A stretch of 64,000 nt of DNA. It comes from Candidatus Tenderia sp. (GTDB lineage: Bacteria; Pseudomonadota; Gammaproteobacteria; Tenderiales; Tenderiaceae). Shown here piece by piece: positions 1 to 64,000 of this stretch. Where the stretch lies: the NCBI GenBank assembly GCA_031416075.1, contig JANOSY010000088.1, forward strand, positions 9,504-73,503, read 5' to 3'. Numbering within the stretch: the first letter of the stretch is position 1; every line of letters begins with the position of its first letter. Under the pieces are notes generated by a model that worked only from the letters and a program-made list of their open reading frames with translations, did no database searches and had not been told where the DNA came from. The translations under genes were made by a program, and so were the position numbers.

Positions 1-647
1 GCCATGCCGGTGCGCTGCTGCAGCGCCTTCATCAACCGCAAAATTTCCGCCTGCACGGTCACATCCAGCGCGGTGGTGGGTTCATCGGCAATCAGCAGGT
101 CTGGCTCACACGCCATCGCCATGGCAATCATCACCCGCTGCCGCTGGCCGCCCGAAAGGCGGTGTGGATACTCATCGATCCGTTCTGCCGCATTGGGGAT
201 CTGCACCTGCTGTAGCGCCTCTATCGCTCGCTGGCGTGCCTCGTTATGGCTCATCGTTGGGGTGTGCATCTGTAGTGCTTCGATAATCTGATCACCAATG
301 GTGAAGACAGGATTCAATGAGGTCATCGGCTCCTGAAAGATCATGGCGATACGGGCACCACGGATATGGCGACGCCGCTCTTCATCCAGCGTGACCATAT
401 CTACCTGCTCATGTGTCTCATCGTCGTGGCGATATTTGAAAAAGATGTTGCCGGACGGATGTTCACAGACATCTTTAGGCAGCAGCTGAATCACCGACAG
501 CGCCGTGATCGACTTGCCACTGCCCGACTCCCCCACCAGGCAAAACGTCTCGCCACGGTCGATCTCAAAACTGATGCCGTCCACTGCCTTTACCACATCA
601 TCACCGGCGCGCAGATAGGTCTTGAGGTTATCTACCCTCAGCAACAT
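1..647 (-). CDS. ABC transporter ATP-binding protein, oligopeptide/dipeptide (YejF/DppD-like); 3' part runs off the window
   Basis: Minus-strand translation from ATG at 647 reads MLLRVDNLKTYLRAGDDVVKAVDGISFEIDRGETFCLVGESGSGKS..., with a Walker A. It is the last gene of the SBP-permease-permease-ATPase array. The plus ORF 4..291 is its shadow. Confidence 0.7.
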   Translation of the reverse strand, partial: MLLRVDNLKTYLRAGDDVVKAVDGISFEIDRGETFCLVGESGSGKSITALSVIQLLPKDVCEHPSGNIFFKYRHDDETHEQVDMVTLDEERRRHIRGARIAMIFQEPMTSLNPVFTIGDQIIEALQMHTPTMSHNEARQRAIEALQQVQIPNAAERIDEYPHRLSGGQRQRVMIAMAMACEPDLLIADEPTTALDVTVQAEILRLMKALQQRTGM

Positions 648-660
648 TGTTTGCCCCTCA

Positions 661-1848
661 TCACTTGGCCGATTTTTTCGTGTAGGGGTCGATGGCGTCA
701 CGCATCGTCTCCCCAATCAAGTTATAGGCAAACACCGTCAGGAAGATTGCACCACCGGGAAAGACCGCCATCCACCAGTTAAAGGTCGCCGACTGCACCG
801 CCTGATTTAACATCTGTCCCCACGACGGATCATCCACCAGACCTAATCCCAGAAAGCTCAGCGTCGCCTCGGCCAGAATCGCCGAGGCGACACCAAAGCT
901 GGTCGCTACCAGAATCGGTGCCATGCCGTTAGGCAGGATGTGGCGAAACAGGATCGAGCGCAGCGGCAGACCACAGGCAACCGCCGCCTGCACAAACTCC
1001 TGTTGCCGCAACTTTAAAAACTCGGCACGCACAAAGCGGGCATAACCGGTCCAGCTGGTAATGCCGATGATGATCATCATCACGTAAAGATTGCGGCCAA
1101 AAAAAGCTACAAATGTGAGCAACAGAAATAGCACCGGTATCGCTTCAAAGATCTCCACCAATCGCATGCCGATCATATCCACCACGCCGGAGAAATAGCC
1201 CATCAACCCCCCAATGATCGTGCCCAGTACCATGGCGATGCCCGTGGCAACAAAACCTATACTCAATGCAATGCGTGAGGCGTGAATCATCCGGCTCAAG
1301 ACATCGGCACCGTTCTCATCCGTACCAAACCAGTGGGTCTGCTCGGTGGCACTCAGGGGGGCCTTAAGGCCGGAGTCCCCTACATCGCGCAGGTAGTCTT
1401 TAGGCGAGTAGGGAATTGGCGCACGGATCAACCACTCATAACTGCCCGCACGCTCCTGCTCCCGGTACTGCTCATAGATATTGAGCTGAGGTGGCGAGAC
1501 AAATGCGTAACAGACCGTGGCAACAGCGCTGCCCAGTAGCAGCGCCAACGCCATCTTTTTACGCACACTGATCTTCACCACGCTGAGCAACAGCACCATA
1601 AAAAACAGTGCCAACAGTGTCACATCCGTGGCGCTCAAACTATGCAGTAACGGGCTGCGGATCTGCGACTGCTCACTCAATAGCAGCGGGTAGCTGCTAG
1701 CAAAAAATGGGGCAAAGACCGAGATAATTACTAACAGCCCGATCCAGGCGATGCCAATACGCGCTCCCCACTGCATCAATACTTCACGCACTACCTGGGC
1801 GGCGTAACTACGCTGCTGACGCGGAATGGCAGTCTCTATCTCACTCAT
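661..1848 (-). CDS. ABC transporter permease (DppC/YejE family)
   Basis: 395-aa ORF with the binding-protein-dependent transport inner-membrane signature (…EAIPVLFLLLTFVAFFG…). It overlaps the upstream permease by 8 nt. Confidence 0.8.
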   Translation of the reverse strand: MSEIETAIPRQQRSYAAQVVREVLMQWGARIGIAWIGLLVIISVFAPFFASSYPLLLSEQSQIRSPLLHSLSATDVTLLALFFMVLLLSVVKISVRKKMALALLLGSAVATVCYAFVSPPQLNIYEQYREQERAGSYEWLIRAPIPYSPKDYLRDVGDSGLKAPLSATEQTHWFGTDENGADVLSRMIHASRIALSIGFVATGIAMVLGTIIGGLMGYFSGVVDMIGMRLVEIFEAIPVLFLLLTFVAFFGRNLYVMMIIIGITSWTGYARFVRAEFLKLRQQEFVQAAVACGLPLRSILFRHILPNGMAPILVATSFGVASAILAEATLSFLGLGLVDDPSWGQMLNQAVQSATFNWWMAVFPGGAIFLTVFAYNLIGETMRDAIDPYTKKSAK

Positions 1849-3223
1849 AACTCACCCGTGGATCGGCAATGGCGTAACAGAGATCGGCCAACAGGTAACC
1901 AGCCAACGACAGAAGCGCACCAATCAGTGTGATGGAGAGCACCAGCTCACGGTCACGGCTCTGCACCGCCTCCACCGCCAGCTTGCCCATACCATCGATG
2001 CTGAACAGTACTTCCACAATAATGGAGCCACCCAACAGACTTGGCAACAACCCCGCTGATACCGTGATCAACGGCAACAGACTATTGCGAAAAACATGAC
2101 GCCACAATACCTGCTGCTCCGGCACCCCTTTTGCGCGGGCGGTGCGGGCGTAGTCAGACAACAGATTCTCCAGCACGGAGCTGCGTGTCAACTTGGCAAG
2201 AAAGGCAAAGCCACCATAGGAGAGACAGACCACTGGTAATATAAGATGCCAGAGACGATCAAACAGAAACCCAACCACAAACCCGTTCGACATAAATACA
2301 AACGCAATGCCAATACCGAGGCCCAACCCCACCAGCCCCATCATGCCGGTCCGCAGCGCGTGGTAGTCGCTATAGGCAATCAGGCCACAGATCGCCGCCA
2401 GCAGCGCTATCAATACAACCTGCGTCCACAACGCCGCCTCACCTGGCAGTGCCGCCGCCATGGCAAACCCCAATCCACCACCCAGCAGCGCCATCAGCCC
2501 CATACGTAACCGCTGGCCACCACGCAGACTCAGGCTGACCAGCCCCGCCACGGCAATCACCACCAAAACAAACAGCAACAGCAGATCAACAGCACTGTTC
2601 CAGTGGGGCAGAAACTGCATATCCAACGCCTCGCGCTGACTCAACCCCGCTGTGGGAAACCAGTGCCAATATTGGTCACTAGCAAAAAAGCCGATCATCA
2701 ACACCCCCGCCAACATGGTGGGCACCGACCACAACGCCAACATTGATATCCCGGAGCCTACATCAAACGCCTTGCCACGCTGGGTGGCTGCATGCACACC
2801 TATCACAATGGCCACTATGTATATAAGAGGGATAGAGAGCAGATTCAGTAACAGGGTAATGGGCAAGCGCTCTTCAATCAGATCCAGCACCGGACGACCA
2901 TAACGGAAGCTGGTGCCAAGATCAGAACCTTTGGTAAACGAGAACCCTTCAACATCATTCTCTTCATCAAAGGTAAAGCCAATGGGTGAAACATTGTTCA
3001 GCCAGCGCAGGTACTGCACCGGTGCCGGATCATTCAAACCATACAGGCGGTTGTAGTATTCCTCCATCGCCTTTTTTACTTGCGGCTCAAGGTTCTGCCC
3101 CTCCACCAGGCTCTGGGCGCTGATCCCCCCCGGCGCTGCCGCCATCACCGAAAAGACCACAAGGGTGATGCCGATCAGTGTCGGAAACATCAGCAACAGA
3201 CGGCGGATGATATAGGTATGCAT
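1841..3223 (-). CDS. ABC transporter permease (DppB/YejB family)
   Basis: 460-aa polytopic ORF. The C-terminal …ARTARAKGVPEQQVLWRHVFRNSLLPLITV… motif is typical of OppB/DppB permeases. Confidence 0.8.
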   Translation of the reverse strand: MHTYIIRRLLLMFPTLIGITLVVFSVMAAAPGGISAQSLVEGQNLEPQVKKAMEEYYNRLYGLNDPAPVQYLRWLNNVSPIGFTFDEENDVEGFSFTKGSDLGTSFRYGRPVLDLIEERLPITLLLNLLSIPLIYIVAIVIGVHAATQRGKAFDVGSGISMLALWSVPTMLAGVLMIGFFASDQYWHWFPTAGLSQREALDMQFLPHWNSAVDLLLLFVLVVIAVAGLVSLSLRGGQRLRMGLMALLGGGLGFAMAAALPGEAALWTQVVLIALLAAICGLIAYSDYHALRTGMMGLVGLGLGIGIAFVFMSNGFVVGFLFDRLWHLILPVVCLSYGGFAFLAKLTRSSVLENLLSDYARTARAKGVPEQQVLWRHVFRNSLLPLITVSAGLLPSLLGGSIIVEVLFSIDGMGKLAVEAVQSRDRELVLSITLIGALLSLAGYLLADLCYAIADPRVSYE

Positions 3224-3237
3224 CGTTATTCAGCCGC

Positions 3238-5091
3238 TTATTGCTTGTACTTCTGCTGACCTTCCGGCACAAAGATCTCTACCGGTACAGCCCCCATATT
3301 CAACCCCAGCTTGGTAATCTGGAGGTTATGGATACGTTTATCGATAAAGACCAGCGACTGACGCCGCATCAAAAAGGTGTAGGGTTGATCCTCATACATA
3401 ATCCGCTCTGCCTGCTGCCAGAGTGGCATACGTTTGGCTTCATCAACCGTGCCGCGGGCCTGATCGATCAACTGATCGAGTGCGCTGTTTTTATAGTGCA
3501 CAAAGTTATCACCCCCCCCCTCGATCTGTTTGCTGTGAAAGATCTGATAGATATCAGTCTCAACACCGCTGGTCCAGCCAAGCGTAATCGCCTCAAAATC
3601 ACGCCTGTTAATCAGATCGAGCATCACCGACCACTCCGTTGGTTTTGGAACCAGCACAATCCCGGCGCGGGCGTACAGATCCTTCAGGAACAACACGATG
3701 CGTTTGGTATCTTCGTTATCCTGAAAAAAGACCAGTTCAAACTCAAACGGTTTGCCTTGTGCATCCTCCAGCACCCCGTCTCTATTACGGTCAGCAAACC
3801 CCGCATCCTTCAACAGCTGCCTGGCCTTTTCAAGATCAAATCCCCGCGCCACCAGTGCCACATCGTGCTGCTTACTACGCGGGCTAAACGGGCTGACCGC
3901 TGCCTCGGCATAACCGAGCATAATCTCATCGTTAATGCGCTTTATGTCAGTCAGATAGGTCATCGCCTGTCGCACCCGTTTATCGGCAAAGCGGGTGGAC
4001 TTGCCACTGCGCTGCTGATTCCAGCCAATGTAACTGTAACCTGCCGTAGGACTCATATACTCAAACTGCTGAGTGCGTGCGCTCAGCCCTTTATCTTCAC
4101 GCAGGGTTTGATACTCACGCGGGCTGGCACCATAGGCATCGATCTCACCATTACGGAAGGTTGTCAGGCGCGCCGCATCATTCTGAATCACCTTCCAGAG
4201 CAGGCGATCAAAGGAAGGTTGTGGCCCCCAGTAACGGGGATTGCGCTGCAGCTCCACCAACCCCTGATCAGGGGTCCAGCCTTTAGGGTCCGCGAGACGG
4301 TATGGTCCCGAACCCAGTAACAGCCCCTTGGACTGATTAAATTTTTCAGGTGTCTTTAAGTACGGCTCATAAAAGTGGCGAGGTAAAATGGAGATTCCAC
4401 CCGCCATGGCAAGGCTGTCGTAATAGGGCTCTTTAAACTGGAATACCACCTCATACTGCCCCGTTGCAGTCACACTGGCGATTTTGTCGTACACCGCCCG
4501 CTCACGTGGTGCTGTAATCTCAGGGGTCTGAATAAAGGCAAAAGTGAAAGCAACATCATCGGCAGTCAGCGCCACGCCATCTGAAAACTTCACATCCTCA
4601 CGTAGCTGAAAGGTAAAGGTCAGCCCATCCTCACTCACCTGCCATGATTTGGCAATCAACCCCAGCCACGCCAACGTTTCAGGGTCACGGGTCAGCAGTG
4701 ACTCTAAAATATACGAGTGCACCTCACTTGCATAAGCATCAGTAGAGACCAACGGTGTAATGGTTTTAAGGCCGGTACCAAACGAGCTGACCAACCAGTC
4801 GCCCCGTTTATAACCAGGCAACTGCTCCGCCTGTCTGCCCCGTTCAAACGCCAGGGCTACACGTGAATCGCCCTGCGCCCCACCCACATCAGCCCGAACA
4901 CGCTGATCAGCTCCATTCAACAGACCACGCAGGGCGTGAATATCCTCCGCCTGCTCACGCAAGATGCTTTGTATACGCGCCATTTCTGCCCACTGCCGAT
5001 CTACCATATACATGGAGAGCAACAGCGTCACAAACAGCAACCCAAGACAGACAAAGAGAGAAAAATCTTTAAACGTAAATCGTTTTTCCAT
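3238..5091 (-). CDS. ABC transporter substrate-binding protein, family 5 (YejA/OppA-like)
   Basis: 617 aa with an N-terminal signal anchor and the size and order of the yejABEF periplasmic binding protein. Confidence 0.8.
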   Translation of the reverse strand: MEKRFTFKDFSLFVCLGLLFVTLLLSMYMVDRQWAEMARIQSILREQAEDIHALRGLLNGADQRVRADVGGAQGDSRVALAFERGRQAEQLPGYKRGDWLVSSFGTGLKTITPLVSTDAYASEVHSYILESLLTRDPETLAWLGLIAKSWQVSEDGLTFTFQLREDVKFSDGVALTADDVAFTFAFIQTPEITAPRERAVYDKIASVTATGQYEVVFQFKEPYYDSLAMAGGISILPRHFYEPYLKTPEKFNQSKGLLLGSGPYRLADPKGWTPDQGLVELQRNPRYWGPQPSFDRLLWKVIQNDAARLTTFRNGEIDAYGASPREYQTLREDKGLSARTQQFEYMSPTAGYSYIGWNQQRSGKSTRFADKRVRQAMTYLTDIKRINDEIMLGYAEAAVSPFSPRSKQHDVALVARGFDLEKARQLLKDAGFADRNRDGVLEDAQGKPFEFELVFFQDNEDTKRIVLFLKDLYARAGIVLVPKPTEWSVMLDLINRRDFEAITLGWTSGVETDIYQIFHSKQIEGGGDNFVHYKNSALDQLIDQARGTVDEAKRMPLWQQAERIMYEDQPYTFLMRRQSLVFIDKRIHNLQITKLGLNMGAVPVEIFVPEGQQKYKQ

Positions 5092-5328
5092 GAGGCTCTC
5101 TAATATTTAGCAGCGCTATCAACAATCCATTGGATGGCAAGCATCGGGCAGATGCCAACCTGACTCTTCGTCAGGATAGCGGGCTTACCACACAGGAACA
5201 AGAGCATACGCCAGCTAGCCCCTTCCCCTAAAGATTAATTTTCGGTAAGTTATGGCAACAGAGTGGACGTGCCAGATTTAGAATGCCTCCATACGAGGTT
5301 TATCGTCTCCATCAATTCAAGGTGAGCC

Positions 5329-6114
5329 ATGGGATTTCTAAACGGAAAAAAAGCACTCATTGTCGGCTTGGCCAGCCACCGATCCATCGCCTGGGGCATC
5401 GCCCAGGCAATGCACCGCGAAGGTGCCGAGCTGGCCTTTACCTATCAGAATGAAAAGCTGCAATCCCACGTTGAAAAGATGGCCGCTGAACTCGACTCAG
5501 ACATCGCCATTCCCTGCGATATTGGCCACGACAGTGATATCGAAAAGGCTTATGAACACCTGGATGATTATTGGGATCACCTCGACATCATCGTCCACTC
5601 AGTTGCCTACGCCCCACACGAAGCACTTGAAGGGGACTATCTTGACACCGTCACCCGTGATGCCTTCAACACCGCACATGAAATCAGCTCTTACAGTTTT
5701 GCAGCATTGGCAAAAGCGGGACGCAATATGATGGAGGGGCGCAACGGGGCGTTGATCACAATCAGCCACCTCGGTGCCGAACGCACACTGCCCAGCTATA
5801 ACGTCATGGGACTAGCCAAGGCCAGCCTGGAAGCCAACGTCCGCTATATGGCCGCCAGCCTTGGCCCGGATGGCATTCGTGTCAACAGCATCTCCGCTGG
5901 GCCTGTCAAAGCCCTGACCGCCACTGGCATCAGTAATTTTCGCCACATCCTCAACCACGTCGAAAAAAACGCGCCGCTACGGCGTAACATCACTATCGAA
6001 GAGGTTGGCAATACCGCCGCCTTTTTATGCTCTGATCTGGCTTCGGGCATTACCGGAGAGAACATCTATGTAGATGGTGGTTACAACACCATAGGCATGG
6101 GCCTGAACGAATAG
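5329..6114 (+). CDS. fabI: enoyl-[acyl-carrier-protein] reductase (NADH) FabI
   Basis: [40 protein letters not shown]… is a canonical FabI N-terminus, and the 261-aa length fits. Confidence 0.9.
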
Positions 6115-6145
6115 ACTCTCGTCTGCTACTTATGTAAATAAAAAA

Positions 6146-6177
6146 GGGGCGGGCCATCACTGGCCCGCCCCTTTTTT
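6146..6177. terminator. bidirectional rho-independent terminator shared by fabI (+) and ppiD (-)
   Basis: GGGGCGGGCCA-tcac-TGGCCCGCCCC hairpin, flanked by an A-run upstream and TTTTTT downstream. Confidence 0.7.
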
Positions 6178-6235
6178 ACCTGTGCCTTACACAATCAACC
6201 ATGCCAGCCGCTTTATTCCGACATGGCCAGATTGG

Positions 6236-8134
6236 TTAAAGGTTCTCTGGGTACTCTCTAATCTCAGCAACACTACGCAATCCCTTCACCACCCCTTCCA
6301 AGTGGCTAAAGCCATAGTAACGTTCACGATTCACGGCCACACTCTTGGCCTGTTCATCATTCACATCAACCGCCCCATCATTCACAGCAAAAAGCGCCAC
6401 TACCGCATAGTCACCAGACGGCAATACAACGCCACCGAAACTACGACTCTCTTGTGCAGGTGCTTTCATACGGAACACCTTAGTAATCACATCATGATCA
6501 GCAGCTGTTGAAGAGCGCTTTACCAAACCAAGATACTGCCAGTCCAAACCCTTCTGTTTAGCCAACGTTTCAACATCAGAATCAGCCTTCAGCAACTGCA
6601 GCAGAGCCTGCCCCTCTTCCTTCGCCTTGGCTTCGGCGCGCTGGCCTTTCAACTGCGCCACCACCTCACTCTGCACCTCCTCAAAAGGCCTCACAGTGGA
6701 TTCCAAATGTTCCTTAACACGCAATACAATCAGGTGGCCACTACTAATCTCCTTAACTTCACTGTTGTTTCCCTGAAACAACACCTCATCAGAAAAAGCA
6801 GTTTTACGAATATCAGGATTACTAGCCAACCCCATCCCCTGATCACGCACAAACAGTGGTGTCACATTAATTTTCAATCCCAACTGTTGGGCGGCTGGCT
6901 CCAGCGAATCCGGATTTTCAAACGTTATGTTCGCCAACATCTCACGTTGCTCAAAGAAGATCGCTTCAGCCTGCTTATGACGGTAATCCTGCACTAACTG
7001 AGTTCTCATCTCAGCAAAAGAGCGGACCTGACCACGCTTGATCTCGCTAAGCTTAATAATATGGTATCCGTATGCGCTCTTTACAGGCTTGCTAACCTCA
7101 CCTTGTTTAAGTGCAAACGCCGCATCAGCAAAAGCTGGGTCTAACATGGCATCACGACTTAAAAACCCCAGATCCCCACCATCTTTGGCAGAACCGGTAT
7201 CGGCAGAATCCTTACGTGCCAGCTCCTCAAATGAAGCACCACCCGCAAGCTGCTCAAACAGTGCATCGGCCTTCGCCTTGGCAACATCCCCATCGGCAGA
7301 AGATTCAATCAAAATATGGCTAACATGACGCTCCTCAGCCGTACCAAAATCACCTTGATGCTCCTGATACATCTCCTGCAGAGCAGCCTCATCAACCTGC
7401 ACCTTCTCCATCAATGCGTCCAGCGACAGCTCCAGATACTGAATACTCACCTGCTCAGTGGTTGCATAACGCTGCTTATCGCCCTCATAGTGGCTACGCG
7501 CATCCGCGTCAGCGACCTCAATGCCAGCTACAAAAGCCTGTGCAGAAATCTTCACCACCCCTACATCACGCTGCTGTTCAAGTTTCTGAAAAATGGCCTG
7601 CCGCTCCTTCCCAGTCACCCAGGCTGTACCCGCAATCCCCATGCGATATTGCTGAACAATCACATCACGACGCAACATTGCCTCAAAATCTGCTGCGCTC
7701 ATTCTATTTTGCTGTAGCCACTGCTGATAAAGTGCCGCATCAAACTGGCCATTGGTATGAAACGCTTCAATAGCACGAATCTGCTGCGCCAACTGGACAT
7801 TACTGACAGAAAAACCATCCTTCTTGGCAATCTGCAAAACCAGCTCCTCCTCTTCCATCCCCTTCAGGATATTAGATTTGAATTGAGACTCATCAGGAAT
7901 AACCTTGCTAATATCGGTGCCCCCCAACATCGATTGCAGCCGCGCGCGCTGCCGCTGATACTCCATCTGAAATTGGTTCGCCGTGATTTTTTCACCATTC
8001 ACATTGGCGACTGCAACCTCTACATCAGGCCTGAAATATGAATCCCAAGCAAACGAAGCAAGGCCCAGGATCAACATTCCGATGATGACCATCACGATCC
8101 AGCCTTGCGCTCTGTCCCTAATCAACTGCAGCAT
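6236..8134 (-). CDS. ppiD: periplasmic chaperone / peptidyl-prolyl isomerase PpiD
   Basis: 632 aa with an N-terminal TM anchor (MLQLIRDRAQGWIVMVIIGMLILG…) and SurA-like organisation. It sits downstream of hupB as in E. coli. Confidence 0.85.
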   Translation of the reverse strand: MLQLIRDRAQGWIVMVIIGMLILGLASFAWDSYFRPDVEVAVANVNGEKITANQFQMEYQRQRARLQSMLGGTDISKVIPDESQFKSNILKGMEEEELVLQIAKKDGFSVSNVQLAQQIRAIEAFHTNGQFDAALYQQWLQQNRMSAADFEAMLRRDVIVQQYRMGIAGTAWVTGKERQAIFQKLEQQRDVGVVKISAQAFVAGIEVADADARSHYEGDKQRYATTEQVSIQYLELSLDALMEKVQVDEAALQEMYQEHQGDFGTAEERHVSHILIESSADGDVAKAKADALFEQLAGGASFEELARKDSADTGSAKDGGDLGFLSRDAMLDPAFADAAFALKQGEVSKPVKSAYGYHIIKLSEIKRGQVRSFAEMRTQLVQDYRHKQAEAIFFEQREMLANITFENPDSLEPAAQQLGLKINVTPLFVRDQGMGLASNPDIRKTAFSDEVLFQGNNSEVKEISSGHLIVLRVKEHLESTVRPFEEVQSEVVAQLKGQRAEAKAKEEGQALLQLLKADSDVETLAKQKGLDWQYLGLVKRSSTAADHDVITKVFRMKAPAQESRSFGGVVLPSGDYAVVALFAVNDGAVDVNDEQAKSVAVNRERYYGFSHLEGVVKGLRSVAEIREYPENL

Positions 8135-8184
8135 GGTTTAACTTTTCCGTTGAAATTATCGTGCGTGTGATTTTAGCCCATAAA

Positions 8185-8218
8185 CAAAAAAGGCGCAGGC
8201 TGTATTAGCGCTGCGCCT
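8185..8218 (-). terminator. rho-independent terminator after the tRNA-Val/tRNA-Asp pair
   Basis: On the minus strand there is an AGGCGCAGCGCTAATACAGCCTGCGCCT hairpin followed by TTTTTT. Confidence 0.5.
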
Positions 8219-8230
8219 CTCATATTTTGT

Positions 8231-8307
8231 TGGCGGAGTGGACGGGACTCGAACCCGCGACCCCCGGCGTGACAGGCCGGTATTCTAACCAACTGAACTA
8301 CCACTCC
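8231..8307 (-). tRNA. tRNA-Asp (GTC)
   Basis: The reverse complement GGAGTGGTAGTTCAGTTGGTTAGAATACCGGCCTGTCACGCCGGGGGTCGCGGGTTCGAGTCCCGTCCACTCCGCCA folds as a cloverleaf with anticodon GUC. Confidence 0.9.
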
Positions 8308-8324
8308 AAACATCTAACTAAAAA

Positions 8325-8400
8325 TGGTGGGTGCTGACGGGATCGAACCGCCGACATTCGCCTTGTAAGGGCGACGCTCTCCCAGCTGAGCTAAGCACCC
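8325..8400 (-). tRNA. tRNA-Val (TAC)
   Basis: The reverse complement GGGTGCTTAGCTCAGCTGGGAGAGCGTCGCCCTTACAAGGCGAATGTCGGCGGTTCGATCCCGTCAGCACCCACCA has anticodon UAC. Confidence 0.9.
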
Positions 8401-8411
8401 TGAAAGCGCGG

Positions 8412-8684
8412 CTAGTTTACGGCATCCTTGAGGGCTTTACCAGCCTTAAATGCAGGAACTTTTGCTGCCGCAATACTAATCGTTGCACCTGTCTGAGGAT
8501 TACGGCCATTACGTGCAGCACGCTCACGCACAGTGAATGTACCAAAACCAACCAAGGCAACATCATTCTGCTGTTTAAGTGCTTCTGTGATAGAAGAAAC
8601 CACTGCGTCCACGGCACGGCCTGCATCTGCTTTAGTCATGTCAGCACGCTCTGCAACAGCTTCAATCAACTCTGCTTTATTCAC
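8412..8684 (-). CDS. hupB: DNA-binding protein HU-beta
   Basis: 90 aa (GTG start), [29 protein letters not shown]…[21 protein letters not shown]… matches the HU family. Confidence 0.9.
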
Positions 8685-8927
8685 TCGAAAACTCCTCTAA
8701 TTCTTCTATCCAATTGTCTGCTTGGTTCATAGCAAGCATAACTTCAAATAAACAATAACCCTAACGGTAACCACCGCACACCTACCAGACGCACCCGCGA
8801 ACTTCTTACCGAAGAAAGAGCTGCAGCGATACAACTTATTATTATGTGCCAGCCATTATTTTACGGCCATCTAAGACAGGGCAAAATTTATACATTTCCC
8901 CCTCCTTAATGTCAAGAAAAACCACGC

Positions 8928-11375
8928 CTAATGGTGCGGTACCCGCTCCGATTTAACCCGCTTTTTCTTTGTCGTAACAAGCTTATCCTCGTCAACATCA
9001 GCCACAACGCTAACATCAGGCATATGCTGTAACGCCACTTGCAACACCTCATCAAACCATCTAACCGGCTTAATTTCCAACTGATCCTTAATATTTTTGG
9101 GTATCTCCTCAAGGTCGCGTTCATTCTCTTTTGGTATCAACACAACCTTAATTCCACCACGATGCGCAGCCAACAGCTTCTCCTTCAAGCCGCCAATCGG
9201 TAAAACCTCACCACGCAGTGTGATCTCACCCGTCATCGCTACATCCGCCCGCACCGGGATCCTCGTCAATGCCGAAACCAGCGCCGTACACATCCCAATA
9301 CCAGCACTCGGCCCATCCTTGGGTATACCACCTTCAGGAACGTGTATATGAAGGTCCTGCTTCTGGTAAAAATCGATCTCGATACCCAATGACTGGGCAC
9401 GGCTCCGCACAACAGTCATGGCCGCTTGCACCGACTCCTGCATAACGTCACCCAACTGTCCCGTGATGGTTAGCTTACCTTTACCCGGCACCGGTACTGC
9501 CTCGATAGTTAACAACTCACCACCTACCTCAGTCCAGGCCAAGCCCGTCACCTGACCAATCTGGTCGCTCTCTTCAGCCTTACCATAACGGAACCTCTTC
9601 ACACCTAGATATTTATCCAGATTAGCGGGAGTCACCTTAATACAAGCAGCTTTAGTTTTACCACCTTTGTTTAACAGCAGGGCCTTTACTACCTTGCGGC
9701 AGATTTTGGAAATTTCACGCTCCAGACTGCGAACCCCCGCCTCACGACTGTAGTAACGCACAATATCGCGAACCGCCGCTTCAGAAATATCGATTTCTCC
9801 CGGCTTAAGACCATTTGCATCAATTTGTTTTGGCATTAAATATCGCAATGCAATATTAATCTTTTCGGCTTCGGTATAACCAGAAAGCCTGATTACTTCC
9901 ATCCGGTCCAATAACGGCCCAGGAATATTTAAACTATTTGCAGTAGCCACGAACATGACATCGGACAGATCATAATCAACCTCAAGATAGTGATCATTAA
10001 AGGTGTGATTCTGCTCTGGATCTAACACTTCCAACATCGCAGACGAGGGATCCCCGCGAAAATCCATCGCCATTTTGTCCACTTCATCCAACAGAAAAAG
10101 CGGGTTACGCACCCCCACCTTCGCCATATTTTGGACTATCTTACCTGGCATAGAGCCAATATAAGTCCGACGATGCCCGCGAATCTCTGCTTCGTCACGC
10201 ACACCACCCAGCGCCATCCGGACAAACTGCCGCCCTGTGGCACGAGCAATAGAACGCCCTAATGATGTTTTACCTACACCAGGCGGCCCAACCAGGCAGA
10301 GCACCGGCCCTTTTAATTTGCTGACACGCTGCTGAACCGCGAGGTACTCGAGAATACGCTCTTTAACTTTTTCCAGACCGTAATGATCCTCTTCCAGAAT
10401 TGCCTCCGCATTGGCCAAATCACCACGGATTTTGCTGCGTTTCTTCCACGGAACACTCACCATCCAGTCAATATAATTACGCACCACTGTCGCTTCAGCA
10501 GACATTGGTGACATCATTTTTAGCTTATTCAACTCGGCCTTGGCTTTAGTCTTGGCCTCTTTTGACATGCCTGCTTTTTCGATCTTGGCGGAATATTCCT
10601 CAATCTCATTTGGAACATCATCCATATCGCCAAGCTCTTTCTGAATAGCCTTCATCTGCTCATTCAGATAGTACTCGCGCTGGCTCTTCTCCATTTGCCG
10701 TTTAACACGGCCACGAATCCGTTTTTCAACTTGCAGTAAATCGATCTCCGATTCAAGTAGCCCCATCATCTTTTCGATACGTTCACGAACACTCACCTGC
10801 TCTAATACACTCTGCTTCTCATCAATTTTGAGCGTCATATGTGCAGCAATGGTATCCACCAAGCGGCCACCATCTTCAATACCAGAGAGGGATGAAAGTA
10901 TTTCGGGGGGGATTTTATTGTTTAATTTAACGTATTGATCAAACTGATTCAGCAGTGAACGAACCAAAACCTCAGACTCACGCTCATCGAGCATCTCACA
11001 CGCCAGGCTTTCGACATGCGCGGTAAAATAGCCATCCTGGTCCACGTAGTCACGGATGGTGGCGCGGCCAAGTCCTTCCACCAACACTTTAATCGTGCCG
11101 TCAGGCAGTTTAAGCAGCTGCAAAATAGTCGCCAGCGTACCTATGGAGTAGATATCGTCGGGCTGTGGATCGTCCTGAGAGGCGCTACGCTGAGCGACCA
11201 ATAAAATCTGTTTCTCACCCTCCATAGCCGCTTCAAGCGCCTTAATGGACTTTTCACGACCAACAAACAAGGGAATCACCATATGCGGATAAACCACTAC
11301 ATCACGCAATGGCAACACAGGCATCATTTTGCTGATACTTATTGAAGAACTACTGTCCTGGTCACTCTTTTCCAT
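8928..11375 (-). CDS. lon: ATP-dependent Lon protease
   Basis: 815 aa with [27 protein letters not shown]…, Walker GPPGVGKTS and the C-terminal protease Ser-Lys dyad region. An AAAGAGG SD lies upstream. Confidence 0.95.
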
Positions 11376-11417
11376 ACCAAAACCTCTTTATTACAACGCA
11401 CCCCACCACAAAACACA

Positions 11418-11446
11418 GATGCATCAATGGAAAATGTACATTCAAA
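11418..11446 (-). promoter_or_regulatory. possible sigma-32-type heat-shock promoter upstream of lon
   Basis: On the minus strand, TTTGAATGT…CCATTGAT resembles the E. coli lon TTGAATGTG…CCCCATAT elements. Seen by eye only. Confidence 0.25.
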
Positions 11447-11540
11447 ACCGGACGAGACAAAACAGAGACCGGCCCACCCTTCGCGTCATAAAGGGTAAAT
11501 TGGGCCTTTAATGATAAATATCAAGTTCGTTTACAAAAAA

Positions 11541-12830
11541 TTAACCGTCATTATTTGCAACACGACCTTGATGCTCATCTTGACTGTAAATCAACAACGG
11601 CTGAGACTCGCCTTTAATCACACCTTCGTCAATCACAACCTTAGTAACGTTGTCCATAGAAGGCAGGTCATACATGGTATCAAGCAACGTGTTTTCGAGA
11701 ATCGAGCGTAACCCACGAGCACCCGTTTTACGCTCCATGGCCTTACGAGCCACCGCGTAGAGCGCATCCTGACGAAACTCCACTTCGCATCCTTCCATCT
11801 CAAAAAGTTTGGCATACTGTTTGGTAATGGCATTTTTTGGCTCAGTCAAAATCCGAATCAATGACTCCTCATTCAGCTCCTCCAGTGTCGCTGTCACCGG
11901 CAAACGGCCAACAAACTCTGGGATCAAACCAAATTTCATCAAATCTTCAGGCTCTACTGAACGAAACAGCTCACCCACACTCTTTTTATCATCCTTGCCT
12001 TTTACTTCTGCCGAGAAGCCAATCCCCCCCTTTTCAGAACGATCACGAATAATACGTTCCAGTCCGGCAAAAGCGCCGCCACAAATAAACAGTATGTTAG
12101 AGGTATCCACTTGCAAAAACTCTTGTTGTGGATGTTTGCGCCCCCCTTGAGGTGGAACCGATGCTACAGTACCCTCAATCAACTTCAGCAGCGCCTGCTG
12201 CACACCTTCCCCAGAAACATCACGTGTAATGGATGGGTTATCTGACTTGCGTGAGATTTTATCAATTTCATCGATGTAAACGATCCCCGTCTGGGCCTTT
12301 TCAACATCGTAATCACATTTCTGCAACAGTTTCTGAATAATATTTTCCACATCTTCACCCACGTACCCCGCTTCTGTCAGCGTAGTCGCGTCAGCGATAG
12401 TAAAAGGGACATCAAGCAGACGCGCAAGGGTTTCTGCTAGCAACGTCTTACCGCTACCCGTCGGGCCAATTAGAAGAATATTGCTTTTGGTTAGCTCAAC
12501 ATCGCCCTTTTTTTGCCCTGCCTCAAGTCGTTTATAGTGGTTGTAAACAGCAACAGCGAGCACTTTCTTAGCCGTCATCTGGCCAATCACATACTCATCA
12601 AGGATGGCGTTAATTTCGTGAGGAACAGGTAGTTTACGGTTTTTACCAACCGCACTGCTCTCCTGTAACTCTTCACGAATAATGTCGTTACAGAGTTCAA
12701 CACATTCATCACAGACAAACACTGACGGACCAGCAATCAGCTTTCTTACTTCATGCTGGCTTTTGCCGCAAAAGGAGCAATACAGCAGTTTCTTGCTGTC
12801 TTCACCACCACCGCTCTTTTCGTCACTCAT
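11541..12830 (-). CDS. clpX: ATP-dependent Clp protease ATP-binding subunit ClpX
   Basis: 429 aa with a zinc-ribbon [26 protein letters not shown] and AAA+ GPTGSGKT. An SD AGAGGTGG is present. Confidence 0.95.
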
Positions 12831-12897
12831 GTTTCCACCTCTATGTGTGAACCATCTCTTTAAAGATTGCCGACAAAACTCATCATGCCTTTAAATA

Positions 12898-13536
12898 TCA
12901 ACCTCTGGACTCCAACACGGAGTCAATCAATCCATACTCCACAGCCTGCTGCCCACTCATGAAGTTATCACGATCAGTATCATTCTGGATTTTCTCCATG
13001 GACTGTCCGGTATGTTTCGCCAGAATTGTATTCAAGCGGTCACGCACAGCCAAGATCTCTCTGGCATGAATATCAATGTCAGTCGCCTGTCCTTGGAACC
13101 CACCCAACGGCTGATGAATCATCATACGTGAGTGTGGCAGACAATAGCGTTTTCCTGCGGCACCACCGGCCAACAACAGTGCGCCCATGCTGGCAGCCTG
13201 ACCGATACACATGGTACTGACATGTGGTTTGATAAACTGCATGGTGTCGTAAATCGCCAGACCGGCAGTCACGGCACCGCCTGGGGAGTTAATATAGAGG
13301 TGAATATCCTTGTCAGGATTTTCGGATTCCAGAAACAGCAGCTGAGCAACCACTAGATTAGCCATGTAATCTTCCACAGGCCCCACCAGAAAGATAACTC
13401 GCTCTTTCAGTAGCCGTGAATAGATATCATACGCGCGTTCACCACGGGCGGTCTGCTCAACCACCATCGGTACCAAGCCAGATGCGGTAATCAGTGAGGC
13501 ACTACCGGCCACCATTTTATCGGTCATTTGCTGCAT
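12898..13536 (-). CDS. clpP: ATP-dependent Clp protease proteolytic subunit ClpP
   Basis: …[26 protein letters not shown]…YINSPGG…MIHQPLGG… Start was chosen at the internal ATG (MQQMTDK…) that has a GGAG SD. The track ORF extends to 13560. Confidence 0.85.
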
Positions 13537-13637
13537 TCCCTTTACTCCGAAAGACCACATTTAAACCATCCAGCCTCGTACATCAGCGAAGATCTTCATC
13601 CGTTTTCTCAGAAAATCGAGGTCGACTGGCTCCAAAT

Positions 13638-14936
13638 TTACCTAGCCTGCATCACTTCGTCAAAGCCAGCTGCTACATCTTCAACTTTAACTACAGAGGC
13701 AATCCAATCAATAACCTGATCCTCAAGCACCAGCGCCTCAACGCCCGCAAGACGGGAGCGATCTTCGTAATACCAAGCAACAACCGCAGCCGCATCATCA
13801 TAACTGGAGGCTAACGTCTCGATCCGCGCACGCACTTTGTCTGCATCGGCACGAAACGCCTTTTCCCTAATCACTTCGCCCATCAACAGACCTAAGGCCA
13901 CACGGCGGCGCGCCTGTTCCATGTATGCGGTGCGTATTTCATCCGTAACAGGCTGATTCCCCTCGATTCCCATGCTCTGACGAGTCTGGCTGGCCATCTG
14001 CTCAATCTCACTCTCAACCAACGCTGATGGCAGGTCGACCGGATTGGCAGCAAAGAGCTTATCAAGAACCTGACTTTTAACCTGGCTGGCTATTTTCTGC
14101 TCCAGTTCACGGCTCATGCTATCACGCACATCTGCACGCAATGCATCAACACCCCCTTCTGATACCCCGAGAGTTTTGAGGAAATCAGGGTCATTCAAAT
14201 CAGGTAGTTTAGGACCGTTAACCTTTTGTACCGTCACATCAAAAGTCACGGGCTGGCCTGCCAATGCCTCATTCTGATACTGCTCGGGGAAGGTGACACT
14301 CACTTCGCGCTGCTCACCTGCGCTGACACCAATCAGCTGCTCCTCAAAGCCTGGAATAAACCGCTTGGAGCCGAGGATCAGTGGATAACCTTGTGCCTCG
14401 CCCCCCGCAAACGGCTCACCATTCAGTTTGCCCAGAAAATCAATCACAACTTGGTCACCCTCTGCGGCAGCGCGCTGCACCTCTTCCCAGTTGGCACGCT
14501 GCTTACGCAGCTTCTCAACCATTTCATCAATCTCTTTTTCACCCACTGCAACCGCCGGCTTTTGAATAACCATATCCGCTGGTACCACCACCTTCACCTC
14601 AGGGTAGACCTCAAATGTGGCAGTAAATGCAAATACATCTTCACTGGCGGCAGCCAGTTCAATCTTTGGTGTGCCCGCAGGACGCAAATTCTCTTTTTGA
14701 ACCGCCTGATAAAAGCTGTTCTGAACCATGTCCGCCTGAACTTCTTGCCGCACCTGTGCGCCATAGCGCTTCACCACAACAGTCAGCGGCACCTTGCCGG
14801 GGCGAAAACCGTCCAGGCGGACCCGCCCAGCCATGCTTTTAAGGCGCTGCTGCACCTCTTGTTCAACTCCGCCAGCGGGAAGTTCCACTGTCATGCGGCG
14901 CTCTAAACCTTCAGTCGATGTTACAGATATTTGCAT
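13638..14936 (-). CDS. tig: trigger factor
   Basis: MQISVTSTEGLERRMTVELPAGGVEQEV… with an FKBP-type PPIase core. The ATG at 14936 has a GAGGAAG SD. The track ORF starts at TTG 14972. Confidence 0.9.
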   Translation of the reverse strand: MQISVTSTEGLERRMTVELPAGGVEQEVQQRLKSMAGRVRLDGFRPGKVPLTVVVKRYGAQVRQEVQADMVQNSFYQAVQKENLRPAGTPKIELAAASEDVFAFTATFEVYPEVKVVVPADMVIQKPAVAVGEKEIDEMVEKLRKQRANWEEVQRAAAEGDQVVIDFLGKLNGEPFAGGEAQGYPLILGSKRFIPGFEEQLIGVSAGEQREVSVTFPEQYQNEALAGQPVTFDVTVQKVNGPKLPDLNDPDFLKTLGVSEGGVDALRADVRDSMSRELEQKIASQVKSQVLDKLFAANPVDLPSALVESEIEQMASQTRQSMGIEGNQPVTDEIRTAYMEQARRRVALGLLMGEVIREKAFRADADKVRARIETLASSYDDAAAVVAWYYEDRSRLAGVEALVLEDQVIDWIASVVKVEDVAAGFDEVMQAR

Positions 14937-15065
14937 GTTAACTTCCTCAGTGACGCCAAGGCGGCGAATCAACGGAACACAACACCCGTAGAGGGGAAGT
15001 GGTAACCGTACAGGGGTTTTTCAATGCTGGCGCCCCAGCTATTATGAACAGAAATTTATATTTTA

Positions 15066-15150
15066 TGGTGCGAAAGGAGAGACTCGAACTCTCACAGGTT
15101 GCCCCGCTGGAACCTAAATCCAGTGCGTCTACCAATTCCGCCACTTTCGC
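15066..15150 (-). tRNA. tRNA-Leu (TAG)
   Basis: The reverse complement GCGAAAGTGGCGGAATTGGTAGACGCACTGGATTTAGGTTCCAGCGGGGCAACCTGTGAGAGTTCGAGTCTCTCCTTTCGCACCA has a long variable arm and anticodon UAG. Confidence 0.9.
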
Positions 15151-15308
15151 AAAGTCAAAACATTAAGCAGGAAATGCGGCTATTATACAGCGACTTGCCC
15201 GCATCAGTAACCCCATGAAGTTACTTTTAATACAATCATTCTAAAAATATTTATGATTTAAAGCGGAAGTACTGGGGTAAGACCCAAAAACAGAGGATGA
15301 ACATAAAA

Positions 15309-15384
15309 TGGTGGGCCGTGAAGGACTTGAACCTTCGACCAAGTGATTAAGAGTCACCTGCTCTACCAACTGAGCTAACGGCCC
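15309..15384 (-). tRNA. tRNA-Lys (CTT)
   Basis: The reverse complement GGGCCGTTAGCTCAGTTGGTAGAGCAGGTGACTCTTAATCACTTGGTCGAAGGTTCAAGTCCTTCACGGCCCACCA has anticodon loop CUCUUAA. Confidence 0.85.
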
Positions 15385-15399
15385 TAAAGCTTAGGAATA

Positions 15400-15476
15400 T
15401 GGGGTGAACGATGGGGCTCGAACCCACGACAACCGGAATCACAATCCGGGACTCTACCAACTGAGCTACGCTCACC
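15400..15476 (-). tRNA. tRNA-His (GTG)
   Basis: G(-1)GTGAGCGTAGCTCAGTTGGTAGAGTCCCGGATTGTGATTCCGG…CGTTCACCCCA has an encoded extra 5' G and anticodon GUG. Confidence 0.9.
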
Positions 15477-15514
15477 ATAACGCAATAACTTACACTGTTT
15501 GGACGCTAGTGATA

Positions 15515-15591
15515 TGGTGCGCCCGGCAGGACTCGAACCTGCTACCCTCGGCTTAGAAGGCCGATGCTCTATCCAGATGAGCTACGGGCGC
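15515..15591 (-). tRNA. tRNA-Arg (TCT)
   Basis: GCGCCCGTAGCTCATCTGGATAGAGCATCGGCCTTCTAAGCCGAGGGTAGCAGGTTCGAGTCCTGCCGGGCGCACCA has anticodon UCU. Confidence 0.9.
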
Positions 15592-15653
15592 ATGGATCAC
15601 GACTCTACCACTGCATTCAACTAGGCCATTCATTCACAGTAGAAGCTGAAAAA

Positions 15654-15730
15654 TGGTCGGGGTAGGGGGATTCGAACTCCCGACATCCTGCTCCCAAAGC
15701 AGGCGCGCTACCAGGCTGCGCTATACCCCG
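15654..15730 (-). tRNA. tRNA-Pro (TGG)
   Basis: CGGGGTATAGCGCAGCCTGGTAGCGCGCCTGCTTTGGGAGCAGGATGTCGGGAGTTCGAATCCCCCCTACCCCGACCA has anticodon UGG. Confidence 0.9.
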
Positions 15731-15817
15731 ATGTTTACAATCCCGCCGTGCATGACTGCTAGCGGCTAGGAGGACGGCATATTACTCGTTGATTTTACTG
15801 TCGTCAATGCCCTGTTT

Positions 15818-16951
15818 TTAAATTGATGGTTTAAGAAAGCGCCAGACCAGTATCCAGGCTAAAAAACTTGTGGCTGCCGCTAGGCTATAGGTGGCCGTAG
15901 AGCCAACACCTTCCCATAGATAACCGCTGGCCAGACTACCCGCCGCACCTCCCGCGCCGAAACTGATGCTGCTATAGAGTGCTTGGCCACGCCCCTGGTG
16001 CTGGCCGGTAAAAAAACGGTGGATCAAGTGGATGATAACCGCATGATAGATGCCAAAACTCGCGGCGTGCAGCAACTGGGCGAATAACACCACCGCCAAC
16101 CACTCAACACCCCACGCCACCAGTAGCCAACGCGCTGTTGTAAGTACAAGACTGACCATCAGCAACAGGCGGGCACCGTAACGCGGCAGCAGTTTGTGCA
16201 TCACCAGGAAGACGCCAATTTCAGCCACAACACCCAACGCCCAGAGCTGGCCTATCAAGCCACGACCATAACCGTGCTCTTCAAGGTAGATGGTATAGAA
16301 GGTGTAGTACGGACCGTGGCTTGCTTGGGACAGAAAACAGACCACCAGGATCGCCAGCACTTCAGGTCTCAATAATACTGCAGTGATCGACTGATGGCTG
16401 CGCGCGGGCACACGCACCGGCTCTCTTGGCACCCATAACGTGGCAATCCAGGCGCCCAACAACATTATTAAGATGGCCTTGGGGATGATGTCAGGGCGAT
16501 GGGTTTCGAGTAGTGCACCTACGCCTGCCACCGAGAAGATAAACCCCACCGACCCCCACAGCCGGATAGAACCGTAACGGTGGCTCTCCTCCCCCAGCAG
16601 GCTCATGGTGGTAGCCTCAAACTGAGGCAGCGCCGCATTCCAAAAGAAGCTGAATAGCGCCATAACCATCACCATCCACCAGTATCCCTGACCTAGGAAG
16701 ACACCACCAAAGGTGATCAATGCCATGAGCACCCCTAAGCGCACAATCAGCACCTTTTGGCCCGAGCGGTCTGCAACCCAGCCCCAGATATTGGGGGCGA
16801 TGATTTTGGTGGCCATGATGACCGCCATCAGCTCGCCGATATCAGAGGCACCAAACCCTAGCGACTTAAGGTACAGCGACCAATACGGGACCAACACCCC
16901 CACAGAGGCAAAAAAGAAGAGATAGAAGTTGGAGAGCCGCCAATAGGGCAT
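15818..16951 (-). CDS. MFS transporter, phenylpropionate-permease (HcaT/PPP) family-like
   Basis: 377 aa with 12 predicted TM segments. Motifs RLWGSVGF and LWALGVVAEIGVF resemble HcaT-family permeases. Confidence 0.7.
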   Translation of the reverse strand: MPYWRLSNFYLFFFASVGVLVPYWSLYLKSLGFGASDIGELMAVIMATKIIAPNIWGWVADRSGQKVLIVRLGVLMALITFGGVFLGQGYWWMVMVMALFSFFWNAALPQFEATTMSLLGEESHRYGSIRLWGSVGFIFSVAGVGALLETHRPDIIPKAILIMLLGAWIATLWVPREPVRVPARSHQSITAVLLRPEVLAILVVCFLSQASHGPYYTFYTIYLEEHGYGRGLIGQLWALGVVAEIGVFLVMHKLLPRYGARLLLMVSLVLTTARWLLVAWGVEWLAVVLFAQLLHAASFGIYHAVIIHLIHRFFTGQHQGRGQALYSSISFGAGGAAGSLASGYLWEGVGSTATYSLAAATSFLAWILVWRFLKPSI

Positions 16952-17013
16952 TAGCGCCTCACAGATAGCGTGGTATAGATCGAACAGCCCAGCGGCTGTT
17001 CACGAGGACACCC

Positions 17014-18111
17014 TCAAGGGTGTGCAGGGATAATGGGGGTTGCGGAGAGCACATCCATATTCTGAGCGCGATGTCGCAGCAGATGGTCCATCAGCACCAG
17101 CGCCAGCATCGCCTCAGCGATCGGTGTCGCCCGAATGCCCACGCAGGGGTCATGACGCCCCTCAGTACTCACCTCGACCGCCTCGCCCTTTACGTTCACA
17201 CTCCGCCCCGACAACCGCATGCTAGAGGTTGGCTTGAGCGCGATGCTCACCACAATGTCCTGGCCGCTGGAGATCCCCCCCAAAACCCCGCCGGCATTGT
17301 TGCTCAGAAAACCTTCCGGGGTGATCTCATCCCGATGTTCGGTCCCCTTCTGCTCGATACAGCCAAACCCCGCGCCGATCTCCACCCCCTTGACTGCATT
17401 GATGCTCATCATGGCGTGGGCAATTTCCGCATCCAGGCGGTCAAAGATCGGCTCCCCCAGCCCTGGGATCATGCCGGTGGCGACCACATTGATCCGCGCA
17501 CCGATGGAGTTACCCTCTTTACGCAGCGCATCCATATACCGTTCCATCTCTGCCACCTTGTTGACATCCGGAGAGAAGAAGGGGTTTTTCTCCACCTCAT
17601 TCCAGTCGAAGGTTTCTGTTTTAATCGGTCCGAGCTGGGCCAGATAACCACGCACCTCAATACCATGGCGCTGTTGCAGAAATTTTTTGGCAATCGCCCC
17701 GGCAGCCACCCGCATCGCCGTCTCACGCGCCGAGGAGCGGCCACCACCGCGATAGTCACGCATCCCGTACTTCTGCTGATAGGTGTAATCGGCATGTCCA
17801 GGGCGGAAGCTGTCCATGATGTTGCTGTAGTCCTTGGAGCGCTGATCGGTATTTTCGATCATCAACCCAATGGGGGTACCGGTTGTTTTACCCTCGAACA
17901 CCCCGGAAAGAATTTTCACCAAATCACCTTCACGGCGCTGAGTGGTATGGCGCGACGTGCCCGGTTTGCGCCGGTCAAGATCGTGCTGCAGATCCGCTTC
18001 GCTCAGCGCCAGTCCCGGCGGACAACCATCCACTATCGCCCCCAGGGCGGGGCCGTGGCTCTCACCAAAGGTGGTGACTGTAAAGAGTTTTCCGTAGCTA
18101 TTGCCTGACAT
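17014..18111 (-). CDS. aroC: chorismate synthase
   Basis: [33 protein letters not shown]…[11 protein letters not shown]… matches full-length AroC. Confidence 0.95.
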
Positions 18112-18150
18112 GGTGGGTATACCCTAACAATTTGGTGGATAAAGCAGTGG

Positions 18151-19533
18151 TTAAATAACCTTGGAAAACCGTTGTGTCTGGTCCTGCCGCAGATATTTAT
18201 CAAATACCATACAGAGATTACGAATCAGAAAGCGGCCCGCGGGCTGGACCCGAATAGCAGTCTCATCAAAACTGATCAGGCCATCCTCAGCCAGCTGCTC
18301 AAGCGCGCCCCGCTCAACTGCAAAATAGTCATCAAAATTAATGCTGTACTTAGTCGCAACCGCCTGTTTATCCAGTTTGAAGTTACACATTAGCTCAGTG
18401 ATGATGTCGCGACGCAGCCGGTCATCCACATCCAGCTCAACACCACGAAACAGCGGCAGGTGGTCGGCATCAATGGCGGCGCAATACTCATCCATCGTCC
18501 GTCTGTTTTGCGAATAGCTGCTGCCCACCTTACCAATGGAGGTCACGCCCAGACCAATCAGGTCACAATCAGCATGGGTGGAGTAACCCTGAAAGTTGCG
18601 GTAGAGCTGCCCTTGACGCTGCGCCTCTGCCAACTCATCCCTCGGCTTGGCAAAGTGATCCATACCAATATATACATACCCGGCCTGCTGCAGACGTTCA
18701 TTGGTCATCTGCAGGATCTCGAGTTTCTGCTGTGACGACGGCAGCTGATCCTCTTTGATCCGGCGCTGTGGCGGGAACATCTCGGGCAGGTGGGCGTAAT
18801 TAAAGACCGAGAGGCGGTCAGGGTCGACCGCCAAGATACGATCAAGGGTTTTACTAAAGCTCCCGACTGTCTGGAACGGCAGGCCGTAGATCAGATCGAT
18901 ACTGGTCGACTTGAACCCCGCCTGACGCGCCTGATCCAGCACCGCCATGGTCTCGGCCTCACTCTGAATCCGGTTAACCGCTTTTTGCACCTGCGGATCA
19001 AAATCCTGTACCCCCAGACTCATGCGATTAAAACCGAGCTCACGCAGCAGCTTGATACTGTCAGAGGTCACCTCACGTGGGTCGATCTCGATGGAGTATT
19101 CGCCGCTGTCGTCATCGCGCAGATTGAAATATTTGCGGGTCTGCGCCATCAGCTCGCGCATCTGCTCCGGGCTGATAAAGGTCGGGGTGCCGCCGCCCCA
19201 GTGCAGCTGGTCCACCATGCGCGAGCTGTCGAACAGTTCGGACTGCATCGCCAGCTCTTTATATACACGGTCAAGGTAAGGCTGCGCCTTGCTGCGATCT
19301 TTGGTCGCAATCTTGCTGCAGGCACAATAGAAACAGACCGTATCGCAAAAGGGGATGTGAAAATAGAGTGAGAGTGGCTGTCCAGCGTCATTGGTAGCCC
19401 CGGCAATGCGGCGATACTCAGACTCGCCAAACCCCTCATGGAACTGCACCGCCGTTGGATAGGAGGTGTAGCGCGGACCAGACTTGTCATAGCGGTTGAT
19501 CAATTCAAGATCAAAAACAAGGGATTGGTCCAC
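18151..19533 (-). CDS. hemN: oxygen-independent coproporphyrinogen III oxidase (radical SAM) HemN
   Basis: 460 aa, …YDKSGPRYTSYPTAVQF…YFHIPFCDTVCFYCAC… with the CxxxCxxC radical-SAM motif. Confidence 0.9.
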   Translation of the reverse strand: MDQSLVFDLELINRYDKSGPRYTSYPTAVQFHEGFGESEYRRIAGATNDAGQPLSLYFHIPFCDTVCFYCACSKIATKDRSKAQPYLDRVYKELAMQSELFDSSRMVDQLHWGGGTPTFISPEQMRELMAQTRKYFNLRDDDSGEYSIEIDPREVTSDSIKLLRELGFNRMSLGVQDFDPQVQKAVNRIQSEAETMAVLDQARQAGFKSTSIDLIYGLPFQTVGSFSKTLDRILAVDPDRLSVFNYAHLPEMFPPQRRIKEDQLPSSQQKLEILQMTNERLQQAGYVYIGMDHFAKPRDELAEAQRQGQLYRNFQGYSTHADCDLIGLGVTSIGKVGSSYSQNRRTMDEYCAAIDADHLPLFRGVELDVDDRLRRDIITELMCNFKLDKQAVATKYSINFDDYFAVERGALEQLAEDGLISFDETAIRVQPAGRFLIRNLCMVFDKYLRQDQTQRFSKVI

Positions 19534-19595
19534 GGCACACTCCAGTCAATACAGATGTCGGGACATTATAGGGGCATAGGGCGATGATTAAAACG

Positions 19596-20498
19596 TTATA
19601 ACGCCGCCCGGAAGCGCATTTGATACTCGATCAGGGTTGCCGCACTCAGCATAAAGACCCCCTGGCCGCCACGTTCAAACTCCAGCCAGACAAACGGCAC
19701 CTCAGAAAAACGCTCCACCAGTGCCGCCTCACTGTTGCCCACCTCTACTATCAATACCCCGTTTTCTGTCAGAAAATCGGGGGCCTGAGCTAACATTCGC
19801 AAAACAATCTCCAGGCCATCGTCACCGGCGGCAAGCCCCAGCGTCGGCTCACAACGGAACTCATCAGCCATGGCCGCCAAATCTTCGGCATCAACATAAG
19901 GGGGGTTTGAAACAATCAGGTCGTAACGTCGCCCGGCCAGACCATCAAACAGGTTCGACTCAATCAACTCGACCTGCTCGCTGGCATCGTGGCGCTCAAC
20001 GTTGATCTGGGCCACTGCCAGCGCGTCGGCGGAGATATCGGCCGCATCCACCGTCGCCCATGGAAAGGCCATGGCGCAGGCGATGGCAATACAACCACTA
20101 CCCGTACAGAGGTCAAGCACTGCCGCCACCTGATCTGCCTCTACCCAGGGGGAAAACTGCCGCTCAATCAGCTCAGCAATAGGCGAGCGTGGTACCAATA
20201 CCCGCTCATCCACATAAAACGGCAATTCGGCAAACCAGGCCTCGTGGGTCAGGTAGGGGGCGGGCAGGCGTTCATCGATACGGCGGCGCAGCAGTGCCAC
20301 CACCGCATGTTTTTCACTGTCTGTCAGGCGACCACGCAACAGCTCCACCGGCACCCCGGGTTTAAGATACAGGGCATGCAACACCAGGTAGAGCGCCTCA
20401 TCCACCGCATTATCGGTACCGTGACCAAAAAAGAGTCCTGCTTCGTTAAAGCAGCTAGCACCCCAGCGAGCAAAATCGACCACCGTCTGCAGCTGCAT
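19596..20498 (-). CDS. prmB: 50S ribosomal protein L3 glutamine methyltransferase PrmB
   Basis: …[19 protein letters not shown]…[10 protein letters not shown]… Start was set at the internal ATG (MQLQTVVDF…) by alignment to E. coli PrmB. The track ORF reaches 20597. Confidence 0.85.
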
Positions 20499-20544
20499 GC
20501 AGCCCACTTCACTTTTGTTACTCACGGTACACCTCTTGAAAAAA

Positions 20545-21243
20545 TCAGTCTGGCAGATAGGCAGAGAAGAGTGGTCGCAGCTCCTTGAGCAGGCCATCCA
20601 GCCGCAAGGGGAACATTCCGGAGAGCATCCCCCACTCCATCATGCACTGGGCTAACAACTCACCTTCGCCGGAAGCCTTCAGGCGCGACACCAGTGCGGT
20701 ATTGACGATCTCCAGATTCTGGTAAATCTCAACCACCCCCTCAAGATCAAACCGCGCCTCCTGGCCACTCTCCTGGCGGAAGGTCTGTGCCAGCAGGTAC
20801 GAAGAGGCGGCACGATACATGGTTTCAGCCTCACTTGCCAACGGCATGTGAAAACGGGCCAGCGGGCGGAAAAAAGCGGCATGTGGGCAGTCGCTGGTGG
20901 CCAGTAACAGGCCAATAAAAGAGCCTATCGCCTTCTGCACGGTGGTGGAGAGTGCCACCACTCGCCCTGACATCAACACCTTCAGTGTCACCGAGTCCAG
21001 CATGTCCAGATCACGACTCTGTTCCGCCAGCTTTGCCAGATTCAGCGCTGCCGGGCAGTAGGGGGATTTGTCACTGCTCAATGGACAGTTTTTACACTGA
21101 TGGTTTTGCAGCGCCGCCCACTGCGGCGGTTTGCTCGGCACCCAACCCACGGGTACCAGAGAGTCCGCACGAAGATGGAGCTCGAACTGCCGCTCGGCAC
21201 CATCTGCAAACGTGAGTCGATAGTTGATTTTATTAATCTTCAC
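20545..21243 (-). CDS. hypothetical protein with a Cys-rich motif ([20 protein letters not shown]…SDCPH)
   Basis: 232-aa ORF upstream of prmB in an operon-like arrangement. No family recognised from the sequence. Confidence 0.5.
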
Positions 21244-21277
21244 GGCAATACCACACTCCAGCCCAGGGTTACCCGCA

Positions 21278-22387
21278 CTATTTCAACAACGTCACTGCTT
21301 CAACATAGGGATAGCCCAGATTCTCGGCCACCGCCCGGTTTGTCACCTGGCCACGGTAGAGATTAAGGCCGCTCCGCAAACCACTATTATTCACCAGCGC
21401 CCGCTCCCCTTCCGCCGCCAGCTGCATGGCATAAGGCAGGGTGGCGTTGGTCAGAGCCAGGGTCGCAGTACGGGCGCAGGCACCGGGCATATTGGTGACG
21501 CAGTAGTGAACCACCCCTTCGTCGATATACATAGGCGCAGAGTGGCTGGTTGGACGCGAGGTTTCGATACAGCCTCCCTGGTCAATCGCAACATCCACAA
21601 TCACCGCCCCCTGCTGCATCTTTTTCACCAGCGCCCGCGATACCAGCTTGGGGGCAGCATGGCCGGGGATCAACACCGCACCGATCAACAAATCGGCCTG
21701 TGGCAACAGCTCTTCCAGCGCATAAGATTCCGAGTAGCGGGTTTTAAGCGCCGGGCCAAACAGGTCATCGAGCTGCCGCAACCGCTGCAAGCTGCGGTCA
21801 AGCACCGTCACATCGGCCCCCAGCCCCAGCGCCATTTTGGCCGCCTCGGTGCCCACCACACCGCCACCAATGATCACCACTTTGCCCCGCGCCACGCCCG
21901 GCACACCGCCGAGCAACACCCCCCGTCCGCCATTGATCATCTGCAGACCGGCGGCACCTGCCTGAATGGCGATACGCCCCGCCACCTCACTCATCGGAAT
22001 CAACAGGGGTAACTGGCCGTTGGCATCGGTGACCGTTTCATAGGCAATGGCCACCACTTTGCGCTCAAGCAGATGGCGAGTCTGTTCAGGATCCGGGGCA
22101 AGGTGCAGGTAGGTGAAGAGCAGCTGCCCTTCGTGCAGCATGGCAAACTCACTGGCTTGTGGCTCTTTAACCTTCACCACCATGGGGCAGCTGTAAACCT
22201 CTGCCGCTGTGGCAACAATCGTCGCCCCCGCATGGCGGTAATGGTCATCCACAAAGCTGATCACCTGACCAGCACCGCTCTGTACCCACAGCTCATGGCC
22301 AGCGGCCACCAGTGCCTTAACCCCAGCGGGTGTCACCCCCACACGAAACTCGTGATCTTTTATCTCTTTTGGGACACCTATTTTCAT
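21278..22387 (-). CDS. ald: alanine dehydrogenase
   Basis: MKIGVPKEIKDHEFRVGVTPAGVKALVAAGHELWVQSGAG… with a Rossmann GGGVVGTEAA. Confidence 0.9.
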   Translation of the reverse strand: MKIGVPKEIKDHEFRVGVTPAGVKALVAAGHELWVQSGAGQVISFVDDHYRHAGATIVATAAEVYSCPMVVKVKEPQASEFAMLHEGQLLFTYLHLAPDPEQTRHLLERKVVAIAYETVTDANGQLPLLIPMSEVAGRIAIQAGAAGLQMINGGRGVLLGGVPGVARGKVVIIGGGVVGTEAAKMALGLGADVTVLDRSLQRLRQLDDLFGPALKTRYSESYALEELLPQADLLIGAVLIPGHAAPKLVSRALVKKMQQGAVIVDVAIDQGGCIETSRPTSHSAPMYIDEGVVHYCVTNMPGACARTATLALTNATLPYAMQLAAEGERALVNNSGLRSGLNLYRGQVTNRAVAENLGYPYVEAVTLLK

Positions 22388-22794
22388 TGGCCGACTTTGG
22401 CGCTCCAGGCACGCAGCACCGATTGCGCCAGCGTCATTGGATCAAAGGGCTTGGCAATCACTTCAATGGCACCCAGGGATTTAAAGTGCGCCACCTCTTG
22501 TGGCTGCACCTTGGCGGTCATAAAGATCACCGGCACCTGTGCCAATTCGGGGAGTTTACGCAGTTCTGTCAGCGTGGTTGGGCCATCCATGCCGGGCATC
22601 ATCACATCCAAAAGCAGCAACTGCGGGGCAAAGGCCACCGCATTGGCCACCGCCTCTGCGCCCGCACTAAAGACTGCCAGCTCAAATCCACCCACCGCCT
22701 CCAAAGCAATCTTGGCGATTGCCTGAATATCCGGTTCATCCTCTACATACAAAATCCGTTTCAGTTCAGATTGACTCAATTGTAACCCCTCCAT
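22384..22794 (-). CDS. single-domain response regulator (CheY-like receiver)
   Basis: 136 aa, …ILYVEDEPDIQ…LLLLDVMMPGMDG…FMTAK… Its stop overlaps the ald start by 4 nt. Confidence 0.8.
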   Translation of the reverse strand: MEGLQLSQSELKRILYVEDEPDIQAIAKIALEAVGGFELAVFSAGAEAVANAVAFAPQLLLLDVMMPGMDGPTTLTELRKLPELAQVPVIFMTAKVQPQEVAHFKSLGAIEVIAKPFDPMTLAQSVLRAWSAKVGQ

Positions 22795-22814
22795 GAATGG
22801 CTGTTATTTTAAGC

Positions 22815-23903
22815 TTACCGGTAAATTTCACCCTTATCAGGCTCAGCATACTCCGCATTGATCGCCAGGATCTCAGGGAGCTTCTCCATAAACAGTTCAA
22901 TAAGCCGTGGCTGAAAATGGTGGCCAGACTCCTTTTGCATATATGCCACCGCCTCTTCGACCGGCCAGGCATGTTTGTATGGCCGTACTGAGGTCAAGGC
23001 ATCAAAAACATCTGCCACCGCCACAATTCGCCCCACCAGCGGAATCTGCTCACCACTAAAGCCGCTAGGGTAACCACTGCCATCCCATTTTTCATGGTGT
23101 GTCAGGGCAATCTCGCTCGCCATCGCCATCATCTCTGAATCATCCCCGGAGAGGATATCCGCCCCGATACGTGCGTGGCCCTGCATAATCGTCCACTCTT
23201 CCGCATTGAGCTTGCCCGGTTTTAATAGAATCTGATCAGGGATACCAATTTTGCCGATGTCATGCATGGGGCTGGCGTTCAGCAGCAGCTCACACTGCTC
23301 TTCATCCAGCCCAAACGCCCGCCCCAGCAGCGCAGATATCTTGCTCATCCGCAAAATGTGCATCCCAGTCTCATTATCACGATACTCGGCCGCCCGCCCC
23401 AGCCTGCGGACCACCTGCAGACGGGAGTCCTGCAGCTGCAACGTACGCTCCAGCACCCGTTCTTCGAGCTGCATGTTCTGTTGTTGCAAACATTTATGTG
23501 CCAGGCGCATCTCCAGCAGATTACGGACCCGCATCGCCAGCTCAAAACGGTCAAACGGTTTTGTCACATAGTCACGAGCACCGCCCTGCAGCGCCCGGAC
23601 TCTAAATTCCTGAGAGGACTGGGCGGTCAGCATTAAAATGGGGGCAAGGTTGTCGCCATGTTTAGCCTTCAGTCGCGCCATCACATCAAAACCATCCAGG
23701 TGCGGCATATTGATGTCGAGCAGCAACAGATCGACGTGATGCTGCTGGTAGAGCCGCTCCACCTCGCGTGAATCTCCAGTGGCAACCACATTGGTATACC
23801 CCTCCGCAGCCAGAATGCTGTTGAGCAGACAGATATTAACCGGCTCATCATCCACCACCAGAATCGACGCTGACTTTGTGTCCATATCAACCAGCTGCAT
23901 CAC
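22815..23903 (-). CDS. response regulator with HD-GYP c-di-GMP phosphodiesterase domain (RpfG-like)
   Basis: An N-terminal receiver (ILVVDDEPVN…LLLLDINMPHLDG) is followed by HDIGKIGIP…HHEKWDGSGYP (HD-GYP). Confidence 0.85.
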   Translation of the reverse strand: MMQLVDMDTKSASILVVDDEPVNICLLNSILAAEGYTNVVATGDSREVERLYQQHHVDLLLLDINMPHLDGFDVMARLKAKHGDNLAPILMLTAQSSQEFRVRALQGGARDYVTKPFDRFELAMRVRNLLEMRLAHKCLQQQNMQLEERVLERTLQLQDSRLQVVRRLGRAAEYRDNETGMHILRMSKISALLGRAFGLDEEQCELLLNASPMHDIGKIGIPDQILLKPGKLNAEEWTIMQGHARIGADILSGDDSEMMAMASEIALTHHEKWDGSGYPSGFSGEQIPLVGRIVAVADVFDALTSVRPYKHAWPVEEAVAYMQKESGHHFQPRLIELFMEKLPEILAINAEYAEPDKGEIYR

Positions 23904-24023
23904 CTCACCCTATTTAATCAAATTCATCTATACCACCTACACACTCTCAACCCAGAAGAGTATCGACAGGGATCAACAAAATATTACCCGCACCCTCACC
24001 ACAACCCCCACTCAGACGGCGGT

Positions 24024-24497
24024 TTATTTGCGGCGTTGACGAAAAAAGCCGGTCAACAACATCGAGCACTCTTGTTCGAGCACCCCCCCCAGCAGTTCGG
24101 CCTGATGGTTGTATTGCCCCGAATTCAATACGCTAAAGCGGCTGCCCGCTGCCCCCCCTTTAGGATCATAAGCGCCAAATACTACCCGCGCCACCCGTGC
24201 ATGAATAATCGCACCGGCACACATGGTGCATGGCTCGAGGGTAACATAGAGGGTAGTATCGATCAGACGATAGTTGGAGAGCGCCTGACCGGCGGCGCGT
24301 AACGCCTGCATCTCGGCATGGGCAGAAGGGTCGCTGTTGATGATCGGGCGGTTCCACCCCTCGGCGATCAGCTGGCCATGCCTGACCAGCAGCGCCCCCA
24401 CCGGCACCTCGCCTTCACGTCCGGCCTGCTCGGCAAGACGCAGCGCACGGCGCATCCAGTAGTGGTCCGGCGATTCAAGCGTGAGGACGTCAGCCAT
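24024..24497 (-). CDS. tadA: tRNA-specific adenosine deaminase
   Basis: …HAEMQALRAAGQ…LYVTLEPCTMCAGAI… CDA zinc motifs. Start was set at the internal ATG (MADVLTLESPDHYWMRRAL…). Confidence 0.9.
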   Translation of the reverse strand: MADVLTLESPDHYWMRRALRLAEQAGREGEVPVGALLVRHGQLIAEGWNRPIINSDPSAHAEMQALRAAGQALSNYRLIDTTLYVTLEPCTMCAGAIIHARVARVVFGAYDPKGGAAGSRFSVLNSGQYNHQAELLGGVLEQECSMLLTGFFRQRRK

Positions 24498-24825
24498 TAG
24501 AAACAGCTCCAATAACATTCCGGGCGGCCCGCACCAACTCATCCAACCCCTGTTTGTAACCCTTCATCTGCTGGACAAACGGCTCGTCAGGCACGGCATC
24601 AAGGGCGGCATCAAGGGCCTGGTTCACTGCCAGACGGGATGGCTCAATCCGCTCCCCTTTCAGCAGACGCATCACACAACCAGCAATGTGGCTATCGTAC
24701 GCCACCAGACCAGACTTCAGCCCGGCGGTGGCCACTGTCGCCCCGCTCGGAAAGGGGCGCTGCTGATGTATTCCAAACAGCCGCTCAAGCTCGCTCATAT
24801 CTGCATCTGCGCTAGAGGTCGCCAT
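24490..24825 (-). CDS. hypothetical 111-aa protein, translationally coupled between the 812-aa gene and tadA
   Basis: The ORF's start overlaps the stop of the upstream 812-aa ORF (ATGA-type), and its stop overlaps the tadA start by 8 nt. No recognisable family. Confidence 0.55.
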   Translation of the reverse strand: MATSSADADMSELERLFGIHQQRPFPSGATVATAGLKSGLVAYDSHIAGCVMRLLKGERIEPSRLAVNQALDAALDAVPDEPFVQQMKGYKQGLDELVRAARNVIGAVSNG

Positions 24826-27263
24826 CAGCTGTACCAGAACGAGTAGATGGCACCGGTTGGGGTGAAGGTGCCCCCCGGTGGACCCTGGATTTTTCTGCTG
24901 CTACGCCCCTCCTCATCTGTCCAGGCAAAATCACCGCCACCGCCCCAACAGGCCTGGGCATCCTGGGTATACTGCTCAACACTCTGTCCGGCCCCATGTT
25001 TGTTGTGATGGTAGAAGATGCTCTCCATGGCATTGGTAAATGAACCTTGGCTCCAGCCCCCCTTGGAGAGGTGGGCACCCACAAGAACCGGCAGATTTTT
25101 ACCCGGATGGGCCTGAATCAACCCCTTCAACACATCAATGCCATCACCATTACCCAAGTTCAATTGGTGATAGGCCGCAAGTACGGCGGTCGGGGTGGTG
25201 CTGCTATTGCTTACCATACTCCGAATCACTGCATCAGAGGCCAGACCCAACAAGGTGATCATGTCGGCCACCACATACCCCTTTGTCACCAGCCACTCCT
25301 CAAGCACATGTGCAGTAAAACCATCAGGGCGCGCAAGCAGGATTCTAAGCTGGGTAGAGTCGGCCTTGGTATACAGCTTCAACAGGGTTGCCGGATTGGG
25401 TTCATTAAAATCAACACGATCCAGCAGGAATACCAGATCGTCAGTGCTCCCTTTTTTGAGGAGTTTGGTGAGCTGTGCCTGGCTGACCTTGTCGCCAATC
25501 AGGCCGAGCAACGCCTCACTATCCTCAAGATTGCCTGCGCCGTGGGTAAGCGCCCAGGCGCTCATCTCCACGCCATGGGCATTACAGAAAGTAGTTAATT
25601 TTTTGACCGATACCTGTCCGACGGTGACGGCACGGTGCAACGCATCCAGGGCGTCGCCAAAAGGGAGCTGTGTATTCAAAAAATTGATGATCTCCGCTCC
25701 CTCTGCTGGCGCGGCGGCCATAGCGCTGGCCACCTTCAGGAGCTGGGGTGTCGCAACCCTGGCCGTAAGCTGATAACTGGCCACACTACGCGCTATCAGG
25801 GGGTCACAACCGGCCTGAATGGCAATCTCCAGCGCCTGTTGCAAGGTGGCAATGCCCGTGGCTACAGAGGTGAGTCCTATGGCCCACTGCGCCCGATCCC
25901 GCTGGTCAAGCCCTGTCAACTGCGCACTGGTTTGCAACGCCGCCAGGGCCTCGGCAACCGGCTCCCGGCCACTAGCCAGCTGTAACGTCCAGCCCGCAAG
26001 TTCAACCCCGAGGCTGACACTCCAGCTGACCATAAACCCGCTCATCTCATCATGGCGCTGCTTTTTAAGGCCCGGTTTCTGGCCATCGGCACCGGTAATC
26101 TTCGTCTCCTCCAGCAGAATATTCGCCTGCCCCTGAGTCCGGCCATCACTGTCAATTCTCCAGCCATTGACGCGGTCATCGTACGCCCCCTTCTTCTCCT
26201 TTTTTCCACGTACAGGCTTGCTGCCCGGATCAGCGGGAAGTCCGCTCTCCAGCCGCAGCTTCTCGGTCTGGGCATCCTGCTTGATCTTGTCCACCCCCTC
26301 CTGCGCGAGGGTATCGGACTGGCTTTCAGACCACCCCTCCAGCGCAAGGTCATAACCCCAAGTAGCCAACGTGGTCATACGCCCCGCAGCCGCGCTGATA
26401 TCAAATCCCTCTTCACTCAGCACCTGCTCAGAGACCACATCCGCCTTTGGATTGGCGCTGTAACTCGTCAGATACAGGGCAACATTAGCAGCGCTGGCAG
26501 CACTATTATGGACCAGTGGACAGGCACGATTCACAAGTGCGGCGGCACCACCGCCCGCCACCTGCAGCAGCTGTCCGAGTGCAACAAGCTGTGGCACCGC
26601 CTGATCAACCCCGCCACACCGCGTACCCAACAGCAGTACCAGCTCCGCCAATGACGGACTATTGTTGGCCGCAGTCAGGGCCGTGAGCGCGGGCTGAAGC
26701 GCGGCATGTGCAGGCACGGCCGCCACGGAGAGCTGCCCGCCAAGCTGGATGAGATTACGGATGTTGGCACCGAGGGTATCGCCATCGGTGCTGGGGGCGG
26801 TCAGGCAGTCGTTATCCAGCTGGGTTCGCAGGGCATTCCAGTTGCTCACCGCCGGGTTGCCCAACTCCAGCAGCAGGCGGGCGGGCCAATGTTGTTGTAG
26901 TGTACTGAAGTCAGTACTGGCCTGCTGCACAGCCACTTGACCTAGAATAGTGGTTTTTCGATTGGCAACGATCATCTGGGCGCGGGTCAAGTCGAGCGGG
27001 GTGCCACGACGCTGAAGGGGGGCCTCCCGTAGCTGCAAGGCGCTGCCAAAGGTACGGGAGAGCTGCTGGCGCTGGGCCACCATGCCAGGGCTGGCATGAA
27101 TACTGGCGGCCAACCGACGCTGGGCAGTGGCGGCGGGGCGATTATCAACAAACAGGGGGTTCGCTGATGGTACACGGGCATCCTCAGGCTCAGATGCCGG
27201 ATGGCGGTTCTGCCGCTCTGTTGATCTCTGTCCTGAATCCCGCATCCTGCGCCCACCATTCAT
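24825..27263 (-). CDS. large uncharacterised Ala/Leu/Gln-rich protein (812 aa); possible secreted effector/toxin-like protein
   Basis: Continuous 2.4-kb ORF with a basic, Gln/Arg-rich N-terminus (…AQRRLAASIHASPGMVAQRQQL…) and a long low-complexity helical middle. It has a distinct C-terminal region (…FYHHNKHG…CWGGGG…) and no housekeeping homolog recognised. Confidence 0.6.
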   Translation of the reverse strand: MNGGRRMRDSGQRSTERQNRHPASEPEDARVPSANPLFVDNRPAATAQRRLAASIHASPGMVAQRQQLSRTFGSALQLREAPLQRRGTPLDLTRAQMIVANRKTTILGQVAVQQASTDFSTLQQHWPARLLLELGNPAVSNWNALRTQLDNDCLTAPSTDGDTLGANIRNLIQLGGQLSVAAVPAHAALQPALTALTAANNSPSLAELVLLLGTRCGGVDQAVPQLVALGQLLQVAGGGAAALVNRACPLVHNSAASAANVALYLTSYSANPKADVVSEQVLSEEGFDISAAAGRMTTLATWGYDLALEGWSESQSDTLAQEGVDKIKQDAQTEKLRLESGLPADPGSKPVRGKKEKKGAYDDRVNGWRIDSDGRTQGQANILLEETKITGADGQKPGLKKQRHDEMSGFMVSWSVSLGVELAGWTLQLASGREPVAEALAALQTSAQLTGLDQRDRAQWAIGLTSVATGIATLQQALEIAIQAGCDPLIARSVASYQLTARVATPQLLKVASAMAAAPAEGAEIINFLNTQLPFGDALDALHRAVTVGQVSVKKLTTFCNAHGVEMSAWALTHGAGNLEDSEALLGLIGDKVSQAQLTKLLKKGSTDDLVFLLDRVDFNEPNPATLLKLYTKADSTQLRILLARPDGFTAHVLEEWLVTKGYVVADMITLLGLASDAVIRSMVSNSSTTPTAVLAAYHQLNLGNGDGIDVLKGLIQAHPGKNLPVLVGAHLSKGGWSQGSFTNAMESIFYHHNKHGAGQSVEQYTQDAQACWGGGGDFAWTDEEGRSSRKIQGPPGGTFTPTGAIYSFWYS

Positions 27264-27332
27264 TACCGTGAAGAGATATCAAATCTCCGCTATACGTTAG
27301 TCACCACATCAGGGCGACAGATCAGCACCCGT

Positions 27333-28904
27333 TCACTCCCACTCGATGGTGCCGGGCGGTTTACCGGTAATGTCATAGACAACCCGTGAGATACCGGCCA
27401 CTTCGTTCACAATACGGCGCGATACATGGTCGAGAAAAACGTAGGGCAGATGAGCCCAGCGGGCAGTCATAAAATCGACGGTCTCAACGGCACGCAGTGC
27501 CACCACATATTCGTAACGACGACCGTCCCCGGTAACACCAACGGATTTGACTGGCAGAAAGACCGCAAACGCCTGGGATGTTTTGTCGTACAGCTCATGT
27601 TTACGCAGCTCTTCGATGAAGATGTGGTCCGCCAGACGCAGAATATCCGCGTACTGCTTTTTCACTTCACCCAGGATGCGCACCCCCAGACCGGGACCAG
27701 GGAATGGGTGACGATAGACCATCTCGTAGGGCAGTCCCAGCTCAACACCCAGCTTCCGCACCTCATCCTTAAACAGCTCACGCAGCGGTTCCAGCAGCTT
27801 GAGCTTCATATTCTCCGGCAGACCGCCCACGTTATGGTGCGATTTGATGACATGGGCCTTGCCATTTTTAGAACCCGCCGACTCAATCACATCGGGGTAG
27901 ATGGTCCCTTGCGCCAGCCACTTGGCTGAGGTGAGTTTGTGCGACTCTTCATCAAAGATCTCCACAAACAGGTTGCCGATCACTTTACGTTTCTTCTCGG
28001 GATCACTGACACCCGCCAGGGCATCCAGAAAACGCTGCTCCGCATCAACACGGATCACCTTGACGCCCATATGCTGGGCGAAGGTCGCCATCACCTGATC
28101 CCCTTCGTTGTAGCGCAACAGGCCATTATCCACAAAGACACAGACCAGCTGTTTGCCAATCGCCTTGTGCAGCAGCGCCGCCACTACCGAGGAGTCAACA
28201 CCACCAGAAAGCCCCAGGATCACCCCATCACTACCGACCTGCTCACGAATAGAGGTGATAGCCGCCTCCGCGATATTGTCCGAGGTCCAGCTAGCACCAC
28301 AGCCACAGATCTCATGCACAAAACGCTCGAGGATGCGCTGCCCCTGACGGGTATGGGTCACCTCGGGGTGAAACTGGACGCCGTAAAAATGACGCGCCTC
28401 ATCGGCCATGCCGGAGATGGGGGCAGATTCAGTGGAGGCCATCAGTCTAAAGCCCGGCGGAATCACCACCACACGGTCGCCATGGCTCATCCAGACATCA
28501 AGAATGCCGTGCCCCTCATCCGTCGACTGGTCTTCAATATCATTTAACAGCGCCGTATGGCCAAAGGCACGCACTTCGGCGTAGCCGTACTCGTGGTGAT
28601 CCGCATTTTCAACCCGCCCCCCCAGCTGCACCGCCATGGTCTGCATCCCGTAACAGATGCCAAAAACCGGCACCCCCAGCTCAAATACCAACGCCGGTGC
28701 GGTCGGGGCATCGGTCGCTACGGTGCTCTCCGGTCCACCGGAGAGGATGATTCCCTTGGGGGCAAAGGCACGAATATCGGCCTCAGCCATATCCCACGGA
28801 TGCAATTCACAATAGACCCCCGCTTCACGCACACGGCGACCAATCAGCTGGGTGTACTGAGAACCAAAATCGAGAATCAAAATACGATCAGAGTGGATAT
28901 TCAT
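27333..28904 (-). CDS. guaA: GMP synthase (glutamine-hydrolysing)
   Basis: [38 protein letters not shown]… matches full-length GuaA (523 aa). Confidence 0.95.
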
Positions 28905-28983
28905 GTCAGATATGCTTCGCTGAAAAGGGGTCTGTTACAGCAGGTGCAACGCATAGCGCGCCACACCTGCCCCACGTGTGGAA

Positions 28984-31009
<2,026 letters not shown>

Positions 31010-31492
31010 ATGAAGATAGGCAATCTCATCACCCTACTACTGCTGGCACTGTCAGGCATCGGAGCAGCATTGGCCGACGGCGGCATTGAACTCACCATGG
31101 TCGCTCAGGAGCAGATCATCAGCCAGGATGCCAATGGCAAACAGGTAATCACCCTAACCAACCCCGCCTCTGTTGTGCCCGGCGACACCATTGTCTACAC
31201 CACCCACTACCGCAACAAGGGCAAAGTAATTGCGGAAAACGTGGTGATCACCAATCCCATCCCCAGCGACACCGCCTATATCACCCACAGCGCTTCCCAG
31301 GCAAATGCCAGCGTCAGTTACTCCGTGGATGGTGGCAAGCAGTTTGATACTCCGGCCAACCTGACCATCACCGGCAGCGACGGCAAACCACGCCCCGCCA
31401 CCGCCAATGACTACAGCCATATTCGCTGGACCCTGAAAAGCATCGCGCCCGACGCCAGTGGCAGTGTCAATTTTCACGCCCTGGTGCGCTAA
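31010..31492 (+). CDS. small secreted DUF11-repeat protein (160 aa)
   Basis: The ATG at 31010 has an AAGGAG SD and encodes signal peptide MKIGNLITLLLLALSGIGAALA. The DUF11-type motif is PGDTIVYTTHYRNKGKVIAENVVITNPIP. The track ORF starts upstream at 30935. Confidence 0.75.
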   Translation: MKIGNLITLLLLALSGIGAALADGGIELTMVAQEQIISQDANGKQVITLTNPASVVPGDTIVYTTHYRNKGKVIAENVVITNPIPSDTAYITHSASQANASVSYSVDGGKQFDTPANLTITGSDGKPRPATANDYSHIRWTLKSIAPDASGSVNFHALVR

Positions 31493-31709
31493 GCCAAACA
31501 GACAATGAGGCATTTAAACATGGACCGCAACCCACCCACCAACAGCGCCTGCCGGGCGTTTTGTGACATTAAGATCCTGGCCCGAATCCGCGGATCACCG
31601 CACTGACGACCACCATTGTTTCAATCTGACACGCAATAGAAGTTATCAGATGGGCGCGCGGGAAGTGCGCCAACCGAATCAGGGAAGATCCAGACAGGAG
31701 ATTACGAGG

Positions 31710-32771
31710 ATGAATAAAATACAAACTAACCACAAAAGGCTCAGCATCGGCGTTGCCGGTTTGATGATTATGGCCGCATCACCACACGCCCTGGCGTTAA
31801 CCGCCTCCGGCACCAACATCAGCAACAGTGCAACTGTCAATTATAATGTCTCGTCCACCCCACAGACCGCCATCACCAGCAATACTGAAACATTTATGGT
31901 CGACGCCAAGGTGGATCTGACCGTTGCCGGCACAGGGGGCAATATCAACGTCACCCCCGGCACCACCGCACAGGTGTTGAAATTCACCGTCACCAATACT
32001 GGCAACGAGGCGTTTGACTACGCCTTAAGCGCTGTGGCAGGGACCTTGAACTTCACCCCCACCAACGTCGCCATCTACGTGGATGATGGCGATGGTATCC
32101 GTAATGGCGCTGATACATTGACCAGCACCATCACCAATCTGGCAGCAGGCCTCGGCAAGGTGGTCTTTATCCAGGCCGACATCCCCGCCGGTGCCACCAA
32201 TACCCAGACGGCCAGCTACAACCTGAAGGCAGTGGCTGCCCTGGCCAGTGCGGCCGGGCCCATTCCTGCGGAAGCGGCTAACGTCAAAACCACCAAGCAG
32301 TATGTCTATGCCGACGGTGCTGGCAGTGCCCCAGGGGATGCCACACGGGACAAGACCCACTCCACCAGTCTGACCTACACGGCGGTCACCTCATCCCTGA
32401 CCATCAGCAAAGCATCCGCCGTGGTCTGGGATCCGGTCAATCTCGGTGTCAGCCCGCTGCATATCCCCGGCGCAGTGGTGGAATACACCATCACCATCAG
32501 TAACGGTGCCGGTGGCGCTCAGGCCGATGCCATTGTGCTCACCGATACCCTGGCAGCCAATCTGACCATCCCCCCTACCAGCAATAACTTTGCTGCTGGC
32601 AGGTCGATGCAGATCACCTCACCCAACCTTTACTCGGGTGCGGCAACGGCCCTGACTGACGCCAGTGATGCGGATCAGGGGACGGTGGCCGGGCAGCTGG
32701 TGACCGTCAACGGCATTGTGTTGACGGCCGGACAGTCGGCAACCGTCAAAATCAGGGCTGAAATTCAGTAA
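31710..32771 (+). CDS. secreted DUF11-repeat protein (353 aa)
   Basis: The ATG at 31710 (AGGAG SD) encodes signal peptide MNKIQTNHKRLSIGVAGLMIMAASPHALA. The C-terminal DUF11 motif is SPLHIPGAVVEYTITISNGAGGAQADAIVLTDTLAANL. The track ORF starts at 31563. Confidence 0.75.
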   Translation: MNKIQTNHKRLSIGVAGLMIMAASPHALALTASGTNISNSATVNYNVSSTPQTAITSNTETFMVDAKVDLTVAGTGGNINVTPGTTAQVLKFTVTNTGNEAFDYALSAVAGTLNFTPTNVAIYVDDGDGIRNGADTLTSTITNLAAGLGKVVFIQADIPAGATNTQTASYNLKAVAALASAAGPIPAEAANVKTTKQYVYADGAGSAPGDATRDKTHSTSLTYTAVTSSLTISKASAVVWDPVNLGVSPLHIPGAVVEYTITISNGAGGAQADAIVLTDTLAANLTIPPTSNNFAAGRSMQITSPNLYSGAATALTDASDADQGTVAGQLVTVNGIVLTAGQSATVKIRAEIQ

Positions 32772-32776
32772 CGCTG

Positions 32777-35700
32777 ATGTCCTGCACTGTTGTAAGGGCA
32801 ATCACAGCTCTCTGTCCCGGCCCACTGGCCGGGCAGCGGGCCCCCTTACACCTTTATATAACAACCCTTCTTGGATTCCTGGTACTGCTCTGGTCAACCA
32901 CGACCCTGGCCGTCCCCCCTGGCACCATCATCAGCAACGTTGCCAGCATCAATTACACCATTGGCGGCCTACCCGGTCTGCCACTCAGCTCCAACATCGA
33001 TCAATTTACCGTGGTCGCCGCCGCCAATACGGTGGATGGCACCATGAGTGTGGCCGCGCCAGGCGGTAATCTATATGCCGGTTCGCCCCGCGCCACCACC
33101 ATCACCCTTAACAATACCGGCACCACCCTGCTGAACAATCAACAACTTACCATTACCGCACCGCTTAACAGCCAAGTAACACTGACCGGCAGTGGGGTCA
33201 CGCTGGCCGCTTCCATGAGCAGCAGCACTACCACCACCTACATTTTTAACGTGGCAGATCTACCGGTTGCTGGCAGTCAGGACCTCCAGCTGGTACTGAC
33301 CGCAGCCCCCACCGCTGTCAGCCGCCCCCAGACATTCACCGTTGCACACAGTGTTGATGGCACAACACTCCAGCAGCAATCCCTGACACTGAGCGCCTTG
33401 CCACGCACGGCGGCCAGACTGGAGATTCTGCAACACTCCCTCAGTAACAGGGCACTCTCGGCCATCGTCAATTCCACGCTGATCCGGGGGGAGAGCGGTA
33501 CCTTTACCCCCATTGCGCCGCCGACACTGCCGGAGGCACCAGACCGGCTAGTGACCGACAGCCCCATCACACTGGAGCCTGCCAACGTATTCAGTAATAT
33601 CCAGACGCTTTTTATCCGGGTCACCGATCTGGATCAAAATCTCGACAGTACGGTTCAGGAGAGTCTCGACATCACCATCAAGCTGCCCGATCGAGACGAC
33701 TATGTCACGCTGCGAATCCTCGAAACCGGCATCGCAACCGGCATCTTCAGCGGTTACGTCACCTTTGAAAAAAACAGCGCCACCAGCAGTGGCGCGCTAC
33801 CGGTCAAAAGCAATTCCAAGCTGCTGGTCAGCTATACCGATACGATCGATGGTGACGACAGTGTCGCCGAGACCGTGCTGATCGACCCCTACGGCGTGGT
33901 ATTTGACAGCGCCACCGGCCAGCCACTGGATGGTTACACCGTACAGATGGTCAACACCGATACCGGCCTGCCCGCCACGGTCTATGGCGATGACGGTGTC
34001 AGCAGCTACCCCGCCACCGTGATCACCGGCAGCCCGGTGACCGACAGCAGTGGCAACCTCTACAGCTACAATACCGGCGAGTACCGTTTTCCACTGGCCC
34101 CAGCGGGTAATTACAGACTGGTCGTCACCTCACCCAGCAGTGCCCAGTATCGCTGGCCCTCAACCCAGTCAACCGAACAACTCCATAACCTCTCCCGCAG
34201 CAACCTTGCCATCACCCTCGGCTCGCGGGGTGAGCGCTTCCCGCTGCTGCCAGGACCACCGCTGCATATTGATATTCCTGTGGATCCGCTCACCACCCAG
34301 CTCTACCTCCAGCGCAGTGCCAACCGCGAGAGTGTCGCGACGGGTGACCTGATCCGCTACAGCGTCCAGGTTGAGAACAGCACCGCCACCACCCTCAACG
34401 ATGTGGTGCTGACCGAGTCCCTGCCCCACGGTTTCCGCCTGGAGCCAGGCTCCATCAACATGGACAACAACCCGCAACAACCCGCCACCATTGAGCCACA
34501 AGGTACAACCTTCACCCTGAATCTCGGTGCCATGATCGCCGGTGAGCGCCGCCAGATCCGCTACGTCAGCGCCGTGGGTGCAGCACGCCAAGGACTGGCC
34601 AGCAGCAGTAGCCACGCCCGCGCCAACAGCGGTGCCGCCAACTCCAACCACGCCAGACACGATGCCATGGTGTTTGATGAGTTGATGCGTGGCCGCGCCC
34701 TGCTGCTCGGGCAGGTCATTATCAACCCCACCGACAACGACCCCACCCCCGCCAGCGGCTTAAAAGGGGTGCGTATCTATATGGAAGATGGCCGTTACGC
34801 CATCAGCGATGAACGGGGCATGTTCCATTTTGACAACCTCACCCCCGGCAACCATCTAGTACAGCTCGATACCGCCACCCTGCCAGACCACTATTCGCTG
34901 GTGATGGGCGACCAGGACACACGCAACGCCCACAGCCCCAGCTCGCAATTTATCGACCTGCAGGGCGGCACACTCTGGCGTACAGAGTTCCACGTTGCCC
35001 GCAAGCCCACCCCCACGGGGGCGCTATCACTGCAACTCAGCAACACCGCACCCGACAGCCAAGGCAACATCCCCTATCAGGTAACGCTGGAGAACCGGGG
35101 TGTCAGCGCCAGCAACCTGCGGTTAACACTCATGATCCCCGCCACCACCCACTACCAGCCCGGCAGCAGCCACGTTGGCGGCCACCCCGTTGGCGATCCT
35201 GATATTGTCGGCAACGTGCTCATTTATCGCCTGAACAACGACCACCCAAGCGGTGGCTGGCAACGTCAGCTCCACCTCACCCTGCAGGGCGACACTGGCA
35301 ATAGTGCCAGTGGTGACAGCCGCGAATTGACCACCAAGGCGTCACTCCAGTTTGATACCCCCGCCCAGCAGAACCAGCGCCTGCCACTGCTGCAACATAC
35401 CTTTACACTCACCACGGAACAGGTCAAACAGGGGGAACAGAAGGTCCTGGCCGAAAGCCTCACCCTCGACAACTTCAACGGCAGCAGCAATGACCTCAGC
35501 GAGGAGCATAAAACAGTCGTGCAACAGCTGGCAGAACGCTGGGCCGGCCAGGATATCCACATCCACGCCATCGGCCACAGCGACAGCCGGGACATTATTC
35601 AGAAGGAGAAGGAGGACCAGCGCCTGTTTGCCAACAACCAGATCCTCTCTGAATATCGCGCCCATGAGGTCGCTAACCAGCTCCGCCAGCAGCTCTCCCT

Positions 35701-38700
35701 GCCAGCCAACCGCATCTCCTTTGAAAGCAAAGGGGAGGACGAACCTGTCGCCAGTAATGCCACATCGGCGGGTCGAGCGACCAACCGCCGGGTAGAGCTT
35801 CATATATATAGCGTGATCAGCACCACAACCCCACATATCCACGGTACTGCCACCACCAGTGAGCGTCTGAGCAGTACCATCACCGGCCTTACACCCGGTG
35901 AACAGCCAATAACCACCGCGACCGTTACCACAACCACGGAGTACAACAGCCAGTGGCTCGCCAGCCAGACCGCCAGTATTGAGTGGCTGCTGCCCCAGGA
36001 GCGACCCGCGCTCCCCACCACCAACATCGCCATCAAACACCACAGCGACCAGAACGTCACCCTCACCCTCAATGGCCAGCCCGTGGCCGCCATGAACTTC
36101 AACGGCACCCTCAACAACAGCCATGGTGCTGCCGTCAGCCACTGGGCCGGGGTTGATCTGAACGAGGGCGACAACCTCTTTCATGCCACCATCAGCAATG
36201 CCCAAGGTGAGTTTATTCAACAACTTAACCGCAACCTGCACTACTCCAGCGCCCCCGTGCGGGCAGAGATTGTGCCAACGCTCTCCACCCTCATTGCCGA
36301 TAGCATCACCCCGCCGGTCATCGCCGTACGCCTGTATGACAAAGACAGCCACCCCATCCACGCCGGCATGGAGATTGAGTACCAAATCAGCCCACCGCAC
36401 CAGCCCGCCCAAGAGAGTTTTAATACCGACAACATGGTTGCCGCCCCTGGCAGACGCCACTACGCCACCTCCGACAATGATGGTCTCATCCTGATCAAAC
36501 TCGCCGCCACCAACAGCACCGATGATCTACGTCTGCAGCTGCCCCTGGCCCACAACCGGACCGTAGAGTTAAAGAGCCGTCTCCAGGCCAAGGCCCGCGA
36601 CTGGATACTGGTGGGGCTTGCCGAAGGGGAGGCCGGTTTTAACAGCCTGAGTGGCAATATGGAGGCGCTCGACGGCAACGCCGCCCAGGATCATCTCTAC
36701 CAGGACCAACGTATCGCCTTCTTTGCCAAAGGCCAGGTGCTGGGTAAATGGCTGCTGACCCTGGCCTACGACTCCGATAAAGCACAACCACAAAAACAGG
36801 GGAACGATCCAGCGCTGTTCCAGGCCATCGACCCCGGCAGCTACTACACCGTCTATGGTGATGCCGGTCAAAACGGTTTTGATGCCGCCAGCAGCAAAAA
36901 GCTCTACCTCAAGCTGGAGCGCAACGCCTTCTACCTGCTCTTTGGCGACTACCAGACCCAGCTCAGCGAGACCCGTCTGGCCCGCTACGACCGCACCCTG
37001 ACCGGCATAAAGTCCCGTTATCAGAATGAACAATACAACCTCATGCTCTTTATCAGCGAAAACAGCCAATCCTTTGCCAAGGATGAGCTGCGCGGCCAGG
37101 GCAGCACCGGCCCCTACCCGCTGTCACGCAGCAACGTCGCCCTCAACAGCGAAAAGGTAGTGCTGGAGGTGCGCGACCGTTTCCGCAGCGAACAGATTGT
37201 CAGCAGCACACTGCTGGCGCGCCACAGCGACTACGACATCAACTATCTGGAGGGCAACATCACCTTCCGCGAGCCGGTATTCAGCACCGATGCCAACCTC
37301 AATCCGCAATACATCGTCATCAAATATGAGTCCTACACCGGCGACAGCCAGACCACCATCGGTGGCCGGGCCGAGGTGAAGGTCAACGACCAGCTCAAGA
37401 TCGGCGTTACCCAAGTGAGTGAAGGGCGCGCTACAGGTGATGCCCTGCTCGGGGCCGCCGATCTGCAATACAAGTTCAACGATGCCACCACCCTGCGCCT
37501 TGAGACGGCCCGCAGCCTGATTGCCGACGAAGGCAGCGGCAACGCCTATCTTGCCGAAGTTGAACACCAGACCGTCAACAGCAGTAGCAAACTCTATCTG
37601 CTGGATAACGACACCCATTTTGGTCTGGGACAAACCAACGCCAGCGAAAATGGCATGTACAAACAAGGGGTTGAGACACAGCTGCGAGCCAGCGACAATA
37701 TCAACATCAAAGGCCAGCTCTACCGCCAGGAGAGCAGCCTCAGCCACGCCAGCCGTGACCTGGCCGAGGCACAGGGCGAGATCAGCCGCGGCACTACCCG
37801 GCTGCGCGCCGGCCTGCGTGAGGTGCAGGATCAGCGCGGCGACAACAGCCAGCAGCAGTCGGAACAGCTCACCACCGGCATCAGTCAACAGCTGCTGGAC
37901 AGTAAGGTGACCCTGCGGGCCGACCGCGAGATCAACCTCAACAATGGCAATGACAGCATCGACTTCCCCGACAAAACCCGGCTTGGGGCCGACTACCACA
38001 TCACCCAGAAGATCAGCCTGTTTGCCGAACAGGAGGTGGCCAACAGCGACCTCCGCGATACCCGCCAGCGCCGTCTTGGTATCAAATCAAACCCCTGGAA
38101 CGGCGCGGAGATTTACAGCGGCCTGAGCCACTCCAGCAGTGATAACGGCACTGCAACCAGCGCCAATGTCGCCGCCCGCCAGCGCTGGCAGCTCAACCCA
38201 CAGTGGAGCGTTGATGCCGGTATCGAGCAGTCCCAAACCCTAAGCCAGAATCTGAACCAGAACCAAAGCAGCGGCCCAACCCTCAGCCCACCTGCCGCCA
38301 CGCCGTTCAACCTCAACAGCGGATTTGCCATCGGCAGCAACGAAGATTTCAGCGCCGCCTCCTTGGGTGTCACCTATAGCGACAAAGGGTGGCTCTGGAG
38401 CAGCCGTGTCGAGTCGCGCACCGGTGATCTGAGTGACCGTCGCCGCCTTGCCACCTCAGTACAGACATCACCACACAACGACCTCTCCATGCTCGCCTCC
38501 CTCAACCTGCTCACCAGCAGCAGCGCCCAGGGTGAACAGCAGGATAGCTCAACGGTGCAGCTCGGGGCCGCCTACCGCCCCAGCAATAGCCGCTGGCTGC
38601 TGCTGGATAAACTGACCCTGAAAAAAGAGCGCCATAACAACAGCACCCTCGACAGCAGCGGCTGGCGCATCATCAACCTGTTCAATGCCAATTACCGAGA

Positions 38701-39073
38701 AGGGCGCTGGCAGACATCGCTGCAATACGGTGCCAAGAGTGTTAAAGAGACCATCGACGGCAACGAACATAACCAGTTTGTTGACCTCAGCGGCATCGAG
38801 AGCCGTTATGATCTAACGCCAGAGTGGGACATCGGCCTGCATGGCAACATCCTGCACGCCTGGCAGCTCAACCAATATAACTACAACAGTGGTGTCTCGG
38901 TAGGCCACACCGTGGCCAAAAACATCTGGCTGAGCCTTGGCTACAACTTCAACGGCTTCCGCGACAGCGACTTTTCGCGCAGCAGCTATACCAGTCAGGG
39001 GCTGTTCCTCCGTTTCCGGATGAAATTTGACCAAACCACCGTGAAAGAGGCGATCCAGTGGGCCAGCCAATGA
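32777..39073 (+). CDS. giant (2098 aa) surface protein: N-terminal DUF11/Ig-like repeats, carboxypeptidase-regulatory-like domain, internal OmpA-like peptidoglycan-binding domain, C-terminal ~1000-aa beta-strand-rich (putative outer-membrane barrel) region
   Basis: DUF11 motif ATGDLIRYSVQVENSTATTLNDVVLTESLPHGF; CarbopepD-reg-like GVRIYMEDGRYAISDERGMFHFDNLTPGNHLVQLD. OmpA-like …GHSDSRD…NRRVELHIYS; C-terminus has alternating amphipathic strands ending …GLFLRFRMKF. Confidence 0.8.
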   Translation: MSCTVVRAITALCPGPLAGQRAPLHLYITTLLGFLVLLWSTTTLAVPPGTIISNVASINYTIGGLPGLPLSSNIDQFTVVAAANTVDGTMSVAAPGGNLYAGSPRATTITLNNTGTTLLNNQQLTITAPLNSQVTLTGSGVTLAASMSSSTTTTYIFNVADLPVAGSQDLQLVLTAAPTAVSRPQTFTVAHSVDGTTLQQQSLTLSALPRTAARLEILQHSLSNRALSAIVNSTLIRGESGTFTPIAPPTLPEAPDRLVTDSPITLEPANVFSNIQTLFIRVTDLDQNLDSTVQESLDITIKLPDRDDYVTLRILETGIATGIFSGYVTFEKNSATSSGALPVKSNSKLLVSYTDTIDGDDSVAETVLIDPYGVVFDSATGQPLDGYTVQMVNTDTGLPATVYGDDGVSSYPATVITGSPVTDSSGNLYSYNTGEYRFPLAPAGNYRLVVTSPSSAQYRWPSTQSTEQLHNLSRSNLAITLGSRGERFPLLPGPPLHIDIPVDPLTTQLYLQRSANRESVATGDLIRYSVQVENSTATTLNDVVLTESLPHGFRLEPGSINMDNNPQQPATIEPQGTTFTLNLGAMIAGERRQIRYVSAVGAARQGLASSSSHARANSGAANSNHARHDAMVFDELMRGRALLLGQVIINPTDNDPTPASGLKGVRIYMEDGRYAISDERGMFHFDNLTPGNHLVQLDTATLPDHYSLVMGDQDTRNAHSPSSQFIDLQGGTLWRTEFHVARKPTPTGALSLQLSNTAPDSQGNIPYQVTLENRGVSASNLRLTLMIPATTHYQPGSSHVGGHPVGDPDIVGNVLIYRLNNDHPSGGWQRQLHLTLQGDTGNSASGDSRELTTKASLQFDTPAQQNQRLPLLQHTFTLTTEQVKQGEQKVLAESLTLDNFNGSSNDLSEEHKTVVQQLAERWAGQDIHIHAIGHSDSRDIIQKEKEDQRLFANNQILSEYRAHEVANQLRQQLSLPANRISFESKGEDEPVASNATSAGRATNRRVELHIYSVISTTTPHIHGTATTSERLSSTITGLTPGEQPITTATVTTTTEYNSQWLASQTASIEWLLPQERPALPTTNIAIKHHSDQNVTLTLNGQPVAAMNFNGTLNNSHGAAVSHWAGVDLNEGDNLFHATISNAQGEFIQQLNRNLHYSSAPVRAEIVPTLSTLIADSITPPVIAVRLYDKDSHPIHAGMEIEYQISPPHQPAQESFNTDNMVAAPGRRHYATSDNDGLILIKLAATNSTDDLRLQLPLAHNRTVELKSRLQAKARDWILVGLAEGEAGFNSLSGNMEALDGNAAQDHLYQDQRIAFFAKGQVLGKWLLTLAYDSDKAQPQKQGNDPALFQAIDPGSYYTVYGDAGQNGFDAASSKKLYLKLERNAFYLLFGDYQTQLSETRLARYDRTLTGIKSRYQNEQYNLMLFISENSQSFAKDELRGQGSTGPYPLSRSNVALNSEKVVLEVRDRFRSEQIVSSTLLARHSDYDINYLEGNITFREPVFSTDANLNPQYIVIKYESYTGDSQTTIGGRAEVKVNDQLKIGVTQVSEGRATGDALLGAADLQYKFNDATTLRLETARSLIADEGSGNAYLAEVEHQTVNSSSKLYLLDNDTHFGLGQTNASENGMYKQGVETQLRASDNINIKGQLYRQESSLSHASRDLAEAQGEISRGTTRLRAGLREVQDQRGDNSQQQSEQLTTGISQQLLDSKVTLRADREINLNNGNDSIDFPDKTRLGADYHITQKISLFAEQEVANSDLRDTRQRRLGIKSNPWNGAEIYSGLSHSSSDNGTATSANVAARQRWQLNPQWSVDAGIEQSQTLSQNLNQNQSSGPTLSPPAATPFNLNSGFAIGSNEDFSAASLGVTYSDKGWLWSSRVESRTGDLSDRRRLATSVQTSPHNDLSMLASLNLLTSSSAQGEQQDSSTVQLGAAYRPSNSRWLLLDKLTLKKERHNNSTLDSSGWRIINLFNANYREGRWQTSLQYGAKSVKETIDGNEHNQFVDLSGIESRYDLTPEWDIGLHGNILHAWQLNQYNYNSGVSVGHTVAKNIWLSLGYNFNGFRDSDFSRSSYTSQGLFLRFRMKFDQTTVKEAIQWASQ

Positions 39074-39092
39074 CAACCGCCACAACATCAAC

Positions 39093-42000
39093 ATGGACAG
39101 TACGATGAGATACGGACGTTTTATTCAGCTCTGCCTGCTGGCCACCCTGCTGCTGGTGGTACTTTTGCCTCGTCCAGGGGTAGCGGCCATCACCGCCACC
39201 ACCCTATTTGAAGGGTCAACGGATGGCGATGCCAGCGCTTATACTGGACCCTCACTCAGCCCGTCGGCCAACAACCTGATTCTCGTCTGGATAACCAATA
39301 CCCGCTCCTCCTCCCCCACCGTGCCCACCTTTACCGGTAACGGCCTCACCTGGGTGCAGGTCGCCACCGTCACCTGGGGCAGCAGCGGCTCCCCCACCGC
39401 ACGTACCACCCTGTTCCGGGCCATGGGATCCTCCCCCGCTACCGGGATCAACAGCATCGATTTTGCCGGCAATACCCAGACCGGCGTGGCGATGTCAATG
39501 ATCCAGTTCAACAACGTCGACATCACCGGCAGCAACGGTGCCAACGCCCTGGTTCAGAGTGTCACCGGCAGAACTGATAGCGCCTCCTCCACCGCCGGGC
39601 TGAGCCTCACCCTGGCAGCGCTGGGCAATGTTGCCAACGCCTCTGTGGGCGGCTTTTCCAACTTTATCAACTCCGCCACCTCCATCTCCCCAGGGTCCGG
39701 CTACACCGCCTCGTCCGGCACCACCTATCTGGCCCCCAGCATCAGCCTGCGCGCCGAGTGGAAGAGTGCGGGCAGCACCATCGTCAACGTCACACAGAGC
39801 GGTACCTCCCACATTGGCGGGATCGCCGTCGAACTCAAGGCCGACCTCTGTGCCGGCAATGTGGTCACCACCATCGCCAACAGTGGTGATGGCTCCCTGC
39901 GTGAATGTATCATCAAGGCCAACCTCAACCCCGGCACCACCATCACCTTCAACATTACCGCTGCGGCCAACCAATCTTCCGGTGCCAACTCATGGTGGCG
40001 TATCACCCCCACCACCGCGCTACCCACCATCACCGCTGCCAATACGGTGATTGATGCCACCACCCAGACCAGTAATCGTGGCAATACCAATACCCTCGGC
40101 CCGGAAGTTGAACTCAACGGTGCCACCGTCGGTGCCGGGGGGTGGGACGGTTTTGGTGTGGCTTCGCCAGCCACCGGAGTCATCATCCGCGGGTTCATCA
40201 TCAATCAGTGGTCAGGGTCAGGTATCTCACTCTGGAGCGGCAGCGGCACCATCAGGGGCAACTACATCGGTACCAACTACGCCGGTACCAGTGCCCTGGC
40301 CAATACCAGCTACGGCCTCTACCTCAATACCAATGGCAATACCGTCGGTGGCACCAGTGCTGCGGACCGTAACGTCATTGCCGGTAACGGCGGGCCTGGC
40401 ATCTACATTGTGAGCAACAGCAATACCGTGCAGGGCAACTACATCGGCGTCAACGCCAGTGCTGGGGCGATAGTTGCCAATAGTGGCCACGGCGTACAGA
40501 TACTCTCCGGTGCCACCGGCAATACCATTGGGGGCACAGCGGCGGGGGCAGGCAATGTGATTGCTGGCAACGGCGCTGATGGCATCAACCATAGTTCAAC
40601 AGGCAGCAATACCGTACAAGGCAACTACATCGGTACCAACGCCAGCAGCGCGACACTCTCTAATGGTGGCAATGGCATTGCCATCTCTGCCGGCACACTC
40701 AATGTGGGCAACGCCTCTGAATCCCAATCAAACATTATTGGCCCCAACAGTGGTGCGGGCATCAACCTGGCGGGCGGAACAGTGAATCTGGCAGGCAGTG
40801 TCACCGTGCGTGGCAACATGGCCCTGGCCAGCGGCACACTCGCCATGGGCAGCGCCACACTCAACCTCTCCGGTAACTGGAGCCGTACCAGCACCACCGT
40901 CACAACCGGCACCTCCACCGTGGTGCTCAACGGCACTGCCCTGCAGAGCCTGACCATGAACGGCAGTAACTTCAATAATCTGACCATCACCAACGGCAGT
41001 GTTGCAGGTATCAGTTTTAATGATGGTTTTAACGCCGCCAACATCACCAATACCACCCCCGCCTCCCGGCTGACCTTTAAGGCGGGCGCAACCTACACCC
41101 TCTCCGGCACCCTGACACTGGTCGGCAGCAGTGGCAACCAGATCATTCTGCTCAGCGACTCCCCCGGCACCCGCTTTACCCTGAACCCAACTGCTGGCGC
41201 GCAGAGTGTCAACTATGTCAACGTCAAGGATTCACAGGCCTCAACCAACAACATCACCGCCGATAACTCCACCAACAGTGGTGGCAATGATGATGCCGAG
41301 GCCGCACCACGCTGGGTCTTTAATGCCCCCGATACCACGCCGCCCGCCAGGATCATCGACCTGACGGTCACCTCCTCCACCACCTCATCCATCACCCTGA
41401 ACTGGACTTCACCGGGAGATGACAATAACAGTGGCACGGCTACCAGCTATGACCTGCGTTACTCCACCTCGCCCATCACGGCGGGCAACTGGGCCAGCGC
41501 CACACAGGCCGTTGGCGAACCAACACCCTTGGTGGCCGGTAGCAGCCAATCATTTAGCGTGACCGGCCTGGCCGCTGCCACCACCTACTACTTTGTAATG
41601 ACCACCAGCGATGAGGTCCCCAATACCTCCGCCCTATCTGACTCAGCGGTTGGCACCACCGGCGGCGGTGGTGGCGGCAATGTGAGCTACTACGCCAAAC
41701 GCAGTAACAGTGTCTCCATCGCCTCCGGCATCACCAGCAACAGCGGCTCCTGCGGCACAGATCCAACCGCCTACTACATTGAAGAGCTGTCAAAAAACAT
41801 CAGCGACATGTGTGTCACAGCAAATGCCTACCGCTGGGAGCAGTTGACGGCCGGCAGCTACTCGGACCACTACTTCAACACCGCCTATGTGGCCAATACC
41901 ACCGTTACCGGCGTCTCTTATCAGGTCACCATCCGCGACAGCGGAACAGTAGGTTTCCAGCTTTTTTATGTCACCTCCGGCGGTACCAAAACCTATCTTG

Positions 42001-44711
42001 GCACTGAAGTCACCCAGGTAAACAGTGGCATAGAAACCAATAACTACATCCTTAACCTCTCCGGCCAGTCTGGCACCATCCCCACCGGGGCAAAACTTGG
42101 GTTTCGTACCCGTGGTATCTCTGTCAGCCCCAGCTTCAGGATCTATGTGGGTAATCTGGATGGCAGGACACCCAGCAACCTCTCCGGTCATCTAATCGTC
42201 AACGAGGCCGTGGGCAGCAGCGATACCACCGCCCCGGCCAGTGTCACGCTCTCTACCGGTACCATCACCAACAACTCCGTGCTGCTGAACTGGGTATCAC
42301 CGGGGGATGATGGCAATACCGGCACCGCCCAGATCTACGACATCCGTTACTCCACCGCCGCCATCACGGCGGGCAACTGGGCCAGCGCCACCCAGGTAGG
42401 CGGGGAACCAACACCTCTGGTGGCGGGCACTGCCCAGACCTATACCGTGACCGGGCTGGCCCCCAATACCCTCTACTACTTTGCCATCAAAACCGGCGAC
42501 GAGACACCCAACTGGTCAGCGGTCTCCAACTCCCCCAGCGCCACCACCTACGATCCACCGGTGGGTGGCTTTAGTGTCGATAATGTGATCCCCGCCACCC
42601 AGATCAGCCAGTCCACCAACGGTTCAGGCATCATCACCATCAACTGGAAGGGGCGCGACAATCAGGCCAATAACGTCACACTCAAAACCTTTCAGTACAG
42701 CGTGGACGGTGGGGCTAGCTGGAACGCCCCCACCAACGGCGACGCCTCCGCCGCACTCTCCGCCACCTGGAGCAACAACGGCGGCAGTGGCTGGACCACC
42801 GCCACCACCTTGGCTGCCGCTCCTGTCAACAGCTTCACCTTCAATACCAAACATGCCAATGTCTCGGGGTTAAACGGGGTGGACCAGAACGATGTACGGG
42901 TCCGGTTTCTATTACGTGATGCCACTATGGATAGCCAGAGCTATGTCACCTCGACCGATTTTCGTATCGATGCCCTTGCCCCTACCGCGACCATTGGCAG
43001 CGCCATTTACGATGCTGCCAACGACCTGCTGACCATCACCGGCACCAACTTCACCACCATTGCGGCGGCCAGCACCGACATCAAAGCCTATGTCGACTGG
43101 AGCAAATTTGTCTGGGACATCAACGGCGACAACGCCACCACCACCGACATCAGCTTTGTGCTGGGTGACATCACCAGCCTGATCATCACCGACGATACCA
43201 CCATCACCCTGCAGTTCAGTGCCGCCAAAGGGATCGCCATCGAAGCCACCGCCGGCTACAGCACCACAGGCGGGGTCGACACCCTCGATGTTGCCGCCGG
43301 TTTTGCCCGAGACGACTACGGCAATGCCGCCACCACCGATGCGGTGGCCAACGGGCCACTCGTTACCACCTCGGTCTCAGGGATACTCTACGATACCGAC
43401 CGCACCACCAGCCTCGGTTTTGGCATGACGGTACGGCTACTCATCAACGGCGCCAGCATGGGCTCCACCACCACCGACGGCAGTGGTCGCTATACCTTCT
43501 GGAATAACGTCAGTGCCGGCAATGCCATTCTGGTCTACATCGACAATGGTGCCAGCACCGCCATCAGCGCCACCGTTACCGCCAACGCCAGCCTCTCGGA
43601 CTTTGATCTCTACGCCAGCCATCTGGTGGCCCGCCACGATAATGGGGGCGCACTCAGCAACGCCAACCTGGGAAGTGCCAAGGGGGCGTATGTCGACACC
43701 GATATTGTTTACTCCGTCACCGGCAGCGCGTTAACCGTCAGTGGCAGCGCCACCCGGCTACACATCCCGGCGGGCAAAAGTTTTACCCCGGAGGGCAACG
43801 TCACCACCCCGGCCATGAGTAATCTTGGCACCTTTGTCGGCGGCAGTGGTGCCATTACCATCAATGGCAACCTGAGTAACAGCGGCAGTTATACCGCCAG
43901 CAGCGCCACCACCACTGTTGCTGCTGACTTCAGCAACAGCGGTACCTTTACAGCCGCAGGCGGTACCGTGCTGCTTAACGGTATCAATCAAAACATCACG
44001 GGGACCACTACCTTCTTCAACCTGACCAAAACCGTGGCCACCGCCGACACCCTATTTTTCAGCGTCGGCTCCACCACCACCGTCACGGGTAGCGCCACCC
44101 TGCAGGGGGCATCGGGCCAGCCACTGAGTCTGCTCTCGATCACCCCCGGCAGCCGCTGGAACTTCAACATCGGCAGCAGCGCCACTAAGTCCTTCAGTTT
44201 TCTGAATGTGATCGACAGTGACGCCTCAGGCTCTGCCGCTGCCAAAAAACCGCTCATCGCCCAACCCAGCAACTCTACCGACAGCGGCAACAATGTGGAC
44301 TGGTTTGGCCTGCCCTCCATCTCGGTGATCAAATCCAGTACCCTGATATCCGACCCCGTTAACGGCACCACCAGCCCGCTGCATATCCCGGGGGCAATCC
44401 TTAACTATCAGATCCTCACCACCAACTCTGGCAACGGCTCACCCGATACCAATACCGTGGTGGTAACCGATGCACTGGACTCCAGCAAGCTTGAGTTTGA
44501 TGTCACCACCGGCATCACCTTTACCGCCAATACCTCGGGACTGACACTGGGCACAGTGAGTTATGCCCATACCGCCACCCCCACCACCTATACCTACACC
44601 CCCACCGGCCCCTACGACGCCAATGTGGCGGGCATCAAGATCACCACCAGCGGTACGTTTGCCAGCGCCGGTGCCAGCTTTACCCTCAACTTCCGCGTCC
44701 GCATAAAATAG
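39093..44711 (+). CDS. giant (1872 aa) secreted protein with parallel beta-helix repeats, two fibronectin-III-like modules, a carboxypeptidase-regulatory-like domain and a C-terminal DUF11 domain
   Basis: Signal peptide (…IQLCLLATLLLVVLLPRPGVAA). Repeated GNYIGTNxxGT…NVIAGNG (PbH1-like) units. Twice …ITLNWTSPGDDNNSGTATSYDLRYS…TTYYF… (FN3-like). C-terminal SPLHIPGAILNYQILTTNSGNGSPDTNTVVVTDALDSS. Confidence 0.8.
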   Translation: MDSTMRYGRFIQLCLLATLLLVVLLPRPGVAAITATTLFEGSTDGDASAYTGPSLSPSANNLILVWITNTRSSSPTVPTFTGNGLTWVQVATVTWGSSGSPTARTTLFRAMGSSPATGINSIDFAGNTQTGVAMSMIQFNNVDITGSNGANALVQSVTGRTDSASSTAGLSLTLAALGNVANASVGGFSNFINSATSISPGSGYTASSGTTYLAPSISLRAEWKSAGSTIVNVTQSGTSHIGGIAVELKADLCAGNVVTTIANSGDGSLRECIIKANLNPGTTITFNITAAANQSSGANSWWRITPTTALPTITAANTVIDATTQTSNRGNTNTLGPEVELNGATVGAGGWDGFGVASPATGVIIRGFIINQWSGSGISLWSGSGTIRGNYIGTNYAGTSALANTSYGLYLNTNGNTVGGTSAADRNVIAGNGGPGIYIVSNSNTVQGNYIGVNASAGAIVANSGHGVQILSGATGNTIGGTAAGAGNVIAGNGADGINHSSTGSNTVQGNYIGTNASSATLSNGGNGIAISAGTLNVGNASESQSNIIGPNSGAGINLAGGTVNLAGSVTVRGNMALASGTLAMGSATLNLSGNWSRTSTTVTTGTSTVVLNGTALQSLTMNGSNFNNLTITNGSVAGISFNDGFNAANITNTTPASRLTFKAGATYTLSGTLTLVGSSGNQIILLSDSPGTRFTLNPTAGAQSVNYVNVKDSQASTNNITADNSTNSGGNDDAEAAPRWVFNAPDTTPPARIIDLTVTSSTTSSITLNWTSPGDDNNSGTATSYDLRYSTSPITAGNWASATQAVGEPTPLVAGSSQSFSVTGLAAATTYYFVMTTSDEVPNTSALSDSAVGTTGGGGGGNVSYYAKRSNSVSIASGITSNSGSCGTDPTAYYIEELSKNISDMCVTANAYRWEQLTAGSYSDHYFNTAYVANTTVTGVSYQVTIRDSGTVGFQLFYVTSGGTKTYLGTEVTQVNSGIETNNYILNLSGQSGTIPTGAKLGFRTRGISVSPSFRIYVGNLDGRTPSNLSGHLIVNEAVGSSDTTAPASVTLSTGTITNNSVLLNWVSPGDDGNTGTAQIYDIRYSTAAITAGNWASATQVGGEPTPLVAGTAQTYTVTGLAPNTLYYFAIKTGDETPNWSAVSNSPSATTYDPPVGGFSVDNVIPATQISQSTNGSGIITINWKGRDNQANNVTLKTFQYSVDGGASWNAPTNGDASAALSATWSNNGGSGWTTATTLAAAPVNSFTFNTKHANVSGLNGVDQNDVRVRFLLRDATMDSQSYVTSTDFRIDALAPTATIGSAIYDAANDLLTITGTNFTTIAAASTDIKAYVDWSKFVWDINGDNATTTDISFVLGDITSLIITDDTTITLQFSAAKGIAIEATAGYSTTGGVDTLDVAAGFARDDYGNAATTDAVANGPLVTTSVSGILYDTDRTTSLGFGMTVRLLINGASMGSTTTDGSGRYTFWNNVSAGNAILVYIDNGASTAISATVTANASLSDFDLYASHLVARHDNGGALSNANLGSAKGAYVDTDIVYSVTGSALTVSGSATRLHIPAGKSFTPEGNVTTPAMSNLGTFVGGSGAITINGNLSNSGSYTASSATTTVAADFSNSGTFTAAGGTVLLNGINQNITGTTTFFNLTKTVATADTLFFSVGSTTTVTGSATLQGASGQPLSLLSITPGSRWNFNIGSSATKSFSFLNVIDSDASGSAAAKKPLIAQPSNSTDSGNNVDWFGLPSISVIKSSTLISDPVNGTTSPLHIPGAILNYQILTTNSGNGSPDTNTVVVTDALDSSKLEFDVTTGITFTANTSGLTLGTVSYAHTATPTTYTYTPTGPYDANVAGIKITTSGTFASAGASFTLNFRVRIK

Positions 44712-44799
44712 CCCAGATGTACATTGGGGTGGTGTCCTGAAACCGAGGCACCGCCCATGGTATGCTCTCTTCCCTTGCAACAACCCTGACCCTCTCACC

Positions 44800-52715: not shown

Positions 52716-54806
52716 TTAAACCTCTTCCGTGACGGCCTTGATGCTTAAACGGATACGACCCTGCTTATCCACCTCAAGCACTTTAACCTTAACCACTTCA
52801 CCTTCGGTAAGCTTATCAGCCACATTCTCCACACGCTCATTGGAAATCTGTGAGATGTGAACCAAGCCATCCTTGCCCGGAAGGATGGTGACAAAAGCAC
52901 CAAAGTCCATCAACTTGGCCACTTTACCATCGTAAATCTTGCCGACCTCAACATCAGCAACCAACTCAAGAATCCGCTGCTTCGCCGCCTCACCCGCCGC
53001 CCGGTCAACCGAGGCGACCTTAACGGTGCCATCATCATCCAGATCAATCGATGTGCCTGTCTCTTCGGTCAGTGCACGAATAGTTGCGCCCCCTTTACCA
53101 ATAACATCGCGGATACGGTCCGGATTAATCTTGAAGGTGATAATCCGTGGTGCATATTCAGACAACTCTTCACGAGGTGCAGTGATCGCTTTATCCATTT
53201 CACCCAGAATAAACAGACGGCCATCTTTTGCCTGAGAGAGTGCTGCCTGCATGATCTCACGGGTAATCCCGTCAATCTTGATATCCATCTGCAACGCAGT
53301 GATACCTGATGACGTACCGGCGACCTTAAAGTCCATATCACCCAGATGATCTTCATCACCCAGAATATCGCTCAACACGGCAAAACGGTCACCCTCTTTA
53401 ATCAGCCCCATCGCAATACCCGCTACCGGCGCTTTTAAAGGGATACCCGCATCCATCATCGCCAAACTACTGCCACAGACAGAGGCCATTGAACTGGAGC
53501 CGTTGGATTCAGTAATCTCAGAGACCACACGAACAACGTAAGGGTAGTTTGCCATATCAGGCATCACCGCTTGAACACCACGTTTGGCCAGACGGCCATG
53601 GCCGATCTCACGACGTTTAGGGCTACCCACCATGCCGGTTTCACCAACACTGTAAGGGGGGAAGTTGTAGTGGAACATAAACGGGTCTTTACGCTCACCT
53701 TCGATGGCATCGATCATCTGCGCATCTTTGCCAGTACCGAGGGTGGTCACCACCAGCGCCTGTGTTTCACCACGGGTAAAGAGTGCTGAACCATGTGTAC
53801 GTGGCAACACACCCACACGAATGGTGATCGGACGAACAGTTTTGGTATCACGTCCATCGATACGCGGCTGACCATCAATAACACGGCCACGCACCACCTT
53901 GCTCTCAAGCACGCCAATCATCTCACCTACGTCAGCCGCGCTCCACTCAGGTGTCTCACCACCACACAACGTAGTAACCGCCTGACTGCGAATATCATCC
54001 AGCGCCGCATACCGATCCTGCTTTACCTTAATCTGATAGGCTTCGTTCAACTGTGTCGCAACAACACCGCTCACCGCGGACTCCAGCGCGCTGTTCTTGA
54101 CAGGCGACTGCCACACCCAAGCCTCAACACCCACTTCATCGCACAGCTCACGAATAGCCTTGATCACAACACACATCTGTTCATGACCAAACATCACCGA
54201 ATCCAACATCACCTGTTCTGACAGCTCATGGGCTTCAGACTCCACCATCAATACCGCACCCTCAGTACCGGCAACCACCAGATCCAACTGCGAGGCCACC
54301 AGCTGAGACTTGCTCGGATTCAGCAAAAACTCACCATCGACATAACCAACACGGGCAGCACCGATCGGTCCCTTGAAAGGAACACCTGCCAGCATCAATG
54401 CCGCTGAAGCACCGATCAGCGAGGGAATATCAGGATCAATTTCAGCATCCAGTGAGACAACGGTGGCAACAATCTGGACTTCATTAGTGAAGCCGTCGGG
54501 AAACAGTGGACGTATCGGGCGATCAATCAGACGAGAAGTCAGTGTCTCTTTTTCCGTAGGACGCCCTTCGCGCTTAAAAAACCCGCCAGGAATCTTACCC
54601 GCTGCGTAGGTTCTCTCTTGATAGTTGACAGTTAGTGGAAAGAAGTCACGCCCCGGAACAACCTCTTTACGTGCAACGGCAGTCACCAGAACGGTCGTAT
54701 CTCCCATGCTGCACATCACAGCACCACTAGCCTGTCTGGCAATCTCACCAGTCTCTATCGTGACAGTGTGATTACCATACTGAAAAACCTTTTTAATGGG
54801 TTTCAT
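52716..54806 (-). CDS. pnp: polynucleotide phosphorylase
   Basis: [31 protein letters not shown]… with two RNase PH domains plus KH and S1 (696 aa). Confidence 0.95.
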
Positions 54807-54894
54807 TAACTATCCTTAAAATTTCTTATGGGGTATTTAACAAAGATCCAAAAATGATCGGATTCTGGATCAACGCACTGCGGGCATAGCAACA

Positions 54895-54944
54895 GAAACA
54901 GACCGCCCCGCACATCCTTCGATGTTACGCAGGGCAGTCTGTTT
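54895..54944 (-). promoter_or_regulatory. rpsO terminator / pnp leader stem-loop (probable RNase III-processed autoregulatory hairpin)
   Basis: On the minus strand an AAACAGACTGCCC…GGGCGGTCTGTTT long imperfect hairpin lies between the rpsO stop and the pnp start, as in the E. coli rpsO-pnp leader. Confidence 0.4.
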
Positions 54945-54964
54945 AATCCAGCTCGGCATTCCGC

Positions 54965-55234
54965 TTAGCGGCGCAGACCAAGACGGGTGATCAATTCACG
55001 GTAACGATCCTGATCTTTCTTTTTCAGGTAGTCGAGCAACTTACGACGCTGACTAACCATTCTCAAAAGACCCTGACGTGAGTGATGGTCATGAGAGTGT
55101 TTCTTAAAATGACCAGAAAGCTGATCGATACGAGCGCTCAACAGCGCAACCTGAACTTCAGGAGATCCAGTATCCCCTGTGGCACGCTGAAAATCACCAA
55201 CGACTTTCTGCTTAGCTTCTGCATTCAAAGACAT
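54965..55234 (-). CDS. rpsO: 30S ribosomal protein S15
   Basis: [39 protein letters not shown]…RLGLRR is 89 aa with a GGGAGA SD. The track ORF starts at an upstream TTG. Confidence 0.95.
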
Positions 55235-55353
55235 GTTATCTCCCAAATAGACACTACTAACTCAATAAGCGGCGTATTTTACAACCGCATCAAGCCCGGT
55301 ACAAGCACGGAATTGGCCAATTCTCCTCTTAAAAGGCAGATTAGGCAATAATC

Positions 55354-56271
55354 CTAGCAATTCACCAGACGTTTTGGAGCAACCCTGCCATCATCCAGGA
55401 TGTGGCCGATCCCCAGAAATCCATCTTTATGACCATACAACCTAACCAACCCTGTCATCGGTGCCTTCGGCACCAGCACAGCTTGGCCTCGTTTGACATA
55501 AAATGCCATGTCATCGGTCAGTGCGATCGATGGCCACTGCGATAAGGCGCTATCCATCGGCAGCAAACGTCTATCAACACTATCAAACCCAGCAGCTTCA
55601 ATCGCATCAGCCAACTGCTCAAGAGTCATGCACTGATCAAGCTGATGGCCACTCACCTGGGTACGGCGTAGCACTGTTACGTGTGCACCACACCCCAAAA
55701 GCTCACCAATATCTTCGGACAGTGTACGAATGTAGGTCCCTTTCGAACACCTGACATGCAGATCAATTTCATCGCTACTTTGGCGCAGTAGATCAATTTG
55801 ATAAATAGTCACTTGCCGCGGCTGACGCTCCACCTCCAACCCTTGGTGGGCCAGTTTGTAAAGCGGCTGGCCATTCACCTTAAGCGCTGAGTGCATGGGC
55901 GGTACCTGCTGAATAATACCCGTCAACTGCTCCAGCACTTTACGCAATGTCTGTTCGCTGATATATGGCACGGGGCGGGTCTCAATGACCTCTCCCTCAA
56001 TATCCGCAGTATTGGTCTTTTGCCCTAACTTGAGGGTGACAAAATAACTCTTGTCAGACTCCAGCAGATATCCCGAGACCTTTGTCGCCTCGCCCAAACA
56101 GATGGGCAATACACCGGTGGCAATAGGGTCAAGGCTGCCCGTATGGCCCGCTTTATTGGCATTAAACAGTCGTTTGACCTTCTGCAGCGCCACGTTGGAA
56201 GTCATGCCCGCCGGTTTGTCGAGCAAAAAAATGCCATGGATATCTCTACCCGGTATGCGCCGTTTTTGCAC
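55354..56271 (-). CDS. truB: tRNA pseudouridine(55) synthase
   Basis: …GIFLLDKPAGMTSNVALQKVKRLFNANKAGHTGSLDPIATGVLPICLGEATK…. Confidence 0.95.
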   Translation of the reverse strand: MQKRRIPGRDIHGIFLLDKPAGMTSNVALQKVKRLFNANKAGHTGSLDPIATGVLPICLGEATKVSGYLLESDKSYFVTLKLGQKTNTADIEGEVIETRPVPYISEQTLRKVLEQLTGIIQQVPPMHSALKVNGQPLYKLAHQGLEVERQPRQVTIYQIDLLRQSSDEIDLHVRCSKGTYIRTLSEDIGELLGCGAHVTVLRRTQVSGHQLDQCMTLEQLADAIEAAGFDSVDRRLLPMDSALSQWPSIALTDDMAFYVKRGQAVLVPKAPMTGLVRLYGHKDGFLGIGHILDDGRVAPKRLVNC

Positions 56272-56292
56272 CCGTGCTAGACCGCGAACAGA

Positions 56293-56658
56293 CTATTTTT
56301 CGCCACGATCAGAAGCCAATGCGGCATTGATCAAGGCGTTGATATTGGCACCATTTTCCACGGAAGCGTCATAGACAAATACCAGCTGCGGTGTAATCCG
56401 CAATTTCATCCGTTTGCCCAACTCACGACGCAGAAAACCTGCCGCATGATTCAGTGCCGCCAAGACATCCTCCACGCCATTGTCCGCATTAAACATGGTG
56501 ATGTAGACCTTGGCATGGGCCATATCACGGGTCACATCCACGCCGGAGACTGTCACCAGTCCCACACGTGGATCGTTGAGCTGAAACTGAATCAGATCCG
56601 CCAACTCACGCTGTATTTGTGAGCCAACCCGCTGGCTACGACTAAATTCTTTGGCCAT
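56293..56658 (-). CDS. rbfA: ribosome-binding factor A
   Basis: MAKEFSRSQRVGSQIQRELADLIQ… is a 121-aa KH-like RbfA. Confidence 0.9.
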   Translation of the reverse strand: MAKEFSRSQRVGSQIQRELADLIQFQLNDPRVGLVTVSGVDVTRDMAHAKVYITMFNADNGVEDVLAALNHAAGFLRRELGKRMKLRITPQLVFVYDASVENGANINALINAALASDRGEK

Positions 56659-56678
56659 GACGCTCTACCGTAGTGAAA

Positions 56679-59234
56679 TCAAGTGATGAACTTGGCAACT
56701 TCGGTACGCTCGTAGACCTCAATCTGGTCTCCTGGGCGTACATCGTTGTAGTCCTTAACGCCGATACCACATTCGGTACCAGAGCGCACTTCACCCACAT
56801 CATCCTTAAAGCGACGCAGCGACTCAAGCGCACCTTCATAGATAACCACATTGTCACGCAATACGCGGATCGGATTATTACGTTTGACCACACCATCAAT
56901 AACCAGACAGCCAGCAATGGCACCGATCTTGGGTGAGCGGAAGACATCACGAACCTCTGCCAGCCCCACAATCACTTCACGAATTTCTGGTGACAACATA
57001 CCGGACAGCGCATGTTTAACGTCATCGATAATGTCGTAGATTACGCTGTAGTAACGTATATCAATACCCGTCTCTTGGCAGATGCGTTTGGCAGCGCTGT
57101 CAGCACGGACATTAAAGCCCATGACAATCGCCTGCGATGCAGCCGCCAGATTGACATCAGATTCGGTAATACCACCCACGCCGCTAGCCAGAATTTTAAC
57201 CCTGACTTCATCGGTAGAAAGTTTGGTCAGTGCATCACGCAACGCCTCGGCACTACCCTGTACGTCGGTCTTGATCACCAGGTTAAGGGCGCTGATCTTG
57301 CCATCTTCCATTTGTGAGAAGACATCTTCAAGCTTGGAGGCCTGCTGGCGAGCCAGTTTCACATCACGGAACTTGCCTTGACGGAACAGGGCAATTTCAC
57401 GTGCCTTACGCTCATCCGAAATAACAGCTGCGTTGTCACCCGCATCCGGCGTACCGGAAAGACCCAACACCTGCACTGGAATTGAAGGGCCGGCAGAATC
57501 GACCGGCAGACCATTCTCATCAAACAGGGCGCGAACACGACCATACTCCTTACCCACCAGCAATACGTCACCCTTGTTCAGCGTGCCGCTCTGCACCAAT
57601 ACTGTTGCCACAGCACCGCGCCCTTTATCCAGGCTCGATTCAACAACAATACCTGTGGCATGGCCATCTTTGACCGCTTTCAGCTCCATCACTTCCGCTT
57701 GCAACAGAATAGCTTCGAGCAGCTGATCAATACCGGCACCGGTCTTGGCGGAGACGTGAACAAACATCGAATCACCACCCCACTCTTCAGGAATCACCCC
57801 TTGAGCAACCAGCTCCTGCTTAACACGATCAGGATCAGCGTCAGGCTTATCAATCTTATTCACCGCCACCAGCAACGGCACTTCTGCTGCACGGGCATGC
57901 TGAATCGCTTCAATCGTCTGTGGCATCACGCCATCATCCGCCGCCACGACCAAAATAACGATATCGGTAGCCTGGGCACCACGGGCACGCATCGCCGTAA
58001 AGGCGGCATGGCCCGGAGTATCAAGGAAAGTGACCATACCGCGATCAGTCTCTACATGATAGGCACCGATATGCTGGGTAATACCACCCGCCTCACCCGC
58101 TGCCACTTTGGCACGACGAATGTGGTCGAGCAGTGACGTCTTACCATGGTCAACATGACCCATGATGGTGACAACCGGGGCGCGACTGATCAGCTCACCC
58201 TTATGACCGGTCTGCACTTCAAGCAGCTCAGCCTCAAGTGCGTCTTCACGCATCAGCTTAGGTGTATGACCCATCTCTTCCACTACAATGGCAGCGGTAT
58301 CCTGGTCGATCACCTGATTGATGGTCACCATGGTGCCCATCTTCATCATCACCTTGATGACTTCAGCAGCCTTGACCGACATCTTCTGCGCCAGCTCGGC
58401 CACAGTAATGGTCTCAGGGATGGCAACTTCATGAGTCACGGGTGCCTGAGGCTTCTGGAAACCATGTGGCCCCGCAGCAACCACCACGCGACCGCGGCTT
58501 GGCGAGTGCGATTTTTTCTTACGGCGGCCAGCCTTGTCGGCGGAGACATGCAACTCTTCACGATCAAAGCCACCTTTTTTGCCTTTACCACCAAACGGCT
58601 CATCAGCAACGCCTTTGCCACGCTTTTTAGGCTTTTTGTCCTTACCGGCATCACTAACAACCACGGCTTCCGGTGTCACCGGTGGTGCCACCGGGCGCAC
58701 AGTTGCCTCGGCTGCCGCCTGCTGAATCATCTGTTCAGCGGCCCGCCTTGCGGCAATCTCCATGTCGGCACGACGCTGATCTTCCAAGGCCTGCAATCGC
58801 ATGGCCTCTTCTGCCGCCTGACGTGCGACCTCCTCGGCACGCGCCTCATTAAGCTCAGGACTCTCTGGCACAACCTCTTCTTCCGGAGACTCTTCTTCAG
58901 ATTCATTGGCAACATCAGTGGGACGCTTAACGTAAGTGCGGCGCTTACGCACCTCAACGCTCACGGTTTTGGCGCGCCCCTGGGTCCCTGACTGCTTAAG
59001 CTCACTGACAGTCTTGCGTTTCAAGGTGATCTTCTTGGGAGATGCCGCCTCCTCAGCGATTTCAACCGCATCGCCCCCTCTACGCAGATGCTTGAGCAGC
59101 TGCATCTTGTCCTCATCACTGATGGTAGCGTCGGCGCTCGGTACCGGCACGCCCGCTTCATCAAGCTGGACAAGCAAGCGATCGACTGGAATGCCAACCG
59201 CATCTGCCAACTGCTTTACTGTTACTTCTGACAT
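56679..59234 (-). CDS. infB: translation initiation factor IF-2
   Basis: 851 aa with a G-domain ([26 protein letters not shown]) and the C-terminal fMet-tRNA binding domain. Confidence 0.95.
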
Positions 59235-59279
59235 TGCTGCCTACCCCTCTTACTCAAGTGCTCTTAATCCTTGGTGCTA

Positions 59280-60764
59280 TTACGCAAACCAAGGGGCACG
59301 AGCGGTCATAATCAATTGACTGGCACGCTCTTCATCCAAGCCAACCACATCACCCAGTTCATCCAGCGACTGTTCCGCCAGATCTTCCATAGTGATTACA
59401 CCCTTGGCTGCCAACGCATAGGCCAGGGACTCATCCATACCTTCCATATCCAAGAGATCCTTGGCAGGCTGCTTGTGGGCATGTTTCTCTTCACCAGCGA
59501 TTGCCTTGGTCAGCAATACATCACGGGCGCGATTACGCAGCTCTTCCACCATCTCTTCGTCAAACTCTTCAATCTGCAGCATCTCCTGCACAGGCACATA
59601 AGCCACCTCTTCAATCGAGCTGAACCCCTCCTGCACCAGAATAGAAGCAACCTCTTCATCCACATCGAGCTGCTCTTTAAACAGATTGAGCACAGCCACT
59701 GACTCTTGTTCGCTCTTTTTCTCAGCATCGGTTTCAGTCATCACATTCAACTCCCAACCAGTCAACTGACTGGCAAGGCGCACATTTTGACCGCCACGAC
59801 CGATGGCTTGCGACAGGTTCTCTTCTGAGACGGCAACATCCATGGTGTGACTCTCTTCATCAACAACAATAGAGACAACCTCAGCCGGTGACATCGCATT
59901 AATCACAAACTGCGCCACATTATCATCATACAAAATAATGTCGACACGCTCACCGCCCAGCTCATTGGAGACCGCCTGCACACGCGAACCACGCATGCCC
60001 ACACAGGCACCCACTGGATCGATACGCTGATCGTTACTCTTGACGGCAATTTTGGCACGCACACCTGGATCACGGGCTGCGGCCCTGATCTCAATCAACC
60101 CTTCACCCGCCTCCGGCACCTCAAGCTTAAACAGCTCAATTAGCAGCTCAGGGGCCGTACGACTGATAAACAGCTGTGGACCACGTGGCTCGGAACGGAC
60201 GTCGCGCAGATAACCACGCACGCGATCACCCGTGCGTAACGATTCACGTGGAATCATATCTTCACGGGCGATCAGCGCTTCAACATTACCACCCAGATCC
60301 AGGATGACACTGCCACGATCGTTACGTTTGACAATCCCCATCACCAGCTCGCCGATGCGCCCTTTATAGGCGTCCACCACCTGCATTCTTTCAGCCTCGC
60401 GCACCTTCTGCACGATCACCTGCTTGGCAGTCTGGGCAGAAATACGACCAAACTCAACCGACTCAAGTGGCTCTTCTATATAGTCACCGGCATTGACATT
60501 AGGATTCTTGACCCGCGCATCTGCCAGCATGATCTGGTAATCAGTTGACTCAAACGCCTCCTCATCCTCCAGCACCAACCAGCGACGAAAGGTCTCGTTA
60601 TTCCCAGTATCACGGTTGATAGTGACCCGCACATCAACCTCGTCTTCATAACGTTTTTTGGTGGCTGTTGCCAACGCAGCCTCTATCGCCCCAAAAATGA
60701 TGCCTTTATCGACACCCTTTTCGTTAGATACAGCCTCTACTACCAATAAGATCTCTTTGCTCAT
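59280..60764 (-). CDS. nusA: transcription termination/antitermination factor NusA
   Basis: [37 protein letters not shown]… with S1, KH and acidic repeat domains (494 aa). Confidence 0.95.
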
Positions 60765-60799
60765 AGCTCAGCCTCTATTCAGCACTGCCTTGCAAATCC

Positions 60800-61261
60800 T
60801 CAGAGTTCAGGCACAAGACGTGCCTTCTCCACATCATCAAACGAAAACTGCTTAGTCTCACCTTCAAACTCAACGGTGATCAGACCAGACGCAATTCCCA
60901 ATAATTTGGCGGTCATCTTACGACGCCCATCAAGCGGTGTCGCCAGCTGCACCTTAATCTCACGGCCGGTAAACCGCTCATAATCTTTTTCACTAAACAA
61001 CAGACGATCCAGACCAGGCGACGAAACTTCCAGCGAATAACGTCCAGCAATGGGGTCTTCCACATCAAACACAGCACTGACCTGGCGACTCACCTTCTCA
61101 CAATCACTGACCGTTACACCGCCATCAGGGTTGTCTATATATATCCGCAACAACGAATGGTGTCCCTGCGGCAGGTGCTCGACACCTGCAAGCTCATACC
61201 CCAGCCCCGCCACAACGGGTCCAATCAGATTCAACAACTTTACTGGGGCCTGTCGGGCCAT
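60800..61261 (-). CDS. rimP: ribosome maturation factor RimP
   Basis: MARQAPVKLLNLIGPVVAGLGYELAGVEH… Start was set at the internal ATG. The track ORF extends to a TTG at 61306. Confidence 0.85.
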   Translation of the reverse strand: MARQAPVKLLNLIGPVVAGLGYELAGVEHLPQGHHSLLRIYIDNPDGGVTVSDCEKVSRQVSAVFDVEDPIAGRYSLEVSSPGLDRLLFSEKDYERFTGREIKVQLATPLDGRRKMTAKLLGIASGLITVEFEGETKQFSFDDVEKARLVPEL

Positions 61262-61537
61262 GAGGTCCACCTTAAAACAAAAAATGGGCCGTGAGCCCAT
61301 TTTCAAAATCCAGAAAATTCGCGCCTAACAAAAAGGCCCACCTTCGGGGCCTTGGCAGCAAGCAGACAACTACGCCAGAGCAGATGCCGCCTACCTCGAT
61401 CACGCACCCTTCTGGTGCCAGACCTTAACAAAAAGAACGGCCAATATCAATACTTCATACCCGGCCAAGCGGGCATAACAACAGACCTGAAACAGAACAG
61501 CCGACATCTAGGTCGGCTGTATAATTTCAACTAAATT

Positions 61538-61614
<77 letters not shown>

Positions 61615-61773
61615 TCGGCGAAGAGCATATTACTGATTTCATTAGGCAATAGCAAGAAGAATAATGATTTAAAGCACTATTAAACATCATCGCGTAATAG
61701 AACGGCCTGCTTGAATTGTGCAACCATCAATCATCACCTCTCCTCAGGCACATCTCATCATAGAAGTACCACA

Positions 61774-62718
61774 TCACTGCCGCTCTTTCCAGGAGGCTGG
61801 CAATGAACTGATAGTCAGCTCGCGCCCCTCTGAAAGTAGGTACTCCGCAAATACCTTGGCCACCACAGAAGGTTTTTTACCCAAGGGGTAACAGAGATAC
61901 CACTCGTCATCGATAGGGAAGCCCTCTACGTCCAGCACCACTAGCTCCCCCGTATTAATTTCATGCACTAACGCATAAATGGAGAGCATCGAAATACCCA
62001 GCTCACCAATCACTGCCTGCTTGATCGCCTCATTACTTCCCAGCGCCATGCTGACCTTAAAAGCAAAGTCACGACTGCGTCCGAGACGGTCCATCGTCAG
62101 GAAAGTACCGCAGCCAGGCTCCCGTGCCAGGAAGTTTTCATCCGCCAGGGCCTTAAGCGGTATATTCTTTTTTCCTGCCAGCGGGTGGTTTGGAGAGGCA
62201 AGAATCACCAGCGGGTTGGTCAAAAAGGGGATGGCATGAATACCAGGGTCAGACGGCGTCTGGCCAACAATATAGATGTCGTCCAAGTTCTCCGCCAACC
62301 GCTCCAGGATGTGCTGACGATTATTCACAACCAGCGACACATTAATGCCAGGGTATTTTTTATGAAAATCTCCCAGAATGCGCGGTGCAAAATACTCTGT
62401 TGTTGTCACCCCGGAGATGCGCAGATCACCCTGCTTGACACCTTTGATATCTGAAACCGTCATCTGGAACTCATCCAACGCAGTAAACAGCGACTTGCAG
62501 GTTTTAAGCAGCTCCCCCCCTACCGCCGTTAGCGCAATTCGCTTCCCCACCTGCTCGAACAGTGACATACCAACAATACCGGTTAGTTTTTTCATCTGCA
62601 TGGAGAGTGTTGGCTGAGTAAGGTGCAGCTCTTCAGCCGCCACCGTAAAAGAACCGTTTCGCGCTATCGATTCAAATACTTGCAACTGACGAAACGTGGC
62701 ATTACGAATTTTGATCAT
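61774..62718 (-). CDS. LysR-family transcriptional regulator, CbbR-like
   Basis: The N-terminal HTH FRQLQVFESIARNGSFTVAAEELHLTQPTLSMQMKKLTGIVGMSLFEQVGKRI is very close to CbbR (…AAEELHLTQPAVSMQVKQLE…). It is 314 aa. Confidence 0.8.
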   Translation of the reverse strand: MIKIRNATFRQLQVFESIARNGSFTVAAEELHLTQPTLSMQMKKLTGIVGMSLFEQVGKRIALTAVGGELLKTCKSLFTALDEFQMTVSDIKGVKQGDLRISGVTTTEYFAPRILGDFHKKYPGINVSLVVNNRQHILERLAENLDDIYIVGQTPSDPGIHAIPFLTNPLVILASPNHPLAGKKNIPLKALADENFLAREPGCGTFLTMDRLGRSRDFAFKVSMALGSNEAIKQAVIGELGISMLSIYALVHEINTGELVVLDVEGFPIDDEWYLCYPLGKKPSVVAKVFAEYLLSEGRELTISSLPASWKERQ

Positions 62719-62840
62719 GTTATAAAAACCCTACTAAATAGACTATAATCTATGCTGATTATAAGATATTTTTATTATCATTGATACAAGAAGCCGTTCA
62801 TAATCCACTCCAGGTTGATGACATAGTCAACTCTCCTTAG

Positions 62841-62912
62841 TGCGTACGGGGCCTGCCTTCCTCCCCCCCTCCCCCCCCAATAGGGCAGCCCACCCCGTAC
62901 GCGCCTTTTTTA
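62841..62912 (+). ncRNA. C-tract hairpin element 1 (candidate small RNA / intrinsic terminator-like repeat)
   Basis: GCGTACGGGGCCTGCC-[TTCCTCCCCCCCTCCCCCCCCAATAG]-GGCAGCCCACCCCGTACGC is an imperfect inverted repeat with a C7-T-C8 loop, followed by TTTTTTATT. Confidence 0.35.
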
Positions 62913-63104
62913 TTCAATGATACCCGCTTTGAAATCAAAAACATAAAACAGTCAAGCACCCTGCTTCAGACTATCTGAAATAGTGCTCTGCCACGCACCT
63001 ATTGTCTTATAGGTAAACATCTATCATGTTAATAAGAAATCAGTGCTAGTCATTATAGTGACTATAGGAGATACTGCTACAAAGTTGAGCTGATCACTCA
63101 ACTT

Positions 63105-63176
63105 TGTGTGTATGGGGACTTGCCTTTCCCCTCCCCTCCCCCTAAAAGGTGAAGGCTCCATACACACTGTTTTTAA
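63105..63176 (+). ncRNA. C-tract hairpin element 2 (paralog of element 1)
   Basis: GTGTGTATGGGGACTTGCCTT-[TCCCCTCCCCTCCCCCTAAAAGGTG]-AAGGCTCCATACACAC followed by TGTTTTTAAT. A perfect palindrome AAAGTTGAG-N8-CTCAACTTT lies immediately upstream at 63081-63106. Confidence 0.35.
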
Positions 63177-63324
63177 TCTCTATTTTCCCTCACATCTACC
63201 AGCTCATCCCCAGTCATTAAAGATGCTTCTGCTACAACACCAACTGCAGATTTATAATCCAACCTGATAATAGCGCCATGTAGCGGTCTTTCACATTGGT
63301 CGGCTGACAATTTTTAGTCAATAA

Positions 63325-63350
63325 AAAGGCAGGGATCACCTGCCTTTTTT
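63325..63350 (-). terminator. rho-independent terminator downstream of sspB (bidirectional shape)
   Basis: AAAGGCAGG-gatcac-CCTGCCTTT hairpin flanked by A-run and T-run. Confidence 0.6.
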
Positions 63351-63354
63351 GTCT

Positions 63355-63771
63355 CTATTTTACTACCCGCAGACTGGGGCGCCCTTTGGGTGGCTGAGGC
63401 GGCTCATCACCACCGCCTGATGGCGGCGCGCTGTCTGGGGCGTCACTCTCATCCACCTCCTCCTCAGAAAAGACCATGCCACGCCCGTTTTCTTTGGCAT
63501 AGATGGCCAGCACTGCCAGGGGTGGCAGACTCACATCCATGGATACACCGCTAAAACGGGCGCTGAACATCACCCACTCATTGGTCAACTCCAGGCCACG
63601 CACCGCCTGAGGATTAATATTCAGGATTATTTTGCCATCTTCAATGTATTGGGTGGGCACGGTCACGTTTGCCATCCCGGCATTCACTAACATGTAGGGG
63701 GTTAAACCACTGTCAACTATCCAGTCGTAAATGGCACGGATTAGATAAGGGCGTGAAGAGTTCAAGGTCAA
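63355..63771 (-). CDS. sspB: ClpXP specificity-enhancing factor (stringent starvation protein B)
   Basis: …PYLIRAIYDWIVDSGLTPYMLVNAG…QYIEDGKIILNI… and the C-terminal ClpX-binding tail …GRPSLRVVK. Confidence 0.9.
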   Translation of the reverse strand: MTLNSSRPYLIRAIYDWIVDSGLTPYMLVNAGMANVTVPTQYIEDGKIILNINPQAVRGLELTNEWVMFSARFSGVSMDVSLPPLAVLAIYAKENGRGMVFSEEEVDESDAPDSAPPSGGGDEPPQPPKGRPSLRVVK

Positions 63772-63786
63772 AATCCTTTATAACAG

Positions 63787-64000
63787 TCAGGAACGAATGG
63801 CACGTTCAGCGGCACTCAGGCTGGCTCCAAAACCGGGGCGTCTGAAAATACGGCTAGCATAGGCAGTCAGTGCCTTGGCGGGCGCTGGCAATTCAATGCC
63901 GTAGAGTGGCAAACGCCAGAGTAATGGGGCCAGACTACAGTCAACCATACTGAATTCATTGCTCATAAAAAATGGCTTTTCATCAAAAATCGGGGCAATG
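63787..64000 (-). CDS. sspA: stringent starvation protein A (C-terminal part; 5' end outside window)
   Basis: The minus-strand frame reads …FFMSNEFSMVDCSLAPLLWRLPLYGIELPAPAKALTAYASRIFRRPGFGASLSAAERAIRS*, a GST-like SspA C-terminus. Confidence 0.8.
   Translation of the reverse strand, partial: IAPIFDEKPFFMSNEFSMVDCSLAPLLWRLPLYGIELPAPAKALTAYASRIFRRPGFGASLSAAERAIRS

Follow-up and report, generated by a model that had tools for sequence, protein, structure and literature searches.

A predicted toxin-immunity pair with a DUF4157-type leader lies between guaA and tadA in Candidatus Tenderia

On the minus strand of the window (the whole 64-kb stretch of Candidatus Tenderia DNA that was analysed), an 812-aa ORF and a 111-aa ORF lie between the guaBA genes and tadA. 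The large ORF, the putative toxin gene, occupies 24825..27263, with its TGA stop codon at 24825-24827. A gap of 69 nt separates it from guaA (27333..28904, minus strand; GMP synthase, with the Pfam domains GATase and GMP_synt_C), and guaA and guaB (28984..30444) are located directly upstream of it. The 111-aa putative immunity gene (24490..24825) is followed by tadA (24024..24497), which encodes a 157-aa tRNA adenosine-34 deaminase (NCBIfam NF008113 equivalog, 223 bits). The first-pass annotation described the 812-aa ORF, the 111-aa ORF and tadA as chained by overlaps, and the coordinates and junctions bear this out. At the TGATG junction (24823..24827), the toxin TGA and the immunity ATG have one base in common. 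At the ATGGCTGA junction (24490..24497), the tadA ATG at 24497 produces an 8-nt overlap with the stop of the 111-aa ORF. The longest tadA ORF begins at 24542; the 157-aa start is favoured by the NCBIfam TadA match and by the gene calls of homologs. The TGATG arrangement also occurs at loci L001 (the sister genome), L002, L006 and L096/97, and the ATGGCTGA-type overlap between immunity gene and tadA also occurs at L001 and L096/L097. A promoter and terminator scan found no terminator between guaA and tadA and no promoter-like sites. Both tadA and guaA are housekeeping neighbours. tadA lies outside the toxin-immunity module, and the functional meaning of its linkage to the pair needs tempering; the linkage is specific to this lineage.

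The true start of the 812-aa ORF is probably M7 (ATG at 27245), giving a protein of 806 aa, because homologs begin MRDSGQ and that ATG has a Shine-Dalgarno-like stretch, GGTGGG, upstream of it. No such stretch was found upstream of the first ATG. Both ORFs are real genes, since homologs exist and since dN/dS relative to the sister locus L001 was 0.20 in the large and 0.41 in the small gene. The large protein is composed of 13.3% Ala, 12.1% Leu, 9.1% Gly and 6.7% Gln. Family scans of both proteins with Pfam, NCBIfam, PADLOC and PHROGs returned nothing.

A profile search with the full-length protein against 1.84 billion representatives yielded three classes of match: proteins similar at their N-termini only, proteins similar at their extreme C-termini only, and proteins similar over the middle region and C-terminus. 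The C-terminal domain (24828..25094, minus strand; residues 724-812, 89 aa) was found in at least 109 representatives at 50% clustering, 84 of which (of 109) terminate exactly at the domain boundary. It sits at the extreme end of RHS (11), PT-HINT (7), eCIS_core (2), DUF6531, RHS-core and PT-TG proteins; only ~20 of 94 carriers have a Pfam-named scaffold, and many carriers are short metagenomic fragments. The final ~90 aa had been proposed to form a toxin-like module, and the region is indeed a discrete tip of RHS, PT-HINT, PT-TG and DUF4157 proteins with a predicted BECR RNase-like fold. When 75 C-terminal-domain sequences were compared with Pfam at E<=10, only scattered chance matches were obtained, and the Ntox35 model was not matched. 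The C-terminal alignment A3, used as the query of a word-indexed search for homologs, gave no matches; that search was uninformative, since known positives were not recovered either.

The best match to the C-terminal domain by three methods was PDB 8EY4, the CdiA-CT of E. coli O32:H37, with an aligned H-x-x-KHG...QY..A stretch. Colicin D, colicin E5, BrnT and other CdiA-CT tRNases, all of the Barnase/EndoU/Colicin/RelE (BECR) fold, came next. The identity to 8EY4 is ~15%, so the domain is a separate sequence family. The delivery part also differs from that of the 8EY4 CdiA: no two-partner-secretion (TPS) domain, FHA repeats or VENN/PT-VENN were matched by Pfam or NCBIfam in the large protein. 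Residues W737, S/T741, F742, S748, Y751, H752, K755, H756, Y765, T766, G798, T801 and W810 are conserved in the family. Among the 109 carriers, H756 is conserved in 108, H752 and Y765 in 107 each, T766 in 98, K755 in 94 and T801 in 91. The HHNKH sequence at residue 752 is the sole H..[KR]H motif in the large protein, and the last strand of the domain carries a conserved S/T ahead of F-W. BECR domains are expected to have conserved His and Lys residues on their N-terminal helix, with an alcoholic residue near the last strands, and the sequence of the domain agrees with this. The conserved positions recall the 'H, KH plus S/T' signature of BECR clades (PMC3482391). Ntox35, a BECR clade with an 'H, KH' motif that includes the S. 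aureus RNase toxin S8-Ntox35, differs in spacing, with H199...H205 in place of H-x-x-K-H. In light of the fold prediction, an HNH-type 'xHH' nuclease reading of YHHNKH was rejected. PT6 of Nachmias et al., which is fused to DUF4157, was rejected as the same domain because its site of action is the periplasm and its effect a block of cell division.

A homolog of the 111-aa protein, with the conserved core PFP...L(K)..LV.YD..V.G., was found directly downstream of the C-terminal domain in eight of eight distinct contexts, one match being weak. These homologs are at L001, L002/L006, L003-5, L009, L007/8 (RHS), L010 (RHS/DUF6443), L093, L095 (YD-shell) and, weakly, L094. The contexts include four RHS/YD/DUF6531-type scaffolds (E values of 3e-13, 3e-9, 1e-5 and 1e-5) and the weak case (4e-3). 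Among the Rhs/YD-repeat toxins, P0020, P0027 and P0135 end in the very same C-terminal domain, and a homologous immunity gene comes next; the large protein differs from them in having a helical body and no RHS/YD repeats, PAAR or DUF6531. The 111-aa protein had no match in Pfam, NCBIfam, PADLOC or the PDB, including by profile comparison with the PDB and Pfam; it is unrelated to anything in the PDB. Its presence downstream in all eight contexts, whatever the N-terminal scaffold, is a signature of an immunity protein.

The N-terminal leader (26988..27245, minus strand; residues 7 to ~92 in 812-aa numbering) contains the motif FVDNRPAATAQRRLAASIHASPGMVAQRQQLSRTFG. It is ~85 aa long and rich in Arg, Ala, Gln, Pro and Ser, with the pattern DNRPxAxAQRxL…SP…QRQQL…FG. 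Profile positions 5-88 matched the N-termini of ~40 proteins. In 20 of these 40 carriers, eCIS_core (DUF4157) immediately follows the leader, and all four tandem DUF4157 toxins of the L011 array bear it. DUF4157 with an intact HExxH is also present in the same-family members P0003, P0009 and P0015. The initial impression that the N-terminal motif recalls DUF4157 effectors therefore reflects homology to the DUF4157/eCIS_core leader. That impression was coupled to the statement that HExxH is missing from the large protein, and Pfam and motif searches indeed found neither DUF4157 nor HExxH in it or its neighbours. The AlphaFold2 (AF2) model of the leader had a pLDDT of <40 (low confidence). In AlgoCIS, a disordered N-terminal domain upstream of DUF4157 is needed for cargo loading and DUF4157 itself is dispensable; eCIS leaders are reported to be system-specific (bioRxiv 10.64898/2026.05.27.728243). 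By analogy, the leader may be a loading or trafficking signal.

Between leader and toxin domain lies a middle region of ~630 aa (25095..26987, minus strand; residues 93-723) that is predicted to be all-alpha. AF2 placed helices throughout, with confidence for residues 310-590 only, and the full-length AlphaFold model was poor (pLDDT 56). Of the earlier description of a long helical low-complexity middle, the helical part is supported by prediction and the low-complexity part is not, as ordered helices are predicted. No recognisable relative of the region was found. Foldseek matches of the full-length model were rejected as generic helical repeats and designed proteins, and weak PDB profile matches of the full-length alignment (beta-phosphoglucomutase and Hsp82, E>=0.03) were treated as chance. 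The middle region accompanies the C-terminal domain in ~14 proteins; P0009-P0017 match profile positions ~200-805. One marginally hydrophobic segment is present (residues 226-244; Kyte-Doolittle maximum, 1.68).

The pair evolves rapidly and is sparsely distributed. Relative to the sister genome L001, the toxin is 84% and the immunity protein 83% identical in amino acid sequence, whereas eight flanking genes are 97-99.6% identical (tadA, 97.5%), and dN of the pair is ~10 times higher than that of the flanking genes. In the comparison with the sister locus, dS is 0.97 over residues 341-717 and 0.13-0.33 in the flanks. Full-length orthologs numbered four among the 8000 word-sharing candidates scored, out of 5.8 billion clusters, and an exhaustive profile search added a few more. 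The orthologs occur in at least four different contexts. In Rhizobacter the pair adjoins a GH94 glucan synthase, at the P0003 locus it lies between GH3 and an LTD protein, and at L009 it lies within a DUF4157 array. A metagenome scan for a guaA-tadA site without the pair, queried with the neighbouring HD-GYP regulator, yielded no such site: of 80 loci, 79 were paralogs in non-syntenic surroundings, and the sole syntenic locus, L013, begins inside tadA. A tblastn search of plasmids and phages gave no match, and a search for direct or inverted repeats flanking the pair as insertion scars gave nothing convincing.

Modular homology, the predicted fold, the co-occurrence of toxin domain and small ORF, fast evolution and scattered distribution together make it very probable that the two genes serve bacterial warfare, the large one encoding a modular toxin and the small one an antidote that shields the producer. 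As in the definition of polymorphic toxins by Zhang et al. (2012), the C-terminal domain is common to proteins with unrelated N-terminal regions, and the cognate immunity gene lies immediately downstream and co-varies with the toxin domain. We assign a probability of about 0.72 to the reading that the pair is a polymorphic toxin and immunity protein of the DUF4157-associated ('PVC/eCIS-type') class, located as an orphan module in the guaA-tadA interval; of the marks of eCIS-associated toxins (EATs) or PVC-type toxins, DUF4157 was found neither in the protein nor in an adjacent gene, and no injection operon was found in the window. The likeness to the DUF4157/'PVC-metallopeptidase' (eCIS) toxins, such as AlgoCIS Cgo1/Cgo2, lies in the order of a probably disordered leader, a long linker and a variable C-terminal toxin (PMC8213781; PMC3482391; bioRxiv 10.64898/2026.05.27.728243). 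Besides the lack of DUF4157 and of an eCIS operon in or near the locus, the large protein differs from many PVC-type toxins in having an adjacent immunity gene.

According to this polymorphic-toxin reading, the leader would direct loading into a contractile, phage-tail-like injection particle whose genes lie in another part of the genome, and the helical middle could serve as a spacer or translocation aid. The tip would be a metal-independent RNase of the BECR fold, with H752, K755 and H756, on the helix that precedes the core one, as its predicted catalytic residues and the conserved Y765, T766 and T801 close by. The target would most likely be tRNA or another translation RNA, a guess, as no paper describing the activity of 8EY4 was found in the literature searched. 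The 111-aa protein, translationally coupled to the toxin, would bind and block it in the producer and in sister cells.

The same toxin-immunity pair might be exported by a non-eCIS route, which we consider unlikely; the candidates are a T6SS, release by lysis or in vesicles, and some unknown pathway with the leader as its recognition signal. Such a route would fit the absence of DUF4157 from the large protein and the content of the 64-kb window, where neither a contractile injection system nor a T6SS nor any other export machinery was found among what are otherwise housekeeping genes and DUF11-type surface proteins. It would also fit the half of leader carriers in which eCIS_core was undetected, and the occurrence of the C-terminal domain in RHS and PT-HINT toxins, which usually use T6SS or other routes. 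The tie between leader and eCIS_core, seen in the other 20 of the 40 carriers and across entire arrays, argues instead for an injection particle, and searches of the protein gave no PAAR, VgrG, MIX or LXG domain, no signal peptide and no two-partner-secretion domain.

It is improbable that the pair always stays inside the cell as a toxin-antitoxin or abortive-infection module, in which a small antitoxin restrains a large BECR RNase that is freed under phage attack or stress. PADLOC matches neither protein, the leader is common to secreted-toxin arrays, and the C-terminal domain is the tip of exported RHS, PT-HINT and PT-TG toxins, all of which speak against this, even though BECR RNases are common in toxin-antitoxin systems and Menshen-type defence (bioRxiv 10.64898/2026.08.28.747851). 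The setting of the pair, a housekeeping operon that has no exporter close by, would suit an intracellular role, as would the C-terminal-domain carrier L094, whose neighbours include a BrxR/WYL regulator and an AlpA-like phage gene. The architecture differs from that of type II systems (RelE/ParE-like), in which a small single-domain toxin has an upstream DNA-binding antitoxin: here an 806-aa toxin with a leader and large body is followed by a downstream inhibitor, which had no HTH or RHH match.

There is a slim chance that a BECR RNase and its inhibitor, leader-only and DUF4157-less, were captured into the guaBA-tadA transcription unit and no longer act, or never acted, as an injected weapon. 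Expression of TadA, an essential tRNA-editing enzyme, would in that case be tied physically to read-through into the two genes and to their translation, and the arrangement could be an operon-embedded addiction or a growth switch tied to nucleotide and tRNA status. The target might then be a tRNA related to the TadA substrate tRNA-Arg; colicin D, which neighbours the toxin domain in structure, cuts tRNA-Arg.

The pattern of a large protein with a small ORF had been read as either toxin-immunity or effector-chaperone. A chaperone or adaptor that helps folding or loading instead of neutralising toxicity is very doubtful, because the 111-aa protein tracks the C-terminal domain across unrelated N-terminal scaffolds, and not the leader or the scaffold: it follows leader-less RHS/YD-shell proteins and was undetected elsewhere in the leader-bearing L011 array. 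The translational coupling of the two genes and the many eCIS toxins that have no immunity gene (PMC3482391; PMC8213781) are the features that a chaperone would explain. Finally, the idea of a conserved housekeeping or envelope protein whose function is linked to tadA/guaA, as the overlapping-codon chain to tadA, the missing terminator after guaA and the identical arrangement in three related lineages might imply, is refuted by distribution and evolutionary rate, with four homologs among the 8000 word-sharing candidates scored out of 5.8 billion clusters, the more distant orthologs not beside tadA, a pair only 84% identical between flanks at 97-99%, and no envelope or housekeeping family matched.

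The polymorphic-toxin reading does not overturn current understanding; it extends the known catalogue. The toxin domain, a predicted BECR-type RNase with an H-x-x-K-H signature, is widespread on RHS, PT-HINT and DUF4157 scaffolds and is not in Pfam, and the matching immunity family is likewise uncatalogued. The sharply conserved leader motif common to DUF4157 toxins offers a concrete candidate for the signal by which cargo is loaded, and recent eCIS engineering work places such a signal in exactly this part of the protein. Further, the locus suggests that such effectors can sit far from any injection machinery, within core housekeeping operons, where searches confined to eCIS neighbourhoods would miss them.

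On the reverse strand of the window, guaB (28984-30444) and guaA (27333-28904) are followed by an 812-aa ORF (24825-27263), a 111-aa ORF (24490-24825) and tadA. The first-pass annotation described the last three as a chain of overlapping genes, and the junctions bear this out: the last base of the TGA of the 812-aa ORF is the first base of the ATG of the 111-aa ORF (TGATG), and the TGA of the latter lies 8 nt within tadA (ATGGCTGA). A scan of the region found no terminator-like site between guaA, the pair and tadA. The large protein is probably 806 rather than 812 aa, since homologs and gene calls begin with MRDSGQ and a GGTGGG stretch lies upstream of the corresponding ATG (27245); the first ATG is preceded by nothing resembling a Shine-Dalgarno sequence. 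Residue numbers below follow the 812-aa ORF. We conclude that the two genes form a polymorphic-toxin/immunity module of the DUF4157-associated class, an orphan that was inserted between guaBA and tadA in a single gammaproteobacterial lineage, and we put the probability of the toxin-immunity reading at roughly 0.85. The predicted BECR (Barnase/EndoU/Colicin/RelE fold) RNase tip and the immunity protein each belong to a family absent from Pfam.

Neither protein matched Pfam, NCBIfam, PADLOC or PHROGs. When 5.8 billion clusters were searched by a word index, only four homologs of each protein emerged, with scores for the large protein computed only for the 8000 candidates sharing the most words. 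A profile built from five full-length proteins and run exhaustively against 1.84 billion representatives gave 145 matches in three classes. In about 40 proteins the match was confined to profile positions ~5-88 and invariably lay at the protein's own N terminus; about 90 matched only positions ~728-806, nearly always at the extreme C terminus; and nine (P0009-P0017) matched the middle and the C terminus. This distribution reads as a recombinational mosaic, as expected for polymorphic toxins. The middle region (~630 residues) is predicted to be helical, is modeled confidently only for residues 310-590 and resembles nothing meaningfully in the PDB. Residues 226-244 (approximately nt 26532-26588) form an Ala/Gly/Leu-rich segment, LVALGQLLQVAGGGAAALV, whose 19-residue Kyte-Doolittle mean of 1.68 is borderline for insertion into a membrane as a helix; the segment could be relevant to translocation.

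The distinct, toxin-like C terminus of ~90 aa proposed earlier proved to be a domain of ~89 residues (724-812), found in 109 of the retrieved proteins by iterative local HMM searches; in 84 of them the protein stops exactly where the domain does. Pfam scaffolds in the 94 full-length carriers included RHS repeats (11), PT-HINT (7), eCIS_core (2), DUF6531 (2), RHS core (2) and PT-TG (1), and no Pfam family covered the domain itself; 75 isolated domains likewise had no Pfam match even at an E value of ≤10. A word-indexed search with the 89-aa alignment gave zero matches and missed even the four known full-length homologs, so its negatives on short domains are not to be read as absence. AlphaFold, given the 75-sequence alignment, predicted three helices followed by four strands (pLDDT 94.9). 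In three independent comparisons the top solved structure was 8EY4, a CdiA-CT toxin from E. coli O32:H37. A profile HMM run on PDB sequences matched it at E = 0.098, with H-x-x-KHG...QY..A aligned, and Foldseek gave a probability of 0.99 and a TM of 0.54; the literature searched yielded no paper on this structure.

Near-invariant residues are W737, S748, Y751, H752, K755, H756, Y765, T766, G798, T801 and W810, with H752 conserved in 107, K755 in 94 and H756 in 108 of the 109 carriers. HHNKH at residue 752 is the sole H..[KR]H in the large protein, which, as first noted, has no HExxH. H752 and H756 are separated by one turn of the helix that precedes the core helix, which is where colicin-like BECR toxins carry their catalytic His/Lys (bioRxiv 10.64898/2026.08.28.747851). 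The arrangement is also similar to the "H, KH plus S/T" signature of Ntox35 (PMC3482391; PMC13556192). The domain would be a metal-independent RNase, with tRNA or another translation RNA as its most likely target; an RNase mechanism for the tip is likely. One carrier (P0037, locus L094, 3001-6207) has a BrxR/WYL-type regulator and an AlpA-like phage gene as neighbours; such surroundings recall a defence island or mobile element and differ from the RHS and DUF4157 contexts.

In every context examined, the gene for the C-terminal domain is directly followed by a homolog of the 111-aa ORF, which often overlaps its stop. E values for the small-ORF profile, relative to small local databases, were 8e-72 (L001) and 3e-30 (L002/L006) beside scaffolds of the window's family, 3e-49 (L009, P0009) and 1e-20 (L003-5, P0003) beside DUF4157 proteins, 3e-13 (L007/L008) beside RHS/DUF6531 protein P0020, 3e-9 (L095) beside YD-shell protein P0027, 1e-5 (L093) beside CBM96 toxin P0148, with a DUF6531 protein nearby on the opposite strand, 1e-5 (L010) beside RHS/DUF6443 protein P0135, and a weak 4e-3 beside P0037 (L094). 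The homologs share a conserved core, PFP...L(K)..LV.YD..V.G, and no relative was found in Pfam or the PDB. The first-pass annotation had left the choice between toxin-immunity and effector-chaperone pairs. A chaperone that serves the effector is far the poorer reading, because the small protein goes with the toxin tip and not with the leader or scaffold; its distribution argues instead for a putative immunity protein.

The order guaB-guaA-toxin-small ORF-tadA, with identical overlaps, was found in three lineages: the window, Gammaproteobacteria MAG ND3_Bin_17 (L001) and a metagenome scaffold (L096/97). In more distant orthologs the two genes stay paired elsewhere in the genome: a Rhizobacter MAG has them next to a GH94 cyclic-glucan-synthase-like gene, the P0003 locus has them flanked by genes for a GH3 glycosidase and an LTD-domain protein, and the P0009 locus has them inside a DUF4157 protein array. 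It follows that the two genes form a mobile unit and that their linkage to tadA is specific to one lineage. No empty guaA-tadA site, insertion scars flanking the pair, or plasmid or phage copies were found.

Between the window and L001, eight flanking genes share 97.0-99.6% amino acid identity (dN 0.002-0.015, dS 0.13-0.33, dN/dS 0.01-0.12), compared with 84% for the toxin (dN 0.095, dS 0.47, dN/dS 0.20) and 83% for the immunity gene (dN 0.082, dS 0.20, dN/dS 0.41). By these rates both genes are clearly functional and evolve quickly, contradicting a housekeeping role; the housekeeping-like conservation beside tadA that the first reading had weighed was not seen. Constraint within the toxin is strongest at the tip (dN 0.03, dS 0.35, dN/dS 0.08). 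Residues ~341-717 (25095-26240; dN 0.17, dN/dS 0.17) have a dS of 0.97, compared with 0.14-0.35 elsewhere in the toxin and 0.13-0.33 in all flanking genes, which suggests allelic replacement of this part by recombination with a divergent allele.

Downstream of tadA (21278-23903, reverse strand) are an HD-GYP response regulator, whose metagenomic homologs (57-63% identity) almost never adjoin tadA, a single-domain CheY-like receiver and alanine dehydrogenase, the last two ORFs overlapping by 4 nt (22384-22387). Just past guaB, GC content falls to 0.44-0.47 (30000-31500); next comes a gene cluster for surface-type proteins of very large size, within 30000-47020. Its forward-strand genes (30935-31492, 31563-32771, 32777-39073 and 39093-44711) encode proteins of 185 aa (DUF11), 402 aa (no match), 2098 aa (DUF11, CarboxypepD_reg and OmpA domains) and 1872 aa (fn3 and purple-acid-phosphatase-N domains). 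In L096, too, guaB is flanked by homologous DUF11/CLIPPER genes. The remaining window genes include ABC transporter genes, PpiD, Lon/ClpXP/Tig, xseA, PNPase, IF-2 and NusA along with this DUF11-type cluster.

The likeness of the N terminus to DUF4157-type effectors held up as homology of the leader. N-terminal matches align sharply over F[VI]DNRPEA[IV]AQR[RK]L..AIH.SP.MVAQRQQL...FG, and eCIS_core (DUF4157) directly follows the leader in 20 of 40 carriers. DUF4157 with an intact HExxH is present in P0003, P0009 and P0015 and missing from the window protein and several other family members. The leader occurs on each of four successive DUF4157 proteins in L011 (1920-9951; 406, 902, 775 and 262 aa), followed by astacin- and amidase-type genes, in what looks like an effector array; the 16.7-kb contig has no injection-system structural genes. 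Six members sharing the middle and C terminus (P0010, P0011, P0013, P0014, P0017 and P0018) begin with LQRxxGNxAVxxL(L/M) and not the DNRP...AQR leader, which suggests that at least two interchangeable leader types occur on one toxin body.

Many eCIS-associated toxins have an N-terminal DUF4157, often with very long linkers (PMC8213781; PMC3482391). In AlgoCIS, cargo loading into the tube needs a disordered region upstream of DUF4157, and DUF4157 itself is dispensable (bioRxiv 10.64898/2026.05.27.728243). The window leader is modeled at pLDDT <40, and neither a signal peptide nor a clear membrane segment is present in it. The 64-kb window encodes no contractile injection system or T6SS. A contractile injection particle is a plausible delivery route, at about even odds. 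The finding is useful mainly as an addition to the catalogue and for its leader motif as a candidate loading signal.

What the first reader, a model, noticed from the sequence alone, without database searches (positions are those of the whole stretch)
32777..39073. 2098-aa protein combining DUF11 repeats, an internal OmpA-like peptidoglycan anchor and a ~1000-aa C-terminal beta-barrel-like region
The order of modules is unusual. The N-terminal ~900 aa are Ig/DUF11-like and carboxypeptidase-regulatory-like repeats. An OmpA-C-like segment (…IGHSDSRD…NRRVELHIYS) sits in the middle rather than at an end. The C-terminal ~1000 aa are rich in alternating hydrophobic/aromatic strands ending GLFLRFRMKF, like very large outer-membrane barrels. 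This fits a self-anchoring surface fibre (autotransporter-like orientation) with a peptidoglycan tether, an architecture I cannot assign to a described secretion type. The ATG at 32777 lies 5 nt after the preceding stop, with no room for an SD, so coupling or a different start is possible.
Basis: inference. Interest (0 to 1): 0.6.

Follow-up and report, generated by a model that had tools for sequence, protein, structure and literature searches.

The report
Outer-membrane base of a split-domain fibre
This 2098-residue protein is real: a stalk of Ig-like domains, a peptidoglycan-binding module and a very large outer-membrane barrel. It belongs to a widespread, undescribed gene cassette whose partner proteins look built to snap onto its N-terminal strand, pointing to a possible new kind of Gram-negative surface fibre.

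Summary

The protein is not a lone oddity. The barrel family has 3331 cluster representatives and occurs in at least 587 species. It always sits in a cassette with a small ~165-aa CLIPPER protein, one or two ~340-450-aa proteins and a large adhesin-like protein.

The partners end in a CLIPPER (CnaA-like) domain that lacks its last, Asn-bearing strand but keeps an invariant Lys and Asp. The giant and the mid-size proteins begin, just after the signal peptide, with G-T-x-I-x-N-x-A-x-V-x-Y. Appending that strand completes the isopeptide-domain profile TIGR04226 (+12 bits; controls +0.4 and +3.3 bits).

Best reading (about 0.5): the giant is the peptidoglycan-tethered outer-membrane base, and probably the pore, of a fibre assembled by strand complementation and perhaps locked by Lys-Asn isopeptide bonds. 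The autotransporter reading is only partly right. No description was found in the literature searched. The mechanism is inferred, not shown.

The parts
31010..31492 (+). Gene A. A small secreted protein (160 aa) with a single CLIPPER-like domain. It ends on the strand '...DASGSVNFHALVR', has no N-terminal donor motif, and as a class lacks the conserved Lys and has Asn in place of the Asp.
   Evidence: Pfam DUF11 E 2.6e-8. Gene call in L001. The A-class consensus has 'vvi.NPvPe' where B has 'D.ipan'. hhalign of A against the B acceptor gives Prob 97.5. Present next to the giant in most loci.
31710..32771 (+). Gene B. A 353-aa pilin-like protein with a signal peptide (aa 1-29), an N-terminal donor segment (aa ~30-70, nt 31797-31919, 'SGTNISNSATVNY') and a C-terminal truncated CLIPPER 'acceptor' domain (aa 229-353, nt 32394-32768) that carries the Lys (TISK) and Asp (LTDTL).
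   Evidence: The N-terminus resembles the giant's N-terminus (E 3e-5). The C-terminal domain resembles the C-terminal domain of gene D (E 3e-10). Chimera tests. K, D and N are invariant in alignment A3.
32777..32911 (+). Giant protein: signal peptide (aa 1-45, hydrophobic core LYITTLLGFLVLLWSTTTLA).
   Evidence: Read from the sequence. Homologues show the same layout. No signal-peptide predictor was available.
32912..33031 (+). Giant protein: N-terminal donor extension (aa 46-85, 'VPPGTIISNVASINY...SSN'). It is highly conserved but modelled with low confidence.
   Evidence: G, N, A, S and N are at least 90% conserved across 56 giants. The motif is found in 35 non-redundant giants, with Asn in 31. 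pLDDT is 55-64 against about 90 for the following domains.
33041..35467 (+). Giant protein: stalk of about six Ig-like beta-sandwich domains (aa ~89-897). It includes CarboxypepD_reg (aa 373-458, nt 33893-34150) and a complete CLIPPER domain (aa 510-603, nt 34304-34585).
   Evidence: Pfam. AF2 pLDDT 86.8. Foldseek hits to BcpA, EbpB and PrgB Ig-like domains.
35474..35806 (+). Giant protein: OmpA-like peptidoglycan-binding domain (aa 900-1010). It is an optional module in the family.
   Evidence: Absent from P0018-P0024 and similar homologues, with the flanking regions retained.
35981..36583 (+). Giant protein: two Ig-like domains immediately before the barrel (aa ~1069-1269).
   Evidence: AF2 strands at model residues 30-229, pLDDT about 80-94.
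36599..36877 (+). Giant protein: the most conserved segment of the family (DWILVGLAEG, AFFAKG, P.xYYTxYGD; aa ~1275-1367). It is modelled with low confidence and may be a gate, plug or partner-binding element.
   Evidence: Invariant and near-invariant columns. pLDDT below 50 at model residues 239-272 and 311-328. These motifs served as the search patterns that retrieved 587 loci.
36716..39022 (+). Giant protein: very large outer-membrane beta-barrel (aa ~1314-2082, about 30-36 strands). A short C-terminal helix follows (aa 2086-2097).
39093..44711 (+). Gene D. An 1872-aa secreted adhesin-like protein with a beta-helix-like repeat region and two fn3 domains. It has no N-terminal donor motif. 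Its C-terminal truncated CLIPPER 'acceptor' domain (aa 1742-1872, nt 44316-44708) carries the Lys (SVIK).
   Evidence: The D-class alignment shows the Lys in 15 of 15 true members, all ending '...F.l.f+V+v+'.

Best explanation
The 2098-aa protein is the outer-membrane base of a multi-protein surface fibre encoded by the cassette 31010..44711.

Proposed topology. The C-terminal ~770 aa form a very large barrel in the outer membrane. The OmpA-like domain and the two Ig-like domains before the barrel stay in the periplasm, and the OmpA domain ties the base to peptidoglycan. The N-terminal Ig-like stalk ends in a free conserved strand (G-T-x-I-x-N-x-A-x-V-x-Y).

Proposed assembly. That strand inserts in trans into the incomplete C-terminal CLIPPER (CnaA-like) domain of a partner protein. 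This is donor-strand complementation. It places the strand's Asn next to the partner's invariant Lys and Asp, so an autocatalytic Lys-Asn isopeptide bond can lock the joint.
- Gene D has an acceptor only and would be the distal adhesin.
- Gene B (and, in other genomes, a second B-type paralogue) has both donor and acceptor and would be the repeating or adaptor subunit.
- The giant has a donor only and would be the terminal, membrane-anchored subunit.
- Gene A has an acceptor that lacks the Lys and Asp. It would bind donor strands reversibly, as a chaperone or cap.
- The barrel is the only outer-membrane component in the cassette, so it is probably also the pore through which the stalk and fibre reach the surface.

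What is shown: the domain architecture, the barrel fold (by prediction), the cassette synteny, the motif and residue conservation, and the profile completion.

What is inferred: complementation in trans, the covalent bond, polymer formation, the translocon role and surface exposure.
For: Architecture.

Family and synteny.
- More than 290 full-length homologues.
- 3331 representative clusters, with the barrel always C-terminal.
- At least 587 species across Gamma-, Beta-, Alpha- and Zetaproteobacteria, Desulfuromonadales/Geobacter, Desulfosarcina, Nitrospirota, Lentisphaeria and Myxococcota.
- The order [D]-B2-A-B-giant recurs in about 45 loci with enough flank.

Split domain.
- The C-terminal domain of B resembles that of D (E 3e-10).
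- The mature N-terminus of B resembles that of the giant (E 3e-5).
- The donor motif occurs in 50 non-redundant B proteins (Asn in 45) and 35 giants (Asn in 31), and is absent from the A and D classes.
- A donor HMM hits 125 of 5768 ORFs; 124 of these are B proteins or giants, with the hit typically near the N-terminus (median position 45 in B proteins, 81 in giants).
- The B and D proteins aligned, and the A proteins as listed, stop right after the 'G.s.t..f.v.i' strand.
- In 18 diverse 'acceptor + own donor' chimeras the invariant residues include the Lys of strand 1, the Asp of 'D.iP' and the donor Asn.

Profile completion against TIGR04226 (isopeptide-forming fimbrial domain, 123 positions).
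- Window B acceptor alone: 22.7 bits, covering positions 20-104.
- With its own donor: 34.6 bits, positions 20-123 (cut-off 30).
- With the reversed donor: 26.0 bits.
- With the N-terminus of D: 23.1 bits.
- With the giant's donor: 28.4 bits, reaching position 122.
- L029: 17.8 rises to 29.9 bits.
- Povalibacter L032: no hit rises to 22.8 bits; its reversed control gives no hit.
- Pfam DUF11 coverage extends from 16-79 to 16-112 of 114 positions.
- hhalign against the giant's own complete internal CLIPPER domain: the acceptor stops at column 101; with the donor it extends to column 116, aligning donor Asn to reference Asn; the reversed donor stops at 102.

Other points.
- The giant's donor segment is highly conserved yet has pLDDT 55-64 in the monomer model.
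- No sortase, PapD-like chaperone or other outer-membrane protein is present in the cassette.
- Precedents for strand exchange followed by an isopeptide lock: BsaA (PMC11580942) and archaeal threads (PMC9715654).
Against: Complementation in trans is therefore inferred from sequence only.

For B proteins the N-terminal strand could complete the C-terminal domain of the same chain. This nested arrangement is known from the pilus adhesin RrgA (noted in PMC12617251), and it would remove the polymer.

The hhalign score did not rise when the donor was added (67.4 against 69.7). PDB profile hits to RspB and the CLIPPER structure 9IFR are not significant (E about 1). The B2-type chimera from L012 gave no TIGR04226 hit.

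The donor Asn is replaced in about 10% of sequences, and the acceptor Asp is not conserved in the two D proteins closest to the window (L003, L008).

TM-scores to known translocons are low.

There is no experimental datum for any member, and surface exposure of the stalk is untested.
Confidence: 0.5

Rival explanations
1. One-to-one display rather than a polymer. The giant's N-terminal strand captures a single partner (adhesin D or the small protein A) by complementation, covalent or not. The B proteins close on themselves in cis, with the N-terminal strand completing their own C-terminal domain, as in nested CnaA-like domains of Gram-positive adhesins. The result is a stalk tipped with an exchangeable head, not a pilus.
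For: The orphan donor (giant) and orphan acceptors (D, A) require pairing in trans, but B carries both halves. Nested isopeptide domains with large insertions exist, for example in RrgA (noted in PMC12617251). The stalk alone is already about six Ig-like domains long.
Against: Cassettes usually carry two B-type paralogues, which is typical of major and minor pilins. The donor motifs of B and the giant are alike, suggesting the same trans mode. The middle of B is only about 160 aa, and no test showed that its ends can meet.
Confidence: 0.2
2. A self-sufficient, autotransporter-like adhesin exports its own N-terminal Ig-like passenger through its C-terminal barrel and is tethered to peptidoglycan by the OmpA module. 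The neighbouring genes are unrelated adhesins.
For: The order N-terminal passenger then C-terminal barrel matches type Va polarity. The OmpA and barrel modules are real.
Against: There is no Autotransporter (PF03797) or inverse-autotransporter family hit. The barrel is about 770 aa with roughly 30 or more strands, against 12. Cassette synteny is strict across phyla. The shared donor motif and the profile-completion results link the giant to its neighbours.
Confidence: 0.12
3. A structural tether or channel linking the outer membrane to peptidoglycan, analogous to Deinococcus SlpA or OmpM. The barrel is a porin-like anchor, the OmpA module binds peptidoglycan, and the whole Ig-like stalk and the cassette partners remain periplasmic as an envelope scaffold.
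Against: The OmpA module is dispensable in many homologues. There is no SLH domain or coiled coil. Partner D has an adhesin-like beta-helix and fn3 domains typical of extracellular proteins. The structural similarity is generic (TM about 0.2).
Confidence: 0.08

Closest known systems
Chaperone-usher pili (FimD/PapC usher, FimC/PapD chaperone, Fim/Pap pilins)
   Same: The logic is the same. Sec-exported subunits have an incomplete Ig-like fold that is completed by an N-terminal strand from the next subunit. The tip adhesin has an acceptor only. A dedicated large outer-membrane barrel is encoded in the same operon, and a terminal subunit fixes the fibre to the base.
'Exchange-and-lock' fibres: Clostridium perfringens BsaA (TasA family) and Sulfolobus thread filaments
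   Same: An N-terminal strand inserts into the neighbouring subunit's beta-sheet, after which a spontaneous intermolecular isopeptide bond forms (PMC11580942; PMC9715654).
   Different: Those occur in a monoderm bacterium and an archaeon with no outer membrane, use unrelated folds (TasA-like; thread subunit Saci_0406) and different residues (Asn57 to the N-terminal amine in threads). No TasA-family hit was found here. This system is diderm and includes a giant barrel base.
Sortase-assembled Gram-positive pili (BcpA, SpaA, RrgB, basal pilin EbpB)
   Same: Subunits are built from CnaA/CnaB-type isopeptide domains. The stalk of the giant matches BcpA and EbpB by Foldseek. B plus its donor matches TIGR04226, the RrgB D2 isopeptide domain. 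Both have a basal subunit that fixes the fibre to the wall.
   Different: No LPXTG signal, C-terminal membrane anchor or sortase gene is present. The intersubunit link would be autocatalytic, inside a split domain. Anchoring is by an outer-membrane barrel and non-covalent OmpA-peptidoglycan binding.
CLIPPER/DUF11 fibrillar adhesins of Gram-negative bacteria (for example Acinetobacter silvestris B9T28_05395, PDB 9IFR)
   Same: They have CLIPPER domains with a Lys-Asn isopeptide catalysed by Asp, and are combined with an OmpA-like anchoring domain (PMC12617251).
   Different: In those proteins the domains are complete and the bonds intramolecular, OmpA is C-terminal, and there is no barrel. Here the terminal domain is split between proteins, OmpA is internal, and a giant barrel follows.
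Very large single-chain outer-membrane barrels: Deinococcus SlpA (30 strands), LptD (26), T9SS SprA (36)
   Same: These are the best structural matches. SlpA likewise couples a peptidoglycan-binding module to a giant barrel.
   Different: Sequence identity is 7-14% and TM about 0.2, with no shared families. SlpA uses SLH plus a coiled coil. SprA and LptD work with different partners and substrates.

Membership tests
OmpA-like peptidoglycan-binding domain (PF00691) | Profile match above the gathering score, with the GH(T/S)D ... N..LS..RA ... NRRVE motifs. | tested here: met
   40.3 bits against 27.2. TssL-type match E 1.3e-22. Alignment to 4b62 and OprF shows the motifs. Actual peptidoglycan binding cannot be tested here.
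CLIPPER / DUF11 (PF01345), CnaA-like isopeptide domain | Profile match above the gathering score. | tested here: met
   Giant aa 510-603: 26.9 bits against 24.6. Gene A: 34.6 bits. The C-terminal domain of B passes only when its own N-terminal strand is appended (22.8 rises to 25.3 bits, coverage 16-112 of 114).
CLIPPER / DUF11 (PF01345), CnaA-like isopeptide domain | A Lys (first strand), Asp/Glu and Asn (late strand) triad within one domain that forms an intramolecular bond. | tested here: inconclusive
   In B-type proteins the Lys and Asp lie in the C-terminal domain and the invariant Asn lies in the N-terminal extension. Bond formation, and whether it is cis or trans, cannot be tested with these tools.
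Classical autotransporter (type Va) | A 12-strand C-terminal barrel (PF03797) with a helical linker through the pore. | tested here: not met
   No PF03797 hit at E up to 0.1. The barrel region is about 770 aa with about 33-37 predicted strands.
Inverse autotransporter (type Ve, intimin/invasin) | An N-terminal LysM and 12-strand barrel, with a C-terminal Ig-like passenger. | tested here: not met
   The module order is the opposite, and there is no IAT_beta or LysM hit.
Chaperone-usher pathway | An Usher family barrel (PF00577) with PapC_N and PapC_C domains. | tested here: not met
Chaperone-usher pathway | A PapD-like periplasmic chaperone gene in the operon. | tested here: not met
   Genes A, B and D give no PapD-family hit. 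The homologous cassettes contain no such gene.
Sortase-dependent pili | An LPXTG sorting signal on subunits and a sortase gene. | tested here: not met
   A, B and D end on a beta-strand with no LPXTG or hydrophobic tail. The ten neighbouring ORFs scanned are housekeeping or unrelated genes (one has no Pfam match), and none is a sortase.
TonB-dependent receptor / SusC | A Plug (PF07715) and TonB_dep_Rec (PF00593) 22-strand barrel; in SusC, an N-terminal CarboxypepD_reg domain. | tested here: not met
   Only CarboxypepD_reg matches, and it lies mid-stalk (aa 373-458). There are no Plug or TonB_dep_Rec hits.
Type V (Bacteroidota FimA/Mfa) pili | Lipoprotein precursors with a lipobox Cys, and the FimA/Mfa fold. 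| tested here: not met
   B and A have signal-peptidase-I-type ends (ALA|L, ALA|D) with no Cys. No FimA-family hits.
SlpA / OmpM outer-membrane-to-peptidoglycan tethers | An SLH domain and coiled coil preceding the barrel. | tested here: not met
TasA/BsaA 'exchange-and-lock' fibres | A TasA/camelysin-like fold, with a SipW signal peptidase in the operon. | tested here: not met
   No such Pfam hit for A, B or D, and no SipW-like gene. The resemblance is in mechanism only.

The most novel reading that the evidence does not exclude
This cassette encodes a new class of Gram-negative pilus, distinct from chaperone-usher, type IV, type V, curli and sortase pili. Subunits would polymerise by a naturally split CnaA-like (CLIPPER) domain, in effect a native SpyTag/SpyCatcher pair. 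The N-terminal tag of one subunit completes the C-terminal domain of the next and is locked by an autocatalytic Lys-Asn isopeptide bond. One giant protein would serve at once as basal pilin, peptidoglycan tether and usher, with a barrel of about 30-36 strands among the largest single-chain outer-membrane barrels known.
Probability: 0.35. Interest if true: 0.9.

Novelty: new variant of a known kind. Interest (0 to 1): 0.78.

Why it matters
Whether diderm bacteria build covalently linked, isopeptide-stabilised fibres without sortases is an open question; the CLIPPER survey (PMC12617251) raises the related issue of how far such domains extend beyond Gram-positive bacteria.

This family gives a concrete, widespread candidate (3331 sequence clusters, at least 587 species) with sharply defined, mutable residues: one Lys, one Asp and one Asn. 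Several cultured carriers are available for testing:
- Povalibacter uvarum DSM 26723
- Geomobilimonas luticola JCM 17780
- Geomonas spp.
- Desulfosarcina alkanivorans PL12
- Asticcacaulis sp. YBE204

If the model holds, it adds a new assembly pathway for surface fibres and a new giant outer-membrane barrel family with a probable translocon role. It also offers a set of natural orthogonal tag/catcher pairs of biotechnological interest. Even if only the architecture holds, about 770 aa of conserved barrel without any Pfam or NCBIfam model deserves a family definition.

Tried and rejected
I worked around it by aligning a window sub-range with full-length homologues.
- PHROGs showed only OmpA-like hits and no phage link.
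- phmmer of a single chimera against the PDB returned only chance hits. A profile of 18 chimeras against the PDB returned RspB 3v10 and CLIPPER 9IFR at E about 1. These align in the expected places but are not significant, so I did not use them as evidence.
- hhalign of the donor alignment alone against a complete CLIPPER domain gave no signal (Prob 0.7).
- A crude alternating-hydrophobicity scan was uninformative.
- The promoter/terminator scan found nothing above shuffles inside the cassette.
- The afdb50 fold library was unavailable, so no annotated AlphaFold-database relatives could be sought.
- Eight literature searches found no description of the cassette. The DUF11 mentions in the Geobacter/Syntrophobacter literature concern archaeal proteins.
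- Rejected identities: autotransporter, inverse autotransporter, usher, TonB-dependent receptor/SusC, type V pilus and sortase pilus (see the membership tests).
- I did not determine the organism of the window. The closest relatives are uncultured Gammaproteobacteria and 'Deltaproteobacteria' MAGs.

Full report
**1. The observation**

ORF 32777..39073 (+) exists as described: ATG start, 2098 aa.

The stop of the upstream gene ends at 32771, so 5 nt separate the two genes and there is no SD-like sequence. No other ATG/GTG/TTG start lies before the hydrophobic signal-peptide core. Homologues align from residue 1. The 58%-identical homologue in L005 has the same 5-nt spacing. Translational coupling is therefore the simplest reading of the start.

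**2. Modules of the giant protein**

Pfam gives three matches above the gathering score:
- CarboxypepD_reg, aa 373-458
- DUF11/CLIPPER, aa 510-603
- OmpA, aa 900-1004 (E 4.3e-10)

NCBIfam matches the TssL-type OmpA extension at E 1.3e-22. The nearest solved chains are P. aeruginosa TssL1 (4b62) and the OprF C-terminal domain, with the GHSD / N..LS..RA / NRRVE motifs aligned.

Nothing in Pfam or NCBIfam covers aa 1015-2098.

AF2 on aa 44-1060 with 55 homologues gives pLDDT 86.8. It shows a chain of beta-sandwich domains followed by the OmpA fold. Foldseek matches Gram-positive pilins and Ig-like stalks: BcpA, basal pilin EbpB and PrgB.

AF2 on aa 1040-2098 gives pLDDT 82.5 and pTM 0.77. It shows two Ig-like domains, a poorly modelled but extremely conserved segment (DWILVGLAEG, AFFAKG, P.xYYTxYGD), and then about 33-37 antiparallel strands up to aa ~2082.
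- Foldseek ranks SlpA, LptD and SprA first, but with TM about 0.2.

The barrel is therefore real, very large, and without a close solved relative.

**3. A large family in a fixed cassette**

- The word-indexed search found more than 290 homologues, most of them full length at 1900-2100 aa. They are annotated only as 'OmpA family' or 'DUF11 domain-containing'.
- An exhaustive phmmer search with the barrel alone found 3331 cluster representatives (1242 at E up to 1e-30). The barrel is always at the C-terminus.
They span Gamma-, Beta-, Alpha- and Zetaproteobacteria, Desulfuromonadales/Geobacter, Desulfosarcina, Nitrospirota, Lentisphaeria and Myxococcota.
- Some homologues lack exactly the OmpA module (aa ~885-1003) and keep everything else. 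The peptidoglycan tether is therefore optional.

In the window the giant is the third of four co-directional genes:

| Gene | Coordinates | Product |
|---|---|---|
| A | 31010..31492 | 160 aa |
| B | 31710..32771 | 353 aa |
| giant | 32777..39073 | 2098 aa |
| D | 39093..44711 | 1872 aa |

They sit between guaB and xseA. The same four genes sit at the same chromosomal site in L003. Equivalent cassettes occur in Geomobilimonas and in an OmpA-less gammaproteobacterial locus.

HMM classification of all ORFs in 80 loci shows the recurrent order [D]-B2-A-B-giant. D is sometimes downstream or on the other strand. No sortase, PapD-like chaperone or second outer-membrane protein belongs to the cassette.

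**4. The split domain**

The last 125 aa of B and the last 131 aa of D are homologous (32% identity, E 3e-10). The mature N-termini of B and of the giant are also similar (E 3e-5).

Across loci, B-type proteins and giants start 3-5 residues after the signal peptide with G-T-x-I-x-N-x-A-x-V-x-Y.
- The Asn is present in 45 of 50 non-redundant B proteins and in 31 of 35 giants.
- A and D proteins have no such motif.
- A donor HMM hits 125 of 5768 ORFs. Of these, 124 are B proteins or giants, with the hit usually near the N-terminus (median position 45 and 81).

The B and D proteins aligned end right after the strand that, in a complete CLIPPER domain, precedes the Asn-bearing strand; A proteins end the same way. 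The giant's own internal domain supplies the complete reference: consensus '...I.Y..EV...G.A.N.A.A....SN.A.A.V.V'.

I concatenated each B protein's C-terminal domain with its own N-terminal segment. Alignment of 18 diverse chimeras leaves eight invariant residues, among them the Lys of the first strand, the Asp of 'D.iP' and the donor Asn.

Profile tests against TIGR04226 (isopeptide-forming fimbrial domain, 123 positions, cut-off 30):

| Construct | Bits | Profile positions covered |
|---|---|---|
| Window B acceptor alone | 22.7 | 20-104 |
| + own donor | 34.6 | 20-123 |
| + reversed donor (control) | 26.0 | 20-116 |
| + N-terminus of D (control) | 23.1 | 20-106 |
| + giant's donor | 28.4 | 20-122 |
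| L029 acceptor alone | 17.8 | 4-105 |
| L029 + own donor | 29.9 | 4-123 |
| Povalibacter L032 acceptor alone | no hit | - |
| Povalibacter L032 + own donor | 22.8 | 4-123 |
| Povalibacter L032 + reversed donor (control) | no hit | - |

Pfam DUF11 coverage extends from 16-79 to 16-112 of 114 positions and crosses the gathering score. hhalign against the complete internal CLIPPER domain extends through the junction, placing donor Asn on reference Asn. The total score does not improve, and the reversed donor does not extend.

The A class is homologous to the acceptor (hhalign Prob 97.5) but has Asn where B has the Asp, and has no conserved Lys.

The giant's donor segment is among the most conserved parts of the N-terminal half. 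Yet it has pLDDT 55-64 in the monomer model, against about 90 for the domains that follow. This is the pattern expected for a segment that folds on a partner.

**5. Mechanism proposed**

Shown:
- the architecture;
- the predicted barrel;
- the synteny;
- the complementary distribution of 'tag' and 'truncated domain' among cassette proteins (giant has a tag only; D and A have a truncated domain only; B has both);
- the invariant Lys/Asp/Asn;
- the profile completion.

Inferred:
- The tag completes the truncated domain of another chain, and a Lys-Asn isopeptide bond then forms. This resembles BsaA (PMC11580942) and archaeal threads (PMC9715654).
- D is the distal adhesin, B-type proteins are the repeating or adaptor subunits, and the giant is the terminal, membrane-fixed subunit.
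- A, lacking the catalytic residues, is a reversible cap or chaperone for donor strands.
- The barrel is the only outer-membrane element in the cassette. Its size is in the range of known barrels that pass folded proteins (PapC 24 strands, SprA 36). It is therefore probably the conduit for stalk and fibre.
- The OmpA module and the two Ig-like domains before the barrel stay periplasmic.

I put about 0.5 on this overall. Trans pairing of the giant's tag with some cassette partner is more likely than that (about 0.65). The covalent bond, polymer formation and the translocon role are each less certain (about 0.45-0.5).

**6. Rivals**

- Single-head display, with B closing in cis like nested CnaA-like domains. 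This is the strongest rival and needs only a monomer or multimer structure prediction to settle.
It is contradicted by barrel size, the lack of family hits, and the links to the neighbouring genes.
- An SlpA-like envelope tether. It is weakened by the optional OmpA module and the adhesin-like partner D.

**7. Comparison with known systems**

The system works most like chaperone-usher pili combined with an 'exchange-and-lock' joint. It uses building blocks related to sortase-pilus and CLIPPER adhesin domains. It fails the defining membership features of every one of these families (see the membership table).

No paper in the searchable library describes it. The CLIPPER survey treats only intramolecular bonds and adhesins with a C-terminal OmpA domain. 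Subscription-only literature could not be searched.

**8. Verdict**

The finding marks an uncharacterised, widespread envelope system with a specific, testable mechanism. I rate it a new variant of a known kind, namely strand-complemented surface fibres with a dedicated outer-membrane barrel. I give about a one-in-three chance that it proves to be a pilus class of its own.

Noticed in passing
window 47843-48700 (repeats at 48011-48121 and 48573-48601), with 48801..52594 (-): GC-rich 9/15/24-nt tandem repeats (GGCGGTGGC)n lie in an otherwise gene-poor gap. On the minus strand they fall in small ORFs, one with a poly-Pro run ('PPPPPPPPPPPIPPRPPFIPP', 63 aa) and one with 'HTAATATAATAAH' repeats (98 aa). 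These lie directly downstream of an overlapping AsnB-like amidotransferase and ABC exporter gene pair. This could be a small peptide modification/export locus.
   Followed up: no
window 24825..27263 (-): An 811-aa ORF with no Pfam family at E up to 0.01, lying between a tRNA-adenosine-deaminase-like gene and guaA.
   Followed up: no
window 28984..30444 (-) and 44800..46161 (+); L003 6124-7584 and 22553-23917: The cassette is inserted between guaB and xseA. The same insertion site is used by the 46%-identical cassette in GCA_002007545.1. In other lineages the cassette sits in unrelated contexts.
   Followed up: partly
window 36599-36877 (giant aa ~1275-1367): The most conserved motifs of the whole family (DWILVGLAEG, AFFAKG, P.xYYTxYGD) fall in the least confidently modelled part of the C-terminal half (pLDDT below 50). 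This may be a gate, plug or partner-binding element of the barrel.
   Followed up: partly
window 31010..31492 (gene A) and A-class proteins in L005-L084: The small cassette protein is a truncated CLIPPER-like domain. As a class it has lost the Lys and carries Asn in place of the catalytic Asp ('NPvPe'). It would therefore be a non-covalent acceptor, perhaps a chaperone or cap for donor strands.
   Followed up: partly
L012-L030 and other loci, for example L012 4495-5481 and L029 4555-5550: Most cassettes outside the window's clade carry a second B-type paralogue of about 330-350 aa upstream of gene A. It ends '...TI.F.V.I(N/D)'. In a few of these the donor Asn is replaced by Ser, Thr, Gly or Ile (L019, L022, L045), which suggests non-covalent variants.
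   Followed up: partly

What the first reader, a model, noticed from the sequence alone, without database searches (positions are those of the whole stretch)
62719..63354. Twin C-tract hairpin elements with terminator-like T-runs in the CbbR-like/sspB intergenic region
Two ~70-nt units 200 bp apart share the same design. A GC-rich stem (GTACGGGG…CCCCGTAC / GTGTGTATGG…CCATACACAC) encloses a loop dominated by C tracts (C7TC8 and C4TC4TC5) and is followed by T5-6. Read on the plus strand they look like two short terminated transcripts leaving the LysR divergent promoter region. C/U-rich loops are what anti-SD-pairing regulatory sRNAs use. Alternatively these are copies of a REP/MITE-like repeat, and the long homopolymeric C runs are potential slipped-strand sites. 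Several perfect palindromes (TAGTCA-N-TGACTA at ~63046; AAAGTTGAG-N8-CTCAACTTT at 63081-63106) cluster here too and are candidate LysR-type operators.
Basis: seen in the sequence. Interest (0 to 1): 0.55.

Follow-up and report, generated by a model that had tools for sequence, protein, structure and literature searches.

The report
Twin small RNAs beside CbbR-like regulator
The two C-rich hairpins are most likely two sister small regulatory RNA genes, each with its own promoter, regulator-binding site and terminator, that always travel with a CbbR-like LysR regulator in a group of uncultured Gammaproteobacteria; the RNA family matches nothing in Rfam, but its design is a familiar one.

Summary
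Two homologous ~100-nt units lie on the + strand, at about 62811-62912 and 63082-63175. Each has a 5' hairpin and a long GC-rich terminator hairpin with a 17-23-nt C-rich loop, followed by a T-run.

They are not dispersed repeats. A covariance model found no other copy in the window or in about 575 kb of related loci. Every locus encoding an orthologue of the neighbouring LysR-type regulator (60-100% identity) with enough upstream DNA to judge, about 20 in all, carries 1-2 such units divergent from that gene, whatever lies on the other side.

The terminator stem shows compensatory changes: 95% of cells pair and 8 of 12 pairs changed on both sides. The C-rich motif is predicted to be unpaired. 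Each unit has an ATAGA-N6-TCTAT palindrome exactly 61 nt before its -10 box. True CbbR-cbbL (RuBisCO) promoters of the sister regulator clade use the same layout.

Best reading: sibling trans-acting sRNAs activated by a CbbR paralogue, pairing through anti-Shine-Dalgarno-like C-rich loops with G-rich ribosome-binding sites. Transcription, regulator binding and targets are inferred, not shown. There is no Rfam match. This is a new member of a known kind.

The parts
61774..62718 (-). LysR-type regulator gene (314 aa), a CbbR paralogue and the proposed activator of both RNAs
   Evidence: ORF. The best NCBIfam match is CbbR, at 235 bits against a cut-off of 450. Its orthologues form a clade of their own, sister to the RuBisCO-linked CbbRs.
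62738..62753 (.). Operator 1, ATAGACTATAATCTAT (ATAGA-N6-TCTAT). Predicted LysR recognition site about 65 nt upstream of the predicted start of sRNA1. It also lies between the divergent promoters.
   Evidence: 10/10 match, 61 nt before the -10 box, the same register as in 19 of 23 units. The same palindrome occurs in 22 of 24 cbbL promoters.
62758..62763 (-). TATAAT on the minus strand, a candidate -10 box of the regulator gene's own promoter, next to operator 1
   Evidence: Read from the sequence. Conserved as TATAAT in L002, L003, L007 and L019. Inference only.
62769..62804 (+). sRNA1 promoter: conserved TTTTTATTATCATTGATA (promoter-proximal regulator site / -35 region), an 11-12-nt spacer, then the -10 box CATAAT (62799-62804)
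   Evidence: The promoter scan finds TTATCA-18-CATAAT. The block is conserved in all 23 units and in cbbL promoters.
62811..62912 (+). sRNA1 (about 100 nt; the 5' end is predicted). 5' hairpin 62814-62831; CU-rich linker CUCUCCUUA; terminator hairpin 62840-62904 with C-rich loop 62856-62878 (C7TC8); T6 at 62906-62911.
   Evidence: Fold. P(unpaired) of the C motif is 0.84. 85% of columns are invariant among three genomes, against 26% in the spacer. Compensatory changes GTAC/GTAC to GCAT/ATGC. CM score 91 bits.
63009..63024 (.). Operator 2, ATAGGTAAACATCTAT, followed by ATAAGAAA (63032-63039)
   Evidence: 9/10 match at the same -61 register. Conserved as ATAG-N8-CTAT in L002 and L003.
63070..63075 (+). 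-10 box of sRNA2 (GATACT; CATACT in L002 and L003)
63082..63175 (+). sRNA2 (about 94 nt; the 5' end is predicted).
   Evidence: Fold. P(unpaired) of the C motif is 0.76. 68% of columns are invariant, against 17-26% in the spacers. CM score 71 bits. G-U pairs fall on the + strand only.
63323..63350 (-). Terminator of the convergent sspB gene. Not part of the RNA module; it marks the end of the region.
   Evidence: sspB (63355-63771) was identified.

Best explanation
The region holds two paralogous ('sibling') small-RNA genes transcribed away from the LysR-type regulator gene. Each gene has four parts:
- a regulator operator, ATAGA-N6-TCTAT, centred about 65 nt upstream of the predicted start;
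- a weak sigma-70-type promoter whose -35 region is overlapped by a second conserved AT-rich site;
- a roughly 100-nt RNA with a 5' hairpin;
- an intrinsic terminator whose large apical loop displays a C-rich, anti-Shine-Dalgarno-like sequence (CCUCCCCCCCUCCCCCCCC or CCCCUCCCCUCCCCC).

Proposed mechanism: the neighbouring CbbR-paralogue binds the operators and, presumably on sensing a metabolite, activates both RNAs. It probably autoregulates through operator 1. The RNAs then pair through their exposed C-rich loops, and in sRNA1 also through the CUCUCCUUA linker, with G-rich ribosome-binding sites of target mRNAs. This would block translation.

Shown by computation: the structure, covariation, promoter/operator conservation, linkage to the regulator, and absence of dispersed copies.

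Inferred: transcription, regulator binding, the signal, and the targets.
For: 1. Homology and fold. The two units align over the 5' hairpin, stem, loop and T-run. Fold z-scores are -6.2 and -4.1 on the + strand.

2. Conservation islands. Among the window, L002 and L003, sRNA1 is 85% and sRNA2 68% invariant, against 26% and 17% for the spacers.

3. Covariation. Across 19 units, 95.2% of cells in the 12-bp terminator stem pair. Eight pairs have changes on both sides. There are 31 doubly changed cells against 9.8 +/- 3.0 in shuffles (0 of 500 reach this). Slid controls pair in at most 66% of cells.

4. Exposed motif. The C-rich motif is predicted unpaired, P = 0.7-1.0, in nearly every unit.

5. 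Linkage. Every locus with a regulator of at least 60% identity and enough upstream DNA carries 1-2 units on the divergent strand, although the other neighbour differs (DUF218, aminotransferase, mutL, globin, peroxiredoxin, sspB and others). None of about 60 loci at 59% identity or below has the motif at that position (137-165 nt upstream), and the CM found no unit in any of them. The linked regulators are monophyletic.

6. Operator. The palindrome sits exactly 61 nt before the -10 box in 19 of 23 units. A match of at least 8/10 occurs anywhere in only 14% of shuffled upstream regions.

7. Shared promoter layout. The same operator plus T(T/C)ATT(T/G)AT at +40 occurs in 22 of 24 promoters of RuBisCO genes divergent from sister-clade CbbRs.

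8. Not dispersed. The CM finds only these units in 553 kb. It also finds non-training members in L097 and L100.

9. Precedents. VtlR directly activates the adjacent abcR1 (PMC7486931). C-rich loops pair with G-rich RBS motifs in sX13 (PMC3771888). RepG uses a C/U-rich terminator loop (PMC8295292).
Against: - There are no expression data of any kind. The 5' ends are predicted only from -10 boxes.
- The -35 elements are poor, although that is expected for an activator-dependent promoter.
- No target was identified. A crude scan of the 64-kb window for G-rich ribosome-binding sites gave nothing interpretable.
- The loci searched for extra copies are all centred on the regulator gene, so only the 64-kb window is an unbiased sample of a genome.
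- Two units (L013_1 and L014_2) have weak T-runs.
- The sequences in the covariation test are related, so the shuffle control overstates significance. The slid-partner control is the safer one.
Confidence: 0.7

Rival explanations
1. The RNAs are real and regulator-controlled, but they act by binding or titrating a protein or another RNA (a sponge or decoy, for example for an RNA chaperone or a poly(C)-binding KH/S1 protein) rather than by pairing with ribosome-binding sites.
For: Motifs are repeated 1-3 times per RNA, and there are two RNAs per locus, as in protein-titrating RNAs. No mRNA target was found here.
Against: The motif is the complement of an extended Shine-Dalgarno sequence. In distant members it nearly copies the 16S rRNA 3' end: CCCCUCCCUUA in L016, L022 and L057, and GAUCCUCCUUU in L100 (the 16S comparison is from general knowledge). 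All characterised C-rich-loop sRNAs that I could read about act by pairing (PMC3771888, PMC8295292).
Confidence: 0.15
2. The elements act at the DNA level. The C tracts (G tracts on the other strand) would form i-motif, G-quadruplex or cruciform structures, or would slip, and so modulate the divergent LysR promoter, possibly as phase variation.
For: Tract lengths differ between close relatives: C7TC8 in the window, C5TC9 in the 97%-identical L001, and C5TC8 in L002.
Against: - Distant family members keep the motif but have no long homopolymers.
- G-U pairs fit only the + strand, and the - strand folds worse.
- Every unit has a 3' T-run and its own promoter and operator.
- Unit 2 lies about 390 bp from the LysR start, too far for promoter occlusion.
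Confidence: 0.05
3. The units are cis-acting leaders or attenuators (or plain terminators) belonging to a downstream gene or to the neighbouring genes.
For: In L009 and L097 the next gene (an aminotransferase and a peroxiredoxin, respectively) lies in the same orientation downstream of the unit.
Against: In the window and in most loci the next gene is convergent or unrelated. The hairpin plus U-run is a full terminator. No upstream ORF ends at the units.
Confidence: 0.05
4. The units are copies of a REP/MITE-like dispersed repeat, as in the reader's alternative.
For: There are two similar copies 267 nt apart.
Against: There are no further copies in the 64-kb window or in about 575 kb of related loci other than at the same position next to the same regulator. 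There are no terminal inverted repeats or target duplications. Position relative to the operator and promoter is fixed.
Confidence: 0.03
5. The units encode small proteins.
For: Mechanical ORFs overlap them: 63106-63267 on the + strand and 62837-62959 on the - strand.
Against: Close relatives differ by 2-nt and 3-nt indels inside the loop. The ORFs run through the terminator, and no ORF is shared across units.
Confidence: 0.02

Closest known systems
AbcR1/AbcR2 with the LysR-type regulator VtlR/LsrB (Agrobacterium, Sinorhizobium, Brucella)
   Same: Two homologous sRNAs are encoded in tandem next to a LysR-type regulator gene. The regulator binds the promoter of the adjacent sRNA and activates it (PMC7486931). 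The siblings are not equivalent in their pairing motifs; here only sRNA1 has the CU-rich linker.
   Different: There is no sequence or Rfam similarity. The host class is different. Here the regulator is a CbbR paralogue, both RNAs have an operator, and the seed sits in the terminator loop.
RepG (Helicobacter pylori)
   Same: A C/U-rich loop of the terminator hairpin is the pairing site for a G-rich mRNA leader (PMC8295292).
   Different: The sequence is unrelated, there is no LysR partner, and RepG is a single gene.
sX13 (Xanthomonas), and by the same design RsaE and 6C/B11
   Same: Apical C-rich loops repress mRNAs that carry G-rich motifs at the ribosome-binding site (PMC3771888).
   Different: sX13 has three loops with 4C/5C motifs, has no known dedicated regulator next door, and gives no Rfam match here.
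Cuckoo / alpha-r14 / CcsR RNAs (Alphaproteobacteria)
   Same: Variable stems with many compensatory changes carry one conserved anti-SD-like loop motif (CCUCCUCCC). Hairpin number and copy number vary (PMC4615179). The distant members L016, L022 and L057 look most similar.
   Different: The motif differs (CCCCUCCC(UUA) or C tracts). The ar14 model scores only 16.8 bits against a gathering score of 58.8. The genomic partner is also different: a DUF1127 gene or none, against the LysR regulator here.
GcvA-GcvB and OxyR-OxyS (Enterobacteria)
   Same: An sRNA gene is transcribed divergently from the LysR-type regulator that controls it (general knowledge; the gcvA/gcvB arrangement is the subject of PMC1557403, which I listed but did not read).
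   Different: Those RNAs use G/U-rich or other seeds, are single genes, and are unrelated in sequence.
CbbR-cbbLS divergent promoters
   Same: The operator and promoter layout is the same: ATAGA-N6-TCTAT, 24 nt, then T(T/C)ATT(T/G)AT. The regulator is 50-59% identical.
   Different: The driven gene is a ~100-nt RNA instead of RuBisCO.

Membership tests
Any Rfam 15 family | Score at or above the family's gathering threshold | tested here: not met
   In the window only tRNAs pass. At E<=10 over 62600-63450 there are only terminator-like chance hits. Twelve related loci give no hit. The best for L016 is ar14 at 16.8 bits against 58.8.
Intrinsic (Rho-independent) terminator | GC-rich stem directly followed by a U-run | tested here: met
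   A 12-bp GC-rich basal stem is followed by T6 in unit 1 and T5 in unit 2. All 23 units end in a T-run, weak in two. The loop is atypically large at 17-23 nt, so the simple scan missed them.
Structured RNA under selection | Compensatory base-pair changes beyond controls | tested here: met
   95.2% of cells pair, 8 of 12 pairs changed on both sides, 0 of 500 shuffles reach the covariation score, and slid controls reach at most 66%.
LysR-regulated divergent sRNA module (GcvA/GcvB, OxyR/OxyS, VtlR/AbcR1 type) | sRNA gene adjacent to the LysR gene across genomes | tested here: met
   Every orthologue locus with enough upstream DNA, about 20 in all, carries units. None of about 60 loci of the sister clade has the motif at that position or a CM hit.
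LysR-regulated divergent sRNA module (GcvA/GcvB, OxyR/OxyS, VtlR/AbcR1 type) | Palindromic regulator site near -65 of the sRNA promoter | tested here: met
   ATAGA-N6-TCTAT lies at a fixed 61 nt before the -10 box in 19 of 23 units.
LysR-regulated divergent sRNA module (GcvA/GcvB, OxyR/OxyS, VtlR/AbcR1 type) | Regulator binds the promoter and is required for sRNA expression | not testable with these tools
   This needs EMSA or footprinting and expression assays.
C-rich-loop, SD-pairing sRNAs (sX13 / RepG / RsaE / 6C design class) | C-rich motif exposed in a hairpin loop | tested here: met
   Mean P(unpaired) is 0.7-1.0.
C-rich-loop, SD-pairing sRNAs (sX13 / RepG / RsaE / 6C design class) | Pairing with G-rich ribosome-binding sites represses targets | not testable with these tools
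   Only a crude scan of 64 kb was possible, and it was uninformative.
Cuckoo RNA family | 2-4 adjacent hairpins each carrying CCUCCUCCC in the loop (PMC4615179) | tested here: not met
   The window units have one C-rich loop with C tracts. There is no exact CCUCCUCCC, and the ar14 CM scores far below threshold.
REP / MITE dispersed repeat | Many copies dispersed in the genome | tested here: not met
   There is no other copy in the 64-kb window or in related loci. Limitation: no whole genome could be scanned.
CbbR (for the neighbouring regulator) | Equivalog-level match and a divergent cbb/RuBisCO operon | tested here: not met
   235 bits against a cut-off of 450. No RuBisCO gene lies next to any member of this clade, whereas 25 sister-clade loci have one.

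The most novel reading that the evidence does not exclude
The CbbR paralogue and its C-rich sRNAs form a previously unrecognised post-transcriptional branch of autotrophy and carbon-status control in Tenderia-like chemolithoautotrophic Gammaproteobacteria. On this reading, a duplicated CbbR kept the cbbL-type operator and promoter but now drives RNAs that mimic the 3' end of 16S rRNA. A Calvin-cycle metabolite signal would then be converted into translational throttling of mRNAs with G-rich Shine-Dalgarno sites.
Probability: 0.3. Interest if true: 0.7.

Novelty: new member of a known kind. Interest (0 to 1): 0.55.

Why it matters
If confirmed, this adds an RNA family that is absent from Rfam and that I found in no paper of the searched library. 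It would also be a clean example of a transcription-factor duplicate that kept its ancestral promoter architecture, that of the RuBisCO promoter, but swapped the driven gene for a regulatory RNA.

It gives a concrete, testable regulator-operator-sRNA module in a lineage of uncultured autotrophs (Candidatus Tenderia and relatives) where nothing is known about RNA regulation. It also hints that CbbR-type metabolite sensing may reach translation control. The family further shows how sibling sRNAs and seed-motif copy number (1-3 motifs, 1-2 genes) turn over while the regulator linkage stays fixed.

Tried and rejected
- Rfam at gathering and permissive thresholds, on the window and on 12 related loci: no family.
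- Search for extra copies by pattern, by C-richness and by CM: none.
- The simple terminator scan does not see the units because of their large loops.
- The genome-contig scan with the single protein gave only three close loci, so distant relatives had to come from the look-up of encoding contigs and the metagenome scan.
- Looking up names for NCBI-sourced orthologues returned none, so the host range beyond 'Tenderia / Chromatiaceae-like MAGs' is unknown.
- A crude target scan for G-rich ribosome-binding sites in the window was dominated by internal start codons and is not interpretable.
- A sigma-54 reading of the GGCATAGT promoters was considered and dropped. The GG/GC spacing is wrong and the bases are not conserved in the window units (read from the sequences).
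- Literature searches for CbbR plus sRNA and for Tenderia plus sRNA found nothing relevant.

Full report
**1. The observation**

The 636-bp region lies between a LysR-type regulator gene (61774-62718, minus strand) and the convergent sspB gene (63355-63771, minus strand). It contains the two described elements.

- Unit 1: the stem GTGCGTACGGGG / CCCCGTACGCGC (62840-62851 with 62893-62904) encloses a loop with C7TC8 and is followed by T6 (62906-62911).
- Unit 2: the stem GTGTGTATGGGG / CTCCATACACAC (63106-63117 with 63156-63167) encloses C4TC4TC5 and is followed by T5 (63170-63174).

The units are true paralogues. Their similarity runs from a small 5' hairpin (GTTGA...TCAAC in both) through the stem and loop to the T-run. 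Folding on the + strand is far better than for shuffled sequence (z = -6.2 and -4.1, none of 200 shuffles as good) and better than on the - strand (z = -3.2 and -2.9). The region has no Rfam match.

**2. Not a dispersed repeat**

No other copy exists in the 64-kb window, whether searched by pattern, by C-richness or by covariance model.

**3. Conservation in relatives**

Two MAGs carry a 93-94% identical regulator: L002 (uncultured Chromatiaceae) and L003 (Candidatus Tenderia sp.). Both keep both units between the regulator gene and sspB.

Conservation is island-like. sRNA1 is 85% and sRNA2 68% invariant, against 26% and 17% for the spacers. The stems carry compensatory changes, for example GTAC...GTAC in the window against GCAT...ATGC in L002 and L003.

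A third MAG contig (L001, Gammaproteobacteria bacterium ND3_Bin_17) is 97% identical in DNA to the window. It ends inside the C-rich loop and reads C5TC9 instead of C7TC8.

**4. Linkage to one regulator clade**

I fetched loci for regulator homologues at 82, 79, 76, 72, 70, 68, 65, 64, 63, 61 and 60% identity, and 80 further loci from metagenomes.

- Every locus whose regulator is at least 60% identical, and that has enough upstream DNA, carries one or two such units on the strand divergent from the regulator gene.
- This holds although the gene on the other side differs each time: DUF218, aminotransferase, FG-GAP protein, mutL, globin, peroxiredoxin, tilS, sspB.
- The first C-rich motif lies 137-165 nt from the regulator start in most of these loci. 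L011 (101 nt) and L015 (314 nt) are exceptions, and the simple pattern misses L009, whose loop reads CCTCCTCTCCTCCCCCCCCCC.
- None of about 60 loci with a regulator of 59% identity or less has the motif at that position. Twenty-five of those carry the RuBisCO large-subunit gene divergent from the regulator, so they are genuine CbbR loci.
- In a neighbour-joining tree, the 17 sRNA-linked regulators form one clade with no other locus inside it.

The conserved module is therefore 'CbbR-paralogue plus divergent C-rich RNA gene(s)'.

**5. Anatomy of the RNA family**

Twenty-three units were extracted.

Most are 'type A', as in the window. They run 105-118 nt from the -10 box to the T-run and have a 5' hairpin, a short linker and a terminator hairpin (consensus GCGCAUGGG...CCCAUGCGC) whose large loop carries the C-rich motif.

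Deep-branching members (L015, L016, L022, L057, L098, L099, L100) have a separate plain terminator. They carry 1-3 copies of CCCCUCCCUUA or GAUCCUCCUUU in loops or linkers. From general knowledge, these motifs closely resemble the 3' end of 16S rRNA (…GAUCACCUCCUUA), which is the anti-Shine-Dalgarno sequence.

Across 19 type-A units, the 12-bp basal stem behaves as follows:

| Measure | Observed | Control |
|---|---|---|
| Cells forming a standard pair | 95.2% | at most 66% with partners slid |
| Pairs with changes on both sides | 8 of 12 | 4.9 +/- 1.2 in shuffles |
| Doubly changed cells | 31 | 9.8 +/- 3.0 in shuffles |
| Shuffles reaching the covariation score | 0 of 500 | - |

The C-rich motif is predicted unpaired with P = 0.7-1.0. 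A covariance model built on these units finds only regulator-linked units in 553 kb. It also detects members that were not in its training set in L097 and L100.

**6. Promoters and operators**

All units share this upstream layout: ATAGA-N6-TCTAT, then 24 nt, then T(T/C)ATT(T/G)AT(A/G), then 11 nt, then a -10 box (CATAAT, CATAGT, CATACT or GATACT).

- The palindrome is the best match at exactly 61 nt before the -10 box in 19 of 23 units. A match of at least 8/10 occurs anywhere in only 14% of shuffled upstream regions.
- In the window both units obey this: 62738-62753 with -10 at 62799, and 63009-63024 with -10 at 63070. This places the palindrome centre about 65 nt upstream of the predicted starts, which is the classical position of a LysR recognition site (general knowledge).
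- The same palindrome and the same +40 element occur in 22 of 24 RuBisCO promoters divergent from the sister-clade CbbRs.

The sRNA promoters are therefore CbbR-type promoters in which the RuBisCO gene has been replaced by an RNA gene. On the minus strand, a TATAAT at 62758-62763, next to operator 1, is a plausible -10 box of the regulator's own promoter. This is the usual autoregulatory arrangement, and it is inference.

**7.

AAAGTTGAG-N7-CTCAACTTT (63081-63105) is the 5' hairpin of sRNA2. In L002 it keeps pairing through a U-G wobble that works only on the + strand. TAGTCA-N6-TGACTA (63047-63064) lies in the promoter spacer and is not conserved.

**8. Mechanism proposed**

The CbbR paralogue binds both operators and activates two sibling sRNAs. 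Their exposed C-rich loops, and in sRNA1 also the CUCUCCUUA linker, pair with G-rich ribosome-binding sites and repress translation.

Precedents:
- VtlR directly activates the adjacent abcR1 of the tandem abcR1/abcR2 pair (PMC7486931).
- sX13 uses C-rich loops against G-rich RBS motifs (PMC3771888).
- RepG uses a C/U-rich terminator loop (PMC8295292).
- Cuckoo RNAs keep only an anti-SD-like loop motif while their stems co-vary (PMC4615179).

Transcription, binding, effector and targets are all inferred. A target scan limited to the window was uninformative.

**9. Rivals**

| Rival | Confidence | Main reason |
|---|---|---|
| Protein or RNA sponge rather than RBS pairing | about 0.15 | Cannot be excluded |
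| DNA-level structure or slippage | 0.05 | Distant members lack homopolymers, and the strand-specific features argue against it |
| Cis-acting leader | 0.05 | Downstream genes vary and are often convergent |
| REP/MITE | 0.03 | No dispersed copies |
| Small protein | 0.02 | 2-nt indels, no shared ORF |

**10. Novelty and limits**

I found no Rfam family and no paper in the searched library linking a CbbR-type regulator to an sRNA or describing sRNAs in Tenderia. The design is well known, so I rate this a new member of a known kind, with an interesting evolutionary twist: a RuBisCO-type promoter co-opted for an RNA.

Limits:
- All carriers are uncultured MAGs.
- No whole genome could be scanned for orphan copies.
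- There are no expression data.

Noticed in passing
window 63212-63237: A 26-nt stretch is 73% identical to the promoter/5' end of sRNA2 (63057-63082), but no hairpin or T-run follows it. It may be the remnant of a decayed third unit.
   Followed up: partly
L001 1-68 versus window 62814-62881: A 97%-identical MAG contig ends exactly inside the C-rich loop and reads C5TC9 instead of C7TC8. L002 reads C5TC8. C-tract length therefore varies between close strains, or such hairpins break assemblies.
   Followed up: partly
L023, L028 and 23 further loci (e.g. L023 1909-2500): Sister-clade regulators at 50-59% identity are genuine CbbRs, with a RuBisCO large-subunit gene divergent from them. They use the same ATAGA-N6-TCTAT / TTATTTATGG promoter layout.
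   Followed up: yes
L097 1518-2123; L098 1654-2142; L099 1779-2240: A peroxiredoxin (AhpC/TSA) gene lies next to the regulator-sRNA module in three loci. tilS lies nearby in L016, L098 and L099. This may be a lineage effect or a functional hint.
   Followed up: no
L100 1752-2263 (minus strand): The two units of this 61%-identity locus are about 200-230 nt long and each contains GAUCCUCCUUU, which from general knowledge is almost the 3' end of 16S rRNA.
   Followed up: no
window 61538-61614 and 52716-61306: tRNA-Met is followed by rimP, nusA, an 851-aa ORF (56679-59234) I took to be infB from its position but did not scan, truB and pnp, all on the minus strand. This is the classical metY-nusA-infB region, so the regulator-sRNA module sits between it and sspB. 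L013 also has rimP-nusA 3 kb from the regulator gene.
   Followed up: partly
window 32777-39073 and 39093-44711: Two very large adjacent ORFs of 2098 and 1872 aa. The first has OmpA, CarboxypepD_reg and DUF11 domains; the second has fn3 and purple-acid-phosphatase-N domains. They are probably surface proteins.
   Followed up: no
window 48039-48110 and about 48571: Runs of TGGGCGGCGGCGG-type G-rich triplet repeats, possibly encoding a glycine-rich protein segment or being a simple repeat.
   Followed up: no
window 15066-15730 and 8231-8400: Two tRNA clusters on the minus strand: Leu-Lys-His-Arg-Pro and Asp-Val.
   Followed up: no
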